Program-made: the position numbers and the translations under genes | In this document: in pieces, positions 1 to 64,000 of the stretch | Position numbering within the stretch: position 1 is the first letter of the stretch | Layout of the letters: every line of letters starts with the position of its first letter | Notes under the pieces: model-generated | Told to the model about the DNA's origin: nothing | Seen by the model: only the letters and a program-made list of their open reading frames with translations | Database searches by the model: none | From: a phage | Length of the DNA: 64,000 bases | NCBI GenBank assembly: GCA_018027755.1 | Contig: GCA_018027755.1_4098.1 | Reading direction: 5' to 3' (one strand)

Positions 1-1
1 A

Positions 2-1252
2 AACAAATATGTACAAGTTGATGAACCAGCGGCTGACCGTTTAATTTGGGTTTGTCCTTTGTCTCAAGGCATTGATGGTTATGATTTCTATCGCAACGTT
101 GATGGTGAATGGGTTAAACTTGACAGTACTGACCAAAGTACACTAAATGGTATGATTTTCCAAGACTTTAATTTCCCAAGCCAAGTTCCTGCGGCGGCAT
201 TGTATCAAAATGGTATGCTTGCAGTTGACCTAGGTAACACTGAAGGTGTTGTTAAGAAAATGGTTAATGGTCAATGGGAAGTTGTTAGTGGTGTAAGTCT
301 TGATGGTGCTGGTCTATTTGGTCGTGCTGCACAACGTCAACTAGTAGTTGAAGCACTAGCTGCTGTTATTATTGGTAATGATGACATTCGTTCTGAATTT
401 ATTGATTTTAACCTAATTTGTGTACCTGGTTACGTTGAAACACTTGATGAATGTGTAACTTTAAACACTGATCGTAAAGAAACTGCATTTATTGTTACTG
501 ACGTTCCAGCACGTTTGAATCCAACCGGAAACGGTAGTGCTGTACAACAATGGGCTACTAATGCTAACAATGCACCAAGTAACGGTTCAGTTGGTCGCAC
601 AACTGCTTATGATTATGCTGCTCAGTATATGGGTTGGTGTCTAAGTACTAACGTTGATGGTGAAGAAGTTGCAGTTCCTGGTAGTACTATTGCAATGCGT
701 ACATATGCATATAGTGATAGTGTTAGTTATGTATGGTATCCACCTGCTGGTACAACTCGTGGTGTTGTAACAAACGCTGCAAGTACTGGTTTTATCAACA
801 GCGAAGGTGAATATCAACCAGTAGTATATAACCAAGGTCAACGTGACGTTATGTATACTAACAACATTAACCCAATTGCAATGCGTCCTAACCGTGGTTT
901 GCTTGTTTATGGAGATAAAACTCTATCTGCTAATCAAACTTCTGCACTAAGTCGTGTTAACGTTGCTCGTTTAGTTGTTTATATTCGTCGTCAACTAGAA
1001 ATTATTTCCGAACCATTCCTATTCCGTTTGAATACTCCAAGTACTCGTCAGGAATTTAGTGGTGTAGTTAATAGTTTCTTGGCTGAAATTGTTCAACAAC
1101 AGGGTCTTTATAACTTCGCAGTAGTTTGTGATGAAAGTAACAATACCGCAGAGCGTATTGACCGTAATGAACTTTGGATGGATATTGCAATCCAACCAAC
1201 TAAGAGTATTAACTTCATTTACGTACCAATCCGTATCGAAAAAACTCAATAA
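2..1252 (+). CDS. tail sheath protein, C-terminal part (gene runs off the 5' edge of the window)
   Basis: Frame is open from position 2 with no upstream stop; the 59 start in the ORF track is only an in-frame TTG. Sheath-type C-terminal motif NINPIAMRPNRGLLVYGDKTL. Followed by a terminator and tail-tube-family genes (canonical sheath-tube order). Confidence 0.7.
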   Translation, partial: NKYVQVDEPAADRLIWVCPLSQGIDGYDFYRNVDGEWVKLDSTDQSTLNGMIFQDFNFPSQVPAAALYQNGMLAVDLGNTEGVVKKMVNGQWEVVSGVSLDGAGLFGRAAQRQLVVEALAAVIIGNDDIRSEFIDFNLICVPGYVETLDECVTLNTDRKETAFIVTDVPARLNPTGNGSAVQQWATNANNAPSNGSVGRTTAYDYAAQYMGWCLSTNVDGEEVAVPGSTIAMRTYAYSDSVSYVWYPPAGTTRGVVTNAASTGFINSEGEYQPVVYNQGQRDVMYTNNINPIAMRPNRGLLVYGDKTLSANQTSALSRVNVARLVVYIRRQLEIISEPFLFRLNTPSTRQEFSGVVNSFLAEIVQQQGLYNFAVVCDESNNTAERIDRNELWMDIAIQPTKSINFIYVPIRIEKTQ

Positions 1253-1258
1253 AACACT

Positions 1259-1286
1259 AAGGGAACCTTTTGGTTCCCTTTTTTAT
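1259..1286 (+). terminator. intrinsic terminator after sheath gene
   Basis: GGGAACC-TTTT-GGTTCCC hairpin followed by a T-run. Confidence 0.7.
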
Positions 1287-1647
1287 TGTTTAAAATTAAA
1301 TACCTTTATATTGATGTTATAAAGGGACATTATGGATATGGAAGAAATACTAAAAAGAACAATACAAGATGTCAGTAAAATAGTTTTAACTCAGTTAGAA
1401 TCAATACACATACTAAATATATTTTTAAAAAATTTAGAAGATTGTCGGTATAATTGAAAAATACGAAGTATACACAAATGGAAAATGGTCTATATCAGTA
1501 AACTATATTGACCACACTAAACGAAAAAGATACTTATATTGTGTTAATATTAATTGGTTCCCTGTTGATGACACTTTAGTTAATTAAAAATATACTTCCA
1601 GATAGATAAATAATATAAAGATGTCATTCCATAATAGGAGAATATAA

Positions 1648-2334
1648 ATGGCTACAATGCTTGATCGATATGGCGTACCGCTCGCTGGCGGTGGTCGTAT
1701 CTCTATGAAACAACCAAAAGCAAAATACAAATTTCGTGTTATTTTCTTTGGTTTTGGTACTAATGATGATGGTAATATGATTACACTAGACACCAATACA
1801 GTTGGGGCAGTATCTGTATCACATGAAAACGTCACTGTTCATAGTTACAACAGTTCTGCACACTACAAAGGGAAATACACTTGGGATACAATTGATGTTG
1901 CTTTCCGTGACTCAGTAGGTAATGCTTCTGCTAAAGCACTATACAACCAAATGCGTAAAGAATTTAACTACTACAGTCAAGAATCTCGCATGACAGATTC
2001 ACAATTTAAATTTGAAATGTGGATTCAAGAGCTTGATGGTTCTAATAGTGAAAATACAACAAACTTGTTTGAAGGAACATTGAGTACTTGGGTATGTCAA
2101 GGTTGCTTTATTGAATCCAGCAACTTTGGTGATTGGGATTATTCCTCAAGTGAAGCACAAGTTATTTCAATGACTGTTCAACCAGATGGTTGTGCTAAAT
2201 TGGGTCCAAATGGCGAAGCGTTCGGTGATGAAGTTAGTGGCTTCGGTAATCCATCAACTGCTACCTCTATTTCTGGTGCACAAACTAATATTAGTAGTAC
2301 TACTCTACCAGATAGTAACTTCTACGAAAATTAA
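1648..2334 (+). CDS. tail tube family protein, paralog 1
   Basis: Immediately downstream of sheath gene; AGGAG RBS 8 nt upstream of ATG; N-terminus YGVPLAGGGRISMKQPKAKYKFRVIFF is near-identical to the next ORF and recalls the T4 gp19/gp48/gp54 tube fold N-terminal strand. Confidence 0.6.
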   Translation: MATMLDRYGVPLAGGGRISMKQPKAKYKFRVIFFGFGTNDDGNMITLDTNTVGAVSVSHENVTVHSYNSSAHYKGKYTWDTIDVAFRDSVGNASAKALYNQMRKEFNYYSQESRMTDSQFKFEMWIQELDGSNSENTTNLFEGTLSTWVCQGCFIESSNFGDWDYSSSEAQVISMTVQPDGCAKLGPNGEAFGDEVSGFGNPSTATSISGAQTNISSTTLPDSNFYEN

Positions 2335-2355
2335 TTTTATTTAAACTTAATATAT

Positions 2356-2384
2356 AGCCTCGAATCTATTCGGGGCTTTTTTTA
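2356..2384 (+). terminator. intrinsic terminator between tube paralogs
   Basis: AGCCTCGAA-TCTA-TTCGGGGCT hairpin (one G-U pair) followed by TTTTTTT. Confidence 0.65.
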
Positions 2385-2428
2385 TGCTAAATAAAGTATA
2401 ATGCCTTATAAAATAAAAAGAGGTTGCT

Positions 2429-3205
2429 ATGGCAAATAACATGATTAATAAATATGGCGTTCCTTTACCATCGGGGCGTAATCGTTCAATGCTACAACCG
2501 AAAGCAAAATACAAGTTTCGTGTTATTGTGTATAATTTCGGTACTGATATAGATGAACGTGATCACATCGCATTAGATGTTGATAAAATTGATAGACCTA
2601 CTGTAACATTTAGTACTCATAAACTATATCAATTTACTACTAATACTTCCTATATAGGTAGTCATGATTGGGAACCAATTACTATATCTATACGTGATTC
2701 AGTTGGAAATGCATCAGCAAAAGCATTATCACGCCAACTACAAAAACAACTGGACTTTCAACGCAGAATAACTTCAAGAAATGACCAAGATTATGGTTCT
2801 TATAAATTTGGTTTAGTTATACAGATGTTGAGTGGTCGTAACTCAGATGATACACTAGAAAATCTAGGAAGAGATACACTAGTAGATGCTGCAACTGCTG
2901 CAACAAATAATGCTGGCTTAGTAAATGCAGTAGATCAATTTATTGGTGGTTCTTCTTATAACAGTGCTGGTGTTATGGAATACTTTGTTTTAACCGGATG
3001 TGTTATTCAAAACATATCATACGATTCATTAGACTATAGTTCAAGTTCTCCAGTTGAAATGGTAGTGACTATCAAACCAGATAATTGTATACAATTTGAT
3101 AACATTGAAGAAATGTATAGTACCAGAATTAATTCACTTTTACCTGAAAATGTCAATCAAGGTTTAGATATCATTGATCGTGTTTTTGGTAGTGTAGGAT
3201 TTTAA
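2429..3205 (+). CDS. tail tube family protein, paralog 2
   Basis: N-terminus YGVPLPSGRNRSMLQPKAKYKFRVIVY paralogous to ORF 1648-2334; RBS AAGAGG upstream. Confidence 0.6.
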   Translation: MANNMINKYGVPLPSGRNRSMLQPKAKYKFRVIVYNFGTDIDERDHIALDVDKIDRPTVTFSTHKLYQFTTNTSYIGSHDWEPITISIRDSVGNASAKALSRQLQKQLDFQRRITSRNDQDYGSYKFGLVIQMLSGRNSDDTLENLGRDTLVDAATAATNNAGLVNAVDQFIGGSSYNSAGVMEYFVLTGCVIQNISYDSLDYSSSSPVEMVVTIKPDNCIQFDNIEEMYSTRINSLLPENVNQGLDIIDRVFGSVGF

Positions 3206-3216
3206 GGAGATAATGA

Positions 3217-5324
<2,108 letters not shown>

Positions 5325-5351
5325 ATTAAACGACCTTATGGAGTTATTAAA

Positions 5352-5888
5352 ATGAATAGATTACAACAAATCCTAACTGAAAAGAAACCAGTTTATGAAT
5401 ACCGAGTTAAGTTTGCAGTTGAACCAACACCTGAGCAACTTAGTAAAGTAACACAGCGACTAATGGATCGCTATGATGCGTTTGAAATTGGAGCACTAAA
5501 GAAAACAATTTTTATGGAAAAACCATTAGATTTCTATGAATTAGATTGTGGTGAAATTTGGATGTTTGACTTTAAATGTCATCGTGGCGTTCAATCAAAT
5601 GTACTAATGTATGAAATTGGCAATTTACTAAGCATGACAGAAGCATTGATTCGTGTTCGTAGTAAAGATGAACCTCGTCAAATTGAAATGACTGATTTGG
5701 AAGATGATATCGATTTTGATGATGTTGATGAACCAGTTATTGGAGTGGATTTTGGTAAACCAGAAGACAGTTATGACTTAGCTGGACAACAACGTGCAAA
5801 CACTGCCGTTGATGATGCAATTGAAGCATCGAAAAAAGACAATAAATACTCTCAATATATGAGTGCTGGTTTTGGTAAAAAGGATTAA
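5352..5888 (+). CDS. hypothetical protein
   Basis: ORF in tightly packed plus-strand gene series; acidic D/E-rich segment. Confidence 0.4.
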   Translation: MNRLQQILTEKKPVYEYRVKFAVEPTPEQLSKVTQRLMDRYDAFEIGALKKTIFMEKPLDFYELDCGEIWMFDFKCHRGVQSNVLMYEIGNLLSMTEALIRVRSKDEPRQIEMTDLEDDIDFDDVDEPVIGVDFGKPEDSYDLAGQQRANTAVDDAIEASKKDNKYSQYMSAGFGKKD

Positions 5889-5891
5889 CAC

Positions 5892-6434
5892 ATGAGTATA
5901 CTTAATGAAATGTTAGATTATGAAGACAATGAGTTAAATGAAGCTCGTCCTTATAGTCGTTCACAAAGTGCAGTTGATAGTGCAAAAGGAAAAGTAAAAG
6001 GCTTTTTTGGTAGTGGACAGATTGAACAAGGTGCACAAGAAGTTGGTGCTGAAGCCAACCGCTTATGGGCAGAGTTTAAACGTTATGTTGGACGTAAATA
6101 TGGTAAAGCTCAACCATCAGTACCTTACGCTGATGTGGCACAGTTTTTTAAAGGTAACAATCTTGATATTAAACATTTAGGGAACAATCCTCGTCGTTCT
6201 TTTACACCAAAAGATGTAGGTACTGCTCTATTAAATGCTGCTCGTGATATAATGAATGACTACCGTGACCAACAAGGTGGCGAAGAAAGTTCAGAATCAC
6301 AACCATCACAATCGACCTCAACTGAGCAACCAGCACAACAAGAACAACCAAAAGCACAAGGTTCCAGTATCCCTGATGCTCTACAAAAATTAAGTCCAGA
6401 GCAACGCGACCAACTGTTACGTATGCTTTCTTAA
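5892..6434 (+). CDS. hypothetical protein with Q/S/E-rich low-complexity tail
   Basis: ORF packed 4 nt after the previous stop. Confidence 0.4.
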   Translation: MSILNEMLDYEDNELNEARPYSRSQSAVDSAKGKVKGFFGSGQIEQGAQEVGAEANRLWAEFKRYVGRKYGKAQPSVPYADVAQFFKGNNLDIKHLGNNPRRSFTPKDVGTALLNAARDIMNDYRDQQGGEESSESQPSQSTSTEQPAQQEQPKAQGSSIPDALQKLSPEQRDQLLRMLS

Positions 6435-6447
6435 GGAGAATCAACAC

Positions 6448-7965
6448 ATGGATAATTTTTTCAGTACTGAAACTACCACAGTTCCTAATGGATATGTATA
6501 TACGTCACATACTGGTGCAAAATATGTATTTCTTGAAGGATTCTGGTTCAATGACAATAATATGTTAATGGTAGACCCTAGAAAATACCCATCCATGTAC
6601 GCAAGTGCTCGACAACAGATTGTCGAGCACAATCTAGCTTCAAATGAATATAAGATTGGTAACAAATATATTGTTGAAGGTAAAGAGTGTACATTTATTG
6701 GTGAAAACCGTTTCAATTCAAAAGATGGAATTCTATTAACTGAAAGTGAATTCATCACTGAATTAATGGCAGATGATCATCGAGTATATAATGTTTCTAA
6801 AGAAACACTACAAAAAGAATGGAATGCATTAAAATTTTACATTCTTCCACCATATGCTGATGATATATCAATTCCAGCAGGTATGGAAGTAAGTGGTTTT
6901 AAATTTGTGCCAAAGAATCACCGTTTTGTTGATATGAAATCAGGACGAGCAGTTGATCCAGCAATGACCCGTAAACTATCAGATGAAGGTATGCGTATTG
7001 CTCGTCAGTTAGCTTCTAAAAATAAACTAATTCCAATCAAATCAACCTTAGTTCAAGGCAATACACGTTGTGAGTGGAATGGTAAAGAATTTTGTGATAA
7101 TGATGGTAATGTAGTAATTCCAGAACAAAATGCACATGCAATTATTAATGCATATCAGCAATTTGTTAAGAATAACCCAAGTGATTTTCCTACATTAACG
7201 GGTGAACAAGAACATAGTGAGCAACGTTTTGGTTCAGGTGAAAAGCCACATAAAGCTTCACACCCTGCTAAACAGCCAGTATTTGCAACTAAAGAATCAA
7301 TTAATGAAGCAGATGAAGAAATTGAAGAATTTGAAAGCATTACTGTTCCTGACGGTTATAGAATGACTTCTTCTAAAGGAAAAACATACGCTAAGAAAAA
7401 TAACTTGTGGTATGATATCGAAAGTAAAAAGCAACTTAACACAAGTGCTTCTAAAAGTGTTGAACGAGCAGCACAGCGTGATATTTTCCGTCATAACAAT
7501 TCCGGTGCTATGAAAATCGGTACAAAAGTTAAATCCAAACAAGGCAAAGAATATTCGTATGTTGGTGGTGACAGATTCATTAGTGCTGATGGTAAGTTTA
7601 TACCAAAAGCAACTGCTGCTAAATTACTTGCCAAATATGAACAAGATAAAGAAGTTAAAAGTGATGAAACACCTGAAGTAGACTCTGGTACTGAGCAAAT
7701 TCAATCAAAAGAAGAACCTAAGAAAGAACCAGAATCTGAACAAAAACCAGACGAAGTTTCTGAACCAGAAACTAAATCTGAAACAATTGCTGGTGATGAT
7801 GTACAATCATTAGCTTCTAAAATTAAAGAGTCACCTTATGCTAAAAAAATCACAGTACTACTAACTCGTGGTGATGAGGTTTCTCTACTTGCTGCTGACA
7901 TTTTACTTTCAGGTAAAAAGGATGAAACAGTGCAAATTTTAAAATCATTAAATAATAATGATTGA
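6448..7965 (+). CDS. hypothetical protein with internal duplication
   Basis: Two copies of a unit: VPNGYVYTSHTGAKYVF...GNKYIVEGKECTFIGENRFNSKDG and VPDGYRMTSSKGKTYAK...GTKVKSKQGKEYSYVGGDRFISADG. Confidence 0.45.
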   Translation: MDNFFSTETTTVPNGYVYTSHTGAKYVFLEGFWFNDNNMLMVDPRKYPSMYASARQQIVEHNLASNEYKIGNKYIVEGKECTFIGENRFNSKDGILLTESEFITELMADDHRVYNVSKETLQKEWNALKFYILPPYADDISIPAGMEVSGFKFVPKNHRFVDMKSGRAVDPAMTRKLSDEGMRIARQLASKNKLIPIKSTLVQGNTRCEWNGKEFCDNDGNVVIPEQNAHAIINAYQQFVKNNPSDFPTLTGEQEHSEQRFGSGEKPHKASHPAKQPVFATKESINEADEEIEEFESITVPDGYRMTSSKGKTYAKKNNLWYDIESKKQLNTSASKSVERAAQRDIFRHNNSGAMKIGTKVKSKQGKEYSYVGGDRFISADGKFIPKATAAKLLAKYEQDKEVKSDETPEVDSGTEQIQSKEEPKKEPESEQKPDEVSEPETKSETIAGDDVQSLASKIKESPYAKKITVLLTRGDEVSLLAADILLSGKKDETVQILKSLNNND

Positions 7966-7987
7966 TAACTAAAAGGATTTATTTAAA

Positions 7988-8968
7988 ATGGCTAAAAAAA
8001 TTAATGAAGCACAAGTTAAAATCGATATCGCAGGTTTAGAATCTGATGATTTGGAAACTCTATCACGTATGTTAGCTCTTGCTGGTCAAGCTGAACGTCA
8101 AGACCCAGTAGTTGCCGCTCCAGTACCATCTATGGGGTCTATGACTCCATCTCTTCCACCTATTGCTCCACTAGATCTCGATTCTATTGGTGCTGAAGAA
8201 GAAATTGGTGGAATTGAAACTTCAGTTGAAGACCCACTAGCAGCGGCAGTTGATGATCTTTCCGCTGATGTTGGTGATTTTGGTGCTGACACAGATGAAG
8301 TTAGTATGGATGCTGAATTTTCAGAACCAGGTGTAGAAGGTGAAGAAGATTTTTCTCTTGACCTTAGTGGTCAACCTCAACTAGAATCAGTTGAAGAAGA
8401 CGATGAGGAAGAAGAAGAAATTATTGAAGAAGAATTCGATTTTAGTCGTATGCTATCTCTTGCTGGTATTAACGAAGAAGAAGACGAAGATTTTTCAGTA
8501 GAGGGTAATCCTGCTACCGATAAAGAAATGAAAGATACCCAATTTCTACCAGATCTAAGTATCTCTGAAGATGAAGAACCATCTAACAGTACTGATTATG
8601 GTCCATATGATACAGAAGCTGATGCCGTTCGTGATGGTCAACTAAAGACTAATGGTGTTGAAGGTGACCATTTTGTTGTAATTGCAAAAGGCAATCAATT
8701 TTATTGGAGACGTGTTGTAGATGAAGATCTTGACAATCGTCCAGAACCTGAGTATTATGATAATGAAGGGAACGAAAATCGTGTTCATAAATTTGAACCA
8801 AAATTCCCAGGCACTGCATTAGGAGATAACCCACTAAATGTTAATGAAAGTGAAGAAGATGATTCACCTGAAGGTAACATTGACTTGGAAGATGATTCTG
8901 ATGAAGAAGTAGAAGATATTTTTGAAAGTCTCCAAGAAAAATACAAGAAATTTTTAGGAGACAAATAA
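7988..8968 (+). CDS. highly acidic, low-complexity protein
   Basis: Very D/E-rich; repeated motif SRMLALAGQ / SRMLSLAGI; no fold recognised. Confidence 0.45.
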   Translation: MAKKINEAQVKIDIAGLESDDLETLSRMLALAGQAERQDPVVAAPVPSMGSMTPSLPPIAPLDLDSIGAEEEIGGIETSVEDPLAAAVDDLSADVGDFGADTDEVSMDAEFSEPGVEGEEDFSLDLSGQPQLESVEEDDEEEEEIIEEEFDFSRMLSLAGINEEEDEDFSVEGNPATDKEMKDTQFLPDLSISEDEEPSNSTDYGPYDTEADAVRDGQLKTNGVEGDHFVVIAKGNQFYWRRVVDEDLDNRPEPEYYDNEGNENRVHKFEPKFPGTALGDNPLNVNESEEDDSPEGNIDLEDDSDEEVEDIFESLQEKYKKFLGDK

Positions 8969-8969
8969 T

Positions 8970-9365
8970 ATGCAATATAATTATCGTGAACTAGTTGAAG
9001 CGTTAGACGAAATTACCGGAAGAGATGAAGACGAAAGTTTTTCAGTTGAAGTTGAATCCGATGTTGTAGCAGTTGATGTTCTTAAGGATATTACCAAATG
9101 TCTTATTGATATTGTTGATAAGATTAAATCTGGTGAAGACCAAAAAGAAATTGTAGATAAACTACAAAAAGCCTGTGACATTTTGTCTGACATTCGATAT
9201 AATGATGAAAGTACTGAAGTTGCTGATGAAGAAGTGTTGGAAGCCATTGCAGGTTGTTTTGGAACTGAAGGTATGGGACCAACAATTGACAAAGAAGGCG
9301 TACAACACTATAATGAGCCTGGTGCACCATCATATGCTGCACGTCAAGGTTTTGTTGGAGACTAA
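8970..9365 (+). CDS. small acidic protein
   Basis: 131 aa, strongly acidic; start 2 nt after previous stop. Confidence 0.4.
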   Translation: MQYNYRELVEALDEITGRDEDESFSVEVESDVVAVDVLKDITKCLIDIVDKIKSGEDQKEIVDKLQKACDILSDIRYNDESTEVADEEVLEAIAGCFGTEGMGPTIDKEGVQHYNEPGAPSYAARQGFVGD

Positions 9366-9368
9366 TAT

Positions 9369-9749
9369 ATGTTTCCAGAACCGTCACATAACAGTACTGA
9401 ATATCAAAATAATGTACTTTCCAAAGTTAGGGAAGTACATGAATCAGATTCAGAAATAACAGACCGTATGCTTCTGATGTCAATTTTTGAAAATTTCAGA
9501 ACTGGCGGTGGTTTACGTCTTAGCAAGTTTGGGTATGGAATTTGTAAAGAAAATAATCTTTATGAATTTACAAAAATCCCCTTGCAAAGAGAATTTAAAA
9601 GTTCTATAATGTTTACATCACTTGACAGAATATGTACTTCACCTTATTATGTTGAAGGTCAGTACATATATCTGACAGATGCAATGATAATAACTGAATT
9701 AACATTGTGTTGTGACGATTTTAAACAGTTATTTTCTATTCATATGTAA
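9369..9749 (+). CDS. hypothetical protein
   Basis: ORF following the acidic genes; Cys-containing. Confidence 0.35.
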   Translation: MFPEPSHNSTEYQNNVLSKVREVHESDSEITDRMLLMSIFENFRTGGGLRLSKFGYGICKENNLYEFTKIPLQREFKSSIMFTSLDRICTSPYYVEGQYIYLTDAMIITELTLCCDDFKQLFSIHM

Positions 9750-9773
9750 GAAAAAATGAATTAAAAATAAATG

Positions 9774-9801
9774 TTGACAAGATAGAATGATGTGATACAA
9801 T
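9774..9801 (+). promoter_or_regulatory. sigma70-type promoter P1 (TTGACA-16-TACAAT)
   Basis: TTGACA, 16-nt spacer, TACAAT preceded by TG (extended -10). Confidence 0.55.
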
Positions 9802-9866
9802 AAGCATCAGACATAAAGTTTTCAAGCGACACAAGATGTGAGTTTGAAAAAAAAGAAAAAAAGTGA

Positions 9867-9894
9867 TTGACAAGTTGAAACGATGTGATATAAT
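9867..9894 (+). promoter_or_regulatory. sigma70-type promoter P2 (TTGACA-16-TATAAT)
   Basis: TTGACAAG..GATGTGATATAAT; shares the GATGTGATAyAAT box with P1. Confidence 0.6.
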
Positions 9895-9993
9895 GTTCAC
9901 ATCAAGACAGCAAAGAGATTTACCTTTTAAACACACGGATGATTCATGAAGTAACAAAGGAACTGATAAGTTAAATTATTTTAACACAGTTCC

Positions 9994-10022
9994 TTTACTT
10001 TTGCCCACGGATTGGCTATAAT
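9994..10022 (+). promoter_or_regulatory. putative promoter P3 (TTTACT-17-TATAAT)
   Basis: Good -10 TATAAT, weaker -35; overlaps a 10-bp inverted repeat AAAGGAACTG/CAGTTCCTTT. Confidence 0.35.
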
Positions 10023-10063
10023 AGAAACTTAAACGATTTTATCCAACAAAAGGAAATATATAC

Positions 10064-11389
10064 ATGACTACTCAAAACGATATCCTGAACGTTAAACTGA
10101 CTCCAAAGAAAGCTAAAGAAGCAATGGCACTAGCTGACATGATTCAAGATAGCCTGATGATTTGGGGTAGCCCAGGTATCGGTAAGTCTGCAATCGCTCG
10201 TCAATACGCTGATGAAAATTACCCACTGCGTAAAGATAACGTAGCTAAAATCGAGTTCATGAAACAACAAATCGAAGCTGACCCTGAAAATGCTGATCAG
10301 CTACGCCGTGAACTGGCTGCATTTGAAGCAAAACTAATCGACCAAGATACTAACTTTATCGATTTCCGTTTGTCTCAAATCGAACCAAGTGACCTTCGCG
10401 GTATTCCAGTACCAGAGAAGCTTTTCCGTAAAACTGACGGTTCTCTTCTGAAAGAATCTGAGCTTGCCGAAGCAAAAGATTATGTAGCTGAAACTGCGGT
10501 AGTATGGGCTGCACCTAAAGTTCTGAAATTGTCCGAAGATTGGAAAGGTGTTATTCTGTTTGACGAAATTAACTCTGCAATGCCTATTGTTCAGGCAGCG
10601 TCTTATCAGCTAATCCTCGACCGTTGTGTTGGTGAGATGAAGCTACCTAAGACTGCACTGATTCTTGCAGCAGGTAACCGTGAAACTGATGGCGGTGTAA
10701 CTTTCTCTCTTGCTACACCACTGCGTGACCGTATGACTCACATTGAGATGATTCCTTATCATCAAGATTGGATTAACGATTATGCGATTGCAAAACGTTT
10801 GAACCCAGCAACTGTTGCGTTCATCAACAACACTGGTTCTAAGTACTTTAACACACTTAGTCCACAAGATCCTTCTCACAGTGGTGGTACTTCTCCACGT
10901 TCATGGGAAGCAGTAGCACGCTACGAAGATCTCAAGAAAACTAAGACAATTGATAAAGAAGTGTTCCGTGCAATGATTGCTGGGCGTGTTGGTGAAGGTG
11001 TTGCAACTGAATACATTGAGTACGTTGAGAACGTTGCTAAACTACCAGATACTATGTCTATTCTGTCTGGTGAAATCAAAGAAATCGACGCAACGCTGGA
11101 TATTTCTGCGAACTACTTTATCACTCTGAACTTGGTTTATAAAATTATCGACCTGTTCAATGAGAAGCAAGAACAACGTCTACCAGTGGAAGAATGGGGT
11201 AAACTGTGTAACAACTTCATCACCTTCCTAGACCATAACTTCTCTGCAACTCAAGCAGAACTGGCAGTACTGGCAATTCGTACCATCACGCTTCATAAGG
11301 TTGCGATTTCCATTAAAGATGTACCAGCGTTTAAAGATTTCATCGCTAAGTACTCTGAACTTGTACGTAAAGCACGCTCTCTTGGCTAA
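10064..11389 (+). CDS. MoxR/CobS-like AAA+ ATPase
   Basis: Walker A GSPGIGKS, Walker B ILFDEIN, sensor AAGNRE, Arg finger region RDR; RBS AAGGA upstream. Confidence 0.8.
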   Translation: MTTQNDILNVKLTPKKAKEAMALADMIQDSLMIWGSPGIGKSAIARQYADENYPLRKDNVAKIEFMKQQIEADPENADQLRRELAAFEAKLIDQDTNFIDFRLSQIEPSDLRGIPVPEKLFRKTDGSLLKESELAEAKDYVAETAVVWAAPKVLKLSEDWKGVILFDEINSAMPIVQAASYQLILDRCVGEMKLPKTALILAAGNRETDGGVTFSLATPLRDRMTHIEMIPYHQDWINDYAIAKRLNPATVAFINNTGSKYFNTLSPQDPSHSGGTSPRSWEAVARYEDLKKTKTIDKEVFRAMIAGRVGEGVATEYIEYVENVAKLPDTMSILSGEIKEIDATLDISANYFITLNLVYKIIDLFNEKQEQRLPVEEWGKLCNNFITFLDHNFSATQAELAVLAIRTITLHKVAISIKDVPAFKDFIAKYSELVRKARSLG

Positions 11390-11463
11390 TTAACAAAGAG
11401 TTGTTGACAAGAAGGATGCCTAATGGTATCCTTCTTTTATCTTAACTAAACGAGGAAATATAC

Positions 11464-12888
11464 ATGTCAGATAACAAATCTACTTCCAGATTCAATGAAG
11501 TATCTCCGGCACTCCAGAAAGAATGTCAAGATCGTCTGGTTCTGGCTCGTACATCTTTGATGTTAACTGCACCATTCTTTGGTGTACTCGCTTCACGTTT
11601 ACGTCCAGTTCCTAATAATACATGGTGTCGTACTCTAGCAGTTGATGGTAAACATCTATTCTACAACGTAGAATTTGTAATGGGTATTCAAGACCCATCT
11701 AAAAAGAAAGAATATGAAGAAGCTATTCGTGAAAAGCATCCTGAAGTTACAGACGAACAATTAAAAGAAATGACTGAAGGTTTGACTGATGAAAACCTTA
11801 TTGCTGTAATTTGTCATGAAATTCTACACTGTGCTTACGATCACTTCCTTCGTCGTGGTATGCGTGATCCACAACGTTATAACCGTGCAGCGGATTATGC
11901 CATTAACCAAATCATCGTTCGTGAGAAAATTGGAAAAATCCAAAGTTCATGGTTGTATGATAAAAAATATGAAGGTATGACCGCAGAAGAGATTTACATT
12001 CTTCTTGAAGAAGAAGAACAAAAAGAAGATGGTGAAGGTGAAGGTCAACCACAAAGTGGCGGCGGTGAAGGTGAAGGTAAAAATCGCGGTACTTTTGGTG
12101 ATATTAAAGATGGTAAGGGTAAACCAAAAGGTACTACCATTGACCAGCATGACGTTCCACAAGAAGGTCAAGAAGGTGGTTCAAGTGAACAGCAAAAACG
12201 TGATTATATGGATGATTTCAAAACAGCAATGATGAATGCTGCACGTGCAGGTGGTACACCAGCAGAAATCGCTCGTATGATTAACAACTTTAAAGAACCA
12301 AAGATTGACTGGCGTTCAAAACTTCAACGTACACTTCGTAGTTGGTTGAAGTCTGATGCAACGTATCAAAGTCCTTCTCGTCGTTCATGGGGTGCTGGTT
12401 TTGGTTCTAATGGTTCATTCTATGGTAATCCAATTTACCCAGGGATGAAACCAGATGATGATATTGATATTGCGATTGCACTAGATGCTTCTGGGTCTAT
12501 TTCTGAAGATATGCTTCGTGATTTCATTAGTGAAGTTCTTGGCATCACTAAACAATTCAAACAGTTTAAGATTCGTATCATGACTTTTGATACTGAAGTT
12601 TATACTGTAAAGGATTACAAAACTGGCGAAGAACGTAAGATTCTGGAATATCCAGTAAAAGGTGGTGGTGGTACTGACTTTGAAGCAGTATGGGTTCATA
12701 TGAAGAACGACAACTACAAGCCTAAACAGCTTGTAATGTTTACTGATGGTGAACCGTGGCAGTCATGGGGTGATCCAAACTACTGTAAAACACTGTTCGT
12801 GATTCACAGTAACCCAAATAAAGTTGCACCATTTGGTGAGACTGTACACTACGAATATGAAGCTGATAAAAAGCGTCAACGTAGTTAA
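11464..12888 (+). CDS. VWA-domain protein with N-terminal HExxH zincin-like motif (CobT-like / DUF2201-like partner of the ATPase)
   Basis: HEILH motif; MIDAS DASGS and downstream FTDGEPW; Gly/Glu-rich linker EGEGQPQSGGGEGEGK; RBS GAGGA. Confidence 0.7.
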   Translation: MSDNKSTSRFNEVSPALQKECQDRLVLARTSLMLTAPFFGVLASRLRPVPNNTWCRTLAVDGKHLFYNVEFVMGIQDPSKKKEYEEAIREKHPEVTDEQLKEMTEGLTDENLIAVICHEILHCAYDHFLRRGMRDPQRYNRAADYAINQIIVREKIGKIQSSWLYDKKYEGMTAEEIYILLEEEEQKEDGEGEGQPQSGGGEGEGKNRGTFGDIKDGKGKPKGTTIDQHDVPQEGQEGGSSEQQKRDYMDDFKTAMMNAARAGGTPAEIARMINNFKEPKIDWRSKLQRTLRSWLKSDATYQSPSRRSWGAGFGSNGSFYGNPIYPGMKPDDDIDIAIALDASGSISEDMLRDFISEVLGITKQFKQFKIRIMTFDTEVYTVKDYKTGEERKILEYPVKGGGGTDFEAVWVHMKNDNYKPKQLVMFTDGEPWQSWGDPNYCKTLFVIHSNPNKVAPFGETVHYEYEADKKRQRS

Positions 12889-12898
12889 GTACTAAATA

Positions 12899-12930
12899 AA
12901 GAGAACGGAATTTTCCGTTCTCTTCTTTTA
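12899..12930 (+). terminator. intrinsic terminator after VWA gene
   Basis: GAGAACGG-AATTTT-CCGTTCTC followed by TTCTTTTA. Confidence 0.6.
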
Positions 12931-12934
12931 TAAG

Positions 12935-12963
12935 TGGGACAACTTATAAAAATATGATATAAT
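12935..12963 (+). promoter_or_regulatory. putative extended -10 promoter
   Basis: TGATATAAT (TGnTATAAT) upstream of ORF 12998-13243; -35 weak. Confidence 0.35.
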
Positions 12964-12997
12964 AGTTAATGTACCAATATACATGGAGAGTATTAAA

Positions 12998-13243
12998 ATG
13001 GAACAAGAAAATAATCAAATTCAACTAACCCTTCTAGACCTAATCAATGCTGCAAAAATCATGGAAGCTGCTGTTGCACGAAACACCTTTAAAGTTGAAG
13101 AACTTGTTGAGGTTGCTCCAGTTGTATCTAAATTTGTTTCTTTTGCAAATGTAGCTCTTGAAGATATTAAAGCACAAGAAGATGCAGCTAAAGAAGAAGC
13201 TGAATCACAAGATAGTGAAACTCAAGAAGATAAAGGAGAATAA
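12998..13243 (+). CDS. small acidic protein
   Basis: ATG at 12998 has GGAG RBS (track start 12983 is inside the RBS region); acidic C-terminus. Confidence 0.35.
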   Translation: MEQENNQIQLTLLDLINAAKIMEAAVARNTFKVEELVEVAPVVSKFVSFANVALEDIKAQEDAAKEEAESQDSETQEDKGE

Positions 13244-13245
13244 TT

Positions 13246-13902
13246 ATGGCAGCTATTCGTCATGTTGGTGTAATGCGTAATACAGGTTCTCGTGTTTTTG
13301 TTGTTTGGCGTTCACTACCAGATGATCCTGAACACTGCCTTATCGTTTATCGTGATTCACTACCAGAAGCATATGTTCACGCAGTAACTGATATTGTTAT
13401 GGGTCATGGTCAATCTAATATTGATTTGTGGGAAGTAATGCATAAAATTGGTTATCTCGATGGACGCAAAATGCTAGATGTTCTACACAACATGCAGCAT
13501 CTACGTCGCGTTCGTACTTGTGACATTGATATGCACACTGGTGGTAATAATAAAATTTCTCTTGATGTTCTAAACAAAGCATTAGATGAAAATCAAGCGA
13601 AAGTACAAGAAGATGGTAAAGTAAAAGACTTTAACCCATTCAATCCACAAGAAGCAGACACTAAAGTAGAAGAAGCTACTATTGTAGAAAAACTTCTCTC
13701 TGATGCACAAAAATATGAACAACTGGCTAAAGAACATTATGAACGTGCATACAATTTAGAGCCAAGCTTGCGTCCGCAAACACAAGTTGTTGAACAACCG
13801 AAAGATAGTAAAACAATTTATCTAGAAATTCCAGAAGGTATTTCACAGACTAAAGCTATTGAGAAAGTAAAACAACTATTTGCAGAACGTAAAGCAAAAT
13901 AA
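13246..13902 (+). CDS. hypothetical protein
   Basis: AGGAG RBS; no fold recognised. Confidence 0.4.
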   Translation: MAAIRHVGVMRNTGSRVFVVWRSLPDDPEHCLIVYRDSLPEAYVHAVTDIVMGHGQSNIDLWEVMHKIGYLDGRKMLDVLHNMQHLRRVRTCDIDMHTGGNNKISLDVLNKALDENQAKVQEDGKVKDFNPFNPQEADTKVEEATIVEKLLSDAQKYEQLAKEHYERAYNLEPSLRPQTQVVEQPKDSKTIYLEIPEGISQTKAIEKVKQLFAERKAK

Positions 13903-13905
13903 AAT

Positions 13906-14499
13906 ATGAAAAAGAATGAATTAGATGAAGCAATTAAAGGTTTATCTAATGTATGTTTTAGTGGCGGGGCAGCAGGTGCTGACCGCCTTTTTTCTATCTA
14001 TGCAAAAAATAATGGATTTGAAGTTATTAATTTTTCATTCAAAGGTCATGAGCATAGTGTAGATGAAAGTACTATATTAGAAATACCATCCAATATTCTA
14101 TCTGATATTTCTATATTAAATCAACTAAACATTGCATGTTACTCGTTGCAGCGAAAAGTACCAAAGCCTGGTTCTTATGTTTACAACTTACTTGCAAGGA
14201 ATAGTTATCAGATACTTAATACAGAAAGAATATATTGTATTGCAAATATCACATCACCAACTAAGGTAAGTGGTGGTACTGCATGGGCAGTACAGATGTA
14301 TATGGATTCAGTTGAAAATCCTGAAATTTATTGTTATGATATGAATTCACGTTCAGTATTTTATTTCGATACAGTACTGAAAGAGTTCACACAAACATTC
14401 GTCGTTCCAGCACCACATGGTAACTGGACTGGTATTGGTTCACGCAATGCCACCGAAAAACATATGGAACATTTTATTACATTTTTCAAGGAAGAATAA
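13906..14499 (+). CDS. hypothetical Rossmann-like protein, possibly SLOG/DprA-like
   Basis: N-terminal motif FSGGAAGADRLFS resembles the glycine-rich motif of SLOG-superfamily proteins; stop overlaps the thymidylate synthase start. Confidence 0.3.
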   Translation: MKKNELDEAIKGLSNVCFSGGAAGADRLFSIYAKNNGFEVINFSFKGHEHSVDESTILEIPSNILSDISILNQLNIACYSLQRKVPKPGSYVYNLLARNSYQILNTERIYCIANITSPTKVSGGTAWAVQMYMDSVENPEIYCYDMNSRSVFYFDTVLKEFTQTFVVPAPHGNWTGIGSRNATEKHMEHFITFFKEE

Positions 14500-15428
14500 T
14501 GAAACAACTACAAGAACTATATCAAAAAATTCTAGATGAAGGCGTAGAAAGCGTTGACCGTACTGGTGTTGGAACAATCAAACTTATCGGTCAACAAATG
14601 CGTTTTGACCTTAAAGATGGTTTCCCAGCAGTGACGACAAAACGTCTAGCTTGGAAAGCAATGACTTCAGAATTACTATGGTTTATTGAAGGTTCCCATG
14701 ATGAGCGTCGCCTTTGTGAAATTTTGCATGGAACTCGTGATACAGAAAAGAAAACTATTTGGACAGATAATTACCTAAATCAAGGCGTTGCTCTTGGTTA
14801 TACTGATGGTGAGTTAGGTCCAGTGTATGGTAAGCAATGGCGTGAATGGGAAGATTATAAATTTAGTTCCAGTACTGAAGAAATTCAAGAATTAAAAGAT
14901 AAAGGATACAAAGTTATCGATTATACTGGATCGCATGGTGTTGTTATGAAACGTACAACTGACCAATTACAGGAACTAATCAAAGGTATAAAGTCCGATC
15001 CATATGGTCGTCGCCATATTCTAAGTGCATGGAACGTTGGTGAGCTTGATGATATGACGTTACCACCTTGTCATAGCTTTGTACAATTTTGTGTAGTACA
15101 AGGGAAACTAAGCTGCATTCTACATCAAAGATCCGCTGATCTATTTTTGGGAGTTCCATTTAATATCAGTAGTTATTCACTACTAACTCATATGATTGCA
15201 CAAATTACTGGTTTAGATGTTGGTGAATTTATTTGGAATGGTGGTGATTGTCACATTTATAAAAACCACGTTGAACAAGTAAAAGAACAACTACAGCGAA
15301 AACCTCGTGAATTACCTGAATTGTGGCTTGATCCTACAATTACTAATATTGAAGATTTCACTATGGATTCTTTTAAATTAGTGAATTACAACCCAATGCC
15401 AACAATTAAAGCACCTATGGCTGTATAA
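14499..15428 (+). CDS. td: thymidylate synthase (uninterrupted, no intron)
   Basis: Active-site LPPCHSFVQFCV, QRSADLFLGVPFNISSYSLLTHMIAQ, GGDCHIYKNH (Asn retained, dUMP-type), C-terminal IKAPMAV. Confidence 0.9.
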   Translation: MKQLQELYQKILDEGVESVDRTGVGTIKLIGQQMRFDLKDGFPAVTTKRLAWKAMTSELLWFIEGSHDERRLCEILHGTRDTEKKTIWTDNYLNQGVALGYTDGELGPVYGKQWREWEDYKFSSSTEEIQELKDKGYKVIDYTGSHGVVMKRTTDQLQELIKGIKSDPYGRRHILSAWNVGELDDMTLPPCHSFVQFCVVQGKLSCILHQRSADLFLGVPFNISSYSLLTHMIAQITGLDVGEFIWNGGDCHIYKNHVEQVKEQLQRKPRELPELWLDPTITNIEDFTMDSFKLVNYNPMPTIKAPMAV

Positions 15429-15431
15429 ACG

Positions 15432-15462
15432 AAAAGGGAGAACATCAGTTCTCCCTTTTTTA
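15432..15462 (+). terminator. intrinsic terminator at convergent junction
   Basis: GGGAGAAC-ATCA-GTTCTCCC followed by TTTTTTAT. Confidence 0.75.
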
Positions 15463-17427
15463 TTATCTAATTGTTACCAATGTTCTTCCGTCGAAACGTA
15501 CATCAGGAGTTGAAGGTATACTAAACACTACGTTAGTGCCGTTAAACGTAACGCTATCGACCTCAACACGAGTATAGACACCAGGACTAACCTGTTCCTG
15601 TATCTCTGCTGTGACGATGTTTGAGGCTGTTACAGTAAGGGTGTAGTAGTTACCACTTAATACCCAAGATGAAATTGTAAAAGCATCGGTTCTCACTGAA
15701 CCTGAACCAATTGGAACCCATTGACCTTGAACTTTTTGCATTGAAGTACGCTCGGTATTGGAGTATGCAATCATACCATCAACGCCAACAGAGTTATCAA
15801 TAGTAGCTAGTACTGGTAATTGGATACCATATCTATTAAAACGTGTTCTTATAGTTCCATTATCATAGATACTTACATCAGCATAATTACCCATTGATAG
15901 TTTTAAATCAGAACTAACTAATTGGATTGTACTTTGATTAGTAGTACTTTCTAATGTAATTATACCATTAGCTAATAGATTTATATTTTTAAATTTATTA
16001 GTTGTTCCATTGAAATTAGTGTTTGCTGTAAACGTACTAACTCCATTAACTGTAATTGTATCAGATGCAGCATCGCCTAATGTAGTATTACCTTGAATGT
16101 TCAAATTACCACTAGCAGTGATATTACTAGCTGATGTATCACCAGTCAATGTACTTGTACCATCAACCACAATATTACCATGAAACGCACTTTCACCATT
16201 TTTAAATTCAACTTGTACTTTATTCATTGAACTAAATGAAATAATATTACTACTAGCACTTAGTCCAACATTAGTATTGGTTGCATTATCAAATCTTAGT
16301 ACTGGGGTTGATGCTGGGGTTGAAGTTGTTTGGTATAATGTTAATGTTGAATTATTAATTCTAATACGTTCAGTTCCAGCAGTACTGAAACCAATTGCAT
16401 CATCTGCTGGATGAAACATACCAGTATTAGCGTCTGACCATTTTGCAGGATCATTACCTGGGTTATTGGTTGGATCAAATGGATTGTTATTAAATGTCAA
16501 TGCTGGTGCTGCTGCACTACCATAGACCACACCAAAACGCCCTGAGCCGCTTGTTCCATCATTATACATGGAATCACCAGTTCTACGTAAACACTCAATC
16601 ACAACGTTATCTATGGATGTTTGAACGGTCCCTGCGTTTGTCCTAAATTGACGATGATTTGCAATCATTACAGTATTGTCATATAATACTGAAGCAGCGG
16701 AAATGCTTGTTCTTGACTGGCGTAGACGTATGTTTTTATCTTCAGTTATAATAATCCAATCACCATCTGATAGTGCGGTTTGGTTCATTGGAACACCTGA
16801 AGCAAATGGTTTGGTTAAGTCAGCATCTGTTGCTAAATTTTTAAGACCATCATGACCAGTACTCGTAATAGATGCAGGAATAATTCTAGCGAAAGCGTAT
16901 GTTACTAGTTTAGCACCAGATATATTTGGATTGGAGTCAACATAATATAAAATTTCAATCCAATTACCTTGACCAGTTGGGTTCGTAGGTGTAAATGTAA
17001 CCGGACTTGTTTGTGGGTTATTTGCTTCAAAGTGTGCTTGTGCTGCATCCATAATACCACGAACAACATAATAATCACCATTTAGTGATGCTGCTGGTGC
17101 TGGTAGTGGTGTTTGTGCTAAAGGTGGATCAATATCATCTGGGATAGGATTGTATGTACCAACAAACTGTAAACCACTAGTTACTGAATCTGGTAATTGG
17201 GAAGTAAGAAGTTTACCATTTGCATCTAAGTTTGCAAAGCGGCGATATGCCATAGTACCATCTTCAAAATCCAGAACACCTTCAAATGATTTCCATTCCT
17301 TATTGTATCTAATCATCCCTGATCTTATTACATCAGCGGTTTCTTTTGATGGTGCTTTCGGTAACTCTAAAAAAGATTTACTATCAATAATTACACCACC
17401 ATCACCTCTAATTCGATTTATACTCAT
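15463..17427 (-). CDS. tail fiber-like structural protein
   Basis: 654 aa, G/S/T/N-rich beta-rich composition; located in fiber gene cluster; near-consensus late box TATAAATC about 25 nt upstream. Confidence 0.45.
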   Translation of the reverse strand: MSINRIRGDGGVIIDSKSFLELPKAPSKETADVIRSGMIRYNKEWKSFEGVLDFEDGTMAYRRFANLDANGKLLTSQLPDSVTSGLQFVGTYNPIPDDIDPPLAQTPLPAPAASLNGDYYVVRGIMDAAQAHFEANNPQTSPVTFTPTNPTGQGNWIEILYYVDSNPNISGAKLVTYAFARIIPASITSTGHDGLKNLATDADLTKPFASGVPMNQTALSDGDWIIITEDKNIRLRQSRTSISAASVLYDNTVMIANHRQFRTNAGTVQTSIDNVVIECLRRTGDSMYNDGTSGSGRFGVVYGSAAAPALTFNNNPFDPTNNPGNDPAKWSDANTGMFHPADDAIGFSTAGTERIRINNSTLTLYQTTSTPASTPVLRFDNATNTNVGLSASSNIISFSSMNKVQVEFKNGESAFHGNIVVDGTSTLTGDTSASNITASGNLNIQGNTTLGDAASDTITVNGVSTFTANTNFNGTTNKFKNINLLANGIITLESTTNQSTIQLVSSDLKLSMGNYADVSIYDNGTIRTRFNRYGIQLPVLATIDNSVGVDGMIAYSNTERTSMQKVQGQWVPIGSGSVRTDAFTISSWVLSGNYYTLTVTASNIVTAEIQEQVSPGVYTRVEVDSVTFNGTNVVFSIPSTPDVRFDGRTLVTIR

Positions 17428-17511
17428 TTAAATATTTCCTCAGAATAGATTTATATGATGTATTTATTTTAGTTAAAAGAAAAGGCCAAGCATAGGCTTG
17501 ACCTTAAAAAA

Positions 17512-18291
17512 TTAACGTATACGTTCAGGAATATCAATACCTTCATATACCCAAATTGCAGCTTGTTGTGCTTTATAAATTGCATCAGGATCTAAATCAT
17601 CAACTGCATCAATTGCAGCACACTGTTTGTCACATTCCGAAAACAATTGTTCAATCATTGCAAATGCTTCAGTATATAGTTGAGTCATTTCAGCAGCAGA
17701 TAATTTTACAATTGCGTCATCAAGAAAAATAGAAACACTTTCAGAGCCTGAAGTAACTTGTGTATAATAATTAAGAAGCATTTGACGACCAGACATATCA
17801 GTACTGTAACGATGACCATTGAACATATAACCAGAATTCATACGATTTGTACGTTCTGATATAGTTCTTGCTTTTAAATCAGCTTTAACATCTGCTATTG
17901 GCATATCAATATAATGATATGTTTTAAGAACAGTTAGTGCTTTATATTCTTCGGTAGCGTCTTCTAAAAATTCAACAATAGGTTGATTTTCATCTTTTAA
18001 TTTAATAAACTCCAACGGTTGTTCAATAGCATTAACATTTCCAAGATTTTTATACACTAACCACCAAAAACCTTCTTCTTTTCTAACAGCATCATTAGGT
18101 TCTACTGGGGAACCATCTTTACTTGAAATACCATAAAGAGTTCTAATATCACTATAAAGATAACGATAGGTTTGTGGATCTTCTGGTGTTGCACCTGGAC
18201 GTTCTTTAAGTCCTTTTACACCAATTGGATTGGAAATAATACTTCCCAATTCATAATTTTCTTTTGAATTTCCTTTCACATATGTGAACAT
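17512..18291 (-). CDS. hypothetical protein (between two fiber genes)
   Basis: ORF with GAGG RBS; minus-strand terminator hairpin at about 17475-17500 downstream. Confidence 0.4.
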   Translation of the reverse strand: MFTYVKGNSKENYELGSIISNPIGVKGLKERPGATPEDPQTYRYLYSDIRTLYGISSKDGSPVEPNDAVRKEEGFWWLVYKNLGNVNAIEQPLEFIKLKDENQPIVEFLEDATEEYKALTVLKTYHYIDMPIADVKADLKARTISERTNRMNSGYMFNGHRYSTDMSGRQMLLNYYTQVTSGSESVSIFLDDAIVKLSAAEMTQLYTEAFAMIEQLFSECDKQCAAIDAVDDLDPDAIYKAQQAAIWVYEGIDIPERIR

Positions 18292-18355
18292 ATAACTACC
18301 TCACTTGTTATGATGGTGTCACCCAAAATGAGTGACACCTTTATTATTATAATTA

Positions 18356-21300
18356 TTAAGCAGTACGTTGTGCAATAAACATATCTGTTACTGGACTCAC
18401 CCCGTCATAAATGACTTGGTAGATAGTTACAGAGTTTGCAGTTTTGTTTAGAGTTCCATCAACAACCGCATAAGTACCATCAGTAGTAAAGTTTCTATTA
18501 CCTGTTGCATCTTGTTTCACATAAATGTATACTGAAGATGCTTTACCACCACCGATTAGACCAGTGATTGGTGCTAGAGTGGTATCTTGATCTAGAGTGA
18601 TAAAGTATACGTTGCTAGTACCGTCTGGGGTCCAAGTACCAGTTGGTGCGATAACAGAAGAAGTTACTTGATTAGGAATAACATCATATTTTTTAGTAGT
18701 TACTGTTGTTGTAGTTAGGTCAGCATTAGTAGTTGTCAATTGACCAGTTACAGTTACATCTTTATCAAATACTGCATTTTCTTTGAAAGAAGATGTTGCA
18801 TTGACAGTTAATGTATCAGCAGCAGCGTCACCTAAAACAACACTACCATTTGCAGTCATTAAACCAGTAACAGTTAAAGTACCACCGATTGTTGCTGCTC
18901 CAGTAACAGATGCACTAGCAAGTGTTGCTGCACCAGAAGTAGTAATGGTAGTTACTGAAGTTGCTGCTAGGGTTGCAGTACCTGTTGCAGAAATATCACC
19001 ACCAACAGTTAGGTTACCAGAAGTAATTCCAACGGTTCCAGTAATGTTAGCACCACTTGACATCGTTACTGCACCACCAAATGAACCAGTAGTAGTTACT
19101 TCAAGGGTGTTCCCTTTTAGTAGACCAGTTGCAGTAATACTTGTACCTGCGGTAATACTAGTACCAGCAGCAACACTGTTGGTTGCAGTTAATGATTTAA
19201 CAGCCACGTCAGAGTTTGCTTGGTTTAGTGTTGCGTTTAGTAGACCAGTTACTGTAAAGTTACCGTTGTTAACTACGTTACCATTGATTGTTAAGTTGTT
19301 GTTTTGTGAACCAACATCACCAATAGTTGCTGATTTGGAAATCAACTCTGCACCAGAAGTAATGTTACCCGCTGCACTAATAGTGTCAGCCGCAACAACT
19401 GCATAAGGTTCAATTGTTTGACCACTAACGTCAATATCAGCGTTGATACCACCATCTACACGCAAGGAGCCTGCAATGTAAGTATTAGGGAAAATCTGAA
19501 CTGTCTCTGGTTGATCACCAATTTTAGTACCGATAATAACATCAGAACCAGTTTTAACTGCACCAGAGGTTGTTAGTGAACCTAAAGTTGTAGCACCAGT
19601 TACACCTAATGTTCCACCAATTGTTGCGTTATTGGTAACTGCTAATGCAGCACCTTCACCATTAAGAGCGATTGATGGAGCAGATACTGCACCAGTTACG
19701 CCTAATGTGCCACCAATTGTTGCGTTGCCATCTGAATGTAGAGTTGTAGCTACAGAAAGACTGTTAGCAACTACATCAGTACTAGCTAAATCCAATGCAC
19801 CTGGGGTTAATGTACCAGTAATGTTAACATTATTACCAAAGGTTGCTGCACCAGTCACATCTAGTGTAGTACTAAATGTACCAGAGGTTGCAGAGATTGC
19901 ACCTGAATCTAGTGATCCAACAGTTGCTTTCCCAGTTACACCTAAAGTTCCACCAACAGTTCCATTTGTGGTTACATCCAATGTACCAGTACTTAGTTCT
20001 TGTGCGGTTACCTTACCGGATGCAGTAACAGTTGAAGTGGAAACGCCACCAGTTAGAGTACTAGCACCAGTAACACTTAATGTGGTTGCAGCAGTTACGC
20101 TATTTACGCTAAGATCAGCACCGGATAAGTCCAAACCACCTTCAGGAACAAATACACCCTTAACAGTTAGTTTTTGTACTGTACTATCACCTGTTACATC
20201 CAAGGTAGAAGCAGTTAAACCACCATTCATACTTGCTGCACCAGTAACACCTAGTGTAGTGGTTACAGTAGCACTATTAAGTGTTGAACTACCAGAAATA
20301 TTAGCACTAGGAGCAGTAATAGTTCCAGAATCAACTTGTATACCACCAGCAACAACCTGAATTCCACCAGCATTAACTGTTAGTTTACCAGCAGTATTCA
20401 ATGTATTTGAAACTGTTGTTGCACCAGTTAAAGTTGTAGTACCAGTTACACCTAAGTTACCAGAAATAGATGGACTACCTGTAATATTACCAGTAGTTAG
20501 TATCAAATCAGTACCTACGGTAGTGGAGCCAGTACTTTCTAGTGTTACACCGACGATGTTTGCAGAACTTAGGTTAATAGTACCATCAACAGTTAAGTTA
20601 CCTTGAACGGTTGCATCACCTAGAGAAGTTAATGTCTTCACAGACACATCAGTTGTGCTAAGATCAATAACACCCGCAGTTAGTGTTCCAGATACTGCTA
20701 AATTACCAGTAATCGCGGTATTTTTAGTAATGGATACATTTTCTGCCGCTGAAGTAATAGAACCAACAGTAAGTACACCACCAACAGTTGCGTTATTAGT
20801 TACATTTAGAGCAGTTCCAACACCAGATAGTGTTGCTGACCCACCAGTAATTGCACCTGAGATTGAAGCTGTTGCTGCTGAAACATCACCAGAAACTACT
20901 GCATTTGTTGCATTTAGAGCAGACACTGTAACTTCAGTACTTTGAACTTTAGGTAGAACGTTGATACCTTCTGCACTACTAACTGTAATAATACCAGTAC
21001 TTGTTAGAGATTTAACAGATACATCAGCACCACTTAAATCAACTGTACCAGAAACAACAAGATCTCCACCAATATTTGCTCCAGCGGTAGTAGTAATGGA
21101 TTTTGCACTTACATCAGTTGTGCTCAAATCAATTGCACCTGGTGTTACTGTACCAGAAACTGTTAGGTCACCAGTAATAGATGTATTATTGGAAATAGAT
21201 ACACCATCAACGTTACTAATTGTTGGGGTTTCTACAGAAACTGCTTTAACTTTACCTGAAGAAGTTACGTCAGCTACGGTAGATGCACCAGTAACATTCA

Positions 21301-23881
21301 AATTAGTAATATTTGCAGTTGTTGAACCAAGGGTTGCAATAGTTGCATCAGTACTTTGAAGTTTAGGTAGAACACTACTAATTGTGGATTCATTACTAAC
21401 AATTGCACCAGTACTAGTTAAAGATTTGACAGTAACATCAGCCGTAGTAAGATCTACTGTACCATTAACAGTTAGGTTACCACCAATAGTTGCACCAGCA
21501 GTAGTAGTAATGGATTTAGCATTAACATCAGTTGTTGCTAGATCGATAGAGCCTGGAATAACTGCACCAGTAACAGTTAGGTCACCAGTTACATTTGTAT
21601 TATTGGAAATAGTGACACCACTTGCATTTGAAATGGTTGGGGTAACCAACGATGCAGTTGTAGTTTCACCAGTTACAGTTAAAGTTGACCCAACTAGAAC
21701 AGATGAGCTTGAGTAAATTGTACCCAAATTAGCAGATCCGGTAACAGTTATATCATCAGCATTAACAGTAGTTGCCGTTATGGTAGTACTATTAAGTACT
21801 GGAAGTACGTTAGCATTAACAAGATCATTACTTTTAACAATACCAGAAGTAGTTAATGATTTAACATTAAGGTCGGCTGCTGATAAATCAAAAGAGCCTT
21901 GAACTACTAAATCACCACCAATAGTTGCACCAGCAGTAGTAGTGATTGATTTAGCATTAATATCGGTAGTGCTCAAGTCTAGAGAACCAACAGTTAAGCT
22001 ACCAGTAATATCAACATTTTCTGTAAAGTTAGTATTACCACTAATAGTTGGTGCAGTCAGAGTTGTTGCACTAATATTAGTACCGTTAATTGTTTGCCCA
22101 CTTACAGTTCCACTCGCAGTGATAGTAGGGGCCGTTACTTCAGTAGATGCACTAATTGTTGGTGCAGATACAGAAGTTGTACCAGTAATAGAACCAGAAC
22201 TTACTGAACCAGCGGATAATGCACCAGAAAGAGTTGCAGTTGTACCAGCAATATCACCAGTAACAGTTAGTTTAGCACCCACGGTAGTGTTACCAGTACT
22301 TTCAAGTGTTGCACCTTTAATATTTGCTGCCGCGACAACAGAATTAGGTGTTAGATCCTGCCCACTAACATCAACAGTTAGTCCAGTTACTGTTCCAGTA
22401 AATTCAACATCATTAAGAATTGCTTTACCACCAACTTGTAGGAATGGTGTACCTGGAGCTTGTGTTTCGTTACCAGTAATAGTTAGGTAATCTAGTTTGT
22501 TTAGACCGTTACCAGTAATACCATAAGTGGAAAGAGAAGCGTTACCGAAAGTTGCTGTTTTAAGAACGTTCAATGTAGAAGGAGAAACGACTTCTGATTG
22601 AACTTCGTTAGGTAGAATAACTGTTGGGCGTTGACCTGGTGCAGTATATCCAAAACCTAGTTTCACTGCCGCATCTTGACTATTTTGGCCTAAGCTGATA
22701 GATTTAAAGGATGCAGTACTGTTATAACCAGTAATATTAGAACCAAGAGTAACACCACCAACTAATGAAGTTGCACCAGTAACGTTCAATGATACTGCAT
22801 TAATATCGTCTAGTTGGAATGATCCACCAAGAAGACCAGAAACATTAATGTTATTAAAATTAGCAGTTCCAGTACTTTCAATATTTGGAATAGTTGCAGT
22901 TCCGGTTACTTCAAAGTCAGCAACTTTGGTTTTGCCTTTTTGAACTTCTAATAGTGGTGTGTCTGGAGATTGTGTGTTGTTACCAGAAACTGTTAGATAA
23001 TCCAATTTGTTTAGACCATTACCAGTAATACCATAAGAAGATAATGACGCATTACCAAAAGAAGCAGAGGTCAATACTGTCAAGTTTGCAGGTGACATTA
23101 GCTCGGACTGAATTTCGTTTTGTAGAATAACAGTTGGGCGTTTACCAGGAGCAGTGTAAGGGAAGCTTAATCTGAAGGTTTGTGATTCAGAGTTAGAACC
23201 AATACGAATGTCTTTAAAAGTAGCAGTACTGTTAATACCAGTTACGTTAGCACCGAAAGTCACTGCACCTTGTTGGTTAGATGCACCAGAAACGTTCAAT
23301 GTTACTGCATTTAAGTCAGAAAGATTAAACTGACCACCTAATGTACCACTAATGGTTACATCTTTAAAAGTAGCAGTTCCAGTACTACTAATATCGGTTG
23401 TACTTACATTAGTAATTTCTGCGGAATTAGCAGTAATTTTATCAAATGCAGAAGTAGTACCAACATCAGCAGTAATATTACCTTTAAATGCTGTTGTTTC
23501 AGCAACTTCTAAGTTTTTAACTTTAGTTGCTTGTAGAGTGGTTGTACCAGCAGTTTGTGTGAAATCAGAACCAACTGATACAGTACCGTTAAAGGTAGCG
23601 TTTGAATTAATTGTTGCTGTATCAGACCCGACAACTGCACTACCGATTGTAGTATTACCCTCAACACCAAGACCACCAGAAAGTGTTGCTTTGCCACCAA
23701 CATCTAAAGTAGATGTAATGTTGGCAGTTGATGATTCAATGGCAGTAAAAGTTGCATTTGCAAAAGTTACAGTACCATTTACAGTTAGGTTATTATTGAA
23801 AACAGCATTTCCTTTGACTAAAAGATCCTTACCAACCGTACCAGCACCAGTAATATCTAAGTCAGTTTTTATTGAGTACAT
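18356..23881 (-). CDS. very large repetitive tail fiber protein (1841 aa)
   Basis: T/G/S/A/V-rich; about 130-aa units repeated at least 4 times (IDLxTTDVxAKSITTTAGAxIGGxLxVxGxxDLxxADVxVKSLTSTG); a second duplicated unit FGNASLSxYGITGNGLNKLDYLT. Confidence 0.7.
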   Translation of the reverse strand: MYSIKTDLDITGAGTVGKDLLVKGNAVFNNNLTVNGTVTFANATFTAIESSTANITSTLDVGGKATLSGGLGVEGNTTIGSAVVGSDTATINSNATFNGTVSVGSDFTQTAGTTTLQATKVKNLEVAETTAFKGNITADVGTTSAFDKITANSAEITNVSTTDISSTGTATFKDVTISGTLGGQFNLSDLNAVTLNVSGASNQQGAVTFGANVTGINSTATFKDIRIGSNSESQTFRLSFPYTAPGKRPTVILQNEIQSELMSPANLTVLTSASFGNASLSSYGITGNGLNKLDYLTVSGNNTQSPDTPLLEVQKGKTKVADFEVTGTATIPNIESTGTANFNNINVSGLLGGSFQLDDINAVSLNVTGATSLVGGVTLGSNITGYNSTASFKSISLGQNSQDAAVKLGFGYTAPGQRPTVILPNEVQSEVVSPSTLNVLKTATFGNASLSTYGITGNGLNKLDYLTITGNETQAPGTPFLQVGGKAILNDVEFTGTVTGLTVDVSGQDLTPNSVVAAANIKGATLESTGNTTVGAKLTVTGDIAGTTATLSGALSAGSVSSGSITGTTSVSAPTISASTEVTAPTITASGTVSGQTINGTNISATTLTAPTISGNTNFTENVDITGSLTVGSLDLSTTDINAKSITTTAGATIGGDLVVQGSFDLSAADLNVKSLTTSGIVKSNDLVNANVLPVLNSTTITATTVNADDITVTGSANLGTIYSSSSVLVGSTLTVTGETTTASLVTPTISNASGVTISNNTNVTGDLTVTGAVIPGSIDLATTDVNAKSITTTAGATIGGNLTVNGTVDLTTADVTVKSLTSTGAIVSNESTISSVLPKLQSTDATIATLGSTTANITNLNVTGASTVADVTSSGKVKAVSVETPTISNVDGVSISNNTSITGDLTVSGTVTPGAIDLSTTDVSAKSITTTAGANIGGDLVVSGTVDLSGADVSVKSLTSTGIITVSSAEGINVLPKVQSTEVTVSALNATNAVVSGDVSAATASISGAITGGSATLSGVGTALNVTNNATVGGVLTVGSITSAAENVSITKNTAITGNLAVSGTLTAGVIDLSTTDVSVKTLTSLGDATVQGNLTVDGTINLSSANIVGVTLESTGSTTVGTDLILTTGNITGSPSISGNLGVTGTTTLTGATTVSNTLNTAGKLTVNAGGIQVVAGGIQVDSGTITAPSANISGSSTLNSATVTTTLGVTGAASMNGGLTASTLDVTGDSTVQKLTVKGVFVPEGGLDLSGADLSVNSVTAATTLSVTGASTLTGGVSTSTVTASGKVTAQELSTGTLDVTTNGTVGGTLGVTGKATVGSLDSGAISATSGTFSTTLDVTGAATFGNNVNITGTLTPGALDLASTDVVANSLSVATTLHSDGNATIGGTLGVTGAVSAPSIALNGEGAALAVTNNATIGGTLGVTGATTLGSLTTSGAVKTGSDVIIGTKIGDQPETVQIFPNTYIAGSLRVDGGINADIDVSGQTIEPYAVVAADTISAAGNITSGAELISKSATIGDVGSQNNNLTINGNVVNNGNFTVTGLLNATLNQANSDVAVKSLTATNSVAAGTSITAGTSITATGLLKGNTLEVTTTGSFGGAVTMSSGANITGTVGITSGNLTVGGDISATGTATLAATSVTTITTSGAATLASASVTGAATIGGTLTVTGLMTANGSVVLGDAAADTLTVNATSSFKENAVFDKDVTVTGQLTTTNADLTTTTVTTKKYDVIPNQVTSSVIAPTGTWTPDGTSNVYFITLDQDTTLAPITGLIGGGKASSVYIYVKQDATGNRNFTTDGTYAVVDGTLNKTANSVTIYQVIYDGVSPVTDMFIAQRTA
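20640..22000 (-). repeat. in-frame tandem coding repeats (about 390-nt period) inside fiber gene
   Basis: Repeated peptide units above and near-identical antisense ORF translations in the track (20961-21359, 21384-21716). Confidence 0.55.
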
Positions 23882-23977
23882 TTATACCCTCCATTATAAC
23901 CTTGTTAATATGTATATATTTAGTTTTATTATGCTGTTATCCAACAATTAATATGTTATTTGACAAAAGCAAATATA

Positions 23978-24010
23978 ATAAAAACCAGACTTATTTAGAA
24001 CAAGTCTGGT
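23978..24010 (-). terminator. bidirectional intrinsic terminator
   Basis: CCAGACTT-loop-AAGTCTGG with A-run on one side and T-run on the other. Confidence 0.65.
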
Positions 24011-24018
24011 TAATTTTT

Positions 24019-24915
24019 TTACTTACCAGAGATGACAATCTTACCACTGAAAGAAATATCAGAAGTGAAGATTACATCACCAGTACTACTAATTTGTGTA
24101 TCAGTCACTACCAATTCAAATGGAGATGACGAAACACTCCCAGGTGTTTTATTTGCATAAATTGAAATATACAAATTATCTGGTGTTTGATTGTGTTCAG
24201 ATGCAGGAATAGTGATTGTAAAATCACCATCACTAGAAACCCAATCTGCTTGGTTTACCAATTTACTATAAGGTACTGTCATTGTTGTTGCTCCTATAAT
24301 GTTTACTTTAACACTTGCATAATCTGTGATTTGACCAATCACATCAATTGTTATATCCCCAATACCACTAACTGTTACTGTGGTTTGGAATACTGATTCC
24401 AATGCAACATTACCTGGGTCACCTTGTAGTTGGATCATAATATCAGAACCTCTACCATGAACTGATTCTGGTAGTGTGTAAGTATAATGATCAGTAGTAT
24501 CTGGCACTAATGTAAATGCAGAAACAGGAACTATTTCAGTAGTTACATATGAGCTATCAGTCCCAGGTGAGCTACCTTTAAATGGTTTCCAAATACCAAG
24601 ATCTTTAATATAAATTTGAAGAACATTAGTACTATCAACCAAAAAGTAAACGTCACCATCTAGACCGATCGAATCGGATGGTGCTGTTGTTCCACGTAAG
24701 ATACCAGAACTACCACCACCACTGTGTGCGTTTAAATATCCCAATGTAACCAAGTGTGTGTTTGCAGTTGGTTCACCTGCTGAAATTGGAAGAAGTTGTG
24801 TTCCTGAGTAGTTTTGAATTTGCACAACACTACCATTTGTGGTAATCTGTGCACCATTCTTCCCAAGAATGAAGGACTTCTTCATGGTTCCTTCTAAATT
24901 AGAAAAAACTGCCAT
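24019..24915 (-). CDS. tail fiber/spike protein sharing N-terminal adapter with next gene
   Basis: N-terminus MAVFSNLEGTMKKSFILGKNGA paralogous to MAVFSNFEGTMQPKFILGKKGA of ORF 24932-27073; GGAG RBS. Confidence 0.55.
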   Translation of the reverse strand: MAVFSNLEGTMKKSFILGKNGAQITTNGSVVQIQNYSGTQLLPISAGEPTANTHLVTLGYLNAHSGGGSSGILRGTTAPSDSIGLDGDVYFLVDSTNVLQIYIKDLGIWKPFKGSSPGTDSSYVTTEIVPVSAFTLVPDTTDHYTYTLPESVHGRGSDIMIQLQGDPGNVALESVFQTTVTVSGIGDITIDVIGQITDYASVKVNIIGATTMTVPYSKLVNQADWVSSDGDFTITIPASEHNQTPDNLYISIYANKTPGSVSSSPFELVVTDTQISSTGDVIFTSDISFSGKIVISGK

Positions 24916-24931
24916 TTTAATATAATCTCCT

Positions 24932-27073
24932 TTATGGTAGGGTTATGTAAGTTACGGGTTGGGCAGCTTTTAATGCTGCACCAGCGGCAGTTGCTGTTAT
25001 GATAGGATCTGCAATATCAATTCTATATACGTTGTTTACAACATACACTGCACGAGTTATATACGTTCTCAAATCACCACCATTTTCACCAGCACCGGAT
25101 ATAATGATCTCAGTACCAGCAGCTTTTGCATATTGGTTTTCACCCCATGACACACCCAATGCTTCTATGTATGTTTGTCCTGCTACCGTTTGTCTAATTG
25201 TGTCATATTTTCCGAAAAAAGAACCACCAACAGTTACAATATATTTTCCACCCGATTGTTTATGAATAATCGTGCCTTCAGAGAAATAGCGTCCCCCAGG
25301 AAAAGTATCGTATGGAATATAATATTGCTCAACTACAGGTATCAGTACTGGGCCACGGTGTCCTGTACCATCGATTGCAGTTGTAACTTTAAAGTTATTA
25401 GATGATTGGTCTATTCTGTCTACATACATTTTAGAAAAACTATATTTTGAAACATTACAATCATCTTGAACAACACAGTTAGTCCAATTAGTATAAGTAT
25501 ATTTAGAGCGAGTATAGATACCACCACCTTCGCCTTCTGTAGAGAGGTGTTGACCAATTACATCTAATTCTTTAGTTCTAATATCACTAAATTTAGATGA
25601 TGATGGCAAACCACGCCAAAGAATTTTAGAACAGGTGATATTGCTCAATTCTGTATTATTTAACCAATTATCAGAACCGGAAGTATAAACAAGTATAGAA
25701 GACTCTGGAATATAGAGATTAGAAATTTTAAAGTTTCTAGGTGGTCCAGCAAAACGACCAGAAGTTACACCCCAGTTTATTGAAACCATTCTATTTGTGA
25801 TAGAAGGATCATTAAGCAAATGACCAGTCAACCCATCAATAATGAATTCTTTAGAACCATAAGTTATAACACCAGCAGTGGTTAATCCAGTACCGACAGA
25901 AACTAAAGATGATGGATAAACTTCATTATTAAGTATTTTAAAGTCCATGCCTAATTCAACGTGGATACATTGTCTAACATTATATAGTCTGTTATTTTTA
26001 ATAACAAAGTTTCTTACATATTGTGTGTCTGGTGCATCTAAACCATAAGGTCCAGAACCAGCAACTCCAATACCAATACCCCAGTTTGAAAGTGGGATTG
26101 GAGCGTTAGAACCATCAACGTTTTCAATTATGTTCCCTTCAATAACAAAACCATCAGGATAGTGTGAGTTAATTACGTTTAGTTCAATTGCATCACCATA
26201 TATATCATGTATGTGGTTATATGAATATCTACCAACCTTCATTTTCTCACCAGTACCTTGTTGAAGAACGCCATACTTACATTGGGTCATTTCATTAAAG
26301 CAAAAATCTATTGTACCTGGTTGTGTCATACCTTGCATTAAAAATGCAGCAGTACTTGTGATGTTTATAAATTTATTAAAATAAAACTTACCATCGCCGC
26401 CGAAGAATTTTAAATAACATCCAGTAAGTGTTGCAAATTGTATTTGGGAATTAATAACGGATACCATAGTACCACCGTTACCAGTAATAGTTCCCCCAAA
26501 CCAAGTTACATCTTCCAGATATATTGCAGTTTTGATACGGTAATTACCACCAGCCTGAATTTGGATTTTATTTTCTTTAGCATAAGCAGCACATAAATTT
26601 ACAGCAGCAGTGTCATCAGTTTCGCCATCACCTTTAGCACCAAATTCTTCTGGTGTTATATAAAACTGTGCCTGTTGAACTGTACCTCCAGTAATAAGTC
26701 CGATGAAATCTCCACCATTTTTACTGGATAGAACTTTTTTATTAATGTATAATGATTTTACCCATGTACCATTGCTTTTTGCAAAAATATCAACAATACC
26801 ATCTTCATCAATTTGAAAATACGTATTATTGTTCTTTCCTATATCATCGGTAGGTGGTACAACACCAAATAATGCATTAGGGTTATCTTCAAGATATTTT
26901 ACGTTAACTGCTGAATTAGGATCAGATGAAGTTCCTACCTTCAGTGGTAGGAACTGTTCTCCTAGATAATCTTTTATAGAAACTGAATCATTGATAAAAT
27001 TTATTGAAGCACCTTTTTTCCCCAATATGAATTTGGGCTGCATAGTTCCTTCAAAATTAGAAAATACTGCCAT
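24932..27073 (-). CDS. tailspike protein with pectate-lyase-type (right-handed beta-helix) depolymerase domain
   Basis: Hallmark motif FGAKGDGETDDTAAVNLCAAYA; shared N-terminal adapter; GGAGG RBS. Confidence 0.7.
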   Translation of the reverse strand: MAVFSNFEGTMQPKFILGKKGASINFINDSVSIKDYLGEQFLPLKVGTSSDPNSAVNVKYLEDNPNALFGVVPPTDDIGKNNNTYFQIDEDGIVDIFAKSNGTWVKSLYINKKVLSSKNGGDFIGLITGGTVQQAQFYITPEEFGAKGDGETDDTAAVNLCAAYAKENKIQIQAGGNYRIKTAIYLEDVTWFGGTITGNGGTMVSVINSQIQFATLTGCYLKFFGGDGKFYFNKFINITSTAAFLMQGMTQPGTIDFCFNEMTQCKYGVLQQGTGEKMKVGRYSYNHIHDIYGDAIELNVINSHYPDGFVIEGNIIENVDGSNAPIPLSNWGIGIGVAGSGPYGLDAPDTQYVRNFVIKNNRLYNVRQCIHVELGMDFKILNNEVYPSSLVSVGTGLTTAGVITYGSKEFIIDGLTGHLLNDPSITNRMVSINWGVTSGRFAGPPRNFKISNLYIPESSILVYTSGSDNWLNNTELSNITCSKILWRGLPSSSKFSDIRTKELDVIGQHLSTEGEGGGIYTRSKYTYTNWTNCVVQDDCNVSKYSFSKMYVDRIDQSSNNFKVTTAIDGTGHRGPVLIPVVEQYYIPYDTFPGGRYFSEGTIIHKQSGGKYIVTVGGSFFGKYDTIRQTVAGQTYIEALGVSWGENQYAKAAGTEIIISGAGENGGDLRTYITRAVYVVNNVYRIDIADPIITATAAGAALKAAQPVTYITLP

Positions 27074-27087
27074 TATGACATCCTCCC

Positions 27088-28215
27088 TTAAATATTATCT
27101 TGAATCGGTTGGATAGGAGCTTGCCATGAAAGAGTACAAATAATTTCCATTTTTCCATAAGGACTGTTGTTAACAGAATCGTTGAATACACATGAAATAA
27201 TTTCATCAACATCGGATGCTGCATGATTAGTTTCATTAACAATAAAACGCATCTGACGATTGATATCAAAGTAGGAAGTTGGTGCAATTACAGTTCCACC
27301 AATATCTTCTTGTGCTTCACCACCAAAACGTACAAACATATCAGTTACAGGAAGAGAATAAGGTTGTATAACGTTTACATCAATATTAGAAACTACATAT
27401 CCAGCAGGACACGTACCAATAACTAATAGTGCGTTAGTCCATGAGCTATCTATTGTATTTCTAATAGAAATTGTATCTTTACCTGGTGCACCTGGTTCGC
27501 CTTGTATACCTTGAATACCTTGCTGACCTTCTTTACCACGGAATAGAATACCATCACTCCACTCTTTTGAAGGAGGGGTAGTTGTAGTTACTTCATCAAC
27601 ATAATATAGTTTTCCATCAGTGTTGTTATAAAAACAATAATCAACTGGAAGATTTTCAATACTTGGAAATTGATCACCACTACTATCAATATGGAAACGA
27701 CCACGCGGACCTTGTTCACCACGGAAAGGGATACCATCACTCCAAGTGGCAGTTACACTTTGATAGAAATAAAGCTTACCATCTTGAGTATTATAAAATG
27801 TATAGTTATTAAAAAGACCAGTTGTTGGGAAAGTAGTCCCAGCACTATCAATGTGGAACGGCTTACCCGCTTCACCAGTATCACCTTTACCAAACTCAAC
27901 ACTAATCCATGTACTTGTCGGATCTTGTGCATCGTTTGATTTAAAGTATAGAGTACTGGTGTTGTTAGCCAAGCTTAAGTAGCACCACCCAAGTGGTTCA
28001 CCAACTTTAAATTGTTCGGAAGGAATTTCAAAACCAATCTCATTAGGATAAAAGTTTTTACCATTCTCGCCATTCTGTCCTACAACAAGACCTAAATCTT
28101 GAATTGTGTTATCTGCATAGGTTACAATTAAATGCCCAGCACCATTAATAACTAGACTTTTGATGCCGGAGTTATTACATGAACCACTGGACCCATTGTT
28201 AAATGAAATTGTCAT
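27088..28215 (-). CDS. collagen-like repeat tail fiber protein
   Basis: G-X-Y runs GQNGENGKN, GEQGPRG, GKEGQQGIQGIQGEPGAPGKD; ATG at 28215 has AGGGA RBS (track start 28251 is TTG). Confidence 0.55.
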   Translation of the reverse strand: MTISFNNGSSGSCNNSGIKSLVINGAGHLIVTYADNTIQDLGLVVGQNGENGKNFYPNEIGFEIPSEQFKVGEPLGWCYLSLANNTSTLYFKSNDAQDPTSTWISVEFGKGDTGEAGKPFHIDSAGTTFPTTGLFNNYTFYNTQDGKLYFYQSVTATWSDGIPFRGEQGPRGRFHIDSSGDQFPSIENLPVDYCFYNNTDGKLYYVDEVTTTTPPSKEWSDGILFRGKEGQQGIQGIQGEPGAPGKDTISIRNTIDSSWTNALLVIGTCPAGYVVSNIDVNVIQPYSLPVTDMFVRFGGEAQEDIGGTVIAPTSYFDINRQMRFIVNETNHAASDVDEIISCVFNDSVNNSPYGKMEIICTLSWQAPIQPIQDNI

Positions 28216-28325
28216 AATATTTCCCTTGTATGAGTTAATGTCATATACCAATATTTATCAGTACAAAATACATTTCGTTATCATTAATAAATAAATGAAA
28301 GTTCACTACTAAAAGGGCTTAAACA

Positions 28326-28823
28326 ATGGCATTAAGATCAAAAGACTTTCTCTTCAGAAGAAAAACAAAAGATGGTTCATGGCAAGATTTTCCTGAATCT
28401 GATAGCTGGTATCCAGCTAACTTGGATTATCACTGGAATGAACAAACGTTACCACTAGCAAGTGGTGGCTACTATGGCTGTACTACAGGTTTACATACGA
28501 TTTCATTTACACTACGTAATTTTATTGGTAGAATTTATGTGTTAGCTACATTAGCTAGTAATCCTACTGATGATGATTGGTTTCCAATTAAATTCACTGA
28601 AAGTTGTAATTATTATCTTGAATTTACTGATATGGTTATTTTAAATCCAAATGGTGGAGATTTAATTAGACAACAAGGAACTACCGGAACATTTGCTGAA
28701 ACAGTAACTGGTAATTTTACTTACCTTAAAGTTGGTATAGACCGTGATTATATTAGTAAGTATCCATCAGATGTCCAAAAAAGTTTAGCTGGGAAGTTAG
28801 AACAAATTTTAATTAACTACTAA
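28326..28823 (+). CDS. hypothetical protein
   Basis: First gene of a 3-gene plus-strand island. Confidence 0.35.
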   Translation: MALRSKDFLFRRKTKDGSWQDFPESDSWYPANLDYHWNEQTLPLASGGYYGCTTGLHTISFTLRNFIGRIYVLATLASNPTDDDWFPIKFTESCNYYLEFTDMVILNPNGGDLIRQQGTTGTFAETVTGNFTYLKVGIDRDYISKYPSDVQKSLAGKLEQILINY

Positions 28824-28832
28824 GGATTAGAA

Positions 28833-29441
28833 ATGAAATTAGAAACAGAACAACCAAAACTATTTGTTAAAGGTCATGTCCTAATTACTGACGTTACTGA
28901 TCCATCAAATCAAAAAATCGTTTTAGATAAATCTAACGCTATTCACCCTGAAAATATGAGTACTGCCATTGCTAATGCGTTAGCATATAATCAAGACAGT
29001 ACTGGTATTCCTATTGGTTCTATTAGCGAGATGCGTTTTGGTAATGGTGGTACAGTAGTTTTAAGTACTGGGCGTGTTACTTATAAAAAACCACGTGTTA
29101 CATCATTTGGTGGTTTGTATTCACAAACATATTTGAAAAAAATCAACCCACGAATTACGGCAGGTATTGATTCACAATACAATAATATTACAACTGTACA
29201 TATACCAGGTCAGTCCTATACTGATATTGTATGTATTTGTACTCTAGGGTTAGGTGAACCATCCGACCAAGGTGTAAGCTCAGGGACAAGCATGGATGGA
29301 ACTTATGTATTTGATGAATTGGGATTGTACACGGATGGCGATAGTGGTATTCCTTTAACCCATATCATTTTTCACCCAGTTGAGAAAAGTGCAAACCGTG
29401 TCTTACAAATTAAATACACAGTTCGTGTACAATTACAATAA
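28833..29441 (+). CDS. hypothetical protein
   Basis: ORF, tightly packed. Confidence 0.35.
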   Translation: MKLETEQPKLFVKGHVLITDVTDPSNQKIVLDKSNAIHPENMSTAIANALAYNQDSTGIPIGSISEMRFGNGGTVVLSTGRVTYKKPRVTSFGGLYSQTYLKKINPRITAGIDSQYNNITTVHIPGQSYTDIVCICTLGLGEPSDQGVSSGTSMDGTYVFDELGLYTDGDSGIPLTHIIFHPVEKSANRVLQIKYTVRVQLQ

Positions 29442-29453
29442 TGGGGACATATA

Positions 29454-30554
29454 ATGAGTGTTAATTATACAATTTATAGAAGTAATGGTAGTGTTTATGC
29501 TACCATTCCAAATAATGTTATTTTAGGACCAAACCAGCCAGGAAGTAACCCAGTTCCGTTAAATTTAGTTGGTAGAAACAAAGTAAGTTATGGTCAAGCA
29601 TGGAACGAAAACTTTTTACATTTAGTTGAAAATTTCAGTTCAGCATCTGCACCACGTGGCAACGTCAATGGTCAACTTTGGTATAGAAACACTGGTAGTA
29701 CTGGTGAGTTATTGATATCATTAGTTGATAATGCTAGACAACCTGCTGATATGGTAAGTGAAGCTGAATGGGCGGCTATCCCTATGATTACTGTTTTTAA
29801 CACAGTACCTGATGGTGAAAATAGTGTTATGGGTCGTATGGTATTAACTAGTAACGGTGATTCTCTTCGTGTGTTAATGAAAAACAAAGAATGGCGTGAA
29901 ATTCAAACATCTAGACCAGAAAACAAAGAGTATTCATCATTATTAGATATTAACTATGATAATGGTAAAAAATATATAGAGTTCACACAAAGTAACAGTA
30001 CTAAACCAATTGCGTATTTTAACTTAGGCGGTACTTCACAAGTAGATACAAATAACTGGACAACATTAACTAATGGTACTGGTGTCTTTGAATTTGGTAG
30101 CAACTATTTCTATGAATTAAAAATTATGATTAGAGAAGTAAATGATTCTTCTGGTGAGATAGTTTCTCTTCCATACAATTCAAAAACCTTTTTTATAAAA
30201 GGGCAATTTTATGTAGATAATCAAGGAACTTTTGTTCCTGGTTCGGTGGGGGCAAGTCAAATGCCAGACCCACGTAGGATTACACAATTAGAATCCATAA
30301 AAGATGTTATTACCAGTAGTCGCCCAAACTGGGACGTAAATATTGTTATTAATGGTGTAGATCCATCTATCCCAAATCCTAATGGAACATCTAAAGCTGA
30401 TTATGAAAATTGGGTTATCAATTCTCTAAACTCAAATAAAAATTTAGGTTTTCGAGTTGATGGTAGCATTAGTAATCTAACTGCTGGTGAATCCGTTAAA
30501 CTACAAGCATCCGTGTTGTTAAATATTACAGGTATTCCGATTATTGGAGTATAA
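29454..30554 (+). CDS. hypothetical protein, possibly fiber-associated
   Basis: ORF; N/S/T-rich; ends at a bidirectional terminator. Confidence 0.35.
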   Translation: MSVNYTIYRSNGSVYATIPNNVILGPNQPGSNPVPLNLVGRNKVSYGQAWNENFLHLVENFSSASAPRGNVNGQLWYRNTGSTGELLISLVDNARQPADMVSEAEWAAIPMITVFNTVPDGENSVMGRMVLTSNGDSLRVLMKNKEWREIQTSRPENKEYSSLLDINYDNGKKYIEFTQSNSTKPIAYFNLGGTSQVDTNNWTTLTNGTGVFEFGSNYFYELKIMIREVNDSSGEIVSLPYNSKTFFIKGQFYVDNQGTFVPGSVGASQMPDPRRITQLESIKDVITSSRPNWDVNIVINGVDPSIPNPNGTSKADYENWVINSLNSNKNLGFRVDGSISNLTAGESVKLQASVLLNITGIPIIGV

Positions 30555-30585
30555 AAAAAGGAGCCACACGGCTCCTTTTTGTTTT
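30553..30585 (+). terminator. bidirectional intrinsic terminator
   Basis: AAAAAAA-GGAGCC-ACAC-GGCTCC-TTTTTGTTTT. Confidence 0.75.
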
Positions 30586-31048
30586 AATATCTATATGGTA
30601 AACTGTTGACAAACTGTGTACCTTCACGTATACTTTCCCATAGTGAGTAAAAATCTTTCATTAAGTTTGTGTTAAGTAAAGTATTTTTAGCACCAGGGTG
30701 TAATGGTTTAGGCCAAGAACCAATTCTAACCCAAGCATAACCAGAGCTTTCATGATTTAAAGTTGGTACAAATTCATTCTCAACTACAATAACAAATGAA
30801 TAATATTTAAATTTACCATTTTTTGTACAAAATACATCAAACGGTATAATATCAATAATGTTAGGTATTGAGTTGCCCAACTCTTCTTTAATTTCTCTCA
30901 TCAGACCTTGTAGTGGTGTTTCGTTATGTTCAAGCTTTCCACCAACAAATGCCCAGTTGTTAGAATAGGTACTTCTTTCAGAACGCAAGTTTAACATCAT
31001 ATGTCCAGTACTTTTTGATAAAAATATAGCACCAACCGCTTCATTCAT
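30584..31048 (-). CDS. Nudix hydrolase
   Basis: Nudix box GGKLEHNETPLQGLMREIKEELG matches Gx5Ex7REUxEExGU. Confidence 0.85.
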   Translation of the reverse strand: MNEAVGAIFLSKSTGHMMLNLRSERSTYSNNWAFVGGKLEHNETPLQGLMREIKEELGNSIPNIIDIIPFDVFCTKNGKFKYYSFVIVVENEFVPTLNHESSGYAWVRIGSWPKPLHPGAKNTLLNTNLMKDFYSLWESIREGTQFVNSLPYRY

Positions 31049-31061
31049 AACAACACCTCCT

Positions 31062-32405
31062 TTATTTGTCAGTGAAAGTTATTTTCCAATATCCCTGACG
31101 ATACACAGGCATGATACTTTTATGCCATTTAAATTTGTCATTATATCTATAATAACCATTGTCTTCTTTATTATAAATGTAATTTCGTACAGTAGATGGA
31201 TCAATTAATTGTGCACCATCATTTGTAATTTTAAACAAATAATTTGATGGGATTTCGGTTTCTTTATAAATGATGTTATGTATACTGTTATTTACATAAT
31301 ATTGTTCAGGTAATGCACTTGAAAGTACTGAATCTTTCTGCACAAACCCATGTATAGTGTAATCAACAGTATAATTGGTATTATCAAGCTGTACTATAAT
31401 TTTGTTGGCATCTTCATTTTCACCATACGACGCTATATGACCTTTTAGTGGGTTGTCTTCTTCAATAGATTGTTGAAATTTAATCCCTACTTTTTTGTCA
31501 TCAAAATTTGGTTCTAGATATTTAAGATATTTTTCCCATGAATATATTCCACCGTTGGGAGAAACCGCAGATAGCGATTGGCTAACCAAGGTAAGTTGGT
31601 ATGTATCAGGTAAATTATACTTGGAATTAGTAATTTCTTCAACTTTAATGCATAAATTCTTGGGTGTAAAAACATCTGTTATTATATCTGAATAATTTCC
31701 CATTTCAAAATCAAATTCGTCACGAGCACCTTTAATATTTGTAGTAATCTGTTGGATTAATTTTGGTTTTTCAACAATAGCTGGTAAAGAAAACCATATT
31801 GTCGTTTCAAATGTTAAAACCATTATATCCAAATCTGGGTCAGTTCCTTGTGGAAAACCACGAGTAGAAAACTGACAATCTATTAGTTCAACATCACTAA
31901 GCGATGTCCAATCTAACGGGTTATCAGATAATTGAAGTTGTATACTAGGTGCAAACAAAGTTGAGATTTGTTCGAATAATTCCATTTTAGTTTGAGTTTG
32001 AGTTACCCAAATATTCAAATCAAACGTAAAAGTCCAAGGTACTGGGTTATGTCTTACAATTTTGTATTGTGTGTCAAGATCTTTTGTGTACTCATTAATA
32101 GCAGGGGACTTGTTAGACCCCATTACTATAGTTTCGTTGGCATTAGAACGAATATTTTTACGATCCAACTTTAGTTGATTAACACTTATGGTCATTATAG
32201 GTGCTGATGGGAGAACATTTTCACTATTCCCATTTATAATTGCTGCTGCCATTCTTGAAATATCGGCATAGCGACATGGAACCTTTTTGTATTTTGGGTT
32301 TCCATTAGCATCAATACCATTTTGTACTTGAAATTCACCAAAAACTCTGATAAGATGTTTCAGTACTCTGCGAAATTGACCGTCATAATAATAATCTATT
32401 TTCAT
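31062..32405 (-). CDS. hypothetical protein
   Basis: 447 aa; start overlaps upstream gene stop by 4 nt. Confidence 0.4.
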   Translation of the reverse strand: MKIDYYYDGQFRRVLKHLIRVFGEFQVQNGIDANGNPKYKKVPCRYADISRMAAAIINGNSENVLPSAPIMTISVNQLKLDRKNIRSNANETIVMGSNKSPAINEYTKDLDTQYKIVRHNPVPWTFTFDLNIWVTQTQTKMELFEQISTLFAPSIQLQLSDNPLDWTSLSDVELIDCQFSTRGFPQGTDPDLDIMVLTFETTIWFSLPAIVEKPKLIQQITTNIKGARDEFDFEMGNYSDIITDVFTPKNLCIKVEEITNSKYNLPDTYQLTLVSQSLSAVSPNGGIYSWEKYLKYLEPNFDDKKVGIKFQQSIEEDNPLKGHIASYGENEDANKIIVQLDNTNYTVDYTIHGFVQKDSVLSSALPEQYYVNNSIHNIIYKETEIPSNYLFKITNDGAQLIDPSTVRNYIYNKEDNGYYRYNDKFKWHKSIMPVYRQGYWKITFTDK

Positions 32406-33907
32406 TCTGTGTCCTTATGTATGCGATAAACAGTATTAGGTTTAACTGCGTCATGTAATGGAACTTTGTTATCACTATTTACAAACTGTGTAAGTGCTAA
32501 GTCTGCACCTTCCCACGGTTTTCTTCCACCATAATCAAAAATAACCCATGAATTCTTAGTTGCATTGAATTCCCATAACGTAACTGGAGTATAATCGGTG
32601 CGATAGAAATAGTCACCATCTACTGCATCAGTTGGGAACATATTTCCTTCAGGGACTGTACCTCGTGCTGGTGGAATTTTAGGACGATAATCTTGTTGCG
32701 AATCAATATTACCATATACACAATTGGACGTGAATGGTTCATTGACATAAGTTACCTTTGGTTCCCCCCACTTGTCATCATTATACTGATAAATGTGTGG
32801 TTCTTTATAAAAAATACAAAAATCTTCCACATCTTCTGGTGGAACATCACTGGTAGTATATTCTACATCACAATTTAACCATTTTTTAGCACTTTTATCA
32901 TATTGATACAACGTATAACCTGTCACATCTGCGTCATTTTCTTTAAAGAAGAAGTCACCATCCATTGGTTTTCTGGGAAAGATGGTTCCACGCTTGACTT
33001 CCACAGAAATCCATGTATCATTAACAAACTCTTTGAGTACTGGGTATGTTTTTTTCAAAAAATACATTCCATCGGCAGGTTCTTCTGGAAAATCATAACC
33101 GTTAAGCATATATTTTGATAAATCTACTGTATCAGGTCGATCATCATACAAATGTTCATTTGTATAATGAATATAGGGTACTTCATCATCAGCTTGCATG
33201 ATGATACGGTTCATGATATCCATTTCATTGCCATAGTTACTGTTTTCCGACGAACCATCATCGGTATTTCCATTACCATTATTAGGGTCATCTGGATTAT
33301 CAGGATAATTATTGTTACCGAGTAAATCGGAGTACTCAGGTGAGTCGGTTAGCGGTTTAACTCTAAGTTTATAAATGTGATGTTGCCACGTAACCGAGTA
33401 TCCCTCAGATGTACGAAATGCATCTTGGACGACATAGAAGCGGTTTAGACCTGTATCTTTACCCAATACATCAAAATCACGTAAATTTGGTAGTTCTATC
33501 ACATCCCCTGGCATGATTTTTCTACCTAAACGCTGCATCATTGTATTATAATGGATTGTGATGTCCATAGTGTTGAAATTAAAGAACAATCCTGGGATTT
33601 TCAAGTCTGGAGTTGCTTCTTGAACTTGATAGACACAACTAAGTGTGATAGCTTCAAGGTTGTAGTTTCTGTTTGGTGTGTCACCAAAAATTAAATCGCC
33701 AATACTTGACACAACTGATCCTGAAGATGTATAATCACCTCCATAGGATAAGTCAGTGTTGTCAGCAACTTGTTTTGGACCGACATATGCATAAAGCCAC
33801 ATGTCAACTCCACCAATGTTGTATTGTTCAGCAATGGCAGAATCAATGAACTTGTAATCATTGGTTCTCCCTTTTTTCCACATTCTATATGTCATGTTTG
33901 TCTCCAA
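32402..33907 (-). CDS. hypothetical protein with internal DGxYF repeats
   Basis: Repeats PADGMYFLKKTY, PMDGDFFFKEND, AVDGDYFYRTDY; GGAG RBS. Confidence 0.4.
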   Translation of the reverse strand: METNMTYRMWKKGRTNDYKFIDSAIAEQYNIGGVDMWLYAYVGPKQVADNTDLSYGGDYTSSGSVVSSIGDLIFGDTPNRNYNLEAITLSCVYQVQEATPDLKIPGLFFNFNTMDITIHYNTMMQRLGRKIMPGDVIELPNLRDFDVLGKDTGLNRFYVVQDAFRTSEGYSVTWQHHIYKLRVKPLTDSPEYSDLLGNNNYPDNPDDPNNGNGNTDDGSSENSNYGNEMDIMNRIIMQADDEVPYIHYTNEHLYDDRPDTVDLSKYMLNGYDFPEEPADGMYFLKKTYPVLKEFVNDTWISVEVKRGTIFPRKPMDGDFFFKENDADVTGYTLYQYDKSAKKWLNCDVEYTTSDVPPEDVEDFCIFYKEPHIYQYNDDKWGEPKVTYVNEPFTSNCVYGNIDSQQDYRPKIPPARGTVPEGNMFPTDAVDGDYFYRTDYTPVTLWEFNATKNSWVIFDYGGRKPWEGADLALTQFVNSDNKVPLHDAVKPNTVYRIHKDTE

Positions 33908-33934
33908 AATAAATCGGGTATATCTTTATTTACC

Positions 33935-33965
33935 TTGTAGACAAACCGTAAGAATGTGATATAAT
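33935..33965 (+). promoter_or_regulatory. sigma70-type promoter for Clp-like gene
   Basis: TAGACA-16-TGATATAAT (extended -10), same GAATGTGATATAAT box as the promoters near 9790 and 9880. Confidence 0.5.
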
Positions 33966-34005
33966 GTTTATTAATTAGAGTGACGTGAATCACATAGGAG
34001 AATAC

Positions 34006-36294
34006 ATGAATCTTACTCAATTGTTCAAAAAAAGCGACGAACTGGCAACATCTCTAGGTCATACATTCTTGACTATTGACCACGTAAGTGCCACAGTACT
34101 GACTATTGATAGCATCAAGAACGTATTTGAAGATATGAACATTGATGCAGACAAACTGCACAACCGCCTGATGAACTATCTTAAAAATACAACAGTTCCA
34201 CATGCACCAAAAAGTGTTAAAGATGAAGACGCGAATCGCACTTCACTTCTAGTGAATCGCGTTGTACATGAGCTTTCTAAAAAATCAGTTATTGAACAAC
34301 TAAAAAGTGATGATTTTTCGATTGATGCATATTTTGTTCTATTCGAATGTCTGTCTTTCCCTAACACAGCACTAGAAGCTGCGTTGAAAGAAGAAGGTGT
34401 TAGCTGTACTGAAGCTGCACGTGCATTGCAAAAACACGTTGAGTCACTTGATAAGGGTATCAACTTACAAAGTATTAATGACGAACCGATTGGAGATAAA
34501 AAAGTGGCCCAACAGCAGCAATCATCTAAACAAAAAGGTTTGGAAGACTATACAACGAATCTAACTGCTCTTGCAAAAGAAGGCAAACTAGATCCTATGA
34601 TTGGTCGCCAGAAAGAATTGTCTGCATTGATTGAGACTCTTGCTCGCAAAACCAAAAAGAATGCTATTCTTACTGGTGAAGCTGGTGTAGGTAAAACACA
34701 AATCATCGACGGTCTTGCACAAGCTATTGCTGACGGCAACGTACCTGAACACCTGAAAGACGTTGAAATTCTTTCACTAAATGTTGGTGCATTGACTGCT
34801 GGTACTAAGTATCGTGGTGAGTTTGAAGAACGCATCGACAATTTGCTAAAAGAACTAAAGAAACGTGAAAATACTATTGTTTTCATTGATGAAATTCATA
34901 TTATGGTTGGGGCTGGTTCCGCTAGTAATGGTTCTATGGACATGAGCAATATGCTTAAGCCAGCACTTTCACGTGGTGAGATTCGTGTAATTGGTGCAAC
35001 AACATATGATGAATATCGTAAAAATATCGAGAAAGATAGTGCATTAACTCGTCGTTTTATGAAAATTGATGTAGTTGAGCCGTCAATTGATGAAACTCGT
35101 GCAATTGTTAATGGTTTGAAACCAACTTATGAAAAATTCCATAATGTTGAGTTCACAACTGATGCAATGGATGCTGTAATTTCTCTCAGTGATAAATTCC
35201 TGAAGAATAAGCACTTCCCAGATAAAGCAATTGATCTAATGGACGCTGCCGCTGCAAAAGTTCGTTCACGTGACAACAATAGTAAGCTTATTACTGCCAA
35301 TTTGATTCAAGAAGTTGTTGCTGGTATTGCCAATTTGGATATCAACGTGGTTGCATGTACTGAAAGTGATCGTATGCGTAATCTACCAGATGCACTACGC
35401 TCACGTGTATACGGTCAAGAGGAAGCTATTCAAAAATTAGTTGATAACGTGATGGTAGCTCGTGCAGGACTGCGTGACAAATCTAGTGTTCAGGGTGCAT
35501 TTATGTTTGTTGGACCATCTGGTACTGGTAAAACAGAAATTACCAAAGCATTAGCAGATGCAACTGGTGCGGAACTGATTCGCTTTGATATGTCAGAATT
35601 TTCTCAAGAACATACTGTTTCTAAACTAATTGGTTCACCTCCAGGTTATGTTGGTCATGATTCTGGTAACGGTTTACTGTTGGATAAAATTGAGCAGTTC
35701 CCTAATGCAGTACTGTTACTTGATGAAATTGAAAAAGCAGATCGTAAAGTACTACTAACCTTCCTACAGGTTTTGGATGAAGGTCGCCTGACTGGTTCAC
35801 AAGGTAAAACTGTATATTTTAATAACGTAACTGTTATTATGACTACAAACCTTGGTGCGGCAGATTCAACGAAGCGTAGCATTGGTATGAGCGGTAGTGA
35901 TACTGCACAAGACAAGGCAATTAAAGCATTCTTGCCACCAGAGTTTATTAACCGTATTGATAGTATCGTTACGTTTAAAGACCTAAGCAGTGAAGCTATT
36001 GACAGCATCATTGATAAGTTCATGGGCAGTTTGAATGAACAAGTCAAAGACCGCAATGTTAAAGTTACATTGACAAAAGCTGCACGTGAATGGCTTGCGA
36101 AAAATGGGGTAAAAGTTGGCATGGGTGCACGTCCAATGAAACGTACCATTGAACAAAACATTCGTGTACCACTAGCTAAAGAAATGTTGTGTGGTTCACT
36201 TGTGAATGGTGGTAACATTACATTTGATGTTATTGATGGTAAAATCGGTATTAAACCGAAACGTTCCAAAGCTGTAGATAAAGCACTGGCATAA
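34006..36294 (+). CDS. ClpA/ClpB-family two-ring AAA+ unfoldase
   Basis: D1 Walker [10 protein letters not shown] and Walker B VFIDEIH; D2 Walker [10 protein letters not shown] and Walker [10 protein letters not shown]; Clp N-domain; IGM tripeptide at the position of the ClpA IGL loop; AGGAG RBS before ATG 34006 (track start 33985 is GTG). Confidence 0.85.
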
Positions 36295-36330
36295 AAAAGA
36301 AAAGGAGAGCAATATGCTCTCCTTTTTTAT
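36295..36330 (+). terminator. bidirectional intrinsic terminator
   Basis: AAGGAGAGC-AATAT-GCTCTCCTT flanked by A-run and T-run. Confidence 0.75.
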
Positions 36331-39300
36331 TACTTAACTAATAATATATTTTTAATATCATTACCACTAACTTGTAGACTATCAGTGTATACTGAAAGAT
36401 CTATAGTGTAACTATTTTGTGTGTAACGTTTTAACATATCATAATTACCTAAATTAATTCCATTGAAAGAATATGTAGTATTAAGTTTAAAATCATGTTC
36501 TGCACTATACATTACACCACGGAGTAAATTATTTGCATTTCTAACTTCAACTTTTTCATATCCAATCGATATAATATCATTCATGTTCGCGGCTGAACCG
36601 GATAAAACATTATTTCTAATACTATAAGGACTTATTGATTTAGGTTGAGAAACATAGGTTGTATTTTCTTCACTAATGGTTGTGATGTTAGTAACAGTAC
36701 CACCAACAACACCGATGTACATACCGTCAACCATTGGATATCCATAAACCCATATACCTTCATTATTTCTAAACGGTTGAATAACACTTGAGTCATATTC
36801 AATAACGTTGATTTCTAAACTATCAGTCATTTTAGTTCTTGCTAATTCACTAAGAACTCCCGCACCAGTAATTGGTAGGTTATAACCGTTGTCGATAGTA
36901 ATTCCATCAACATCAAATATTTCGTTAGAGATTATCCAAACGTCAACGTCATCTGGTGTTATTCCGTCATTGTACTTACCACCATTTAAAGTAGTATCGT
37001 AGAAAACATCATAATTAATTACATCAATTGTGTAATTTCTATTTTGTTCGTACAATTTGATACCATTCTTCACAAATTCTGGGTCAGCAAATGTTCTAAC
37101 ACGAACAATGTTCAATGCAAGAGGCTGTACTGGCTCATTTTGTTGTGCAAGAGTGATATTATCATAACGGAGAACTGTACCAGTACTCTCATCAATCAAT
37201 TCAATCGTTTCTTTACCTGTATTTCTTACAGTGAATAGGATCGGAGTTGTATTGTTTTTGATGTTAGATACACGCAAGATTGTTTCCCATGTGTGATTTT
37301 GATATCTCACAAAATCTTCACCATCAGGAGTGAAAATCATCACCTTATCACCATCAGATAGGTCATTGTCAACTATTTCTGCTTCAGTTAAGCTATTAAT
37401 AGATCTCACACGATAGAAATATTTTTCATCAAACTTCGATGTTGTTTTATTAATATCATTTTCAATCTTAGCATATGAAGGAATACTTACAATTGCTTCT
37501 GTATGTTTATATGGATTGATAATTGCCATACCTTCAGTTTGATATCTGCTGTTATCACGTAATTGTACAAGAGATACATTGTCAAACCCATATCCATCAA
37601 CTGTAAATCTAATTTGACCTACATCACGCCCAGAAGGGTTTATGTCAGATATATCCACAATATAAGGATCAACTTCATCATCTTTAACTTCCCATTTTAT
37701 TGAAGAAGTTTGAGATTCCAATGCTAGGTTATCAAATGCATTCATATCATTGAAGTACTTAGCTTCAGTAATACTATCAAGTATATATTGATAATCAGAA
37801 TACATTGGATTATTTTGATCTAGTGGTAAATCATCAAGATTTATTTCAGCTAGTTCAACCATTTCACCATTTGTGATAAAATAATCTTCCATGAAATCAT
37901 CAATACTTTGTTCATCAGGTATGCTTTGATATACACCGTTAACATTTAAGTAAACATATTTTCGTGGAATCATTGTAATTGCATAGATATCAATTGGGGT
38001 CTTACTAAGAATCTCTTCAGCTTTTTCGTACTTATCAGTAGCGTCTTTGTCGAATAACCCTCTCATACCTGCTAATACGTGAATAGCATCAGTATAGAAA
38101 CGGGTATCACCACCTACTTCATCATAACGATAAACATATACACCATACTCAACTTCAAGTTTAACTTTTACTTCATAGTCTGATGCGTCAGGATTTTTAT
38201 CTTTAATTAATGAAATGTATTTTTGATACAATTCACTGCTTATTTCAAAATATCCATAGTTATAATCATTACTAGAAGAAAAGCCTAATGGAAGTCTAGT
38301 ACTAGGATTGTCATTATAAGTAAGTCCACTAAATCCACATCCAACTTCATCGTGAATTTTCTCATCACTTATATCTTTATAAAGTTTCAAACGGTTTGCC
38401 AATGTGTTATACTGAACATATTGTCTAAGGTCAGTAAACATATCGTTATGCGTTGATTCTTTATAAACACGTTCCAATGTAGCAGTGAATTCATCAGTTG
38501 CTTCTAAATCTTCCGCATGGTCTTTATACCACTGGTTAACGCCATATGCTGTTCCTAGTGTTACATCCAATTCTGGATAGTAGATTTGCATTTGATAAGC
38601 AATAAGAAGATCGAAAGTTTCTTCACTATATTCTGGGAAAGAATATATATAACGTTGTAATTCATAGTTACTAACAGCATCCTTTTCATTGGATTGATAT
38701 TTGTTATTAACACTTACTAATTCATTTATGCTTGCCAAATCTTCATTTGGTTTACACTGAATATTATCATAATGCATAATAATATCAATTTCTTGGAATC
38801 TTCTATTTGGTGTAACGAAATCACTTGGTAGTGAACCTACCTGTTCCCATTTTTGGGTAATTTCATTAAATTGAGCGTACTCATAATCCCAAATATCTTT
38901 TTCAGTTTTGATCCAAGAACCATCAACGAAAATATATCCATTAGGATCTAAATCATTACATAGACCTTTTATTAAATCATCATCAGATGTCTTTTGCTCT
39001 ATTTGTGAACGAATTTTAGTTCTATAAGGTTTAACTTCTTCAAAATATTCAACAATTTGATTAATCAAATTATCGTTTGAATAGTTTTGAACTAATGATT
39101 GTTCCAAACCAACAATATAGATATATGATGTTTTAAATACCCAATCCACAACACTTTGTTCAACATGTACATATTTGACCATATCAAAAACAATTTCGCT
39201 TTGATGTAAATCGAAAGAATTTTTGAGTAAAGCTAGTGCTTTACGAACGTTGATTTCACGATTGCTTAGTGAACCATTATCATTATGAACACTATAATCT

Positions 39301-42300
39301 GCGTAAAGCATATCATTGAGTTCAACTGTACTGTTTTCACGACCAATCGCTTTCCAATAAATTGAATCGCGTGATTGTGATTTAATATACAATGTCCAAA
39401 TGTTTTCACTATCGGTAACTCTGATAATATCGCCAACTTGGTAGTTTTTAGTATTAGCATCTTCTAAGCTTGACTCTTGAGTATAAGTCGTGTTACTATC
39501 ATACCCAACATCATACCAATCAGCATATGACCAGTACTGAGTCATGTCCAATGAAGTTCCTAGTGATTCAACATAATCAGATTGTTTAATCATTTTATGT
39601 TGTCCCTCACCTTTGTTCTCTAACGTTATAGTAACAACACTACCCGCGTTTGCTGGACTATTCATTAACTGAATATATCCATTTTCGTCGAAGTGAATAA
39701 AATAAACAGCACTAGAAGTTAATGGATTTGGTAGATATCCACTAGTACTTAAAATAACAGCGTCATTTTCTTTAAATTTATCACTTTCAACTGCAATAAC
39801 TAATTCATTATTGTAAGACAATACACGGAAAGAAACTTCATTCGGATTAACTTCAGTGGTTTTAACATTAAACACATCTTCCATAACAACACTATTAGTG
39901 GTTATGTTTTGTGACCTATAATAATTATTAGCACTTTCTACAAAGTTTCTACGAGCTTCTATAACATTTTGGAACCAAGTTTTGTTTGATCCTAAACCGT
40001 TATCAACATCTGGATATAATAAATTAATCACAGAACCTGATTCAGTTGTTTCTTGACCAATTAGTGAGTTCCACATTGAATCCCAAATTAGTGGGTTAAA
40101 GTTATAGCTGTCACCTTCTTTACATAGTTGATACTGGTCATGTTTAACAACTTCAGTACTATCCATGTAATAAGAAACAGTTAAAATACTGGTATCATCA
40201 TTCACTTTAAATTGCATATTACTAAGAATAAACGAGTTTTCATTGATTGGAGCGAACCAAGGAATGTTTAGCTGTGTTGGATCTTTAATAATACGAGCAA
40301 TGTCAGTACATGATTTTGTTCTGGTATGTAGTGGTGGTACATAAATTGTATCACGTACCCAGAAATAGTATTTTGTCACATAACTATCAGTTGAACTATC
40401 ATATTCCAAAAATGTACTATAATTATCTTCAAGTGCAGTTCCACTTGGTAGATACATAGTATTATTTTTGTTTTTCTTAGCAACATCTTTACAGTATTTG
40501 TCCCAGTTATATGGCTCAACTGGTGAACAAACCCACTCTAACACATCAATTGTACTATGTGGTAATAAACGACCCCAGTTGTAACGTTTGTATTCATTGG
40601 TTGCATCAATGTCAACATTACCGTCTGCGTCATAAATTGCACGTGTATAATCCAAATAAAATGCAGTACTTGTATTCCACCATACTTGACCAACTTTATC
40701 AGCACCCCAAGCCTGAATTAATTCACCATTGCTATTATATTGTGCTGGGTCTATTGGTGACGTATAAGTTACGTTTTGCATTGCTGCACCAGGAATAACC
40801 CCATTGATAGGGTCATACACATTTAGATATAATGCAGTAATGTTAGTACGTTCATCATATGTAGTTGGACGGTCAAAAAAAGTACTTTGTGGTGCTTTGT
40901 AACTATACTTTTTGTCAATATATGCTTGACGCTCTTCTGCACTGGCAAAACGTGATACATAACGATACAAACGTGGACGTGTATCTGGATCAGTAAATTC
41001 AATATCAATAGATGTGTCAAATGGAACTACCATAACTTTAGGATCAGAACCAGCAGTATAATATTGACTTTCTACTGTTAAAGTATCTGGCATAAAGTTA
41101 GTTTCATCAACAAAATAATAATAATCACCATCTTCAAGTGGTACATTATCAGTTAAAGTTACTTTACAAAATTGTTCAGCATACACATCGGTATTTTCAA
41201 TAGGTGTTATAGAAACCATTTGTACATTAGTATCAACCAATTCAAAAATGTTCCACAAACCATTACCGTCTTTAAACATCCACACAGATTCAGGATTTTC
41301 ACCTTTACCATTAGTATAAGTTATGCGGTCATTATATGCAGTACTGAAATCTTTTGTTGTGTACGATACTTCATCCAATGTTACTGGACCAATATCTGGA
41401 AGTTGGATATTTTCACTTCTTCCACTACGCATTGGGAATGAGAACTTACCATTTGGACGTGTAATCCAACGAGGATCTTTACCCTGCTCACCGAAGTATA
41501 CAATATGATTACCATTACCATTTGAAGTTGCATTTACATCAAAAGAAACCATTTGAGGTTGTTGTTTAAATTGGTCATTAATCAATTTAAATTGAAGATT
41601 TTTCTTACCATCAATATTACCATATGTACCAATTTTAAATGCCCATTCTTGTAATGCTTTATATTCATCTGTGTCATATGATTTAGAAACACGAAGTACA
41701 CGTTCTAAAACTTGGTTAGTACCTTTATCATGAATGAATCCTTTATAGAAATCAACACGACTAACATCACTACTAATCATACGCTGTAGATAATCACGAG
41801 ATTGATAACCAATCAAATGGTTTGACAACTCTTGTAATTGTACATCACTTACTGGAGTTTCACTATCATAATAATGTTGGAAATCCGACACTAATTTTTC
41901 AAATGATGGTAGTGTTCCAGCTTCCAAGATAATAAATCCAGGAGCTTGTAGACGACCAGTCCATGAACCAGTAATGTAGCCATACATTTTAATTAATTCT
42001 TGAATAGAACCATAAGTTGGCTGATAGATATAATCACCAAAAATAGTCTTATCATCAAAAATAACAGCATGTTCATATGAACACAAACTTAAACGAATTA
42101 ATGCTATACGTTTATTGGATTCTAAAGTTCTAACAGTAAAGATATTACCAATACGAGAAGTTTCAATTTCATATTGACGTATACCTTGGTTGTTATCATC
42201 AAGTAATGACCACACACCACCGTTATTTTGTGTAATAGATTGAACTGAACCAAAGTCTGCACCAAATTTAGCATTTGCTGCACTTGGTGTACAAGAAATA

Positions 42301-45300
42301 AATTCACCCGTTACCAGAGAATTCTGACTCCAGATCACAAAATCTTTAGCAATAGTGTTCCAATCTTGTTGAGCACCACTATCATTTACATCTTCAAAAA
42401 TCCAGCCATGTTCTTTAAGATATTCACCATAACCACAAATAAAAGTATAAACTTCTTGGTAACTATTAAAAACTTTACCATATTCAATGGAAGCTTCAGA
42501 TTTCCATTCGTTATAATGAACAACATTGCGGTTTTCTAATTTAAGAGTTACTTTTCTACCATTTTTTACGGGAAGTTTATATTTAAATTTAGCACCAACT
42601 AGATCATATCCATCAATCTGATATGCACTACCATTCCAAGTAATTTTGATCGCACTCATTTGCTCATCACGGATATTATTAGAACGAACAAGACCAATGG
42701 TTTGGTTTTCTTGTGAAATAAGACCGAAAGATTTAGCATTGAATGTTAGCTGATCTGCTTTAGTAAAACCACCAATTTTATGACCAACATTTATATAAGA
42801 AGAACGAACTACATCCCCATATTTGGTTGTAATGTTTTTATTTTGATACATCAAATAATCACTAACAAACATTTGATAACCAATTGTTCTTGTGTTATTT
42901 TCACCATGAACTACAGTGTTTTTATCAAAATTAATACGCTTACGTGTATCACCATAAAGGAATTGTGAACCATCAGTGAATACTTCTTTTAAATTGTCAT
43001 TTCGGGTATCCCAAAAATAGTTAGCAAATTGTGCTGGTTTAGCTTTATACAAAAGCATCATTTGGTCATATGCAAACAATGTAGTGTTCATGTATGTAAA
43101 TTCCATGTCACCCATATCACCATATGTCCAAGGTTCTGCTCTATGATTTAAAGATCCAGACACTAAACCTAAAATTTCAGGTGCAATATATTCAACCACA
43201 CAAATATCAATACCAGAAGATGTTTTATTTCCAGTTTTTGTAATTTTGAATGGCTGTACACCAAATCTTTTATATTTGTCATATTGACCACGACGATCAC
43301 CAAATAAAATAGTTCCAGTACTGCTATCTCCGATAGTGCCGTCGATATCCCATAGACCACTAGGAACTAAATCTCCTTGTTCATTCATAACAAGTGCTTC
43401 ATATACATATACCACATCACTATCACGCTCACCAACTTGAACAGCAGTTGGTTCATATTCTTGGTTCCACCAAGTTGGACGCTGTGAAAAGCCAAACATT
43501 TCCCACGGATGTGTTGCAGGGCGATATGTACCATATTGGTCAGTATAAATTGCACGCCATGAACCACGAGCAGGAATTTCAGTACTTTGACCATTAACTA
43601 CATAATAAGTGCCAGTATAGTTCCAAGTTCTCCAATTGTTAGGATCATAATCATGTGTACTATTACTGATACCATTAGTTGCGGTGAAGTTAATGTATCC
43701 ACGTAGTAATAATGTTTGTTTCTCTTCAGCACTATATTCAGTTTTAGTGAAATATGGTGTAGGGAAAAGGTCATCACTATTCAATACTGGTACGTAATCA
43801 ACATCTTTGAATTTATTATCAATACTATTAAAAATTCTATTTTCTAATTCATATACAACATCATCCATTTTATCAACACCATTGATAACACGGTATGCTT
43901 TGGAAATAATACCAGTATGACTGATGTTATAACAGCTTGGTTTACTACCAGCAGTGAGGAATGTCGCTTTTTCTGGTACATATGCTTGAAGAATACCTAA
44001 GAACTGTGGTGTTGGTGGTATAAATGCACGAATGAATCCAGAAGTACTTCCAACATTATCATAATAGAATGGGAATGAACTATCACGTCCCATATTAATA
44101 GTAGTTAAAATTGCATCAACAATGTTTGCAGCACTATTTTGTAAAAAGTCTGATGGATTTTCATCATACATACGAAGCATTTGTGTATTAAATTTATTAA
44201 TGAATCTAAAATATTCAGATTGCATAAACATAGTTGCTTCAAACAAATCAATATCTTCATTTGCAGTATGTGCCATCAATGGAAGCATAGATGCTTCATT
44301 TTGGATAATTTTAGTACCTACGCCATTATTAACCAATCCTTTAGCCAAACGTTCTTCATAGTCATTGAAATCATCAGAAGAACCACGTGTAATGTTCTTT
44401 TGAATAATATCCTGAAAATGTAAAGTGTAGTCACCTTGGTTAATGTATATAATATTAGAATTATATGGGTTATTTTGTAGGTTGATTGGAACTTCATATG
44501 CACCTAATTCTTTATTAGGAGTTACAGTACTGCTATAAGTTCTGATTTGAATAACAGAATCTTCATCCAAATCTACAGTACTATCTAGAGTGATGCTTTG
44601 TACTTGACCTTTTGAAACATTTTTGGTATATTTGGACACATCAACACCATCAACCACAACTTCAATAATATCAGAATCATTATCTAAAACTTTTTGTGCC
44701 AATTCGAATGTATGGTCATATTTTACAATCTGAACACCATCACCAGTAATTGGATGCCAATCTAGATAAGTTTCACGGTCAGCTTTATAGTACTGATATG
44801 TTCTATCAACTTCAATAACATATGCATACATACCATCAACTGGTTCTTTAAAAACTTCCATATCATAAACAGTACTGAATACACGATACATATCAGTACG
44901 TTGGACTTGTGGAGTTTGTTTTACAAATTGTTTAGAGTACTCTTCTGAACGAACCCAATCGGTTTGAAGATTCATTTCATTATTTTCATCAATAATGTTA
45001 TAATAGTATAAACCATCAATTTCAACTTCTTTCCCAAGATGGTCATAGGTATAACGTTGGGATTGTAAAAAGTTTTCATAAATGTAATAATTATAATCAC
45101 CAAGTTCAATGTTATATCCATATACACTATCAGTTGCATAGTTGTAATTTATTTTAAAACCAAACAACTCTGAACCTTTAAAGTTACTTGATGGATATGT
45201 AGTACTGTTGTCAAGTTTGATACCATTACGATCATAAAGTTGGAATTTAGGGAATACGTTAACACTAGTTTTTGATTGTGCACGAACCCACAAAGATCCA

Positions 45301-46331
45301 TTCCAGTACATAGAACTATTACCATACTCATTACCTTTAGTGATTAGAACAACATCACCATCTTGTGGTTCACCACTTGGGCGTGATTCGGTTTCTTCTT
45401 CTGGATCTAGTGCTAAACCATAAACACGAGTACCATCTTGCATTTTTTTCACATATACATTATAAATTCTATTGTTTTCACCATTGTTACCAATACTGGT
45501 GAATAGAATACGCATTCCATCTTGCGGAATAATACCATCAATACGTATACCACTATTAATATCTTTTTGAACGATATCTTCAGGTTTAATAATATCAGAG
45601 AACAGATCAACAGTTCCACGGAATTTTGTACCGTAGTTAATTAGCTCAATATTTTTATTATATTCAATAATTGGTGCACGTGCACGAATAAAACGTGAAT
45701 CTTGCATTAATTCTTCAGTTAATATTGAGCCATCTTCTAATGTTTCACCTAAAGTATACCAAAAGTTTTGTAGTGACCATGTATTACCATTAAGTGCTCC
45801 ACGTTCCATTACAATGTAATCAGGTGAAGTAATATTATAAGAGTTTTTAGTATCCCAAAGATATGAGCTAAAATTGTTCATTTTATTTGGGTTAATAGCT
45901 GGAGTCCATGCATAAAACTTACCGTTGAACAAACGGCTTTCATTATCGGTTAGTGCTCCATAATGATTCATGTATCCAACTAGATCATCATAAAATTGAA
46001 TTGAACGAATTGTCGAATCATCATTTTTTGAGACGTAAGCAGTGGACAACTGATAAAGTTGACGTGCTACAGTACTTTCATGTAAGAAGATATTACCAGC
46101 AGCGGCAGGAGAACCCATATCACCAATATAGCCGTCAACTAATTCGTTTTCAGCCGGATTAAACCATTGTTGAATAACATCATCACTGACTTTTTGAATA
46201 TCTTCTAAGCCTTGCATCCACTCAGGCAATCTTTTAATAAAAAGCTTCTTCTGTACTGCTTCAGCCATCTGTGTAGGTTGAAACTTAAAATTATTAGTCA
46301 TTTTTGGACTCCATATAATTCGTTCATTCAT
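36330..46331 (-). CDS. giant 3333-aa virion protein, possibly expanded baseplate wedge/fiber-network (gp7-position) protein
   Basis: Single uninterrupted 10-kb ORF; sits directly downstream of the gp25-like and gp6-like genes where the gp7/I-type wedge protein lies in T4/P2-like baseplate modules; no catalytic motif recognised. Confidence 0.55.
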   Translation of the reverse strand: MNERIIWSPKMTNNFKFQPTQMAEAVQKKLFIKRLPEWMQGLEDIQKVSDDVIQQWFNPAENELVDGYIGDMGSPAAAGNIFLHESTVARQLYQLSTAYVSKNDDSTIRSIQFYDDLVGYMNHYGALTDNESRLFNGKFYAWTPAINPNKMNNFSSYLWDTKNSYNITSPDYIVMERGALNGNTWSLQNFWYTLGETLEDGSILTEELMQDSRFIRARAPIIEYNKNIELINYGTKFRGTVDLFSDIIKPEDIVQKDINSGIRIDGIIPQDGMRILFTSIGNNGENNRIYNVYVKKMQDGTRVYGLALDPEEETESRPSGEPQDGDVVLITKGNEYGNSSMYWNGSLWVRAQSKTSVNVFPKFQLYDRNGIKLDNSTTYPSSNFKGSELFGFKINYNYATDSVYGYNIELGDYNYYIYENFLQSQRYTYDHLGKEVEIDGLYYYNIIDENNEMNLQTDWVRSEEYSKQFVKQTPQVQRTDMYRVFSTVYDMEVFKEPVDGMYAYVIEVDRTYQYYKADRETYLDWHPITGDGVQIVKYDHTFELAQKVLDNDSDIIEVVVDGVDVSKYTKNVSKGQVQSITLDSTVDLDEDSVIQIRTYSSTVTPNKELGAYEVPINLQNNPYNSNIIYINQGDYTLHFQDIIQKNITRGSSDDFNDYEERLAKGLVNNGVGTKIIQNEASMLPLMAHTANEDIDLFEATMFMQSEYFRFINKFNTQMLRMYDENPSDFLQNSAANIVDAILTTINMGRDSSFPFYYDNVGSTSGFIRAFIPPTPQFLGILQAYVPEKATFLTAGSKPSCYNISHTGIISKAYRVINGVDKMDDVVYELENRIFNSIDNKFKDVDYVPVLNSDDLFPTPYFTKTEYSAEEKQTLLLRGYINFTATNGISNSTHDYDPNNWRTWNYTGTYYVVNGQSTEIPARGSWRAIYTDQYGTYRPATHPWEMFGFSQRPTWWNQEYEPTAVQVGERDSDVVYVYEALVMNEQGDLVPSGLWDIDGTIGDSSTGTILFGDRRGQYDKYKRFGVQPFKITKTGNKTSSGIDICVVEYIAPEILGLVSGSLNHRAEPWTYGDMGDMEFTYMNTTLFAYDQMMLLYKAKPAQFANYFWDTRNDNLKEVFTDGSQFLYGDTRKRINFDKNTVVHGENNTRTIGYQMFVSDYLMYQNKNITTKYGDVVRSSYINVGHKIGGFTKADQLTFNAKSFGLISQENQTIGLVRSNNIRDEQMSAIKITWNGSAYQIDGYDLVGAKFKYKLPVKNGRKVTLKLENRNVVHYNEWKSEASIEYGKVFNSYQEVYTFICGYGEYLKEHGWIFEDVNDSGAQQDWNTIAKDFVIWSQNSLVTGEFISCTPSAANAKFGADFGSVQSITQNNGGVWSLLDDNNQGIRQYEIETSRIGNIFTVRTLESNKRIALIRLSLCSYEHAVIFDDKTIFGDYIYQPTYGSIQELIKMYGYITGSWTGRLQAPGFIILEAGTLPSFEKLVSDFQHYYDSETPVSDVQLQELSNHLIGYQSRDYLQRMISSDVSRVDFYKGFIHDKGTNQVLERVLRVSKSYDTDEYKALQEWAFKIGTYGNIDGKKNLQFKLINDQFKQQPQMVSFDVNATSNGNGNHIVYFGEQGKDPRWITRPNGKFSFPMRSGRSENIQLPDIGPVTLDEVSYTTKDFSTAYNDRITYTNGKGENPESVWMFKDGNGLWNIFELVDTNVQMVSITPIENTDVYAEQFCKVTLTDNVPLEDGDYYYFVDETNFMPDTLTVESQYYTAGSDPKVMVVPFDTSIDIEFTDPDTRPRLYRYVSRFASAEERQAYIDKKYSYKAPQSTFFDRPTTYDERTNITALYLNVYDPINGVIPGAAMQNVTYTSPIDPAQYNSNGELIQAWGADKVGQVWWNTSTAFYLDYTRAIYDADGNVDIDATNEYKRYNWGRLLPHSTIDVLEWVCSPVEPYNWDKYCKDVAKKNKNNTMYLPSGTALEDNYSTFLEYDSSTDSYVTKYYFWVRDTIYVPPLHTRTKSCTDIARIIKDPTQLNIPWFAPINENSFILSNMQFKVNDDTSILTVSYYMDSTEVVKHDQYQLCKEGDSYNFNPLIWDSMWNSLIGQETTESGSVINLLYPDVDNGLGSNKTWFQNVIEARRNFVESANNYYRSQNITTNSVVMEDVFNVKTTEVNPNEVSFRVLSYNNELVIAVESDKFKENDAVILSTSGYLPNPLTSSAVYFIHFDENGYIQLMNSPANAGSVVTITLENKGEGQHKMIKQSDYVESLGTSLDMTQYWSYADWYDVGYDSNTTYTQESSLEDANTKNYQVGDIIRVTDSENIWTLYIKSQSRDSIYWKAIGRENSTVELNDMLYADYSVHNDNGSLSNREINVRKALALLKNSFDLHQSEIVFDMVKYVHVEQSVVDWVFKTSYIYIVGLEQSLVQNYSNDNLINQIVEYFEEVKPYRTKIRSQIEQKTSDDDLIKGLCNDLDPNGYIFVDGSWIKTEKDIWDYEYAQFNEITQKWEQVGSLPSDFVTPNRRFQEIDIIMHYDNIQCKPNEDLASINELVSVNNKYQSNEKDAVSNYELQRYIYSFPEYSEETFDLLIAYQMQIYYPELDVTLGTAYGVNQWYKDHAEDLEATDEFTATLERVYKESTHNDMFTDLRQYVQYNTLANRLKLYKDISDEKIHDEVGCGFSGLTYNDNPSTRLPLGFSSSNDYNYGYFEISSELYQKYISLIKDKNPDASDYEVKVKLEVEYGVYVYRYDEVGGDTRFYTDAIHVLAGMRGLFDKDATDKYEKAEEILSKTPIDIYAITMIPRKYVYLNVNGVYQSIPDEQSIDDFMEDYFITNGEMVELAEINLDDLPLDQNNPMYSDYQYILDSITEAKYFNDMNAFDNLALESQTSSIKWEVKDDEVDPYIVDISDINPSGRDVGQIRFTVDGYGFDNVSLVQLRDNSRYQTEGMAIINPYKHTEAIVSIPSYAKIENDINKTTSKFDEKYFYRVRSINSLTEAEIVDNDLSDGDKVMIFTPDGEDFVRYQNHTWETILRVSNIKNNTTPILFTVRNTGKETIELIDESTGTVLRYDNITLAQQNEPVQPLALNIVRVRTFADPEFVKNGIKLYEQNRNYTIDVINYDVFYDTTLNGGKYNDGITPDDVDVWIISNEIFDVDGITIDNGYNLPITGAGVLSELARTKMTDSLEINVIEYDSSVIQPFRNNEGIWVYGYPMVDGMYIGVVGGTVTNITTISEENTTYVSQPKSISPYSIRNNVLSGSAANMNDIISIGYEKVEVRNANNLLRGVMYSAEHDFKLNTTYSFNGINLGNYDMLKRYTQNSYTIDLSVYTDSLQVSGNDIKNILLVK

Positions 46332-46345
46332 TTGATTTATTTATG

Positions 46346-46376
46346 ATATAAAAAAGGCGTTCCGAAGAACGCCCGT
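46346..46376 (-). terminator. intrinsic terminator between gp6-like and giant gene
   Basis: Minus strand GGGCGTTC-TTCG-GAACGCC followed by TTTTTTAT. Confidence 0.6.
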
Positions 46377-46380
46377 TATA

Positions 46381-49300
46381 TTAAGAACCGATATTAATAT
46401 TACTTTTAGCTAGTGAGTTAACAATTTGAACATTTTCAACAGATGCAGTACTCAAAAATATTTGGTCTGAACGTGAAGGGATTTCAAATAGAGAGCCAAA
46501 TTTTGAATTTGGATTTTGTGCAACTATAACAATGGTACTAATATGTCTACCTAACTGTGAGTGTATGTAAGTACACAAATCAGTATAATAGAAACTTTCA
46601 CCGAAATCCCAGTTATCAACATTGAAGTATTCATTAGTTAATGCTATGACATTTTGACGAATTTCATCGTCACTCATTGTGCTGTTTGGTAATTTCACTA
46701 CTTTAAAATCAGCTTTGTAATCTTCCGCAGCACTGTTGCCAAATAAAGGTAAGTACTCAGCACTATGCCAAATAATACTATCACTAATGACTATTTTTTG
46801 TTCAACATCTTTGAACATATCTTTCAATTCAACCGATGTAGGTGGTTTAGGAATACTACCAACAGCATTATTTTTCAACCAAACGTCAACTTCAGTTTTA
46901 TATGAATTGGTTAATACATACATATCAATTAAGTTTGTTCTACTAGGATCAATGCGATTGTCGTCAGGTGCATAGTGTTTCCAATGGAAGTCTATGCTAG
47001 TACGTGCATTAGTTTTAACAGTGTACTGTGAAGTAACATCTTTGTATCCATAATAATCTAGCTTCTGATTCTCGTCAGCATTAGTTCCCATGTTATTAAT
47101 TGCACGATAAAAAGCCAATTCAGGACTAACAGTGCCAGTATCATCGGAATAAGTTAAATTACTAATTAGCTGTCCTAAACGATCATTGTTATTACCAACT
47201 GTTTGTTCAATAAAATAATATTTACCATCATAGTTAAAACCAACTAAAAATCCAGAACCTTTACTATATAATCCACTCAATGTGGTTGAACGAATTGCGT
47301 TATTTCTAACAAATTCAGTTCTTTTATATGCATTCGGCTCTGCCAAGGCTTGTTCCATTGTATAAGACCAAGATGAATCAAGAAGTGTGAAAGTATCATT
47401 TGGTAAAGATAGTACTGATATAGTGAAATCACTATTTTCCTGAAATACCAAAATACCACCATATTTTAATGCATCGGTTCCAGTCCAAGTAGGGACAATT
47501 TCTTTAAATTGGTTTGGTTCCAATGGTATACCATTACTATCTACTTTCCTAGATGTAACAATAACACGAGAACCATCTAGATAGCCATTCTCTTGTTGAA
47601 TTGTGTCATAAATTTGAAAATCTATATTACTTGTCAATCCTGAATTACTACTACTAGTAGTGTTAGATGATAAAATTTCAATCTTATCACTTTGAACTGT
47701 ACCAGTACTAATATCAGTGATTTTTTTAGATGATACAAAGTAAAATCTTACTTTTTCTCCACCCACAAAAATATATTCAATACCGTTAGCATCAAATTCC
47801 CAAGTTTCTGCTGTATATTTTACATTAATTATAATTAAAACTTCATTGCCATTATATACAATAGTATCATCATTGGTACTTACTTCAATAGGAACCCATG
47901 ATGTCGTTTCTTTGTCATGTACAATAACAAAATCAGTTTTTTTATCTAGCATAGCAGAAATTGCTTGAACTTCAACCGAGTTAAATCTAGTTCTATATGG
48001 TAAAATGTACTCTATGGCTTGCATTCCACTTGGAACCGATGTACTCAGTACATAAAATCCATTATCCAATACACTAACTACACTAGCCCATATAGTAGTT
48101 CCAGAATTAGAAAATTTAATTAGAGTACCAACCTGATATGAACCATAAACTGTACCAGATGAACCCAAAATTCTACCATATGTGTTAGTTGTATAATTTG
48201 AATTGTATACCGGAGTCCATGCTTGTTGTATTTCAATACCAATTGTATTTGATGGAAACGCTTGGTAACGTTGTATTACCGCATTTTCACCAATCAATGG
48301 TTGAATATTGTCAATAACAATACTAGCATTTGTTTTTGTAGTTGGTAGCAATAATGATCTATTAAATTGTGTGTTTTCTTGATATAATGCACCATCATCA
48401 CTAAAAACATCGGTATTTTGATACTTACCAGTAGGATCATTAATATCAATAAATCTTGATTGTCCACTATAAATTCTATTAATAGCTTTAGATTTAAGTA
48501 CAGTATTGCCTAAACTAAGTGGTGCAATATTATAATCTTCACCATTGACAAAACGGTTTTGTGTATAGTACATTTGTGGTGCACGTGCTTTAATCTGCTC
48601 AATAGTCTCTGCACTTTGTGCACGGTCGGACTCATATTGTAATGAAAAACGTATATCCAATGTACTAGATTCATAACTTGACTGTGTTTTTGTACGATAT
48701 GTATATTTTACGCTTTTATTTTGAATTTCAGAAGTTTTAATGTTATATGTTTTACCATTACTAACACGATACCATACACGGAACGTCCCACGGGGAACAA
48801 CACCACTTCTTGAGTCTGGGTACTTAATTGTTATTTGGTCTTTATCACGAGTAGTAACAGCAAAAATTGTTTTTAATTGACGATTAACAGTGTTATATGC
48901 AATACTTTCCATTGATGGAACTTTTGTCCATTTGGTACGAACAATACCATCTTCATTTATTTCTTGAACCCATACATCAGTTTCGTTGATATTATCAACG
49001 TTAATATCTTGTATACGGTTCTCTTCACGGATAGCATATTGATAATCTTGATATGTCAATGTACCTTGTACGAAATATACAAAAAACCCAGTATTTGGTG
49101 AGCTAAATCCATTACCATCATTTTGATAAACAATATATTTTTGCTCTTGTGGTTCTGGATGTCGTTCTTCAACACCAACAGACGTAATATCAGGATTCAC
49201 TACTTCAAATGTCATAGATTCACCATTGACAGTTGCAACAAATGGAATACTGGGTGCTGTCATTGGGATGGTGTTCATTCGATATAGTTGGCGGGAGACA

Positions 49301-49842
49301 CCATTAACATCAATACGCTTGACTGGATTACCAAATTGGTTAGTACTGACAAATGAACTGTTCATTACTAGAATAAAGTTTTCATACCAGTTAGCATCCA
49401 TCGGGTCATTCCAACGAATGATTTTATCTTTTAATGATTCATTAAAACTATTACGAACATCTTGGTTTGTTTTAATTTCGGTTAATTTAGCAACTGCACG
49501 ACCTGGATATGAGCGGCGTGGTGAGTAAGAAATCATTTTAGCTAGTTTTAGTACTGATGCACGACGAGTTGCAGTATCTAAAAAGTTTTCACGTGTGTTC
49601 AAATCCATACGAAATGCCAAGTTCTGACCTAGCATAGAAATCGTATCTAAAATAAAAATAAACTGGTCGTTTTCGATCCAGTCGTTGAATGAGTCTGGGT
49701 AAGTTGCACGTAGATAATCAATCATACTCTGACGGATAGTATCGAAATCATAAGCTGTTAGATTGATTTTATAAAAACTTTCATATACTTGAGTCCAATC
49801 CTCACCACTATATAAATTAGACTGTCTTTTTTGTTGTGACAT
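46381..49842 (-). CDS. baseplate wedge protein, gp6/Baseplate-J-like (by synteny)
   Basis: 1153 aa immediately downstream of gp25-like gene (conserved W-J order); AAAGGA RBS. Confidence 0.4.
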   Translation of the reverse strand: MSQQKRQSNLYSGEDWTQVYESFYKINLTAYDFDTIRQSMIDYLRATYPDSFNDWIENDQFIFILDTISMLGQNLAFRMDLNTRENFLDTATRRASVLKLAKMISYSPRRSYPGRAVAKLTEIKTNQDVRNSFNESLKDKIIRWNDPMDANWYENFILVMNSSFVSTNQFGNPVKRIDVNGVSRQLYRMNTIPMTAPSIPFVATVNGESMTFEVVNPDITSVGVEERHPEPQEQKYIVYQNDGNGFSSPNTGFFVYFVQGTLTYQDYQYAIREENRIQDINVDNINETDVWVQEINEDGIVRTKWTKVPSMESIAYNTVNRQLKTIFAVTTRDKDQITIKYPDSRSGVVPRGTFRVWYRVSNGKTYNIKTSEIQNKSVKYTYRTKTQSSYESSTLDIRFSLQYESDRAQSAETIEQIKARAPQMYYTQNRFVNGEDYNIAPLSLGNTVLKSKAINRIYSGQSRFIDINDPTGKYQNTDVFSDDGALYQENTQFNRSLLLPTTKTNASIVIDNIQPLIGENAVIQRYQAFPSNTIGIEIQQAWTPVYNSNYTTNTYGRILGSSGTVYGSYQVGTLIKFSNSGTTIWASVVSVLDNGFYVLSTSVPSGMQAIEYILPYRTRFNSVEVQAISAMLDKKTDFVIVHDKETTSWVPIEVSTNDDTIVYNGNEVLIIINVKYTAETWEFDANGIEYIFVGGEKVRFYFVSSKKITDISTGTVQSDKIEILSSNTTSSSNSGLTSNIDFQIYDTIQQENGYLDGSRVIVTSRKVDSNGIPLEPNQFKEIVPTWTGTDALKYGGILVFQENSDFTISVLSLPNDTFTLLDSSWSYTMEQALAEPNAYKRTEFVRNNAIRSTTLSGLYSKGSGFLVGFNYDGKYYFIEQTVGNNNDRLGQLISNLTYSDDTGTVSPELAFYRAINNMGTNADENQKLDYYGYKDVTSQYTVKTNARTSIDFHWKHYAPDDNRIDPSRTNLIDMYVLTNSYKTEVDVWLKNNAVGSIPKPPTSVELKDMFKDVEQKIVISDSIIWHSAEYLPLFGNSAAEDYKADFKVVKLPNSTMSDDEIRQNVIALTNEYFNVDNWDFGESFYYTDLCTYIHSQLGRHISTIVIVAQNPNSKFGSLFEIPSRSDQIFLSTASVENVQIVNSLAKSNINIGS

Positions 49843-49907
49843 AATTTATTCCTTTAAATCAGTAAAGTACTAGATCAGTACTGGGAATTATATATAGAAA
49901 TATTTAT

Positions 49908-49942
49908 TCAAAAAGAAAAGCACTCCGAAGAGTGCTTTTATA
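49908..49942 (-). terminator. bidirectional hairpin terminator
   Basis: GCACTC-CGAA-GAGTGC flanked by A/T runs. Confidence 0.55.
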
Positions 49943-49943
49943 A

Positions 49944-50339
49944 TTATAAAGACGAAACTGAATATGTTGCCATTCGATTATTACTTCTTGCATCAAATAC
50001 TATAGTAAGTTCTTCTAATGTGTCCAATACTACGTACTGTAATACAATATTCATTTGGTATCCATATTCTATTCTTGAAATTTGTAATTTTTTAAGATTT
50101 AAACGTGGGTCTAAGCTAATTATTCTACGGGCATCTGCTTCTAAAAGGTTGATAGTATTATAACCTTCCAATTCAAATAGCAAATCCCATGCAATAAACC
50201 CATAGTCAGCATCAAATGCTCGTTCACCTTTTTTTGTATTGAAATGATTCATTAAATCTTGGCGAACCAATTCACTATCATACAATGTTTCAGTTCTACC
50301 AACTACAGGGGTAGAAAACCCTTTAAAAACAACTGCCAT
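49944..50339 (-). CDS. baseplate wedge subunit, gp25-like
   Basis: 131 aa; KGERAFDADYGFIAWDLLFE matches T4 gp25 KGSRPFDPEFGCDLSDQLFE region. Confidence 0.65.
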   Translation of the reverse strand: MAVVFKGFSTPVVGRTETLYDSELVRQDLMNHFNTKKGERAFDADYGFIAWDLLFELEGYNTINLLEADARRIISLDPRLNLKKLQISRIEYGYQMNIVLQYVVLDTLEELTIVFDARSNNRMATYSVSSL

Positions 50340-50354
50340 TGTCTATTTCCTTTA

Positions 50355-50843
50355 TTATACGGATTCAACGATACGTGCCATCTTTTCCGCTCGTGAAGTG
50401 GTTTGTTTATACCATGTACTATCACGCAATTCTTTACCAGCAGTTTTGTAATCAGCTTTACCTAATGCGGTCATTGCTTTTTTAAATTTCAAAACTTTGG
50501 TTTTTCCCATTTGGAATACCATTAACCATAATACACGTTGTACCTGTACTGGTGCGGTCATACCGAATTGTTCATAAATTGATTTTGCATCATTGTACGC
50601 AGTTTGAGCATCTTTGAGAAGAAGTTGGTCAGCTTGAGCTTCGGTCAAACCATTCTTGAAATTTTCACCAGGAAGAACTAGATGACCATAACCAATAGTA
50701 TCAAGACCTAAACTGTCTTTATATACCCAAAACTTATCATTTTTAAAATAACCAAGTTTTTTCTGATAAGCAATAGTTCCTTCAAATTCTTTAATTTCCT
50801 TAAAAAATTGCTCATCTGTATTTTTAATTTCCCATTTACTCAT
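50355..50843 (-). CDS. T4-type lysozyme (GH24 endolysin)
   Basis: EFEGT...DTIGYGHL and MVFQMGKTKVLKFKK...STWYKQTTSRAEKMARI align with T4 lysozyme catalytic Glu/Asp/Thr and C-lobe. Confidence 0.85.
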   Translation of the reverse strand: MSKWEIKNTDEQFFKEIKEFEGTIAYQKKLGYFKNDKFWVYKDSLGLDTIGYGHLVLPGENFKNGLTEAQADQLLLKDAQTAYNDAKSIYEQFGMTAPVQVQRVLWLMVFQMGKTKVLKFKKAMTALGKADYKTAGKELRDSTWYKQTTSRAEKMARIVESV

Positions 50844-50859
50844 AAAGATATCCTCGTTT

Positions 50860-50867
50860 TATTTATA
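50860..50867 (-). promoter_or_regulatory. T4-type late promoter box TATAAATA
   Basis: Exact TATAAATA on minus strand about 17 nt upstream of lysozyme ATG, followed by GAGGA RBS. Confidence 0.5.
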
Positions 50868-50879
50868 GTGCTAAAATAT

Positions 50880-53543
50880 TTATTGACATGCCTCCAAACG
50901 ACGAGCCATTAACTCCGCACGGCGTGTGGTTTGGCGATACCAAGCAGAATTGCGGATTTGTGCCGCTGCTTGTTTATAATTACCTTTTGCCATTTCTGAT
51001 AACATAGTTTTAAATTTCAATACACCACCTTTACCCATCTGAAATACCATTTGGCATAGTACTTGTTGAGCAAGATAAGGAGTTTTCATGTTATATGAAG
51101 CATAAATTGATTTGGCATCATAAATTGCTTTACTACTATCACGAACTAACATATCATTTGCTTGTTGTTCAGTTATTCCATCAGAGAAGTTTTCACCGCT
51201 AACAATTAAGTGACCGTAACCAATAGTTGGATATCCACGACTATCTAAATAACGCCAGAACTTACCATTACGATAATATCCCTTTGCTTGTTGATATTGT
51301 AATGTACCCTCATATTCTTTTAATTCAGAAATAAACTGAGCATCACCTGGAACAACTTTCCAATCTATGGCTGTTTTATCAACATTACCTATATTATAAG
51401 TTGGTTGCTCAACTGGCGTAGTTGAAACACCACTTCTTTGTGTTCTTCTCCTACGAGGAACATGTCGTGAACCACGTTGTGAATAACCTGTACCAATTGT
51501 TTTAATTTTTGTAGTAACTACTAATTCATCACTATCAACAGAAGGTTGCACTACTGCTTGAGGTGCAGATTGATTGGTTGCTTTTCCTGCAATTAATGTT
51601 TTATTGGCTGCGTCAGAACCAGTACCAGTTTGAGATGCATAAAATAGACCCGGATCAACTGAACCGCTAAAACCAAGCACGTTAGCTGATGTAACACGTA
51701 TTTCAAACTGTATAACACCATTTGCTTTACCAACAACTTGGCCTTTTTGAACAACATCTTTGTTTAATAAATCAGATTGAATATTATAAAATACAGATTT
51801 ATATCCTGACTTATGTTGTATTAACAGTGCACCATTAGTAATTACTATTACACCACCATCGGGTGCAACTATGTCACCTTTACATTGTATTTCCCATCCA
51901 GAACGATCTGACTTCCCACCACTTTGTGTTGGAACACCTTTCCCCCAATAACCATATTGGCGAATAGTACCACTACATGGCATGAACATATGTAAACCTT
52001 CATATGTAATACTATATCCAGTCATCCCAGGGTCAGATGTCATTAAATCTTGAGATTGCACTTGTTCAGTTTCTGATGTATAGTTAACAAACTGAACAGC
52101 TTCAGTGTCTTGTGCTACGGGTAATTCTGGTGATACATCATTTGCTGGTTGTGGTTGTACTGGTGATTCACTAGAACCACTTCCACCACCTTGTCTTGGT
52201 GGTTCAACATAACTACCATGATTTTCAGCGTTAACCCATGCAGCAATATCATGAATGTGTTCATTAAGACCAGCAGATGGTGTTCTAAAGTTTGGTGCAG
52301 TAAATTCAGCAGTACCGCTATTACCACCACTATTAACTGTTAATGTTTGACCACCACCACTAATAATTGCTGATGATGATCCAATTAGGTTTGCAGATGT
52401 TGCGGCAGAAATAGAAGCATTTGAACCAGCCGTAATATCAGTACTGCTACCACTTTGCATACGTAATGATGCAGCAGTAACTAAACGAAGGTCTGCCCCA
52501 GAATTAACAACAACTTGACCACCAACTTTTGCATCAAGAGCACCAATTAGATCTAATTTAGTATTTGCACCAACTCGTGCATTGAAATCTTGTCCGGTTT
52601 CAATATTATATGAACGTCCAGCAGTAATATTAATATCTTGACCAGCACGAATATTAATATTCTTATCACAATGCATGTCAATATCACCTTCACCAGTGAA
52701 TTTTATACGTGCAGTGCCATCACGGTTAATTAAAAGAACATCACCAGTAGCTTCTGATAAAAGAAGTTGTGCACCACTACGTGTTTTTATTACGACACCT
52801 TCATTTTTACGAGAACCAACACGTGTATCGTTTACTGGGTTATTAAATTGTGTATCTTGATATCCATCTGGGTCTTGATCCCACGTTGGTGCTGTTAATT
52901 CCTCTTCAGTATATCCATCATCAATAATAAAACTATTACCACGTGGCGAAGACATACCATATACAGTACTGGTGGTTTGACGAGTACTACTACGATTCGC
53001 CAACCCAGCTTCTTCGTCATATAAAAGGTTTTGCTTTTTAAGACCTGCGATAATTGGAACGTTAGCATATTTGTCTTGCATATCGGTAGTGATAGTGTTA
53101 CGATCATAGTCAGTAACAGGAAGTGGCATATCAGTTCCACCATAATTACTTACTTCAGTTGCCATACCAGGAACCATAGTATTCATACGCTGGTCATATA
53201 CACAACCAATCCAATATGCTTGGAATGTACGGGCTTGTGCAAAAATTACAACAACTGTACACCCTACATCTGGTGGTACTGCCCAAAAACCATATCCTTT
53301 TGGATATTGACCATATGCATCAGCACTTGGAATACCTGGTGTTTTGCCAGCAAAAGGAGACATGTAAGATGCTTCTATCCATGATTCTTTTGAGTTTTTA
53401 TCACTTTGAGAACCTTGTATCCAAACTTTCAGTTTTCCTGATTTAGTTGGATCTCTGTTATCCATAACAGTTGCTAACTGCGGATAAGATGGGTCAAAAC
53501 GACCCAACTGCTGTTGTGCATACTTTTTACTTGTATCTGCCAT
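50880..53543 (-). CDS. baseplate central spike (gp5-like) with degenerate M23-like domain and C-terminal lysozyme domain
   Basis: N-terminal OB-type motif DPTKSGKLKVWIQG; beta-helix-like repeats NINIRAGQDINITAGRSYNIETGQDFNARVGANT; M23-like segment lacking the His ligands (CKGDIV, YNIQS, VIQFE); C-terminal GH24 domain EYEGT...PTIGYGHL...MVFQMGKGGVLKFK. Confidence 0.75.
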   Translation of the reverse strand: MADTSKKYAQQQLGRFDPSYPQLATVMDNRDPTKSGKLKVWIQGSQSDKNSKESWIEASYMSPFAGKTPGIPSADAYGQYPKGYGFWAVPPDVGCTVVVIFAQARTFQAYWIGCVYDQRMNTMVPGMATEVSNYGGTDMPLPVTDYDRNTITTDMQDKYANVPIIAGLKKQNLLYDEEAGLANRSSTRQTTSTVYGMSSPRGNSFIIDDGYTEEELTAPTWDQDPDGYQDTQFNNPVNDTRVGSRKNEGVVIKTRSGAQLLLSEATGDVLLINRDGTARIKFTGEGDIDMHCDKNINIRAGQDINITAGRSYNIETGQDFNARVGANTKLDLIGALDAKVGGQVVVNSGADLRLVTAASLRMQSGSSTDITAGSNASISAATSANLIGSSSAIISGGGQTLTVNSGGNSGTAEFTAPNFRTPSAGLNEHIHDIAAWVNAENHGSYVEPPRQGGGSGSSESPVQPQPANDVSPELPVAQDTEAVQFVNYTSETEQVQSQDLMTSDPGMTGYSITYEGLHMFMPCSGTIRQYGYWGKGVPTQSGGKSDRSGWEIQCKGDIVAPDGGVIVITNGALLIQHKSGYKSVFYNIQSDLLNKDVVQKGQVVGKANGVIQFEIRVTSANVLGFSGSVDPGLFYASQTGTGSDAANKTLIAGKATNQSAPQAVVQPSVDSDELVVTTKIKTIGTGYSQRGSRHVPRRRRTQRSGVSTTPVEQPTYNIGNVDKTAIDWKVVPGDAQFISELKEYEGTLQYQQAKGYYRNGKFWRYLDSRGYPTIGYGHLIVSGENFSDGITEQQANDMLVRDSSKAIYDAKSIYASYNMKTPYLAQQVLCQMVFQMGKGGVLKFKTMLSEMAKGNYKQAAAQIRNSAWYRQTTRRAELMARRLEACQ

Positions 53544-53556
53544 AATATTTTATTCC

Positions 53557-55806
53557 TTAATCAACTATACTATCGTGACGTTTGAGTGCACGAATTACAA
53601 TTGCAGCTTGAATTTGTTGTGTAAAAGAACCACCTGCACCAAAATCATGAACAATTTTATTAACACGATAAATTGTTTGGTTAAATGTGGTTGGTGTATT
53701 AATATCCAAAACACCAGTGTTATCATTTATTGATATTACTGGTTGTAATTTCAGTAATAGATACGCTTCAGATGTTATATAATTTGCTACATGATAATCA
53801 TCTGGGTTAATTTCCATATCTTCACCATTAATTACTTGTTCTAGATATTGTAAGTAAGAGTAATCACTCCACCCTAACCAGTACGGGTCGCCTACTACAC
53901 GCATATCGAGTTTACACAAAAAAGGTCTATTGTAATAGTTGTCACGTATTTTACGTCTATCCATTTCATATGTGCTGCTGTTATCGTTTAACGAAGCGGA
54001 TAAAGTTGTTTCATTGTTAGTTGCTTCGGTTGGCATTGTGAACACTTCACCATAACGGTGACCAACACCATCAGTACCGCCATCGTTTTCTTCATAAGTG
54101 GTTACATAATCCTCAATATATTGAGGTAAAACATTGACTTGATAGTTATTATAACGGTCTTGTTCTTCTGCGTTACCAACCTGCATTTGATTTTTTGCTA
54201 AAGTTTCAACTTCAGTTAACAATTGTTGTTGGGCTTGTGTTAACATCCCTCCTAAATCACGAGTTACACGTAAATCACTTGTTTTTGCCCATGCGTCTGG
54301 TATACTATTGTATTGTACACCTTGAATATTGAGTTCTTGGGATGTATGTGTACCTGCATGGTTCGCTACATCTTGTATCGGACCAGGGTTACGTGTAGTG
54401 GCTACGAAAAATTGCTGATCGAATTTCAAATCCAAATCAAGTATCTCACTATTAAGCCCACTAAATTGATAATTATAAGTTTTCATGTTTATTTTTGGTT
54501 TTTGATCATTAGGATCTACGTATTTTTCTGCGTTCTCGAAAAAGTACTCAAATGTGAAATTTTCAGGTTGTAAATCCGATTCATGAACAATATCACCTAT
54601 TTTAAATCTAACAATATAAAAAATTACTTTATAAACAGAAGTATTACGATAATTATCAAAACCAACGTATTGTTTAACTGGTATAATGTTTACAAATTGA
54701 CGCACACTAGTACTATCATCGGCTTGTACAGTACATGTATCAATAACGTCATCAATAATTCGAGATATAGGAGTACTTGGGTTCCATGAAAAGTTTTTAG
54801 AACCTTGTGCACCACTTTTAGTTGTTCCGGCCTCTGCCATTTGTTTAGAATCATAGTTTATAAACAAATCTTGCAAATCAGGTGCTACTTTAAATTCGAA
54901 AAATTTACCTTCGGATAATTCACCAAATTTATATCTAAGATAACCATATTGTTGGTCAGCCATCTGATTTAATTTATCTTCTAAATCAAAGCAGAAGTCA
55001 CCAAAGTTTTCAGCAGTACAATTGAATGGTTCTTTTAAGGTCCATTCAATGTTATCAACTAAAGCTGCTCTATTATGAACTAAGTTCATAGTATACATCA
55101 TAGTACTACCACTTTGTGAAGCACTTGCAGTAACACTATTAATTTTAACTGACCAGCGTCTTGTTGTTTCTGGGATAATTTCAGGTATTCCATTTTTATT
55201 AAAGCCAATAAACTTTAATTCCAAGATCAATGGCAAGTCCATAAATTTATGATATCTAAGTTTGTTACTTAACGAAATTAATTCATCATAAAGACTCATA
55301 CTATTATTTTCAGACATATTAAGTACTGCTGTATTAAAACAATAGTTTGTTGTCATTCCTGGTGTTGAAGGTCCAGCTTGTGTCATTTGTACACTAGTGA
55401 TATTATATTTGCCAGTAACACCACTTTCTGATATCACATGTCGTTGCACTTCTGCATCTGGGTAAAGCCAAAAGTTTTTAAAATCATCTTTATCTAAGGC
55501 AAATAAACAAAAGTGCCATGTTGGATTATCATATTTCAATAATTTATTGTCATACGGTATTACAAACTGACTTAAATCTAGATCTTCATAAACTTGATCA
55601 ACACTAGCACTTTGTTTTGGTAATGATACTACATTACTTACATTTGCTTTGTAATTATTTTTTGTAATAGTTTTCACATCATTTTGTAATGTATTTGCTG
55701 TAGCTTTCAAACTATCAAGTGCATTAGATGTGGTGGTTTTAGCCTTACCAGTAATACTTGTAATATCATTTTGAAAATTATCAACTGTACTTCGTAAATC
55801 TGCCAT
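53557..55806 (-). CDS. hypothetical baseplate-module protein (hub-like by position)
   Basis: 749 aa between LysM-like gene and spike gene; no motif recognised. Confidence 0.35.
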   Translation of the reverse strand: MADLRSTVDNFQNDITSITGKAKTTTSNALDSLKATANTLQNDVKTITKNNYKANVSNVVSLPKQSASVDQVYEDLDLSQFVIPYDNKLLKYDNPTWHFCLFALDKDDFKNFWLYPDAEVQRHVISESGVTGKYNITSVQMTQAGPSTPGMTTNYCFNTAVLNMSENNSMSLYDELISLSNKLRYHKFMDLPLILELKFIGFNKNGIPEIIPETTRRWSVKINSVTASASQSGSTMMYTMNLVHNRAALVDNIEWTLKEPFNCTAENFGDFCFDLEDKLNQMADQQYGYLRYKFGELSEGKFFEFKVAPDLQDLFINYDSKQMAEAGTTKSGAQGSKNFSWNPSTPISRIIDDVIDTCTVQADDSTSVRQFVNIIPVKQYVGFDNYRNTSVYKVIFYIVRFKIGDIVHESDLQPENFTFEYFFENAEKYVDPNDQKPKINMKTYNYQFSGLNSEILDLDLKFDQQFFVATTRNPGPIQDVANHAGTHTSQELNIQGVQYNSIPDAWAKTSDLRVTRDLGGMLTQAQQQLLTEVETLAKNQMQVGNAEEQDRYNNYQVNVLPQYIEDYVTTYEENDGGTDGVGHRYGEVFTMPTEATNNETTLSASLNDNSSTYEMDRRKIRDNYYNRPFLCKLDMRVVGDPYWLGWSDYSYLQYLEQVINGEDMEINPDDYHVANYITSEAYLLLKLQPVISINDNTGVLDINTPTTFNQTIYRVNKIVHDFGAGGSFTQQIQAAIVIRALKRHDSIVD

Positions 55807-55817
55807 ACGTTACTCCA

Positions 55818-56132
55818 TTAGCCTATGTTTCGAGTACCATTAAGATAATTTTGTACTCTTTGATTTGCTGGTATTCTAATTGTTACTCCACTTTTAAAAT
55901 TATATATAGGATCTTCTCCTAGTATGTCTGGATTTAACAATGCGAAAATATAATATAAGCGTTCATTACCATACATTTCGTATGCTAAACGCCAAGGTTG
56001 ATATTCATATTTCAATGGGATCTCATAAAAATCATCAGTATCAGCCGGAACAATATCACGTGGTAAATTATACCCAAGATACCATGTTTGTTTCACCTTA
56101 GCGTAAGGTGAGTATTGACTATAGTTGGACAT
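55818..56132 (-). CDS. LysM-like small baseplate protein (gp53 / P2 X-like)
   Basis: YEIPLKYEY...RLAYEMYGNERLYYIFALLNPDI...GVTIRIP resembles a LysM fold; position upstream of hub/spike. Confidence 0.35.
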   Translation of the reverse strand: MSNYSQYSPYAKVKQTWYLGYNLPRDIVPADTDDFYEIPLKYEYQPWRLAYEMYGNERLYYIFALLNPDILGEDPIYNFKSGVTIRIPANQRVQNYLNGTRNIG

Positions 56133-56863
56133 TAAATGAATCCTCCTTTACGTAATAGTTCACCACGTTTGAATGCATTGAGGTTGAACGTTTTAGTCAT
56201 ATAATCCGATGTTGGTTGTTCTTCAAGTTGTAACATAACTGAGATTTTTTGTGGAACCCAAACTTCATCTTGTGGGTTCATATATCCAGTACTTCTAAGT
56301 TGTTCGAAGAATTTTCTACTATCCATGTCGGATAAATTAAAAGTACTATCGCTACTATTCAACGGAACTTGAATATAAGAAACATCATTTGGGTAAGTAA
56401 AATTATAAGATTTTAAAATAACAGGAATATCATTATATGTATAACGACCATATCCACTTAGAAGTAAGATTGGTGGTGGTGCACCTGCAATTGCGAGTTC
56501 GGGGTTATTAGCCGAAGCAGCTTGTCTACCAAAATCCATCAACGAAACAGAACGTATAAAATGAACACATGCCAACGCATACATAGCTTCTGCTGCTGTA
56601 TTCGCATAAAATTCACCCTGAATCGTGAAAACTGTATTAGTAGTGTTCTTATAGTTGTTATAGTTACTGTTAGTATGTATAGGGGACTGTGTTTCATACT
56701 GAATTGACCTTTGTTCAGTAATTGTTGGTGTTACAGTCCAAACCAACCCATTAGTTGGACGCAGAAACGAAAGTAGAGTTGGTTCGGAGCTATCTCCAAA
56801 ATCACCATATACATAGTTAGCACCTGCGGCTTTAGGTCGTAATCGAATTCTACGATCAATCAT
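56132..56863 (-). CDS. hypothetical structural protein (first gene of baseplate operon)
   Basis: ATG at 56863 with GGAG RBS; the longer track ORF (to 56953, TTG) would contain the late promoter. Confidence 0.4.
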   Translation of the reverse strand: MIDRRIRLRPKAAGANYVYGDFGDSSEPTLLSFLRPTNGLVWTVTPTITEQRSIQYETQSPIHTNSNYNNYKNTTNTVFTIQGEFYANTAAEAMYALACVHFIRSVSLMDFGRQAASANNPELAIAGAPPPILLLSGYGRYTYNDIPVILKSYNFTYPNDVSYIQVPLNSSDSTFNLSDMDSRKFFEQLRSTGYMNPQDEVWVPQKISVMLQLEEQPTSDYMTKTFNLNAFKRGELLRKGGFI

Positions 56864-56898
56864 CTTTTTGATTCTCCATAATAAGGGAACATTTGATG

Positions 56899-56906
56899 TA
56901 TTTATA
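56899..56906 (-). promoter_or_regulatory. T4-type late promoter box TATAAATA
   Basis: Exact TATAAATA on minus strand about 35 nt upstream of ATG 56863. Confidence 0.5.
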
Positions 56907-56994
56907 CGTGGGACAAACTGCTTTTTGGTGCTATAATAACATTGATGGTACAAGGATTGTACCTATTGGATTTAAACATGGAGAGTAAAATACA

Positions 56995-57834
56995 ATGACA
57001 AATAGACCAAAGCGTAAAAAGTATCTCAATAATGCTGATTTACTGCGTGAAATACAAAAAAGTAAAATTTCATATTGCTGGTTATTAGACAAATCATATA
57101 GTATGTATGATTATATTGTTTTTCATGAGTCAGAAATTACTGCTGAGTTACTAGAAAAAGCTAAGGCAGCCCGAATTAAACGACTGAACAATGAAATGCT
57201 TGATAGTATTCGTGAAAAGGAAAATATGAGTGCTAAAAAAGCTAAAGAATATGCAGATGAACACAATTTAGTTATCACTGACGTTCCAATTGATGAAGTT
57301 GTTATTCGTGTTATTACAGATGAACATATTCCACCAGATACTAGAGTTAACTTTGAACCATTCAAGCATTATATTGTAGATAATGAAGGTATTCTCTATG
57401 AAGTTTGTCGTTCTCACTGGAAAGGCGACCTTGAAACTGGTGAATTCAGTACTGTTCATGGTAAAATTACAAATGAACTTGGGAAGATGTTCATTAAACT
57501 TGCAGAGGAAATCTCACACAAATCTAATTACAGAAACTATACATACTTAGATGAAATGATGGGTGATGCAAGAATACAATTAGTTAAAAACGCACTTCTC
57601 TTTAAAGAGAGCATTCTTTATAAAAAAGATAAACCAGCAGTTCAGCTAAATCCTTTCTCTTACTATACATCATTCGTAAACAATAGTTTTCGTTCTATAT
57701 TGAATAGTGAGAAAAATGTTCGAAATATACGTGATGATTTACTTGAAATGCATGGCTTTACGCCATCACATACACGTCAAATTGAAATTGAATTGAACAT
57801 GATTGAAAGGAAAAATGAAGATGGCTCTGTTTGA
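56995..57834 (+). CDS. gp55: late-transcription sigma factor, gp55-like
   Basis: N-terminal KKYLNNADLLREIQKSK parallels T4 gp55 KYNYVNNKELLQAIIDWK; followed by gp47/gp46 homologs as in T4. Confidence 0.6.
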   Translation: MTNRPKRKKYLNNADLLREIQKSKISYCWLLDKSYSMYDYIVFHESEITAELLEKAKAARIKRLNNEMLDSIREKENMSAKKAKEYADEHNLVITDVPIDEVVIRVITDEHIPPDTRVNFEPFKHYIVDNEGILYEVCRSHWKGDLETGEFSTVHGKITNELGKMFIKLAEEISHKSNYRNYTYLDEMMGDARIQLVKNALLFKESILYKKDKPAVQLNPFSYYTSFVNNSFRSILNSEKNVRNIRDDLLEMHGFTPSHTRQIEIELNMIERKNEDGSV

Positions 57835-58852
57835 TAAAGCAATTACATTCACTGATATTCACTTAGGTTTAAAGAATAACAGCAAGCAACACAATGAAGA
57901 TTGTTTAAACTTCATTAAATTCATGATTGATGTAGCTAAAAAAAATAATATCAAAGTTTGTGTTTTTATGGGAGATTATTTTCATAATAGAAGTAATATC
58001 AATATCCAAACACTAAACTATGGTTTACAAATTCTTCAATTATTAAATGATAATTTTGAAAAAGTATATTTTTTAGTAGGCAACCATGATATGTATCATA
58101 AAAACAAACGTGATATAACAAGTATCAATATGGCTCAAGTTTATGAAAATATAGAATTCATTAATGAAATTACAACATTTGATGATTGTACTTTCATTCC
58201 ATTTATGATTGAAGATGAATATAAGTTGTTACCTCAACTAAAAAGTAAGTATGTTTTTGGTCACTTAGAGTTACCAGGTTACTTGCTTAACAAGATGGTA
58301 GAAATGCCTGATCATGGAAAAGAAACAGAAGGTTCTTTTGGTGGTTGTGAGTATGTTTTTAGTGGGCATTTTCATAAAAGGCAGTCAAAAACAACTTCAA
58401 AAGGAACTCGTGTAGTTTATACTGGTAATTGTTTTCCACATAATTTTTCCGATACATGGGATGATGCAAGAGGTGTGATGATTCTTGAACATGGTAAAGA
58501 ACCTATTTTCAAGTCATGGGATAATGCACCAAAATATAGAACATTCACACTTTCTGAATTGTTGACTGATCCAAGCTATTATCTACAAGATAACACAATA
58601 TCAAAAGTTCAAGTTGATATATCAATAACAACTGATGAGATTAGTTTTATTCGTGATACATTTACTAAACTTTATAACATTAGGGAGTTTAATGTTGTAA
58701 CTAGCAAGCAAAGTATTTCAGAATTAATCGAAGATGGTGTTAGTTTTGAAAGTACTGAATCAGTTGATGAGATAGTTTTACAGCAAATTATGGAAATTGA
58801 TTCACCAATGTTTGATAAAAATCTTCTAATCCAAATTTACAGATCGTTATAA
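57821..58852 (+). CDS. gp47: recombination nuclease subunit, Mre11/SbcD-like (gp47)
   Basis: Phosphoesterase motifs FTDIHLG, GDYFHN, VGNHD, GHLEL, SGHFH; start chosen at ATG 57821 (AGGA 9 nt upstream; track start 57803 lacks RBS). Confidence 0.85.
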   Translation: MALFDKAITFTDIHLGLKNNSKQHNEDCLNFIKFMIDVAKKNNIKVCVFMGDYFHNRSNINIQTLNYGLQILQLLNDNFEKVYFLVGNHDMYHKNKRDITSINMAQVYENIEFINEITTFDDCTFIPFMIEDEYKLLPQLKSKYVFGHLELPGYLLNKMVEMPDHGKETEGSFGGCEYVFSGHFHKRQSKTTSKGTRVVYTGNCFPHNFSDTWDDARGVMILEHGKEPIFKSWDNAPKYRTFTLSELLTDPSYYLQDNTISKVQVDISITTDEISFIRDTFTKLYNIREFNVVTSKQSISELIEDGVSFESTESVDEIVLQQIMEIDSPMFDKNLLIQIYRSL

Positions 58853-58860
58853 GGGACTAT

Positions 58861-61008
58861 ATGCTAAACATTACACGTATATCTATGAGGAACTTCTTTT
58901 CATTTGGTAATGCACCACAATCAATTGATTTGAATGGTTCCGACATTTCATTAGTACTGGGTCAAAATAATGATGCAGTTATTGAAGGTGGTGACAGTAC
59001 CGGACGTCGAAATGGTGTAGGGAAAAGTGCTATTATTCAAGGATTAGTTTTTGGATTATTTGGTAAAAGTATTGGTAATGATATTAAAATTCCGAACCTA
59101 GTCAATAAAACTAATGGCAAAAATTGTGAAGTAGTTGTAGAGTTTGAAAAAGATGGTGTACAATATCTGGTTGAACGTGGGAGAAGTCCCACGTATTTCA
59201 ATTTTGTTACTTTAGGGAAAGATAATAAAATTGAAGATGAATCAAGGGGAGAAAAGAAAGACACACAAGAAGATTTGAATGAAATTCTTGGTATATCTCA
59301 ATTATTATTTGAACATATTGTAGTACTGAATGCTAACGTTGAACCTTTCTTAGCTTTATCCACACAAAAACAACGTGATATGATAGAAGAACTTCTTGGA
59401 ATAACACAGTTGACGGAAAAAGCTGAAATGCTAAAGGAGATGTATAAGGATACTAAACGTTTAGCCGAACAAGAAAAGTTCAAAAATGAAACTGTAGCTG
59501 CAAGTAATGAACGTATTCAAAAAAGTATTGAGACACTACAAGAACAGGCAAACCAGTTTGAAATTGATAAAAATAATAGAGTATCTAAGTTAAATGAAGA
59601 GTTGAATATATATAAAACTTTAGACTTTAATGACCTCTATGAAGCTGCTGATATAAAAGAGAAAGCTCTTATTCATAACGCAAAGCGTGGGGAAATCGAA
59701 CGCCGTGTACAAGAGTTGGCTTTAAAATTTGATGCATATGACCGTGAACTTGAAAGATCTAAAAGAGAATTAAATCTAAGCATTGATAAGCTAAAAACTA
59801 TTGATATTAGTGCAGAATTGGAAAATCATAATGAGTTGGAGATATGGAAACAGTTAGAGGGTATTCTAAAAGAGAATAATAACCAAAAACGTTTCAAAGA
59901 ACAAAAACTAAACTCACTAAAAATAGCTTTAAAAGGATATGAATGTTCAATTAATGCTGAAATTGACAAATTATCAACAGTTGAAAACAGCAAATGTCCA
60001 CTTTGTATGTCTGAATTAGAACATAACGAACATACTTCTTCAATTAAAGACAAAATCCAAAGTACTATTAATGATCTTCAAGCTAAAATTGATAGTTCTT
60101 CTTCTGAAATTGAAACATTACTTCAAGAAATTGATAGTATTGAGATTTTTGATATGCCACCTAAGCCTGTGACATATTATAATACACTTTCAGAAGCACA
60201 AATGCATGAACATAAGCTTCAAGAATTGGTCAGAAAGAGTGAAGAAGAACAAATAAACATCTATGCAAATGAACTTATGTCATCATATGATGAACTTAAC
60301 TCATATGAACTAATGGAAGTTCCAGATACATTAAACAAATATGAAGTTAAAGAGTTAGAAATGACTGTAAATTCATTATCACAGCAATTAGATCGTGAAT
60401 TGAAGACTACTAACACATTTATTAGCCAAATTAATACCCTGAAGACTGATTCTTTAGTACCAATCGATTATAGCGACTATAATAATCTTGATAAAATGTC
60501 AAATCACCAAGATTTCTTGGTTAAATTACTTTTAAACAAGGATTCTTATGTCCGTAAACGTATTATTGAGCAAAATATCTCATATTTGAATACACGACTT
60601 CAGTACTATATCGATATGTGCGGTTCTGAGCATAATGTTGTGTTTTTGAATGATTTGAGTGTTGAAATTGAGAAGAGTGGACAGTACTTTGACTATAAAC
60701 AGCTTAGTAGAGGTGAGCGTACAAGGGTAAACATCGCATTATCTTGTGCTTTCCGTGATACATATGAGTCATTATACCAAAGTATTAATATTCTTATCAT
60801 TGATGAGATGATTGACCAAGGTCTTGACTCGAGTGGTGTTCTACGTGTGTGGTCTATCTTCCAAGATATGGCTGCTGTACGTGGTAAGAACGTTTATGCT
60901 ATTTCCCACAGAGAAGAGTTACTATCTAAGACTGAAAAAATCCTCAAAGTTGTTAAAGAGGACGGTTTCAGTACTGTTGAATATGCAACCCTTGACGATG
61001 TTTTCTAA
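58861..61008 (+). CDS. gp46: recombination ATPase subunit, Rad50/SbcC-like (gp46)
   Basis: Walker A GVGKSAIIQG, long coiled-coil middle, signature LSRGERTRV, Walker B LIIDEMIDQGLD. Confidence 0.85.
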   Translation: MLNITRISMRNFFSFGNAPQSIDLNGSDISLVLGQNNDAVIEGGDSTGRRNGVGKSAIIQGLVFGLFGKSIGNDIKIPNLVNKTNGKNCEVVVEFEKDGVQYLVERGRSPTYFNFVTLGKDNKIEDESRGEKKDTQEDLNEILGISQLLFEHIVVLNANVEPFLALSTQKQRDMIEELLGITQLTEKAEMLKEMYKDTKRLAEQEKFKNETVAASNERIQKSIETLQEQANQFEIDKNNRVSKLNEELNIYKTLDFNDLYEAADIKEKALIHNAKRGEIERRVQELALKFDAYDRELERSKRELNLSIDKLKTIDISAELENHNELEIWKQLEGILKENNNQKRFKEQKLNSLKIALKGYECSINAEIDKLSTVENSKCPLCMSELEHNEHTSSIKDKIQSTINDLQAKIDSSSSEIETLLQEIDSIEIFDMPPKPVTYYNTLSEAQMHEHKLQELVRKSEEEQINIYANELMSSYDELNSYELMEVPDTLNKYEVKELEMTVNSLSQQLDRELKTTNTFISQINTLKTDSLVPIDYSDYNNLDKMSNHQDFLVKLLLNKDSYVRKRIIEQNISYLNTRLQYYIDMCGSEHNVVFLNDLSVEIEKSGQYFDYKQLSRGERTRVNIALSCAFRDTYESLYQSINILIIDEMIDQGLDSSGVLRVWSIFQDMAAVRGKNVYAISHREELLSKTEKILKVVKEDGFSTVEYATLDDVF

Positions 61009-61016
61009 TTAAAGAT

Positions 61017-61043
61017 AAAGGGAGCCTTAGCTCCCTTTTTTTA
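61017..61043 (+). terminator. bidirectional intrinsic terminator
   Basis: GGGAGC-CTTA-GCTCCC followed by TTTTTTTA; stop codon of the minus-strand gene lies in the loop. Confidence 0.7.
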
Positions 61044-61518
61044 TATCAACCATATTTAATTTACCGTCCTTAATCAGCTTTCTAGCTTGCTTTACACGAG
61101 CAGTAGTGTTACTACCAGGGACAACTCCTAACCCTTCCAGAATCGCGTTTTGCTGTGTTGCTGGAAGCCTTTTAAACTTATTAACATCCACAGTTAGTGC
61201 TGTGTGATGTATGACTTGCTCTTCAGGTGGAATGTTATTGTTCTTTTCAAGATAATCTGCCAGATTTCTTAGTACTTCATGAAGAGGTTTATCAGTTAAA
61301 TGGCCCAGACAGCGTTTAAATGAATTTGCGACCCTTCCTTCCCATCCATTCACCTCATTTTGAAGAACCTGTCTACAATGTTGATTTCCACCATGATAGT
61401 GGTCAAGTACTGGTTTAGTTATTTTTATTCCTATAATGGGGTCAATACCATTTTGTTTTTTTAGTAGTTCTTTTCTGTAAGCTGCTGCTTCATTGGGATT
61501 TTTCAATCTCTTTTTCAT
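61027..61518 (-). CDS. gp49: endonuclease VII-like (Holliday junction resolvase, His-Cys box)
   Basis: LDHYHGGNQHCRQVLQNEVNGWEGRVANSFKRC parallels the T4 endo VII LDHDH...LCNLCN zinc/His box. Confidence 0.6.
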   Translation of the reverse strand: MKKRLKNPNEAAAYRKELLKKQNGIDPIIGIKITKPVLDHYHGGNQHCRQVLQNEVNGWEGRVANSFKRCLGHLTDKPLHEVLRNLADYLEKNNNIPPEEQVIHHTALTVDVNKFKRLPATQQNAILEGLGVVPGSNTTARVKQARKLIKDGKLNMVDIKKGS

Positions 61519-61563
61519 AGCGTTTTGTCCTGTTTCTGTAAATAATGTATATTAAAAAGTTTT

Positions 61564-62115
61564 GTGAGGTACACAAGAATAGCTAAAATTACACAACAAC
61601 AATTCATAGATAAATCAATGAATATTCATGGTAGTATTTACACATACAATAAAACAATATATGTCAATGCACACCATCCAATAACTGTTACGTGTAACAT
61701 TCACGGTGACTTCACAGTAGTTCCTAATAAACACATTTCTGCAAAACAAGGGTGTCCAGTTTGTTCAGACCAAGAACTAAAATCAAAACCTGTTATTGAA
61801 ATTCAGAATTTTTTAAAAACGTGTGATATAATGTTTGAAATGGAAAAGAAATTTGATAGTTGTAAAAACATCAATCATTTACCATTTGATTTTTATATTC
61901 CTGAACTTAATCTACTAATAGAATATGATGGTATCCAACACTTCAAACCAATAGAATACTTCGGTGGAGAAGAAGGTTTAGCTGAACAACAACGAAATGA
62001 TGAAATTAAGAATAAGTATTGTTATGATAATAATATTACTTTACTTAGAATAAAGTATTCAGATGACCACATTAAAATTATAAAAGACTTCATATCAAAA
62101 AATATAAATTATTGA
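61564..62115 (+). CDS. DUF559/Vsr-like PD-(D/E)xK nuclease-domain protein
   Basis: Motif FDFYIPELNLLIEYDGIQHF ... RNDEIKNKYCYDNNITLLRIKY; start uncertain (GTG 61564 or ATG 61618), no clear RBS. Confidence 0.45.
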   Translation: MRYTRIAKITQQQFIDKSMNIHGSIYTYNKTIYVNAHHPITVTCNIHGDFTVVPNKHISAKQGCPVCSDQELKSKPVIEIQNFLKTCDIMFEMEKKFDSCKNINHLPFDFYIPELNLLIEYDGIQHFKPIEYFGGEEGLAEQQRNDEIKNKYCYDNNITLLRIKYSDDHIKIIKDFISKNINY

Positions 62116-62127
62116 ATAGTTTTTATG

Positions 62128-62160
62128 AACCAAGTAATGTTTTGTTACTTGGTTTTTTTA
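62128..62160 (+). terminator. intrinsic terminator
   Basis: AACCAAGTAA-TGTTTTG-TTACTTGGTT followed by TTTTTTTA. Confidence 0.7.
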
Positions 62161-62227
62161 TACTTCAAAAATGTACTAAGTACTTTTTTATTTTTTTATG
62201 ATATTAGTGGGAAGATTTTAAAAATAG

Positions 62228-62236
62228 TGCTATAAT
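62228..62236 (+). promoter_or_regulatory. extended -10 promoter (TGCTATAAT)
   Basis: TGnTATAAT about 10 nt upstream of the GC-richer non-coding block. Confidence 0.4.
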
Positions 62237-62242
62237 GTTTGT

Positions 62243-62697
62243 TGTAGTAATGACAATCCTGTTGAATGCAGAAATGCATATAAATTAGAACCTGATCCTA
62301 TCGAAAATGTAGATGGCAGATGAGCAGTTCAACAGTGCGATGAGCAAAAGAAACCCGTTAGATGTGGGCATAGTTTGAACCCCTCACGGCAATGCGGCTC
62401 AATAAAGAACTCCGATAAGCATACAGAGAGTTCCTAGATAGACATATAAGGATCGCACCTTACCAGATTTGCTAAGGGAGTTTATTAAGTGATTTTAATA
62501 AACAGCCTGAAGTTTGATTGTATAGACTTTCAGGTGAGTGTCAGGATGATTAAGACTGACGACCGTTGCACATGACTGCGATAGAGAGAAACAGAGCAAC
62601 CCGCTTTCGTTCTTAATATATTTTTAAGAAATTCGCAATACAATAAATGCTGAAACCATCAGCGTCAAGAAATAGAGACTTCATTGTCTCTTTTTTA
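62243..62697 (+). ncRNA. candidate structured non-coding RNA (unclassified)
   Basis: About 450 nt with no ORF of 60 aa or more in any frame, visibly higher GC than flanks; promoter-like box upstream and AGAGAC-TTCATT-GTCTCT+T-run terminator at 62674-62697; several stem-loops incl. ATGCA-GAAA-TGCAT and CCTGAAGT...ACTTCAGG. Confidence 0.35.
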
Positions 62698-62914
62698 TTG
62701 TCTTCATTCCCCTGCGGGGGGATGAAAATGTCCTCAACAAATCCCGTCAAGTATTAAATCTTTTAAAGTTCTTTATAATTAATTTAATTAAATGAATATG
62801 AGTTACGTAGTAACGAATATTCTTCAGCTAACGAATGAAATGAGTTAGATGAATCCAATAATATTAAAATTAATCCTTTCATAATTCAATTCAAATAATT
62901 CTGTAGTTTAAAAC

Positions 62915-62945
62915 CAAAAAAAAACCAGCAACAATGTGCTGGCTA
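62915..62945 (-). terminator. intrinsic terminator (minus strand)
   Basis: Minus strand CCAGCA-loop-TGCTGG followed by T-run (A9 on plus strand). Confidence 0.55.
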
Positions 62946-62953
62946 TATGAAAA

Positions 62954-63163
62954 TTAGTGCTTCTCGTTTTGTTTTTTAATTTTTTTATTAAAAGACTTAA
63001 CTAATAAGTCTCTATCTATTAATGGCATATTAAGGAGTGTTCCATAGTCAATGTTATCCATATATACAGAACATTCCATTAGTGCATTTTTGATTTCTGA
63101 CTTATTCAGTTCTATCTCCTTCAGTACTTCTTGTATTTCTTCAGGAGATGACTGGAGAAGCAT
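62954..63163 (-). CDS. small hypothetical protein
   Basis: 69 aa; start overlaps upstream gene stop. Confidence 0.3.
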   Translation of the reverse strand: MLLQSSPEEIQEVLKEIELNKSEIKNALMECSVYMDNIDYGTLLNMPLIDRDLLVKSFNKKIKKQNEKH

Positions 63164-63999
63164 TACTCGAAAAAATGACTAGGATCATATTTTAGTCCAT
63201 CAATTTCCCATTGATGATTACATCCATCACATTCTACTTCCATACTATGAGATACACCAATTTCAAGTACTTCATCCATTTTTTCACGAATTAGTTTAAG
63301 TACTCCCTTCGATTGTTGTCCAAGCCATTCATTAATAAATTCTTTTTCAACTACTTCATCACCATCTGGTGTTATAATTTTTGCAATAACTCCACCAATC
63401 ATATCGAAGTTAAGTTGAGCCATGTTTTCAAATACTTCAGAAAATATTTTTACTTTTTCATCTTTATCAATATCAGCAGTTTCAAGAAACTTAGTCTTCT
63501 GCTGCTCACTGAACATGCGTTCAGCAAACGATGAATATTCTTTCCATGTCAGTGGTCTAAATTCTAAACGGAGTCCATTATCTAAATCAATTGATGGGAT
63601 TTCTTCAAATGCTTGTGCAGTTTCAAGAAGATATGATAGATTACGTTCAAATCGACCTTCTTTTTCACATTCAGGACATACAACGTTAATATCATATGTT
63701 TCTTCTTTAGAAGCAACTTTAATAGCAATAAGAAGCATTTCAACGTCATTTACATACAACTCATCAGCGTCAATTACATTAGGAACACAGTTTTCAATAA
63801 CACGGGATACTGCATCTCCGTTTAGTAACATATCGGGGGTATTAAGTGTCATTTCATCACGTGCACTACGTGCACAAACTCCACATTTGACACCTTTTGG
63901 ACCTAGAACTCCTTCTTTATAAGGAATAACGCCGTTTGTAACTAACTTAGTACTGATCTCTTCAATTTTAGTGTACTTAGCAAGTGGATTCATAGCCAT
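63163..63999 (-). CDS. hypothetical zinc-ribbon protein (may extend past window edge)
   Basis: Three CxxC pairs: CGVC, CPEC, CDGC; start codon sits at the last bases of the window. Confidence 0.4.
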   Translation of the reverse strand: MAMNPLAKYTKIEEISTKLVTNGVIPYKEGVLGPKGVKCGVCARSARDEMTLNTPDMLLNGDAVSRVIENCVPNVIDADELYVNDVEMLLIAIKVASKEETYDINVVCPECEKEGRFERNLSYLLETAQAFEEIPSIDLDNGLRLEFRPLTWKEYSSFAERMFSEQQKTKFLETADIDKDEKVKIFSEVFENMAQLNFDMIGGVIAKIITPDGDEVVEKEFINEWLGQQSKGVLKLIREKMDEVLEIGVSHSMEVECDGCNHQWEIDGLKYDPSHFFE

Positions 64000-64000
64000 T

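Follow-up and report, generated by a model that had tools for sequence, protein, structure and literature searches.

What does a MoxR-type ATPase do for a lytic phage when its gene stands next to one for a protein that joins a peptidase-like domain to a VWA domain? The question is raised by a two-gene module in the window, the whole stretch of DNA analysed (64 kb), which is 99.9% identical to Escherichia phage 121Q/phAPEC6. The host phage is a 121Q-like jumbo coliphage, and the module corresponds to 121Q gp563 (the ATPase) and gp564 (its partner). Large lytic phages that differ widely from one another have few proteins in common, and this pair is among them. Solving its target would give a function to conserved phage "dark matter", decide between an assembly and a host-directed (anti-defence) role, and show how a MoxR ring couples to a protease.

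The module is already known. In GenBank the phAPEC6 counterparts carry the notes "MoxR ATPase" and "N4 gp25-like protein". Iyer et al. 2021 had reported the MoxR/VWA pair in jumbo phages and proposed a part in virion assembly. Beyond this existing annotation the window itself reveals nothing new; what is added here is a description of how the operon is laid out, with tandem promoters, a leader hairpin and an internal terminator, and a clear set of residues for mutation.

The two proteins

The initial annotation described an AAA+ ATPase followed by a protein with an HExxH motif and a VWA domain, and this observation is confirmed. Both open reading frames lie where it placed them, and the module is very probably a MoxR-type AAA+ ATPase together with a zinc-peptidase-like/VWA protein. 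Its coding features are as follows.

10064-11389 (+): gene for the MoxR-class AAA+ ATPase, 441 aa (121Q gp563 / phAPEC6 gp265c / N4 gp24 family, phrog_1297)
10166-10189 (+): ATPase Walker A, GSPGIGKS, residues 35-42
10229-10348 (+): ATPase two-helix insert, specific to the Rak2 lineage
about 10553-10573 (+): ATPase Walker B, ILFDEIN, residues 164-170
11464-12888 (+): gene for the zincin-like + VWA protein, 474 aa (121Q gp564 / phAPEC6 gp264c / N4 gp25 family, phrog_1314)
about 11497-12012 (+): partner N-terminal peptidase-like domain
11815-11844 (+): partner HEILHCAYDH, with HEILH at residues 118-122
12013-12186 (+): partner Gly/Glu-rich linker, disordered, residues about 184-241
about 12463-12855 (+): partner VWA domain
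12484-12498 (+): partner MIDAS DxSxS

The ATPase has the intact Walker and arginine-finger motifs attributed to it. Besides Walker A and B it contains sensor-1 (N205), PLRDRMTH with the invariant R223, and GGTSPRSW with the invariant R279; across 69 homologues these motifs are invariant or nearly so. We take R223 to be the arginine finger of the LxDR(F/M) type and R279 to be a sensor 2 of the SPR type, as is usual for MoxR motifs.

Assignment to the MoxR class is supported by structure and by the profile matches of family relatives. Against curated Pfam gathering thresholds, the window ATPase itself stays below the cut-off for AAA_3 (PF07726; 16.7-19 bits, cut-off 27) and, with the insert removed, for AAA_5 (PF07728; 17.9 bits, cut-off 22). 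Homologues of the same family pass: the ATPase of L040 scores 42.6 bits for AAA_5, and P0099-P0117 carry PF07726/PF07728. The best sequence-profile match is Midasin (E 3.4e-4). The predicted structure (pLDDT 87) was compared with the PDB using Foldseek; NorQ, as a hexamer and in complexes with NorD (E 1.8e-7), and CbbQ2 came out on top, with NorQ in 11 of the first 15 entries. As modelled, the fold is nearest to that of solved MoxR ATPases, with an insert at helix 2 and a beta-hairpin before sensor 1; a long beta-hairpin (114-149) lies between beta2 and beta3, and short strands (187-196) precede beta4. By analogy, the ATPase probably forms a hexameric ring.

The partner likewise contains what was ascribed to it: HEILH, a Gly/Glu linker and a VWA domain with an intact MIDAS, both the HExxH and the MIDAS being conserved. 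The Pfam comparison that had been suggested resolves it into DUF2201_N (PF13203; E 2.7e-34, 119.5 bits, cut-off 23.2) and the VWA family DUF2201 (PF09967; E 7e-21, 75.1 bits, cut-off 26.4). The VWA fold carries a complete MIDAS (DxSxS ... T ... D), in the motifs ALDASGS (339-345), GGGGT (400-404) and FTDGE (426-430). The peptidase motif reads HExxHxxxxH, with D144 downstream. Residues H118, E119, H122, H127, D144, D341, S343, S345, T404 and D428 are invariant among Rak2-, rV5-, PVP-SE1-, N4- and PA5oct-like phages and two bacterial loci.

For the N-terminal domain, similarity to peptidases is found at the level of the motif, with PhageMetallopep (E 0.0054) and M48 (E 0.039); in hhalign the M48 match has a probability of 65% over 25 columns only. 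Fold searches with the partner returned lists filled by VWA matches, among which a zincin fold of the N-domain never surfaced. The zincin-like fold of this domain is putative.

Two other identities have been suggested for these genes. The initial annotation called the ATPase MoxR/CobS-like. The MoxR half of this label stands, through the structural matches to NorQ and CbbQ and the relatives in AAA_3/AAA_5; the CobS half does not, as no CobS profile matches. A cobaltochelatase-type auxiliary metabolic pair, like the CobS/CobT of cyanophages, would share with the module its broad plan, an AAA+ ATPase together with a VWA protein, and the window ATPase does have a weak match to Mg_chelatase (P-loop only, E 0.006, below threshold). 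However, the CobS, CobT and CobT_C profiles are absent from both proteins in Pfam (at E up to 10) and NCBIfam, the partner is a DUF2201_N/DUF2201 protein with a peptidase motif that CobT lacks, and the structures closest to the ATPase model are NorQ and CbbQ. These profile searches effectively refute CobS/CobT identity, which we regard as extremely improbable. Placement in a CobS/CobT family of known function is what the initial annotation named as counting against it; neither such a family nor any other of characterised function was matched in Pfam, NCBIfam and PADLOC, and with the PADLOC-DB defence models there were zero matches at E <= 0.01. The other suggestion comes from database labels: gp564 in RefSeq NC_025447 and phrog_1314 are both named "HNH endonuclease". 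Pfam finds no HNH (His-Me finger) family in gp564; DUF2201_N and DUF2201/VWA cover the whole protein, and its fold is that of a VWA domain. The domain content already refutes the label, whose chance of being right is next to nil. Phage G7C does carry a true HNH homing endonuclease, inserted between its gp24 and gp25, and this insertion is a plausible source of the label that was propagated through the family.

Promoters and hairpins of the unit

How the module is expressed is suggested by its leader, in which three tandem early promoters had been described. The regulatory features are listed below.

9754-9801 (+): predicted promoter P1, with A-rich upstream tract, TTGACA (9774-9779), 16-nt spacer, TACAAT (9796-9801) and TG-extended -10
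9819-9850 (+): hairpin UUUUCAAgcgaCACA-aga-UGUGagUUUGAAAA, within the first ~40 nt of P1 transcripts
9847-9894 (+): predicted promoter P2, with TTGACA (9867-9872), 16-nt spacer, TATAAT (9889-9894) and TG-extended -10
9956-10003 (+): leader hairpin with a 10-bp outer stem and an inner stem, then UUUACUUUUG
9994-10022 (+): candidate promoter P3, TTTACT-17-TATAAT, overlapping the 3' side of the leader hairpin
11409-11436 (+): hairpin then UUUUAUCUU, intrinsic-terminator-like, between the ATPase and partner genes
12899-12924 (+): terminator-like hairpin and U-run closing the two-gene unit
12936-12963 (+): GGGACA-16-TGATATAAT, promoter-like, assigned to the next transcription unit and taken as the downstream boundary

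P1 and P2 are predicted sigma-70 promoters, for the host RNA polymerase, that stand far above chance. The window contains two exact matches to TTGACA-N16-TAYAAT, both at P1/P2, where 0.12 is expected by chance, and none of 100 shuffled sequences had two or more. The near-identity claimed for the two sites holds in sequence, the implied position of P2 having been about 2 nt off. They form a 48-nt direct repeat that includes the A-rich upstream tracts, and both have TG at -15/-14. The consensus is matched at 11 of 12 positions in P1, 12 of 12 in P2 and 10 of 12 in P3. Promoter activity of P3 is plausible; of the three promoters proposed, only P1 and P2 are statistically convincing.

P1 is kept as far as the Klebsiella phages RaK2 and Muenster. 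P2 is present in Asteriusvirus phages and absent from RaK2 and Muenster, and so is a lineage-specific duplication. P3 is conserved in Asteriusvirus; in RaK2 its -10 element is degraded to TATCAT. The TGATATAAT of the next unit's promoter-like site is conserved in RaK2.

The sigma-70 consensus is also what suggests early timing. For comparison, gp24/gp25 of N4, the homologues of this pair, belong to the middle genes (PMC4193335), and in the CBB paper RpoD-like promoters with UP elements are early by prediction only (PMC5259590).

Four hairpins accompany the promoters. The one at 9819-9850 (fold dG -10.8 kcal/mol, z -3.4) is conserved within Asteriusvirus. The leader hairpin (dG -15.2, z -4.3) includes the 10-bp inverted repeat noted earlier, whose arms (9956-9965 and 9987-9996) are indeed 100% complementary. 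In RaK2 each arm has lost 1 nt and, as judged by eye, the two deletions match so that the stem is kept; RNAalifold on a MAFFT alignment gave no formal covariation for this hairpin. Lying between P1/P2 and the ATPase gene, it may act as an attenuator, a terminator or a processing site. The intergenic hairpin (dG -18.6, z -6.8) is absent from the initial annotation. RaK2 keeps it with one compensatory double change, from G-C to U-A, and one change from G-U to A-U. The hairpin that closes the unit (dG -18.2, z -6.7) is replaced in RaK2, at the equivalent position, by a different hairpin and T-run.

Distribution and possible roles

The linkage of the two genes is seen far outside the Rak2-like phages. 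The pairing also occurs in N4-like, rV5-like and PA5oct-like phages. In 42 of 47 independent bacterial/MAG loci the ATPase homologue lies upstream of the VWA-zincin gene on the same strand, and a cellular copy of the pair sits among ordinary chromosomal genes. The partner was found by tblastn in 618 phage records, and the pair is listed among the core genes of all N4-like phages (PMC4193335). A pair so widespread would sooner be expected to have a housekeeping function than to counter a single defence system. In the window, the module is a self-contained two-gene unit lying immediately downstream of a block of tail sheath, tail tube, head-closure and virion-protein genes. Nucleotide-metabolism genes (thymidylate synthase or dCTP deaminase) adjoin the pair in Rak2-like and N4-like phages; in rV5-like phages its neighbours are different.

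A mechanism can be drawn from the solved NorQ-NorD complex, CbbQO and Midasin. By analogy with these, the module could be an ATP-driven, MIDAS-targeted remodelling/protease machine, a proposal to which we give about even weight. The ATPase hexamer would dock on the VWA domain of the partner, and the MIDAS metal site of that domain would hold the target protein by an acidic residue. Rotation or pulling driven by ATP would then pass through the Gly/Glu linker and remodel the target, and the attached HExxHxxxxH zincin-like peptidase domain would cleave it. Host sigma-70 RNA polymerase would transcribe the unit from the strong tandem promoters, before or independently of the late genes. The terminator-like hairpin between the genes would probably leave the ATPase in excess over the adaptor, which a 6:1 complex needs. 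In this model complex formation, proteolysis, stoichiometry control, timing and target are what we infer.

The target may be a host protein. Such an accessory role, in counter-defence or takeover, is a tentative reading, somewhat short of even in our estimate. The rV5-like MoxR ATPase bas54_0063 is dispensable on K-12 and required against the bacterial defence system DS-28 (2025 preprint 10.1101/2025.11.20.689424). It falls in the same PHROG as the window ATPase, to which its 97.8%-identical orthologue is 24% identical (E 4e-33); the DS-28 evidence thus comes from a distant homologue. The phenotype is reported for two proteins, the ATPase and the small, unrelated bas54_0140, and the VWA-zincin partner is not among them (preprint 10.1101/2025.11.20.689424). 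A bolder version, which we think unlikely, is that the module is a widespread counter-defence machine of Rak2-like jumbo, rV5-like, all N4-like and other phages, and a new mechanistic class of anti-defence. Driven by ATP, it would capture an immune or stress protein of the host at the MIDAS and then cleave or dismantle it. If this is true, the DS-28 sensitivity of the rV5-like knockout would be its first visible phenotype.

Another explanation is that the pair serves the virion, as a chaperone that helps tail or head proteins to fold or assemble and a maturation protease that cleaves structural proteins. Iyer et al. 2021 proposed this role for jumbo phages of subgroup 2.2, citing as precedent the MoxR (p618)/VWA pair that Acidianus two-tailed virus requires to develop its tails. 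It is favoured by the position of the unit directly after the structural block and by the detection of the ATPase gp265c in purified phAPEC6 virions (6 peptides, 19% coverage; PMC7247149), and it fits with the pair being core to all N4-like phages. However, the same virion list contains thymidylate synthase, so that abundant non-structural proteins contaminate it, and the VWA-peptidase partner was not detected in it (PMC7247149). The module's promoters have the sigma-70 consensus, unlike the T4-like late promoters predicted for structural genes of Rak2-like phages (PMC5259590), and the N4 homologues are middle genes. The rV5-like ATPase knockout plates normally on K-12, and the setting of the cellular copy also speaks against a virion function. 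We consider the assembly role unlikely, and judge a host-directed accessory role more probable than an essential step of virion assembly.

NorQD acts on nitric-oxide reductase and CbbQO on Rubisco, in insertion or reactivation. The module might similarly mature a phage or host enzyme, by insertion of a metal or cofactor or by reactivation, with the HExxH domain serving to handle or bind metal instead of as a protease, and the nearby nucleotide-metabolism enzymes as candidate clients. The nearest solved structures (NorQ/NorQD and CbbQ), the NorD-like layout of N-domain, linker and VWA, and the linked thymidylate synthase or dCTP deaminase genes agree with this. Yet the HExxH is strictly conserved, and such a motif with its invariant glutamate marks the catalytic site of zincin peptidases. 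The families nearest to the N-domain in Pfam are peptidases, and no candidate client follows the pair from one lineage to the next, as the rV5-like neighbourhoods illustrate. We consider chelatase- or activase-like maturation quite improbable.

Comparison with known systems

The closest counterparts are gp24/gp25 of N4 (Schitoviridae). G7C gp24 and gp25 match the same PHROGs (E 4.5e-134 and 7.3e-144), and G7C gp24 is 30% identical to the window ATPase. Gene order, the invariant HExxHxxxxH and MIDAS, and nearby nucleotide-metabolism genes are all shared. The differences are a two-helix insert of roughly 40 residues after the Walker A helix in the Rak2-lineage ATPase and, in the window partner, an extra segment of roughly 40 residues ahead of the HExxH helix. 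The Gly/Glu linker of the window partner is also longer. Middle genes of N4 use phage RNAP II, whereas the window unit has predicted host sigma-70 promoters.

An example of a solved relative is NorQ-NorD, the MoxR AAA+/VWA metal-insertion chaperone of nitric-oxide reductase (PDB 9qh4, 9qh8, 9qhd). The ATPase model matches NorQ best (E 1.8e-7, with TM values of 0.54-0.63 when normalised to the target), at a sequence identity of only 12-15%. NorD has the same layout as the partner, an N-terminal domain, a flexible linker and a VWA domain, and its linker is stretched by NorQ (PMC13036017). Unlike the partner, NorD has no peptidase motif. For its pore-inserting finger and C-terminal contact no counterpart was identified in the window partner, whose compact VWA model has no obvious finger. 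The NorQD client, the membrane cNOR, is irrelevant to a phage.

CbbQO and Midasin combine a MoxR/AAA_5-type ring with a VWA domain whose MIDAS grips the client by an acidic residue. In the CbbQ-CbbO Rubisco activase and in Midasin/Rea1 it is through this grip that the ring acts (PMC13036017). CbbQ2 (6l1q) ranks with the best structural hits for the ATPase model. Both systems differ in having no peptidase domain and other clients, and their sequence similarity to the module is very low. Acidianus two-tailed virus, compared here by description, also encodes a MoxR and VWA pair, but without a peptidase domain.

FtsH-type proteases process selected proteins with an AAA+ motor and an HExxH zinc peptidase. 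The likeness is one of functional analogy only. FtsH has both activities on one polypeptide, belongs to another AAA+ clade and threads its substrate. The window module is not a member of the FtsH family; its putative peptidase is placed on the VWA adaptor of a MoxR ring.

Identity and neighbourhood of the pair

The 3.2-kb region containing the pair is 99.9% identical to 121Q, phAPEC6, SP27, G17 and other Asteriusvirus (Rak2-like) jumbo phages. Both ORFs claimed by the initial annotation are present, and correspond to gp563 and gp564 of Escherichia phage 121Q:

10064-11389, plus strand: ATPase, 441 aa
11464-12888, plus strand: partner (VWA-zincin), 474 aa

The phAPEC6 counterparts are gp265c, with the GenBank note "MoxR ATPase", and gp264c, with the note "N4 gp25-like protein". 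For those in RaK2, the annotation gives similarity to N4 Gp24 and Gp25. On the 5' side lies a late structural block of tail sheath, tail tubes, head closure and virion proteins; on the 3' side are two small ORFs, a DprA-like SLOG protein and thymidylate synthase. Iyer et al. (2021) described the pair in jumbo phages and proposed virion assembly and proteolytic processing as the role, by analogy with Acidianus two-tailed virus. Thus, two-gene modules of this kind are known from existing annotation and publications, and the novelty of this one is low.

The G+C content of the ATPase gene (0.424) is the highest among the 45 window ORFs (mean 0.348, sd 0.030), and that of the partner gene (0.392) is third. 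Strong constraint, high expression and foreign origin are all possible reasons.

Composition of the two proteins

The ATPase contains Walker A (GSPGIGKS, 35-42), Walker B (ILFDEIN, 164-170) and sensor-1 (N205) motifs, together with PLRDRMTH (R223) and GGTSPRSW (R279). Across 69 homologues, with identities as low as about 33%, these residues vary little or not at all; the Walker and arginine-finger motifs (R223 for the latter) are as intact as initially described. The AlphaFold model (pLDDT 87, pTM 0.80) has its best PDB structural matches in NorQ, alone or in NorQ-NorD complexes (E 1.8e-7 to 1e-6), and also in CbbQ2. These are MoxR-class ATPases, in agreement with the first reading. Next come the helix-2-insert AAA+ proteins NtrC1, McrB, RuvBL and dynein.

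Pfam gives the ATPase only sub-threshold matches (AAA, AAA_3, AAA_5, Mg_chelatase), in part because of a two-helix insert at about residues 56-95 (10229-10348), confidently modelled between the Walker A helix and beta2. The insert is present in Rak2-like phages and missing from the rV5-like and N4-like homologues, and could serve as a docking surface peculiar to the lineage. PF07726/PF07728 are carried by more distant members of the family, and a bacterial homologue scores above the AAA_5 threshold (42.6 bits). The PHROG assignment is to phrog_1297 (E 3e-107), which also holds G7C gp24 (N4-like) and the rV5-like "MoxR ATPase". PDB sequence searches with the single sequence and the family profile returned P-loop-level matches (Midasin, p97) and nothing beyond the superfamily. 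Neither protein of the pair matched NCBIfam or PADLOC. The "CobS-like" label had to be dropped, as Pfam and NCBIfam profile searches gave no CobS signature. The CobS/CobT reading is rejected on domain content.

In the partner, the Pfam domains DUF2201_N ("putative metallopeptidase", E 2.7e-34) and DUF2201 (VWA-like, E 7e-21) cover the protein, which belongs to phrog_1314. All the features first described are found in it: the HEILH motif (118-122), a Gly/Glu-rich linker at about 184-241 that is disordered (pLDDT <50), and a VWA domain with ALDASGS (339-345), GGGGT (400-404) and FTDGE (426-430). Eight sequences were aligned, from Rak2-, rV5-, PVP-SE1-, N4- and PA5oct-like phages, a Chromatiaceae chromosome and a Brucella element. 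Invariant among them are H118, E119, H122, H127, R130 and D144 in the N-domain, then P304, R306 and P326, and D341, S343, G344, S345, G403, T404 and D428 in the VWA domain. The peptidase-type motif is thus HExxHxxxxH, and the helix that follows carries a conserved Asp. The MIDAS is complete.

The putative zincin assignment of the N-domain rests on this motif, on the Pfam family description and on similarity to peptidases at the level of the motif only (PhageMetallopep E 0.005, M48 E 0.04, hhalign probability 65%). Among the fold-search matches listed for the partner, VWA filled both lists, and PDB sequence searches with the single sequence and the family profile gave marginal integrin I-domain matches only.

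Two existing labels of the partner are propagated errors. "HNH endonuclease" (RefSeq NC_025447 gp564 and phrog_1314) is unsupported, since the protein is DUF2201_N plus VWA; "T4-gp25-like" is likewise unsupported, the intended reference being N4 gp25. G7C has a real HNH homing endonuclease between gp24 and gp25 (L010, the G7C locus, 3967-4443), which may be the source of the HNH label.

Promoters and hairpins of the unit

The three leader promoter sequences claimed initially were all found, the third as a candidate. They and the hairpins of the unit are as follows:

9774-9801, plus strand: promoter P1, TTGACA-16-TAyAAT, TG at -15/-14
9867-9894, plus strand: promoter P2, TTGACA-16-TAyAAT, TG at -15/-14
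9994-10022, plus strand: candidate promoter P3, TTTACT-17-TATAAT, 10/12 consensus positions
9956-9965 / 9987-9996: 10-bp inverted repeat in the leader
11409-11436: internal hairpin and U-run between the two genes, dG -18.6, z -6.8
12899-12924: closing hairpin at the end of the unit, as strong as the internal one
12936-12963: next promoter-like site, 3' of the closing hairpin

The exact TTGACA-16-TAyAAT pattern occurs twice in the 64 kb, at P1 and P2 only. The chance expectation is 0.12, and none of 100 shuffled sequences reached two copies. A 48-nt segment, with A-rich UP-like tracts, is present twice, as P1 and as P2. P1 is kept as far as the Klebsiella phages RaK2 and Muenster. P2 is found in Asteriusvirus only and is therefore a recent copy of P1. 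Conservation extends to P3 and the Shine-Dalgarno region, with a weaker P3 -10 box in RaK2. A CRP-type operator at P2 was rejected: TGTGA...TCACA surrounds the -10 box, but with a spacing of 8 nt rather than 6, and it is not conserved in TH47.

The TG-extended -10 motif ATGTGATAYAAT is enriched in the window. With up to 1 mismatch allowed, it has 8 sites where 2.6 would be expected, and 0 of 100 shuffles had as many:

9790, 9883, 12952, 33954, 53772, 61821: ATGTGATAYAAT
16055, 40345, minus strand: ATGTGATAYAAT

Several of these sites lie directly 5' of ORF starts. The motif probably marks a class of phage promoter read by the host RNAP.

The 10-bp inverted repeat, also part of the first description, is the outer stem of a longer leader hairpin (dG -15.2 kcal/mol, z -4.3) followed by UUUACUUUUG. 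By eye, RaK2 retains this hairpin with one base fewer in each arm. RNAalifold gave no formal covariation for it, because MAFFT had put the RaK2 stem off register. The hairpin could be an attenuator between the strong P1 and P2 and the gene, with P3 starting 3' of it. The internal hairpin is kept in RaK2 with a G-C to U-A double substitution; at the closing position RaK2 has a different hairpin. Since the second gene lacks a good promoter, it is probably expressed by read-through, and the ATPase would then outnumber its adaptor, the VWA-zincin.

Other elements were seen in the leader. Between P1 and P2, at the extreme 5' end of transcripts from P1, there is a stable hairpin (9819-9850; dG -10.8, z -3.4) that Asteriusvirus phages conserve and that has an A-run after it. 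CCUUUU at 9923-9928, in the P1/P2 leader, is complementary to the ATPase Shine-Dalgarno AAAAGG at 10049-10054 (leader fold z -3.1). Both segments are invariant in six phages, and P3 transcripts would lack the first. This pairing may provide translational control of the ATPase gene. An Rfam scan of the whole window found no family at gathering score, and in the leader there were only chance-level matches.

Distribution and biological role

The partner was found by tblastn in 618 phage records, including Rak2-like jumbo phages, Vequintavirinae (rV5, PVP-SE1), N4-like Schitoviridae, PA5oct-like phages and Bacillus phage G. A bacterial scan with one genome per species gave 47 loci, 42 of which have an ATPase homologue upstream in the same orientation. 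The remaining five comprise three contigs below 1.5 kb and two loci whose upstream sequence ends after about 2.5 and 4.7 kb. One bacterial pair, on the Chromatiaceae chromosome CP037918, sits among ordinary chromosomal genes (ribBA, aldolase, M48-TPR peptidase, SoxA); the pair is therefore an old module of cells and viruses rather than a phage invention.

At that locus (L040, 6923-10814 and 14196-16337), the M48-TPR (BepA-like) peptidase gene is directly 3' of the pair, and a second, larger VWA protein is encoded nearby; both are possibly a functional neighbourhood of the bacterial pair. In rV5-like phages, the VWA-zincin gene follows an "anti-sigma factor" gene (4984-5961 in the Bas59 locus L012; 3803-4678 in the PVP-SE1 locus L009). 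By PHROG, that product is closest to the HNH-labelled phrog_3118, with weaker Srd/sigma-70-decoy matches. In this lineage the pair is split: the MoxR ATPase gene is found at a distance of about 3.5 kb, on the other strand.

The evidence on role points both ways, toward a host-directed function and toward assembly. A host-directed or counter-defence role is a tentative reading. A HIDEN-SEQ preprint reports that bas54_0063 (MoxR ATPase) and bas54_0140 (99 aa) are specifically needed against DS-28, a predicted defence system of E. coli CFE311; knockouts of the Vequintavirus Bas54 were plaque-assayed on K-12 derivatives expressing defence systems (10.1101/2025.11.20.689424). Bas54 is phage MaxBurger, and bas54_0063 is an rV5-type ATPase; an orthologue 97.8% identical to it is a member of phrog_1297, and the alignment of that orthologue with the window ATPase spans 383 residues (24% identity, E 4e-33). 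The second gene, bas54_0140, is distinct from the VWA-zincin, and no homologue of it was found in the window. N4 gp24 and gp25 are listed in the core-gene table of N4-like phages and are both middle genes (PMC4193335). An accessory, host-directed role is suggested by this middle-gene status, the sigma-70 promoters, the viable rV5-like knockout and the DS-28 phenotype.

Virion assembly, which we consider rather unlikely, draws on the broad core-like conservation of the pair, the adjoining structural genes and an ATPase signal in virion mass spectrometry. The phAPEC6 virion list includes gp265c (49.52 kDa, 6 peptides, 19% coverage; computed mass of the window ATPase 49.51 kDa), and gp264c is not on it (PMC7247149). 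Thymidylate synthase is on the same list with 3 peptides (PMC7247149), which makes carry-over of abundant proteins likely. Beside these two readings, a role in enzyme or cofactor maturation seems improbable.

Two further proteins on the phAPEC6 list are encoded in the window, along with thymidylate synthase:

7988-8968: very acidic 326-aa protein (pI 4.05)
13246-13902: 218-aa protein (25.02 kDa, 1 peptide)
14499-15428: thymidylate synthase

The main text of the PA5oct transcriptome paper, the RaK2 genome and CRISPRi-ART papers, phage Tn-seq preprints and a 2026 jumbo-phage review contain nothing on the pair. "CobS-like" and "early" excepted, the initial interpretation is essentially right.

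The proposed mechanism is drawn from NorQ-NorD. In the solved complexes, a "finger" of the VWA domain is inside the MoxR pore; NorD consists of an N-terminal domain, a linker and a VWA domain, and the linker is stretched while the ring turns the VWA domain (PMC13036017). The client is contacted through its acidic residues by the MIDAS or the linker (PMC13036017). The phage proteins would likewise form a complex and, with proteolysis added, act on a target as an ATP-driven, MIDAS-targeted remodelling-and-cleavage machine. The layout of the partner favours this reading, since it too has an N-domain, a linker and a VWA domain, as NorD does, and its N-domain is zincin-like.

Follow-up and report, generated by a model that had tools for sequence, protein, structure and literature searches.

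In the phage DNA analysed here, a stretch of 64,000 nucleotides that we call the window, an open reading frame for a 197-residue protein runs directly into one for a 309-residue thymidylate synthase (TS) homologue, and the question raised by this pair is whether it belongs to a route of thymine hypermodification, an alternative raised by the original prediction, or whether an ordinary synthase simply stands beside a nucleotide-binding protein of another kind. The window is about 99% identical to the Asteriusvirus jumbo coliphages 121Q, PBECO4, G17 and phAPEC6, where the counterparts of the two ORFs are gp567 and gp568, respectively. Both ORFs start with ATG and the first contains FSGGAAGADRLFS. 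Their junction reads GAAGAATAATGAAA, the stop codon TAA (14497-14499) and the start codon ATG (14499-14501) having one base in common, so that the TAATG overlap claimed at the outset agrees with both the ORF coordinates and the sequence. The two genes are the final cistrons of a tight four-gene unit (12983-15428), whose features are collected in Table 1. This transcription unit, flanked by an ATPase/VWA gene pair and by tail genes, is conserved in Rak2-like jumbo phages, and the present one is that of an Asteriusvirus of the 121Q/PBECO4 type.

Table 1. Coordinates of the features in and around the four-gene unit of the window.
Feature	Position	Strand	Remarks
Hairpin terminator ending the ATPase-VWA genes upstream (N4 gp24/gp25-like)	12899..12924	+	11-pair stem, then T run; terminator annotated at the equivalent site in the G17 record
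Promoter-like site before the unit, GGGACA-16-TGnTATAAT	12936..12963	+	scores 10/12; consensus match only, such sites being no commoner in the region than in shuffles
First cistron, 86 aa, 121Q gp565 homologue	12983..13243	+	acidic C-terminus; phrog_13789 match
Second cistron, 218 aa, gp566 homologue	13246..13902	+	SH3/KOW-like beta-barrel N-terminal, helices C-terminal
Third cistron, 197 aa, gp567 homologue	13906..14499	+	predicted stand-alone, circularly permuted YpsA-like SLOG domain
Shine-Dalgarno-like AAGGAAG for the TS gene, within the 3' end of the SLOG ORF	14488..14494	+	read from the sequence
Fourth cistron, 309 aa, gp568 homologue	14499..15428	+	canonical intronless ThyA by family models and alignments
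Hairpin with T run on the + strand	15431..15460	.	13-pair stem; terminator scan; terminator annotated here in G17

The hairpin at the end of the unit sits between the convergent TS gene and a structural-protein gene (15463-17427, minus strand), and Rfam gave there only sRNA-like matches, all below threshold. As for the first two cistrons, the gp565 homologue matches phrog_13789, a family of unknown function, at 2.4e-37 and gave no match in a Pfam search. The gp566 homologue was considered as a degenerate dNMP kinase because its size and position match those of the kinase (DNMK) of other lineages, but this candidate was rejected, the protein having no P-loop and the fold of an SH3/KOW-like barrel. 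It is not a nucleotide-modification enzyme.

To judge from its sequence, the 309-residue protein is almost certainly a canonical, intronless thymidylate synthase ThyA. It scores 340.4 bits against the Pfam model PF00303 (cut-off 24.3) and passes the two NCBIfam equivalog models NF002497 (342.9, cut-off 327) and TIGR03284 (326.8, cut-off 108.35); among PDB structures, entries of E. coli ThyA come closest (1e-80), and the unbroken ORF aligns end to end with ThyA, at 53% identity to the E. coli enzyme. ThyA is recognised (in E. coli numbering) by the catalytic Cys of its P-C-H motif, a quartet of phosphate-binding Arg residues, Glu58, Tyr94, Asp169, Asn177 and His207/Tyr209, and by a C-terminal tail which closes over the folate. 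The phage protein keeps all of these, as C191-H192, R21, R171/R172 and R211 (within Q210-R211-S212), E58, Y110 (E. coli Y94), D214, N222 (the dUMP-specifying Asn, equivalent to N177), H252 and Y254, and the C-terminal KAPMAV; the alignments thus bear out the full set of canonical motifs, dUMP-specifying Asn included, that had been announced from a first look at the DNA. Two in-frame insertions relative to the E. coli protein, of about 15 residues in the segment 66-103 and about 29 in the segment 119-151, account for its length of 309 amino acids against 264. The claim that the gene has no intron likewise stands: the ORF is continuous, and in an Rfam scan of positions 12500-15800 no group I intron or other family reached threshold; terminator look-alikes below threshold were all that it gave, and even with E values of up to 1 no match to a group I intron appeared. 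Such an enzyme would methylate dUMP to dTMP with methylene-tetrahydrofolate and, together with the phage dCMP deaminase, DHFR, thymidine kinase, dNMP kinase and ribonucleotide reductases, would provide thymidylate for an AT-rich genome of 350 kb. RaK2 and CBB encode the standard route to dTMP, with genes for dCMP deaminase, DHFR, tk and dNMP kinase, and also RNR (PMC3622015, PMC5259590); the DHFR and dCMP deaminase genes of such related genomes support the predicted conversion of dUMP to dTMP indirectly.

According to the hypermodification proposal, the TS homologue would be an enzyme of the dUMP hydroxymethylase type and the SLOG protein a part of the pathway. TS-fold hydroxymethylases do occur in phages, and annotation can blur the difference, as PHROG 160 merges them with TS and OZ209023.1 gives T4 gp42 the label 'thymidylate synthase'. 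Hydroxymethylases are marked by the loss of Tyr94 and of the C-terminal tail, and those acting on dCMP by an Asp which replaces Asn177. The phage TS retains the Asn, the Tyr and the tail, scores above the ThyA equivalog cut-offs, and is nearer to E. coli ThyA than to the three pyrimidine hydroxymethylases compared: against the 53% given above, identity is 24% to T4 gp42, 23% to gp117 of the ViI-like phage dinky and 29% to an annotated 'pyrimidine hmase' (23-29% overall). It also keeps H192 and the Trp of the IW motif, whereas the ViI-like homologue has lost the equivalents of Y94 and H192, the IW-motif Trp and the tail, and T4 gp42 lacks H192 and the tail. Related genomes encode DHFR, as expected of a true TS. 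No gene for a 5-hmdU DNA kinase, a transferase or a glucosyltransferase was found in the operon or its flanks, neither gp566 nor gp565 is an enzyme of the proposed pathway, and the adjacency of SLOG and ThyA genes is limited to one phage clade. RaK2 DNA is reported to resist many restriction enzymes, which could speak for modified bases, but the RaK2 authors put the pattern down to methylation (PMC3622015), and RaK2 and CBB have no homologues of HMase and glucosyltransferase (PMC3622015, PMC5259590). We conclude that the SLOG-TS pair very probably forms no hypermodification route, a hydroxymethylase-type TS being extremely improbable; the synthase groups with bona fide ThyA. Since it is ordinary, nothing gives cause to suppose that 121Q-like phages carry hypermodified thymine.

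The other member of the pair had been called SLOG-like, and here comparison of folds and motifs sustains the original prediction. On its AF2 model (pLDDT 96.3), the 197-residue protein is very likely a stand-alone Rossmannoid domain of the SLOG superfamily, from the YpsA-like branch, with the three-layer alpha/beta fold of LOG, DprA, YpsA and MCP. Its motifs are SGGAAGAD (19-26), R98-N99 followed by Q102, GGTAWAVQ (123-130), D134 and a C-terminal GIGSR (176-180), which supply the glycine-rich loops typical of nucleotide-phosphate binding (G-x-G-S/T-R, GGxxGxD and a GGT before a helix). In 34 diverse members S19, G20, G21, A22, G24, D26, G123, G124, T125, G176, G178 and R180 are invariant, as are R98, Q102 and the GGT..A pattern across SLOG family members; together, these invariant loops and polar residues would make up a pocket that takes a phosphorylated nucleotide as its ligand. 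The domain is circularly permuted as in the cpYpsA structure 3imk, so that canonical strand 1 and its G-x-G-S/T-R loop lie at the C-terminus. When sequences were re-permuted in silico, the DprA Pfam model spanned the artificial junction in five of six, weakly (E 0.007-0.08).

The family of the protein comprises at least 434 protein clusters and has no Pfam model. The YAcAr/DUF2493 model PF10686 covers 39 residues of the 197-residue protein at 20.2 bits (cut-off 28.2) and gives sub-threshold matches in 13 of the 34 family members. Searches of PDB sequences with the protein and with the family profile gave chance-level matches only; PF12694, which we take to be the family of 3imk-type 'putative molybdenum carrier proteins', was not matched at E up to 0.1, and 3imk itself was not recovered by phmmer or profile search at E up to 10. 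In a database of 5.8 billion proteins, the best 120 matches of the profile were all family members without Pfam domains, and among them we found neither an informative fusion nor a link to any curated family. In the 276-307-aa variants P0072, P0084 and P0096 the C-terminus is extended by about 100 residues, and these extensions gave no Pfam match either.

What ties the SLOG protein to its neighbours can hardly be read from the overlap with thyA alone. By a rough ORF call, 6 of the 36 same-strand neighbour pairs in the window overlap and 13 of the 36 lie within 10 nt; such overlaps being common, this one is by itself a weak pointer to a functional link, and we rejected it as proof of coupling. 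More is learned from the neighbourhoods of the family as a whole, if one keeps in mind that loci within each lineage are syntenic and that neighbour counts are therefore not independent events: ThyA is encoded within 10 kb of the SLOG gene in all 18 Rak2-like loci and in none of 60 other loci, while a dNMP kinase gene (confirmed by Pfam, 52.5 bits, cut-off 27.1) lies directly upstream of it in 34 of these 60 and overlaps its start in 31 of the 34. The SLOG-ThyA link is lineage-specific, and true overlap occurs in the 121Q type only, an extra ORF of about 110 aa standing between the two genes in most Rak2-like genera. The SLOG proteins beside the dNMP kinase have a median identity of only 43%. 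In a third lineage a dCMP deaminase gene is found upstream of the SLOG gene, four genes off in locus L099 and eight in L001. Thus in each of three lineages the SLOG gene has as a neighbour the gene of a different enzyme of a single pathway, which leads from dCMP by way of dUMP and dTMP to dTDP.

We tentatively favour an explanation in which an ordinary ThyA stands beside a SLOG protein that would act alongside the pyrimidine dNMP enzymes. As a whole we would place it a little below even, a level set by its weakest, inferred step; the tie of the SLOG protein to dNMP metabolism, taken separately, is somewhat more doubtful. The protein would bind or process a ligand of the nucleoside or deoxynucleoside monophosphate type; it would be either an N-glycosidase or another enzyme that sanitises the pool, or else a partner that senses the ligand. 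The one-base overlap with thyA would be a local, lineage-specific arrangement ensuring co-expression, and not a signature of base hypermodification. A more far-reaching version seems unlikely, though worth stating: the proteins would be a phage-specific clade of circularly permuted SLOG domains and a real functional partner of these enzymes (with translational coupling to the dNMP kinase of many huge phages and to ThyA in 121Q-like ones, and with dCMP deaminase near in the third lineage), that is, a new dNMP-directed enzyme or regulator such as a deoxynucleotide N-glycosidase editing the dNMP pool. Delivery with the virion is conceivable because the domain is a module of N4-like and crAss-like virion proteins.

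The main rival to this dNMP reading is that the SLOG protein acts against host defence, binding as a sponge or sensor, or cleaving, ADP-ribose-derived or other nucleotide immune signals such as the gcADPR of Thoeris, the thyA neighbourhood being incidental synteny; we consider it improbable, though by no means negligible. The YpsA-like branch is the nearest to our protein, and for viral domains of this branch the Aravind group predicts the degradation or sensing of ADP-ribose-derived immune signals, the SLOG domain of ThsA being a receptor for cADPR isomers (PMC9503650, PMC7824862). With its motifs intact, the domain is also embedded in two virion-delivered giant proteins, the virion RNA polymerase of Pylas, an N4-like phage, and a 4328-aa protein of the crAss-like phage cr113_1. 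Such a setting is more in keeping with an anti-host role of an injected protein early in infection than with housekeeping metabolism. The SLOG gene itself lies in a region of virion modules, and phAPEC6 virions were found to contain the neighbouring products ThyA, gp566 and the ATPase; the SLOG protein could not be properly scored in that mass spectrometry because its gene was mis-annotated as two fragments. The papers on RaK2 and CBB do not, in their main texts, list these gene products among the virion proteins. NAD-salvage genes (NMNAT-Nudix, NAMPT and NAD synthetase) occur near the SLOG gene in L001, L099 and Atu_ph07, which would favour the anti-defence reading and may count against the dNMP role. 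Against an anti-defence function, the loci that we inspected showed the domain neither fused to Macro, NADAR or DUF4326 nor encoded next to them, the gene is stably syntenic and core-like, outside the variable accessory islands, and its strongest conserved partner, a dNMP kinase with overlapping frames, finds no explanation in an ADP-ribose-signal function.

The name given by RefSeq and PHROG leads to a third reading, that of an ssDNA-binding recombination mediator which would load the phage recombinase in place of a missing UvsY. The protein does match phrog_768, named 'DprA-like', at 1.3e-26; in the Caulobacter phage Cr30 the SLOG gene comes after the gp47/gp46 recombination nuclease genes; Iyer et al. 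proposed SLOG/DprA proteins as additional ssDNA binders of jumbo phages, and RaK2 has no UvsY homologue (PMC3622015). We nevertheless hold this role to be very unlikely: the Pfam DprA model PF02481 reaches at most 16 bits on the SLOG proteins (cut-off 29.6), the 197-residue protein is a bare domain with neither SAM nor winged-helix extensions, a pI of 5.75 (family median 6.5) makes it slightly acidic, and its invariant residues are those of a phosphate pocket for a small ligand. The label 'DprA-like DNA recombination-mediator protein' is unsupported as a family assignment.

With regard to hypermodification, the outcome is therefore mostly negative, the TS being ordinary, and the novelty of the SLOG-ThyA finding is modest. 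What remains of value is the SLOG protein, member of a family widespread among jumbo phages (about one in three of them is reported to have the domain; PMC9503650) which forms a deeply conserved overlapping pair with a dNMP kinase and recurs as a module of giant proteins packaged in virions. Two hypotheses arise for it, a function in the dNMP pool or the degradation of immune signals. Searched for experimentally studied examples of phage SLOG, cpYpsA or YAcAr proteins, or of a SLOG-type anti-Thoeris factor, the literature yielded predictions alone.

Comparison with known systems places the two proteins very differently. The synthase has the fold of E. coli ThyA and of other bacterial and phage TS (PF00303; PDB 2tsc, 1aob, 1tis for T4 td and 1lca for L. 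casei TS) and shares with known ThyA the catalytic and ligand residues, the C-terminal tail and the dUMP-specifying Asn, with a Tyr in place of W83 of the E. coli enzyme. Its larger insertion is collinear with the one that L. casei-type TS carries in the small domain, as 1lca aligns over residues 6-309 in one stretch. Unlike the intron-bearing T4 td, which matches residues 1-218 only in one piece, the gp568-type gene has no intron, and it lies in a tail-gene region and not beside frd and nrd. The SLOG protein differs from the nucleotide 5'-monophosphate N-glycosidases of the LOG/PpnN type (PDB 5wq3, 9us2, 1wek) in its permuted topology and in the absence of the signature PGGxGTxxE with its catalytic Glu; the corresponding region reads SGGTAWAVQ, without Glu, and places Q130 or A128 at the position of the LOG Glu, in an uncertain register, and any hydrolase activity is therefore putative. 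In LOG enzymes the Glu works with a partner Arg, and in the phage family R98 is invariant. With DprA/Smf and ShosA (PDB 3uqz, 4ljk, 8zva) it has in common the Rossmannoid SLOG core and an SGxAxGxD-type motif, a resemblance which explains the database label 'DprA-like', but the structural score is lower, accessory domains are absent and the protein is not basic. It is set apart from YAcAr/DUF2493 (PF10686) and YpsA (PDB 2nx2) by its score below the Pfam cut-off, its permuted strand order and its C-terminal GIGSR. Finally, cpYpsA from Syntrophus aciditrophicus (3imk) has the same permuted strand order with no match at the sequence level, and to this common architecture the phage protein adds an insert of helices at about 57-102 and, at 150-164, a beta-hairpin.

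The SLOG-like protein and the thymidylate synthase (TS) are encoded by the final two genes of a compact four-gene unit, whose counterparts in phage 121Q are gp565-gp568. According to the ORF listing of the window, the 197-aa ORF that includes FSGGAAGADRLFS ends in the ATG of the 309-aa TS ORF, as the original prediction had read from the sequence: the SLOG stop and the TS start have one base in common within GAAGAATAATGAAA, and a Shine-Dalgarno-like AAGGAAG lies ahead of the TS start. This overlap is nothing special for the window, in which a rough ORF call gives overlaps for 6 of 36 same-strand neighbour pairs and distances of at most 10 nt for 13 of the 36. The unit is housed in a tail-gene region: the genes for tail sheath and tail tube lie on its 5' side together with an ATPase-VWA pair of the N4 gp24/gp25-like kind, and convergent tail-fibre genes lie on its 3' side. 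Identity of the region to Asteriusvirus jumbo coliphages (121Q, PBECO4, G17, phAPEC6, Sharanji and others) is 99.0-99.5%. In 121Q, gp567 has the RefSeq name 'DprA-like DNA recombination-mediator protein' and gp568 the name 'thymidylate synthase'. The ATPase-VWA pair is kept 5' of the operon in every genus examined of the Rak2-like jumbo-phage clade; its second gene, 121Q gp564, is an 'HNH endonuclease' in RefSeq, and its Pfam match is DUF2201_N (putative metallopeptidase) plus VWA-like, not HNH. The window also has two very large ORFs; going by its annotation in 121Q, the 1841-aa one encodes a repetitive tail-fibre protein.

Coordinates of the features discussed, in the window and in comparison loci
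Feature	Sequence	Position	Strand	Length	Remark
AAA ATPase gene	window	10064-11389			N4 gp24/gp25-like pair
gp564 counterpart	window	11464-12888			N4 gp24/gp25-like pair
Hairpin terminator	window	12899-12924			5' of four-gene unit
Promoter-like site	window	12936-12963			5' of four-gene unit
Cistron 1, gp565	window	12983-13243	+	86 aa	
Cistron 2, gp566	window	13246-13902	+	218 aa	
Cistron 3, gp567, SLOG	window	13906-14499	+	197 aa	
AAGGAAG	window	14488-14494			
SLOG stop TAA	window	14497-14499			
TS start ATG	window	14499-14501			
Cistron 4, gp568, TS	window	14499-15428	+	309 aa	
TS residues ~66-103	window	14694-14807			first insertion
TS residues ~119-151	window	14853-14951			second insertion
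Terminator	window	15431-15460			3' of four-gene unit
Very large ORF	window	18356-23881	-	1841 aa	
Very large ORF	window	36330-46331	-	3333 aa	
Split SLOG gene, phAPEC6	L007, MK817115	1226-1800			
SLOG module, cr113_1	L014	3501-3977			
SLOG module, Pylas	L015	3501-3992			
T4 gp42	L096, OZ209023.1	5466-6206			
dNMP kinase-SLOG pair	L100	4360-5915			among L016-L095-type loci (IMG/VR)
dNMP kinase-SLOG pair	L002	5387-6579			among L016-L095-type loci (IMG/VR)
dNMP kinase-SLOG pair	L013	2845-4397			among L016-L095-type loci (IMG/VR)

The TS is firmly established as a canonical, intronless ThyA. It scores 340 bits against Pfam PF00303, passes the NCBIfam equivalogs NF002497 (342.9, cut-off 327) and TIGR03284 (326.8, cut-off 108), and its closest solved structures are E. 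coli ThyA entries (1e-80). All canonical motifs and the dUMP-specifying Asn are indeed present, since every catalytic and ligand residue is kept (R21, E58, Y94, R126/R127, C146-H147, Q165-R166-S167, D169, N177 and H207/Y209 in E. coli numbering), together with the C-terminal tail KAPMAV; the ORF is continuous, and a group I intron search of the TS region detected none. Relative to E. coli ThyA, W83 is replaced by Tyr and two in-frame insertions are found, of about 15 residues within 66-103 and about 29 within 119-151. L. casei TS aligns in a single collinear stretch, and the small-domain insertion of L. casei-type TS is collinear with the second of these. The uniform length of Rak2-like TS proteins (309-312 aa) is consistent with both insertions being kept across the clade.

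The possibility had further been raised that the TS is of the dUMP-hydroxymethylase type and that the pair belongs to a route of thymine hypermodification. This alternative is unsupported because of the ThyA-like residues and identities and the gene content of RaK2 and CBB, and we consider it very unlikely indeed. The protein shares 53% identity with E. coli ThyA, versus 24% with T4 gp42, 23% with the TS homologue of dinky, a ViI-like phage, and 29% with an annotated 'pyrimidine hmase'. In these three TS-fold hydroxymethylases, losses variously affect Y94, the Asn, the histidine of the PCH motif, the tryptophan of the IW motif and the C-terminal tail. The RaK2 and CBB papers list thymidine kinase, dNMP kinase, dCMP deaminase, DHFR and RNR, and do not report hydroxymethylase or glucosyltransferase homologues (PMC3622015, PMC5259590); RaK2 DNA is said to behave as methylated, the underlying data not being displayed in the paper (PMC3622015). 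Neither gp565, in which no family was recognised, nor gp566, a protein of Rak2-like phages only with an SH3/KOW-like barrel and helices, hints at nucleotide-modification chemistry. The top PHROG match of the TS, PHROG 160, fails to separate synthases from hydroxymethylases, because T4 gp42, a dCMP hydroxymethylase, carries the same phrog 160 label 'thymidylate synthase'.

The description of the 197-aa protein as SLOG-like proved right, as follows from its invariant glycine motifs, an AlphaFold2 model and a re-permutation of its sequence. A single-sequence search gave 106 homologues and a profile search at least 434, nearly all of 177-211 aa and a few with a C-terminal extension of ~100 aa; among the matches listed, none has a Pfam assignment. 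In a diverse alignment of 34 members, S19, G20, G21, A22, G24, D26, R98, Q102, G123, G124, T125 and A128 are invariant, as are G176, I177, G178 and R180 near the C-terminus, and the model built from it has a pLDDT of 96.3 and a pTM of 0.91. When residues 166-197 were transferred in silico to the N-terminus in six sequences, the DprA Pfam model spanned the artificial junction in five of them, weakly (E 0.007-0.08) but consistently. We conclude firmly that the protein is a permuted SLOG domain; it belongs to the YpsA-like SLOG branch, as a circularly permuted member specific to phages. It matches phrog_768 'DprA-like' at 1e-26 and YAcAr/DUF2493 below threshold (20 bits vs 28), and neither NCBIfam nor a PDB sequence search gave a match. 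Membership in the curated sequence families DprA, YAcAr and cpYpsA was rejected in each case.

The coupling of SLOG to ThyA is, just as firmly, local to one lineage. In annotated phages, Asteriusvirus, Alcyoneusvirus (gap of 2 nt in RaK2), Mimasvirus and Eneladusvirus all keep the gene order ATPase, VWA, two to three small genes, SLOG, ThyA, with an additional ~110-aa ORF between the SLOG gene and thyA in Mimasvirus CBB and Eneladusvirus BF. The family profile retrieved 80 IMG/VR loci, 75 of them with a callable SLOG ORF, and with three earlier loci 78 were analysed (18 Rak2-like, 60 other). All 18 Rak2-like loci have a ThyA homologue no more than 10 kb from SLOG, versus 0/60 others, and the spacing in the former is -1 nt in the 121Q type only, +2 nt in RaK2 and 235-330 nt in the other 16. 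By these counts and spacings, the pairing is inherited synteny in one clade, true overlap being limited to one genus. A 217-aa P-loop protein, a dNMP kinase by Pfam PF21448 (52.5 bits vs 27.1), is present in 39 of the 60 other loci and directly 5' of SLOG in 34; the two frames overlap in 31 of these 34, mostly via ATGA, in loci whose SLOG proteins have a median identity of 43% (minimum 34%). PTH2 and tail sheath are further syntenic neighbours, the kinase-SLOG pair usually lying just 5' of the sheath gene. Some SLOG copies in these loci bear a C-terminal extension of ~100 aa without Pfam assignment. In a third lineage, dCMP deaminase lies 5' of SLOG, four genes off in locus L099 and eight in L001, and NMNAT-Nudix and NAMPT lie 3'; NAD synthetase is two genes 5' of SLOG in Atu_ph07, and in Cr30 the SLOG gene comes after gp47/gp46.

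SLOG modules also occur in giant proteins: a whole domain at ~980-1144 of the virion RNA polymerase (gp65, 3.8 kaa) of the Klebsiella N4-like phage Pylas, with all invariant motifs and low-complexity linkers on both sides, and a domain inserted with all motifs and low-complexity linkers in the 4328-aa gp38 of the crAss-like phage cr113_1. BFVD fold matches extend the modules to cr130_1, cr272_1 and one helicase fusion. Stop codons occur in frame in the cr113_1 copy, which fits stop-codon recoding. The tail-region TS gene and the TS in phAPEC6 virions are reminiscent of an old claim that places T4 td and frd in the baseplate; the virion TS could equally be carry-over contamination. Mass spectrometry of CsCl-purified phAPEC6 virions gave 3 peptides of TS (10.7% coverage), 1 of the gp566 homologue and 6 of the N4 gp24-like ATPase (PMC7247149, Table 1). 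By tblastn, the phAPEC6 genome has an intact 197-aa SLOG ORF, 100% identical to the window protein, which would escape the virion proteomics database because the record splits the gene into two small spurious ORFs, gp261c and gp260c.

For the SLOG protein we tentatively favour a nucleotide-binding or nucleotide-processing role tied to pyrimidine dNMP metabolism. This role is suggested because dCMP deaminase, ThyA and dNMP kinase (dCMP to dUMP to dTMP to dTDP) adjoin the family in three lineages, because one of the three pairs has deeply conserved overlapping frames and because, to our knowledge, all characterised catalytic SLOG enzymes use nucleoside monophosphates. The main rival comes from the literature, where viral SLOG domains of the YpsA-like type have been predicted to bind immune signals derived from ADP-ribose or to degrade them (PMC9503650, PMC7824862). 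It fits both the modules in virion proteins and the NAD-salvage neighbours; we regard it as somewhat unlikely here. The DprA-like recombination-mediator label is improbable, as the slightly acidic pI of 5.75 (family median 6.5) argues against ssDNA binding and the protein falls outside the curated DprA family.

GenBank already contained both genes from dozens of phages, and the SLOG domains of jumbo phages have been surveyed. What is new is that dNMP kinase, not ThyA, is the most conserved partner of this SLOG family, that the family recurs within virion giant proteins, and that it forms a permuted clade without Pfam assignment. Canonical SLOG proteins carry the G-x-G-S/T-R loop at the N-terminus, after strand 1, whereas in the 197-aa protein this loop is C-terminal and a GGAxGxD motif stands at the start.

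Follow-up and report, generated by a model that had tools for sequence, protein, structure and literature searches.

Long in-frame modules and their probable unequal recombination in the tail fiber gene of an Asteriusvirus-like jumbo phage

The fiber locus and its repeat modules

The window analysed here is a stretch of 64,000 nt of phage DNA (NCBI GenBank assembly GCA_018027755.1, contig GCA_018027755.1_4098.1), which at 99% nucleotide identity belongs to Asteriusvirus, the group of 121Q/SP27/phAPEC6-like jumbo myophages. Its minus strand carries a long ORF that was originally predicted to be a fiber gene, an identification borne out by profile matching, by orthologues and by published virion proteomics. 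The protein matches the phrog_4549 'tail fiber protein' profile (E = 7.6e-227, 756.5 bits; PHROG search) in 9 stretches, because its modules hit the 869-position profile repeatedly. It shares 99.5% amino acid identity with 121Q gp571, phAPEC6 gp256, SP27 and others, while the gene is 98.9–99.1% identical at the nucleotide level to those of 121Q/phAPEC6/SP27, equally long (5526 nt) and flanked by the same genes; by identity and synteny it falls within the asteriusvirus gp256/gp571 orthologue group. No substantive difference separates it from these genes, which are named 'long tail fiber proximal subunit' in GenBank, and the gene is already known, being annotated as a tail fiber of ~180 kDa in many GenBank records. 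phAPEC6 gp256 (180.38 kDa) has been found in virions by mass spectrometry (15 peptides, 15.9% coverage; PMC7247149), as has CBB_226, the orthologue from CBB (10 peptides; PMC5259590). The module architecture and copy-number variation described below are not mentioned in PMC7247149, PMC5259590, PMC12648861 or PMC13070987, the texts of which were searched for fiber- and repeat-related terms. The features of the locus, ordered from upstream to downstream of the fiber gene, are:

23983..24011, minus strand: terminator-like hairpin (13-bp stem, then a T-run) separating the 298-aa virion gene upstream from the fiber gene; pattern match only
18356..23881, minus strand: tail fiber ORF, ATG start, 1841 aa plus stop; orthologue of 121Q gp571 and phAPEC6 gp256
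23429..23881, minus strand: unique N-terminal region (aa 1-151), rich in beta structure; its bactofilin/left-handed beta-helix-like matches fall below threshold (PF04519, E = 8e-4)
22922..23428, minus strand: module A1 (aa 152-320), from diagonals, tile BLAST, unit HMM and DNA repeat
22415..22921, minus strand: module A2 (aa 321-489), from unit HMM; duplicated once more in CRJP21/JP4
22079..22414, minus strand: linker shaft (aa 490-601) with the junction motif 'VDVSGQDLTPNSV'; homologous to the phiTE fiber
21647..22078, minus strand: module B1 (aa 602-745), from DNA repeats, tile BLAST and unit HMM
21230..21646, minus strand: module B2 (aa 746-884), from the same three sources
20765..21229, minus strand: module B3 (aa 885-1039), likewise from DNA repeats, tile BLAST and unit HMM
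20402..20764, minus strand: module B4 (aa 1040-1160), the most diverged B copy, lacking the unit's middle segment
19697..20032, minus strand: module C (aa 1284-1395); two near-identical copies at this place in UB, CRJP21 and JP4
19346..19696, minus strand: degenerate C-like module (aa 1396-1512), from unit HMM and nucleotide comparison
18356..18694, minus strand: conserved C-terminal domain (aa ~1730-1841 plus stop), common to fibers of phiTE, rV5-like and phAPEC8-like phages
17512..18291, minus strand: DUF4376 virion protein of 259 aa downstream of the fiber gene; mass spectrometry detected CBB_225 in virions (PMC5259590)
17482..17505, minus strand: terminator-like hairpin ending the pair of fiber and DUF4376 genes; pattern match only

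The order of a 298-aa virion protein gene upstream and a 259-aa DUF4376 gene downstream is alike in the window, UB, CRJP21, ph0011 and UE-S1, and the DUF4376 gene adjoins the fiber gene in all relatives examined; its product is probably a partner of the fiber. A promoter scan found no enrichment (48 sites, against 51 in shuffled sequence).

The protein starts with its unique N-terminal region, which presumably serves for attachment, continues as a long, putatively beta-stranded shaft rich in Thr, Gly, Ser, Val and Ala, and ends in the conserved domain of ~110 aa. Within the shaft, long modules repeat in frame; they fall into three families, designated A, B and C, and were placed by diagonal self-scoring (BLOSUM62), tile BLAST and unit HMMs. 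Self-comparison of the protein confirmed periodicity far above chance: the best 40-aa diagonal windows scored 172, 165, 155, 152 and 133 at offsets of 170, 138, 283, 145 and 155 aa, respectively, whereas the maximum diagonal score of 20 residue shuffles averaged 57 and never exceeded 71. Family A comprises two copies of 170 aa (54% identical along the offset-170 diagonal of A1/A2, with 60-aa tiles ranging from 53 to 76%), family B four copies of 138–155 aa, with B4 the weakest, and family C, of 112 aa, one good and one degenerate copy. Tile BLAST and unit HMMs delimit B1 to B4 at aa 602-744, 746-883, 885-1027 and 1040-1160, respectively. The original prediction of at least four units of roughly 130 aa plus a second duplicated block holds, but understated the length of B and overlooked the third family.

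The predicted DNA-level tandem repeats of about 390–510 nt were recovered as well, as four copies spaced 465/414/435 nt (60–75% identity) and one pair spaced 510 nt (75%). The copies are old and strongly diverged, with unit-wide nucleotide identities of 45–70% in the window, and in register they match exactly over no more than 30 nt (B1/B2), 19 nt (A1/A2), 17 nt (B2/B3) and 14 nt. Tandem Repeats Finder reported none of the A, B or C arrays and found only three micro-arrays of 18–21 nt, since divergence puts the long copies beyond its reach.

Searches of Pfam and NCBIfam with the whole protein and with every module separately returned no family above threshold, and the PF26209 tag attached to the relative P0014 was not reproduced in the Pfam search. 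A scan of IMG/VR matched one locus, a homologous-protein search gave 3 matches for unit A and 1 for the C-terminal domain, and tblastn with the fiber as query found no paralogue elsewhere in the window. The A module is limited to a small family, since exhaustive HMMER searching with the unit-A profile returned only 11 representatives at E <= 1e-3.

Relation to known fibers and the appendage concerned

A structural reference is the putative tail fiber of Pectobacterium phage phiTE (PDB 9CUY/9MJN chain g, 793 aa), deposited as a fiber chain with a myophage baseplate structure. Two parts of the window protein are homologous to it (E = 2.9e-30), namely module A2 with the adjoining junction, and the C-terminal end (aa 1656-1838). 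Chain g has less than half the length of the window protein and contains neither the A duplication nor the B or C array; its N-terminal ~205 residues, which may be a wedge-binding helical bundle, have no match in the window protein. The long tail fiber of phiTE has been predicted to be trimeric, to contain an extended beta-helix and to measure 512 A, but only its residues 14-171 are modelled in the structure paper, so that the homologous parts lie outside the model if chain g is that fiber. An AlphaFold2 monomer of module A2 plus the junction came out all-beta, but its mean pLDDT of 38 (5-sequence alignment) made it unusable. The window protein may be a trimeric beta-helical fiber. Each module would add very roughly 7–11 nm to its length, a figure derived by proportion from the 512 A of the phiTE prediction and assuming that this fiber is the 793-aa chain.

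Fibers built from modules that recombine belong to textbook phage biology. In T4, gp34 and gp37 follow the same principle, being long fibers with internal repeats in which in-frame tandem duplication via short-homology recombination alters the fiber; Tetart et al., in a 1996 study cited in PMC3157838, reportedly described how T4 host range was expanded via duplications of a small tail fiber adhesin domain (gene 37). The gene 37 duplications are small and affect the receptor-binding tip, whereas the window units measure 112–170 aa and belong to the shaft. T4-type records were absent from the phage tblastn matches listed, and Pfam/NCBIfam gave no family above cutoff. The 'proximal subunit' of T4 gp34 is for the window gene a GenBank label only: the downstream gene encodes the 259-aa DUF4376 protein, and no distal-subunit gene for the window fiber was identified.

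Another arrangement is found in fEgEco12 (g317/g316), BF17, Ecwhy_1 and vB_Ec-M-J, which at this locus, between the 298-aa and DUF4376 genes, carry tandem paralogues of the entire gene. These paralogues are built from the same A, B and C modules, and g316 shares 56% identity with the window protein along its whole length; they differ from the window in that a pair of genes (1644 and 1906 aa) takes the place of the single one, with three B units and different C counts.

The GenBank name implies a baseplate fiber, but the protein might instead form the long hair-like tail (possibly capsid) whiskers of phAPEC6, CBB and fEgEco12, with the number of modules setting whisker length, a reading that is judged unlikely. 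CBB whiskers measure 119 +/- 10 nm and its baseplate fibers 28.6 nm (PMC5259590), phAPEC6 (PMC7247149) and fEgEco12 likewise combine short baseplate fibers with hairs, and proteins of 1553–1841 aa would reach roughly 100–120 nm by the same scaling from the phiTE fiber, which is crude enough to weaken the argument. The N-terminus also lacks homology to the one by which the phiTE fiber is bound to the baseplate, and Rak2, for which no whiskers have been reported, has no homologue of CBB_226; GAP32, however, does have one, yet no whiskers have been described for it (PMC5259590). The position of the gene in a baseplate/tail module, among wedge, hub and depolymerase-like spike genes, also counts against whiskers. 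The authors of the CBB study could not assign the whisker genes of that phage (PMC5259590).

Length variation among relatives and its likely origin

The orthologues are 1827, 1834, 1841, 1959 and 2129 aa long, and in a MAFFT alignment of five of them each large indel spans precisely a single A unit (170 aa) or a single C unit (112 aa): relative to the window, the 170-aa block is extra in CRJP21 and the 112-aa block in UB and CRJP21. Unit HMMs gave the copy numbers A2/B4/C2 for the window, A2/B4/C3 for UB, A3/B4/C3 for CRJP21, A2/B3 for g316 of fEgEco12 and C1 for its g317. The 2129-aa form, with exactly one extra A unit, occurs in the records of both CRJP21 and JP4. Across approximately its first two-thirds the middle A copy of CRJP21 is A2-like and in its last third A1-like, as judged at the sites separating A1 from A2 of the window, and the switch point lies in the conserved 'FGNASLS.YGITGNGLNKLDYLT' stretch, which is the site of the 19-nt exact repeat of the window. 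The extra copy is a chimera of an A2 head and an A1 tail, as expected from unequal crossover. Its acquisition appears comparatively recent, since the A copies of CRJP21 are 85% identical at the nucleotide level with an exact run of 84 nt, and outside the insertions the gene is mostly 93–100% identical to that of the window per 100-column block.

A third A copy is also present in P0004, a protein of 2120 aa that shares 49% identity with that of the window, where it is A1-like (A1/A2 84%); that of CRJP21 is A2-like (A2/A3 90%), and the two arose independently. For family C, aa 1300-1430 of the window protein match both C copies of UB at 24–30 of 30 nt per 30-nt segment, and the difference among relatives could represent either a gain or a loss. 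Within a protein the copies are closer to one another than to their orthologues: A1 and A2 of CBB are 75% identical mutually and at most 42% to the window units, while those of P0006 are 70% identical mutually and at most 56% to the units of other proteins, which points to concerted evolution.

The gene is probably best explained, as a whole, as a modular fiber shaped by unequal recombination of long in-frame units; the +170 and +112 aa indels, the CRJP21 chimera and the independent third A of P0004 are the marks of duplication and unequal recombination. Modules would arise, and would still at times be gained, lost and homogenised, via unequal homologous recombination of misaligned copies, and, with all unit lengths divisible by 3 nt, the reading frame would be kept at each event. 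In the window, the best substrate would be the 30-nt exact repeat of B1/B2, yielding +/-435 nt, followed by the 19-nt exact repeat of A1/A2, yielding +/-510 nt, although frequent rearrangement is unlikely in this genome, as its copies are too diverged.

The length variation by recombination foreseen in the original prediction accordingly holds on an evolutionary scale, whereas the slippage proposed with it, and rapid population-level variation, are not supported. All 12 near-identical GenBank records (eleven phages, with 121Q present twice; at least 98.7% nucleotide identity) have a gene of 5526 nt, and length variants were seen only in more diverged lineages, so that rearrangement is rare and this is not a fast slippage locus. 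Replication slippage was discarded as the mechanism on account of the length (400–500 nt) and divergence (45–70% identity) of the units, and a hypervariable slippage or contingency locus was rejected, its copies being far from near-identical and its length constant among the closest isolates.

The same constancy of length would fit a view of the repeats as frozen relics of ancient duplications, purely structural and no longer recombining, with the length differences few, very old and non-adaptive, as would the diverged copies, whose exact runs do not exceed 30 nt, the silence of Tandem Repeats Finder and the presence of the A x2, B x3-4 layout in genera as distant as those of CBB and SE_PL. 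This is nevertheless quite unlikely in light of the comparatively recent extra A of CRJP21, the separately arisen third A of P0004 and the closeness of copies within lineages, which requires repeated turnover or conversion. Assembly artefacts were rejected as highly improbable: repeats of 340–510 nt can confuse short-read assemblers and be collapsed or expanded, but neighbouring copies in CRJP21 and UB differ at 15–18% of nucleotides and are easily resolved, the 2129-aa form stands in two separate records, the divergent P0004 likewise has three A units, and the extra copy is cleanly chimeric and bears substitutions of its own.

Under the preferred explanation of unequal recombination, fiber length and module number may be tuned to the host surface. 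The extension of this idea to the whiskers, in which the gene would encode whisker fibers whose length is matched to capsule or O-antigen thickness through module gain, loss and concerted evolution, is considered unlikely. The system is not of a new kind but a tidy and ordinary instance of fiber evolution, offering a clean natural case of unequal crossover and concerted evolution in a phage structural gene. The gene sets part of the host-recognition apparatus in a group of jumbo coliphages under consideration for therapy against APEC and O157; its discrete in-frame modules and natural two- and three-copy variants provide tolerated cut points ready for the engineering of fiber length.

Antisense open reading frames

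Seven antisense ORFs of 85–242 aa lie inside the fiber gene, all in one frame. They had been put down to the repeats, but codon-shuffled genes, in which the repeats are destroyed, contain a similar number of stops in that frame (mean 33.2, against 31 observed) and comparable open runs (216 +/- 60 codons, against a longest observed run of 281). The ORFs are due instead to the composition of the fiber, which is rich in Thr, Gly, Ser, Val and Ala and poor in Tyr (1.0%), His (0.1%) and Gln (2.1%). That some of them, such as the 242-aa ORF at 19632..20360 on the plus strand, are real overlapping genes is scarcely credible and was rejected: no relative is annotated with a gene there, the stops of this single frame require the scarce sense-strand Tyr, His or Gln codons, the shuffles reproduce the pattern, and the ORFs, long and conserved as they are, are conserved because the sense gene is.

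Fiber gene and its repeat modules

The gene under study (18356..23881, minus strand) is a real ORF with a GGAGGG ribosome-binding site ahead of its ATG at 23881, and its product is 1841 aa long. Over the full length it shares 98.7–99.1% DNA identity with twelve GenBank records (SP27, slurp01, 121Q (listed twice), phAPEC6, G17, Sharanji, SHEFM2K, E9.1 and others), whose phages are jumbo myophages, of the genus Asteriusvirus for the records inspected; the counterparts are 121Q gp571 and phAPEC6 gp256. Its prediction as a fiber gene agrees with the match of the protein to phrog_4549 'tail fiber protein' (E = 7.6e-227) and with the mass spectrometry detection of gp256 (180.38 kDa) in purified phAPEC6 virions (PMC7247149), while CBB_226, a distant orthologue, has been detected in CBB virions (PMC5259590). 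Pfam and NCBIfam searches returned no family over any part of the protein, and its GenBank label, 'long tail fiber proximal subunit', thus finds no support here. The gene is already known and has been annotated many times over.

Protein self-comparison (diagonal scoring, 40-aa windows, BLOSUM62) gave best scores of 172, 165, 155, 152 and 133 at offsets of 170, 138, 283, 145 and 155 aa, against a mean maximum of 57 and a top value of 71 in 20 residue shuffles, so that the long in-frame tandem repeats of the original prediction, and the internal periodicity expected of them, are essentially right. Three module families were delimited by tile BLAST, alignments and unit HMMs.

Repeat modules of the fiber protein (aa positions)
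Family A: 152–320, 321–489; period 170 aa; diagonal 54% aa overall, 60-aa tiles 53–76%
Family B: 602–744, 746–883, 885–1027, 1040–1160; period 145/138/155 aa; weakest copy B4
Family C: 1284–1395 and degenerate 1396–1512; period 112 aa; 38% aa over the core

The predicted four or more units of about 130 aa correspond to the four B copies, at a unit size of 138–155 aa, and the second duplicated block would be the A pair with its 510-nt spacing; family C (112 aa) is a third, beyond these two. A DNA repeat search found four copies spaced by 465/414/435 nt (60–75% identity) and one pair 510 nt apart (75% identity). Tandem Repeats Finder picked up none of the long module arrays. The copies are old: across whole units they share 45–70% nt identity, with longest in-register exact runs of 19 nt (A1/A2), 30 nt (B1/B2), 17 nt (B2/B3) and 14 nt.

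A short motif, xDLS(T/A/G)xD(V/L/I)xxx(S)(L/I/V)T, recurs along the protein, with about two occurrences in each B unit, one at the A-to-shaft junction and further ones in the C units (fiber aa ~505, 636, 660, 781, 805, 919, 943, 1074, 1240, 1385 and 1480; window ~19440–22370), and a homologue from Pectobacterium phage phiTE carries it as 'DVDGLDIHPRSV' and 'DLSGSDLSVDN'. In the fiber it may indicate a structural knot or a shift in register.

Copy-number variation and recombination among relatives

The orthologous fibers are 1827 aa (UE-S1), 1834 aa (ph0011), 1841 aa (window and 121Q type), 1959 aa (UB) and 2129 aa (CRJP21 and JP4) long. In a five-way orthologue alignment, the large indels are a block of exactly 170 aa, present in CRJP21 only, and a 112-aa block in UB and CRJP21, sizes that match the A and C periods.

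Module copy numbers counted by unit HMMs
Window: A2/B4/C2
UB: A2/B4/C3
CRJP21: A3/B4/C3
vB_Ec-M-J gene 303: A2/B4, up to four C-like units
BF17, fEgEco12 g316: A2/B3
Ecwhy_1 207, fEgEco12 g317: A2/B3/C1
Salmonella phage SE_PL: two A, ~3–4 B
Pectobacterium phage CBB: two A; B matches only one strong and a few weak

Only 11 proteins carry unit A according to an exhaustive profile search over 1.84 billion representatives; they have one (homologues P0008 and P0010), two or three (P0004) strong copies each.

The predicted length variation by recombination is thus found among relatives, which differ by whole A or C units and include a chimeric A copy. This chimera, the middle A copy in CRJP21, joins a body of A2 type to a tail of A1 type; at nucleotide sites that tell A1 from A2 in the window it follows A2 over roughly its first two-thirds and A1 over its final third, as would be expected of an unequal crossover between an A2 and an A1 that were misaligned. 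The changeover falls within the conserved stretch 'FGNASLS.YGITGNGLNKLDYLT', where the longest A1/A2 exact match of the window (19 nt) is also located. CRJP21 A2/A3 share 85% nt identity with an exact run of 84 nt, and the UB C1/C2 pair shares 82%; both events came long after the original duplications. Window residues 1300–1430 match both UB C copies at 24–30 of 30 nt per 30-nt window, which would fit a loss on the window side as well as a duplication on the UB side.

The extra A copy is A1-like in P0004 (84% to its own A1) and A2-like in CRJP21 (90% to its own A3), and A therefore expanded at least twice independently. Module copies of one protein are closer to each other than to orthologous copies across lineages: A1 and A2 share 75% in CBB (no more than 42% with the window units) and 70% in the homologue P0006 (no more than 56% with those of other proteins). 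Such a pattern is that of concerted evolution, whether through conversion or through repeated rounds of duplication and loss.

As a mechanism, recombination that is rare and either homologous or based on short homologies fits better than replication slippage. The slippage-like instability also proposed in the original prediction finds no backing, as replication slippage is unlikely for units of 340–510 nt at such divergence and the gene is exactly 5526 nt long in all twelve near-identical records. With this length kept and identities of only 14–30 nt in the window, the locus is not hypervariable; the likeliest spontaneous variants in the window genome are predicted to be ±435 nt (B1/B2) and ±510 nt (A1/A2).

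Reshaping of a modular tail fiber through in-frame duplication and recombination, as in the present gene, is a long-established principle for T4 gene 37 and other fibers, reportedly described by Tetart et al. in 1996 (a study cited in PMC3157838). A search of the consulted Asteriusvirus and Rak2-like papers for fibers and repeats turned up no A/B/C module map, copy-number variants, chimeric joint or concerted-evolution pattern. These are small descriptive additions and not a new kind of system, and the repeat-built fiber gene is an ordinary finding.

Antisense ORFs and predicted structure

The seven antisense ORFs inside the gene (85–242 aa), previously ascribed to the repeats, share one frame relative to it by coordinate arithmetic. 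In this frame a stop can arise only where a Tyr codon follows a codon ending in T or C, or where a His or Gln codon follows one ending in T, and Tyr, His and Gln account for just 1.0%, 0.1% and 2.1% of the protein. Stops in the frame number 31, and its longest open stretch spans 281 codons; 200 codon shuffles, which destroy the repeats, gave a mean of 33.2 stops and longest runs of 216 ± 60 codons (maximum 457). The antisense ORFs are thus explained by composition, not by the repeats.

The only solved-structure relative is chain g of the phiTE baseplate deposit 9CUY, a 793-aa fiber chain (E = 2.9e-30) aligning with A2 plus the following junction and with the C-terminal domain; judged from its composition, it would be the phiTE long tail fiber. 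According to the phiTE paper, this fiber is a trimer with an AlphaFold-predicted extended beta-helix and a predicted length of 512 Å, the experimental model covering residues 14–171 only. AlphaFold2 on A2, with an alignment of 5 sequences, failed to give a usable model (pLDDT 38). Homology to phiTE, together with the composition (T 18.7%, G 12.1%, S 10.9%, V 10.2%, A 9.9%), makes a trimeric fiber of beta structure the most likely form of the protein. Assuming that the 512-Å fiber is the 793-aa chain, scaling puts the 1841-aa protein at very roughly 120 nm, with 11 nm for each A unit and 7 nm for each C unit. In published micrographs, CBB has short baseplate fibers (28.6 nm) and unexplained hairs of ~119 nm (PMC5259590); short baseplate fibers and hairs are likewise seen in phAPEC6 (PMC7247149) and fEgEco12. 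The fiber protein may form either kind of appendage, the hairs being the less probable reading.

Paralogues and genomic neighborhood

The sister clade (fEgEco12, BF17, Ecwhy_1 and vB_Ec-M-J) carries a tandem pair of paralogous fiber genes (1644 and 1906 aa, 49–54% mutual identity; 1553–6487 and 6637–12357 in the fEgEco12 locus L009, the other clade loci being L006, L007 and L008), whereas the window has one. The paralogue closest to it is that beside the DUF4376 gene (56% identity over full length); the upstream copy in vB_Ec-M-J is a 582-aa gene whose match is confined to the last third of the window protein, at the C-terminal end. NCBI lists two fragments (P0001 and P0014), 61–94% identical to the window fiber and located on contigs of 1.3–2.2 kb, as partial hypothetical proteins from Actinomadura adrarensis and Escherichia coli. 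Contaminating or carried-over phage DNA in bacterial assemblies is their most likely source.

Around the fiber gene lies a module for tail and baseplate. It encodes a DUF4376 virion protein directly downstream of the fiber gene, a virion protein of 298 aa, a baseplate wedge subunit, a hub/lysozyme protein and the 713-aa and 3333-aa proteins of the list below, which also gives other features nearby.

15463–17427, minus: 654-aa ORF, phrog_14293, just downstream of the DUF4376 gene
17482–17505, minus: terminator-like hairpin, 10-bp stem then T-run
23983–24011, minus: terminator-like hairpin, 13-bp stem then T-run
24932–27073, minus: 713-aa pectate-lyase-like 'colanic-acid-degrading' protein, phrog_6117 'colanic acid degradation', pectate-lyase-like match sub-threshold
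27088–28251, minus: 387-aa tail protein adjoining the 713-aa gene, faint collagen-repeat match
36330–46331, minus: 3333-aa virion protein, end-to-end match to phrog_10938 'virion structural protein'

The 713-aa protein is likely a depolymerase tailspike, and the 3333-aa product very probably corresponds to phAPEC6 gp245 (381.88 kDa, detected in virions). Both strong hairpins flank the fiber and DUF4376 gene pair, suggesting a two-gene transcription unit. The gene after DUF4376 differs between close relatives: its product has 654 aa in the window and ~760 aa in ph0011 and UE-S1, and in UB and CRJP21 it is a 'structural protein' of 455 aa. These differences suggest a second swappable host-range cassette beside the fiber.

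Follow-up and report, generated by a model that had tools for sequence, protein, structure and literature searches.

A colanidase encoded by a jumbo coliphage was found to share its N-terminal domain, of about 110 residues, with a conserved virion structural protein encoded by the adjacent gene, and we consider it probable that the enzyme is a tailspike docked on the virion through this domain. The body of the colanidase (WcaM/colanidase-type, residues 111-713) would cleave colanic acid, the exopolysaccharide made by E. coli under envelope stress, which would clear the way to the cell surface, and the N-domain (residues 1-110, a head followed by a repeat) most likely docks the enzyme on the virion. 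Because the 298-aa virion protein has the same kind of N-domain, the colanidase would use the socket type of a conserved structural protein. We propose that one Asteriusvirus subclade gained the colanidase by fusing the N-domain to a body circulating among many phage groups, and that the two C-terminal β-sandwich domains of the 298-aa protein probably work with the 1841-aa giant fibre.

The window, which is the whole stretch of 64,000 nt that was analysed, comes from an Asteriusvirus (Rak2-like jumbo coliphage) genome with ~99% identity to SP27, phAPEC6, 121Q and PBECO4. The initial annotation described a modular tailspike and fibre cassette, and its three genes and their coordinates were correct (27088-28251, 24932-27073 and 24019-24915, all on the minus strand); its observations as a whole were partly confirmed, and its interpretation was partly supported. 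The genes belong to the conserved virion-appendage block of Rak2-like jumbo phages, between the thymidylate synthase gene and the T4 gp15-like tail completion gene, and the region is a known tail-appendage gene cluster of E. coli jumbo phage. Gaps of 14 and 16 nt separate the three genes, and the hairpin that follows them would end a three-gene transcription unit. The features are as follows.

15463..17427, minus strand: 654-aa structural protein (121Q gp569), final gene of the conserved appendage block
17512..18291, minus strand: 259-aa virion protein (121Q gp570), lost jointly with the giant fibre in RaK2/K64-1
18356..23881, minus strand: 1841-aa giant fibre (121Q gp571, phAPEC6 gp256), directly downstream of the 298-aa gene
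23983..24011, minus strand: terminator-like hairpin, a 13-pair stem and then a T-run, 8 nt past the stop of the 298-aa gene
24019..24915, minus strand: 298-aa conserved virion structural protein (121Q gp572, PBECO4 gp548, CBB_227), phrog_10468, E 1.5e-100
24580..24915, minus strand: N-domain of the 298-aa protein, residues 1-112
24721-24915, minus strand: head of the 298-aa protein, residues 1-65
24580-24720, minus strand: ~45-aa repeat of the 298-aa protein, residues 66-112, E 5e-20
24932..27073, minus strand: 713-aa colanidase of the tailspike type (PBECO4 gp547, 121Q gp573), phrog_6117, E 4.5e-264; PF27800 WcaM
24932..26743, minus strand: colanidase residues 111-713, neck and enzymatic body, homologous to phi92 gp150 and host WcaM
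26744..26878, minus strand: colanidase residues 66-110, one copy of a widespread ~45-aa repeat, E 7e-13
26879..27073, minus strand: colanidase residues 1-65, N-terminal head module (MAVFSNFEGTMQPKFILGKKGA...)
27088..28215, minus strand: 375-aa conserved 'tail protein' (121Q gp574, PBECO4 gp546, phAPEC6 gp253)

The motif FGAKGDGETDDTAAV, which had been read as the hallmark of a pectate-lyase-fold depolymerase, was found at residues 144-158 of the 713-aa protein. The depolymerase call was right, because the protein is homologous to the structurally solved colanidase phi92 gp150 and orthologous to PBECO4 gp547; this assignment is already known and annotated, and is not new. Alignment with phi92 gp150 (PDB 6E0V/6E0W) paired residues 96-712 of the 713-aa protein with gp150 residues 189-801 (E 1.8e-235; 354/619 identical, 57%), and the body is 99.8% identical to that of PBECO4 gp547. 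The body of the J8-65 colanidase is more distant, at ~31% identity. Several acidic and His positions, e.g. D290, D294, E297, E312, H371 and E373, are invariant in six diverse colanidases. The WcaM signature is present as a precomputed Pfam match (PF27800 WcaM) and as a partial match to TIGR04004/NF007517 (residues 262-459, E 5e-26), and PF12708 Pect-lyase_RHGA_epim scored a sub-threshold 23.9 bits (cut-off 27). The 57% identity to the solved 6E0V chain, which we take to be a β-helix tailspike, suggests a right-handed parallel β-helix fold.

As to activity, Kim et al. 2015 (AEM 81:900) is said to have described colanic acid-degrading activity for ORF547 of PBECO4, and purified enzyme added to cells reportedly restored T7 infection of mucoid cells. 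More recently, PMC10059673 refers to Kim et al. 2015 for PBECO4 gp547 as a polysaccharide-degrading enzyme, and PMC13450770, with reference to Xu et al. 2025, reports that phi92 gp150 hydrolyses colanic acid at its β-1,4 glucose-fucose linkage.

To trace the N-domain, the N-termini of the two adjacent gene products were compared. The N-terminal similarity was confirmed and greatly exceeds chance expectation (42/109 identical, 39%, E 9e-20), but the description 'near-identical' holds only for the first ~24 residues (18/24). The C-terminal bodies are unrelated as had been noted, with no further significant HSP between the 713-aa and 298-aa proteins, and these two are the only N-domain copies in the window. 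The repeat that follows the head has the pattern G..P....G....Y......i..I..K..G.W. RaK2 and K64-1 encode the N-domain by itself, as a protein of 115 aa, and in each of the three contexts the boundary of the domain lies near residue 110. Residues 1-12 and 47-69 of the N-domain are disordered in the AF2 monomer model, as expected for a segment whose folding may depend on a partner.

The head also occurs outside this group. Alone, the ~65-aa head starts a metagenomic Beta_helix protein (P0176), a Peptidase_S74 spike (P0168) and five BNR-propeller proteins, and a single metagenomic contig holds both P0176 and a 780-aa S74 spike. The proposal that a shared N-terminal module, joined to unrelated bodies in both genes, acts as an exchangeable adapter is borne out, since the head also starts β-helix, S74-chaperone and BNR-propeller proteins elsewhere. 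Judged from sequence, the ~110-residue N-domain probably docks both proteins on the virion. We further suggest, tentatively, that it may be an undescribed, widely used docking module that plugs colanidase, β-helix, S74 and BNR bodies into a socket conserved in all Rak2-like jumbo phages and found also in unrelated phages; the 298-aa connector and the colanidase would then share or compete for this socket, and the 115-aa protein of RaK2 would be a bare plug left after fibre loss. If this broader reading, which we hold to be possible and somewhat short of likely, is true, the module offers a handle to re-target jumbo phages. As far as the literature was searched, the N-domain shared with gp548 and its wider distribution are apparently undescribed.

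The initial annotation also stated that the DNA around both 5' ends is similar, and proposed a recombination point for swapping receptor-binding modules. The similarity is weakly true for the first coding nucleotides and fades within ~60 nt: 27 of the first 30 nt agree, and identity drops to 75% across 60 nt and to 54% by 180 nt. Upstream of the starts, only a Shine-Dalgarno-like motif is common to both genes. The longest exact shared run of 11 nt is too short for a present-day homologous recombination site. We weighed whether the shared N-termini are a remnant of recent tandem duplication or gene conversion without functional meaning, with the 5' DNA as a hot-spot for swapping bodies. In favour of such an origin, the genes lie side by side with 16 nt between them, in the same orientation, and agree in 27 of their first 30 coding nt; however, the N-domains are only 39% identical, and at the DNA level the identity has sunk almost to background by 180 nt. 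The Rak2-like 298-family heads share 48-91% identity among themselves, and each of them shares 34-45% with the colanidase heads; in a neighbour-joining tree the colanidase heads lie outside the entire Rak2-like 298-family clade. Within the 298-aa family, conservation peaks in the first 25 residues (77.7% mean pairwise identity vs 42-60% elsewhere), and the conservation of these residues across genera points to selection and not to recent copying. Comparison with related phages for module exchange at the N-terminal boundary gave no sign of recurrent swapping: 72 phage records with the N-domain hold two body kinds only, the conserved ~290-aa body (or its truncated/115-aa form) and the colanidase as the one other fusion partner, and the locus is therefore no recurrent swap hot-spot. 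Recent duplication is most improbable, and by these comparisons the colanidase did not acquire its N-domain by recent copying from its neighbour.

The 298-aa protein consists of the N-domain and two β-sandwich (Ig-like) domains. It matches phrog_10468 over the full length, and its homologs form 73 clusters, with coverage of 100% in almost all of them. The family is full-length at 41-100% identity in Escherichia, Cronobacter, Erwinia, Yersinia and Salmonella phages, with orthologs in Xanthomonas phage XaC1, and its rate of divergence matches that of the structural genes around it. GAP32, CBB, Munch and EJP2 retain the order 375-aa gene, 298-aa gene, giant fibre, as does XaC1, where one opposite-strand gene is added after the 375-aa homologue. 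Both CBB_227, the ortholog of the 298-aa protein, and CBB_228, the ortholog of the 375-aa protein, were detected by mass spectrometry. The giant fibre is always paired with a full-length 298-aa family gene. RaK2 and K64-1 have lost the fibre together with the 298-aa C-terminal domains and kept the N-domain, the 375-aa protein and the 654-aa protein (ORF060w in RaK2), and this co-loss suggests a structural link between these domains and the fibre. The 298-aa protein is thus a conserved core virion protein of all Rak2-like phages instead of the variable receptor-binding module that had been proposed.

The ORF of the upstream gene was listed as 387 aa from a TTG at 28251. Translation most likely begins at the ATG at 28215 instead, which yields 375 aa, because an AAGGGA Shine-Dalgarno-like motif is present at the ATG and none at the TTG, and because the PHROG alignment starts at residue 13 and the orthologs have 371-382 aa. 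The collagen-like G-X-Y runs that had been noted are present. There are four, of 3, 3, 3 and 7 triplets (ORF residues 58-66, 123-131, 178-186 and 239-259), with β-rich segments between them, and they exceed chance: shuffling gave a mean of 0.37 runs, with four runs in 0/2000 shuffles and any run of >=5 triplets in 0.35%. The further claim of a collagen-like fibre rests on these four short runs, and the protein scored 16.2 bits against the Pfam Collagen (PF01391) gathering score of 27.2. Its AF2 model (mean pLDDT 80.7) has a C-terminal jelly-roll domain, for which Foldseek returned phage cement/decoration proteins, CBM4 and Ena fibres (E 2e-5 to 1e-3).

A different arrangement would make the 298-aa protein a second receptor-binding protein, so that the pair forms a two-specificity branched adsorption organ on the collagen-like 375-aa protein. 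The shared N-domain and the tight three-gene unit closed by the terminator-like hairpin are compatible with this, the modelled β-sandwich domains could bind carbohydrate, and the phAPEC6 ortholog of the 375-aa protein, gp253, proved abundant in virions by mass spectrometry (14 peptides, 65.6% coverage). The 298-aa family, however, stays full-length across host genera with neighbour-like divergence, unlike host-specific receptor binders; its C-terminal domains were lost along with the giant fibre in RaK2; and no 375-aa homologue was found beside the head-bearing spikes on the metagenomic contigs, in the DNA fetched. We regard a second receptor binder as very unlikely.

Next, we considered the occurrence of the colanidase and the evidence for its place in the virion. 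The body is present in 256 phage records. Among aligned representatives, the phi92-like, phAPEC8-like, PVP-SE1-like and J8-65-type (Autographiviridae) bodies carry three different N-termini, one of them common to the phi92 and phAPEC8-like enzymes, and the head domain of the 713-aa protein has no counterpart in these aligned colanidases. The gene is absent from EJP2, GAP32, CBB, XaC1, Munch and RaK2, and is disrupted in JP4 (in-frame deletion) and JNE01 (frameshift). It is an accessory gene of one Asteriusvirus subclade, and the enzyme is not essential, because JP4 propagates without the enzymatic body.

This dispensability would also suit a soluble enzyme that is freed at lysis and degrades colanic acid around nearby cells, with the N-domain serving in oligomerisation or folding. 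The free PBECO4 enzyme is reportedly functional (Kim et al. 2015). In the 121Q annotation, gp572 and gp574 are each called 'structural protein', unlike gp573, which is labelled only as colanic acid-degrading, and the mass-spectrometry table of phAPEC6 virions does not contain the colanidase. The latter absence is uninformative, because the phAPEC6 record has no CDS at all for gp254 and gp255. Against a purely soluble role, the N-domain also occurs in a family with a member, CBB_227, that mass spectrometry detected in virions, the homologous colanidases of phi92 and J8-65 are annotated as tailspikes, and the head domain starts other typical tailspike architectures too. A lysis-released enzyme is an unlikely alternative. 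We infer that the colanidase is virion-borne, trimeric, and docked to a partner through its N-domain.

Compared with known systems, the 713-aa gene is the same gene as PBECO4 gp547, with orthologs in 121Q (gp573) and SP27; the body is 99.8% and the N-domain 99.1% identical, the flanks are the same, and there is no difference of substance. phi92 gp150 has a similar body, but its N-terminal ~190 residues are unrelated to the 110-residue N-domain, and phi92 is a 148-kb Justusliebigvirus, unlike the jumbo phage studied here. Some GenBank annotations name the 713-aa protein as the host WcaM biosynthesis protein. We rejected this assignment: the match to E. coli WcaM is partial, at 91 bits, far under the equivalog cut-off of 794.6, and the architecture differs, with the phage colanidase being larger and having its own N-domain and a C-terminal extension. 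The 375-aa protein resembles the collagen-like trimeric fibres C1q, BclA and Ena in having G-X-Y runs followed by a C-terminal jelly-roll, but its longest run is only 7 triplets and its Pfam Collagen score is sub-threshold.

Comparisons of the N-domain with T4 gp10-like, CBA120 D1 and AD domains found neither sequence similarity nor a confident structural match. In the branched receptor-binding systems described in two reports, a short conserved N-terminal module attaches and a variable enzymatic body follows (PMC10253068; PMC13352976). PMC10253068 covers the RaK2 tail-fibre genes gp098 and gp526-534, with no mention of gp060-062, and the present locus is separate from these RaK2 genes studied so far. 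A branched, multi-specificity adsorption apparatus, as the initial annotation proposed, is plausible; the observations that bear on a physical joining of receptor-binding proteins are co-linearity, the shared N-domain and co-occurrence patterns. CBA120 TSP1-4, RaK2 gp526-534 and the KP32/K11 RBP1-RBP2 docking peptide follow the same principle, a conserved N-terminal module and then a variable body, and we regard the cassette as one of this ordinary modular receptor-binding type, with an undescribed anchor domain.

Over its full length, a 12.6-kb stretch around the locus shows 98-99% identity to the Escherichia phages SP27, SHEFM2K, phAPEC6, slurp01, Sharanji and 121Q. Identity to PBECO4 is 96.9% over 88% of the length, and the linear PBECO4 record stops inside the stretch. 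The genus of these SP27/121Q/PBECO4-type relatives is Asteriusvirus, comprising Rak2-like jumbo myoviruses. The three ORFs (375/387, 713 and 298 aa) were confirmed on the minus strand, and their counterparts in 121Q are gp574 ("tail protein"), gp573 ("colanic acid degradation") and gp572 ("virion structural protein"), followed by gp571, an 1841-aa tail fibre. Because such relatives are near-identical and annotated, the sequence of the locus is already public and annotated. For a known jumbo-phage genus, this is an ordinary tailspike and fibre locus, annotated before, and its enzyme has been characterised experimentally. The new element is modest, and consists in the definition of an N-terminal head module, which was shown to be widely distributed. 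The features discussed here are as follows.

18356-23881, minus strand: giant fibre gene (1841 aa)
23983-24011, minus strand: terminator-like hairpin (13-pair stem and T-run), directly after the 298-aa gene and before the giant fibre gene
24019-24915, minus strand: 298-aa protein
24932-27073, minus strand: 713-aa protein (colanidase)
27088-28215, minus strand: 375-aa protein
28326-30554, plus strand: three divergent genes (165, 202 and 366 aa)
36330-46331, minus strand: 3333-aa ORF, matching 121Q gp582, a giant "virion structural protein"

The initial annotation read the 713-aa protein as a pectate-lyase-type depolymerase, and homology bears this out. Residues 96-712 match phi92 gp150, whose structure is solved (6E0V/6E0W, E 1.8e-235, 354/619 identical) and which is reported to degrade colanic acid by cutting the β-1,4 bond between glucose and fucose (PMC13450770). 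The body of the protein is 99.8% identical to PBECO4 gp547, which has been tied to the colanic acid-degrading enzyme of Kim et al. 2015 (PMC10059673). The protein carries a WcaM signature (PF27800, and TIGR04004 in part), and the FGAKGDGETDDTAAV motif, taken as a hallmark of the depolymerase, is present at residues 144-158. The match to PF12708 was sub-threshold; this match and the homology to 6E0V point to a probable β-helix fold. In the work of Kim et al. 2015, ORF547 was reportedly purified and found to be active.

The 713-aa and 298-aa proteins are identical at 42 of 109 N-terminal residues (39%, E 9e-20), and have no other similarity. The near-identity claimed for these N-termini holds for about the first 24 residues (18/24, counted from the alignment), but not beyond them. 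No third copy of the N-domain was found in the 64-kb window by tblastn or with the head-domain HMM. A word-indexed homolog search with the colanidase N-domain returned two proteins only, and a full-library profile search was required. A profile of eleven N-domains was run against 1.84 billion representative proteins, giving 545 matches at E ≤ 0.001, and revealed a composite domain. Positions 1-65 form a head that was found at N-termini only, while positions ~66-110 are a single copy of a ~45-aa repeat with the consensus ILTGTGAPASSLGNDGDFYIDTDDTNTGDIYVKANGAWKPL. Many large proteins contain the repeat in 4-15 copies, in some cases alongside collagen repeats or LPXTG anchors, and 574 copies were found across 143 representative public proteins, many of them very large. 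For the repeats in the window (24580-24720 and 26744-26878, minus strand), there was no match in the Pfam or NCBIfam copies searched, for either protein. A candidate relationship with the 375-aa protein was rejected, namely equivalence of the second half of the N-domain to the three G-X-Y-flanked repeats of that protein: hhalign gave a probability of 0.7% (E 0.08), and an HMM of the 574 copies did not match the protein (E 7.5). The carriers of the head include the following.

the ~290-aa family and shorter relatives
P0176, a database protein: 705-aa Beta_helix protein
P0168, a database protein: 780 aa, with a Peptidase_S74 chaperone at its end
five BNR-propeller proteins: 1204-1366 aa
two further proteins

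P0176 and a 780-aa S74 spike lie 6 kb apart on a single 120-kb contig, and in the portion of this contig examined the head is the sole similarity to the window. The genomic context of the metagenomic head-bearing proteins, in the DNA examined, likewise showed no similarity to the window except the head, and gave no clue to a docking partner. The occurrence of the head on other spike types supports the idea of a shared adapter at the family level. The analysis shows that the N-domain is autonomous and strongly conserved at the N-terminus, with the boundary between probable anchor and enzyme at about residue 110. The analysis adds a probable anchoring module common to a conserved core virion protein and to other spike types in metagenomes, and the boundary at residue ~110 offers a concrete cut-and-paste site for engineering the receptor-binding proteins of Rak2-like jumbo phages.

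Similarity of the DNA around the two 5' ends had been taken as a plausible recombination point, which overstated it. The 5' coding DNA of the two genes is 90% identical over 30 nt, 75% over 60 nt and 54% over 180 nt; upstream, the resemblance is only Shine-Dalgarno-like, and the longest exact run common to both is 11 nt. This similarity is too short for a current recombination site, and is what conservation of the N-terminal protein sequence together with AT-rich codon usage would yield. Rak2-like 298-family heads are 48-91% identical among themselves, while the colanidase heads are 34-45% identical to all of them and fall outside the whole Rak2-like 298-family clade in a neighbour-joining tree, so the N-terminal resemblance is not a recent duplication. 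In this tree the colanidase heads adjoin P0176 and P0168, a weak placement on 65 residues only. Selection on the first ~25 residues is a better explanation for the resemblance within this genome; these residues are also the best conserved of the 298-aa family, with a mean pairwise identity of 77.7%.

The 298-aa family comprises 73 clusters, nearly all of 284-309 aa with full query coverage and 41-100% identity, and its members include proteins of GAP32, Yersinia phage fHe-Yen9-04 and Erwinia phage pEa_SNUABM_50. The rate of divergence of the family is about that of the neighbouring structural genes. Its behaviour is not that of a host-specific receptor binder, and the multi-specificity proposed for the adsorption apparatus was overstated.

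In GAP32, CBB, Munch and EJP2, the gene order is 375-aa protein, one ~290-aa N-domain protein, giant fibre and a ~210-aa protein, with the 654-aa homologue next where the locus sequence examined extends so far. XaC1 retains the first three genes, with an extra opposite-strand gene inserted behind the 375-aa homologue. The Alcyoneusviruses RaK2 and K64-1 encode the N-domain on its own, as a protein of 115 aa that is ORF061w in RaK2. Three parts (compare window 17512-24579) are absent from both: the last 186 residues of the 298-aa protein, the giant fibre, and the 259-aa protein; the 375-aa and 654-aa homologues are retained. The joint loss of these three parts suggests that they function together. 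The analysis also picks out the 375-aa, 298-aa, giant fibre, 259-aa and 654-aa proteins as an uncharacterised appendage block, and the giant fibre looks like its fast-evolving part. The publication on the RaK2 adsorption complex treats gp098 and gp526-534, and does not mention this locus. The giant fibre has internal repeats and a weak Bactofilin match below threshold, and its length varies between very close relatives, with 1841 aa in the window, at least 1959 aa in an NCBI assembly and 2129 aa in JP4.

The ORF upstream of the colanidase gene was described in the initial annotation as a collagen-like fibre. Its four G-X-Y runs (3, 3, 3 and 7 triplets) are real, since four runs occurred in none of 2000 shuffles, but "collagen-like fibre" is too strong, the Pfam Collagen score being 16.2 bits against a threshold of 27.2. 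The mechanical ORF call (27088-28251, minus strand) begins at a TTG without a ribosome-binding site. An ATG at 28215, 36 nt downstream, comes with an AAGGGA motif and agrees with the 371-382 aa of the orthologs; it is most likely the true start, giving 375 aa. The protein has 64 homolog clusters, mostly of 353-387 aa. In the AF2 model (mean pLDDT 80.7), the C-terminal domain is confident, and the low-confidence residues lie at and around the first three G-X-Y runs. The C-terminal domain matches jelly-roll proteins, including phage cement/decoration proteins, CBM4, plant-virus coats and Ena fibres (E 2e-5 to 1e-3).

The hairpin, together with intergenic gaps of 14 and 16 nt, suggests that the three genes form one transcription unit. 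A scan for sigma-70 promoters gave 42 sites versus 42.6 in shuffled sequence, and with no excess, no promoter is claimed. The divergent 165-, 202- and 366-aa genes are kept in every Rak2-like phage examined and are better conserved than the appendage genes, the 202-aa protein being 73-100% identical across the relatives compared; phAPEC6 gp251c and gp250c, which match the 202-aa and 366-aa genes, are present in the phAPEC6 virion proteome.

Orthologs of both the 298-aa and 375-aa proteins are present in virions: the CBB ortholog of the former, CBB_227, was detected by mass spectrometry, and the latter, with 14 peptides and 65.6% coverage, is abundant in virions of phAPEC6. In the phAPEC6 GenBank record (MK817115), gp254 and gp255 are not annotated as CDS features, yet both ORFs are intact in the region matching window 24019-27073; their absence from the published virion proteome is therefore uninformative. 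We propose that the N-domain docks its carrier onto a conserved virion socket, so that the colanidase would be borne on the particle and strip colanic acid during adsorption. A connection between the giant fibre and the C-terminal domains of the 298-aa protein is likewise proposed, on the basis of their joint loss in RaK2. The presumably co-transcribed 375-aa protein is a candidate for the socket; against this counts that no 375-aa homologue was detectable near head-bearing spikes in the metagenomic contig DNA examined.

The colanidase is present in only part of Asteriusvirus (121Q/PBECO4, BF17, A4 and JNE01 types), always between the 375-aa and 298-aa genes, and is missing from the loci of GAP32, CBB, Munch, EJP2 and XaC1. 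In JP4, an in-frame deletion removes residues 152-663 (window ~25085-26620, minus strand) at a short microhomology (4-7 nt, junction GGCGAAA|ATGG), leaving a 201-aa product with the N-domain, neck and last ~50 residues; an identical 201-aa protein (P0074) is recorded in one E. coli assembly. The JNE01 gene is recorded as two overlapping CDS (141 and 588 aa) with a frameshift near residue 120, which may be either a sequencing error or a pseudogene. Compared with the window, the JNE01 colanidase body is 89% identical, versus 80% and 76% for the flanking 375-aa and 298-aa genes, which hints at lateral exchange of the colanidase within the genus. These comparisons show that the colanidase is accessory and a part readily lost, which is among the things that the analysis adds. 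E. coli commonly escapes phages through colanic acid overproduction, and colanidase-carrying phages are useful in cocktails, a point established earlier for this phage group.

The body of the colanidase moves among phages as a module. It is present in 256 phage records, which cover the jumbo phages of Asteriusvirus, myoviruses of the phi92-like, PVP-SE1-like and phAPEC8-like groups, and small podoviruses, J8-65 among them. When six representatives are aligned, the common body begins at about residue 112-125 of the window protein, preceded by a different N-terminus in each of the Asteriusvirus, PVP-SE1 and J8-65 colanidases. D290, D294, E297, E312, H371 and E373 of the 713-aa protein are invariant, and a colanic acid site is seen in the 6E0W structure. 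Phi92 gp150 (6E0V/6E0W) has a body akin to that of the 713-aa protein, whereas its N-terminus differs, being a fourth type in this alignment that phi92 and the phAPEC8-like phage have in common.
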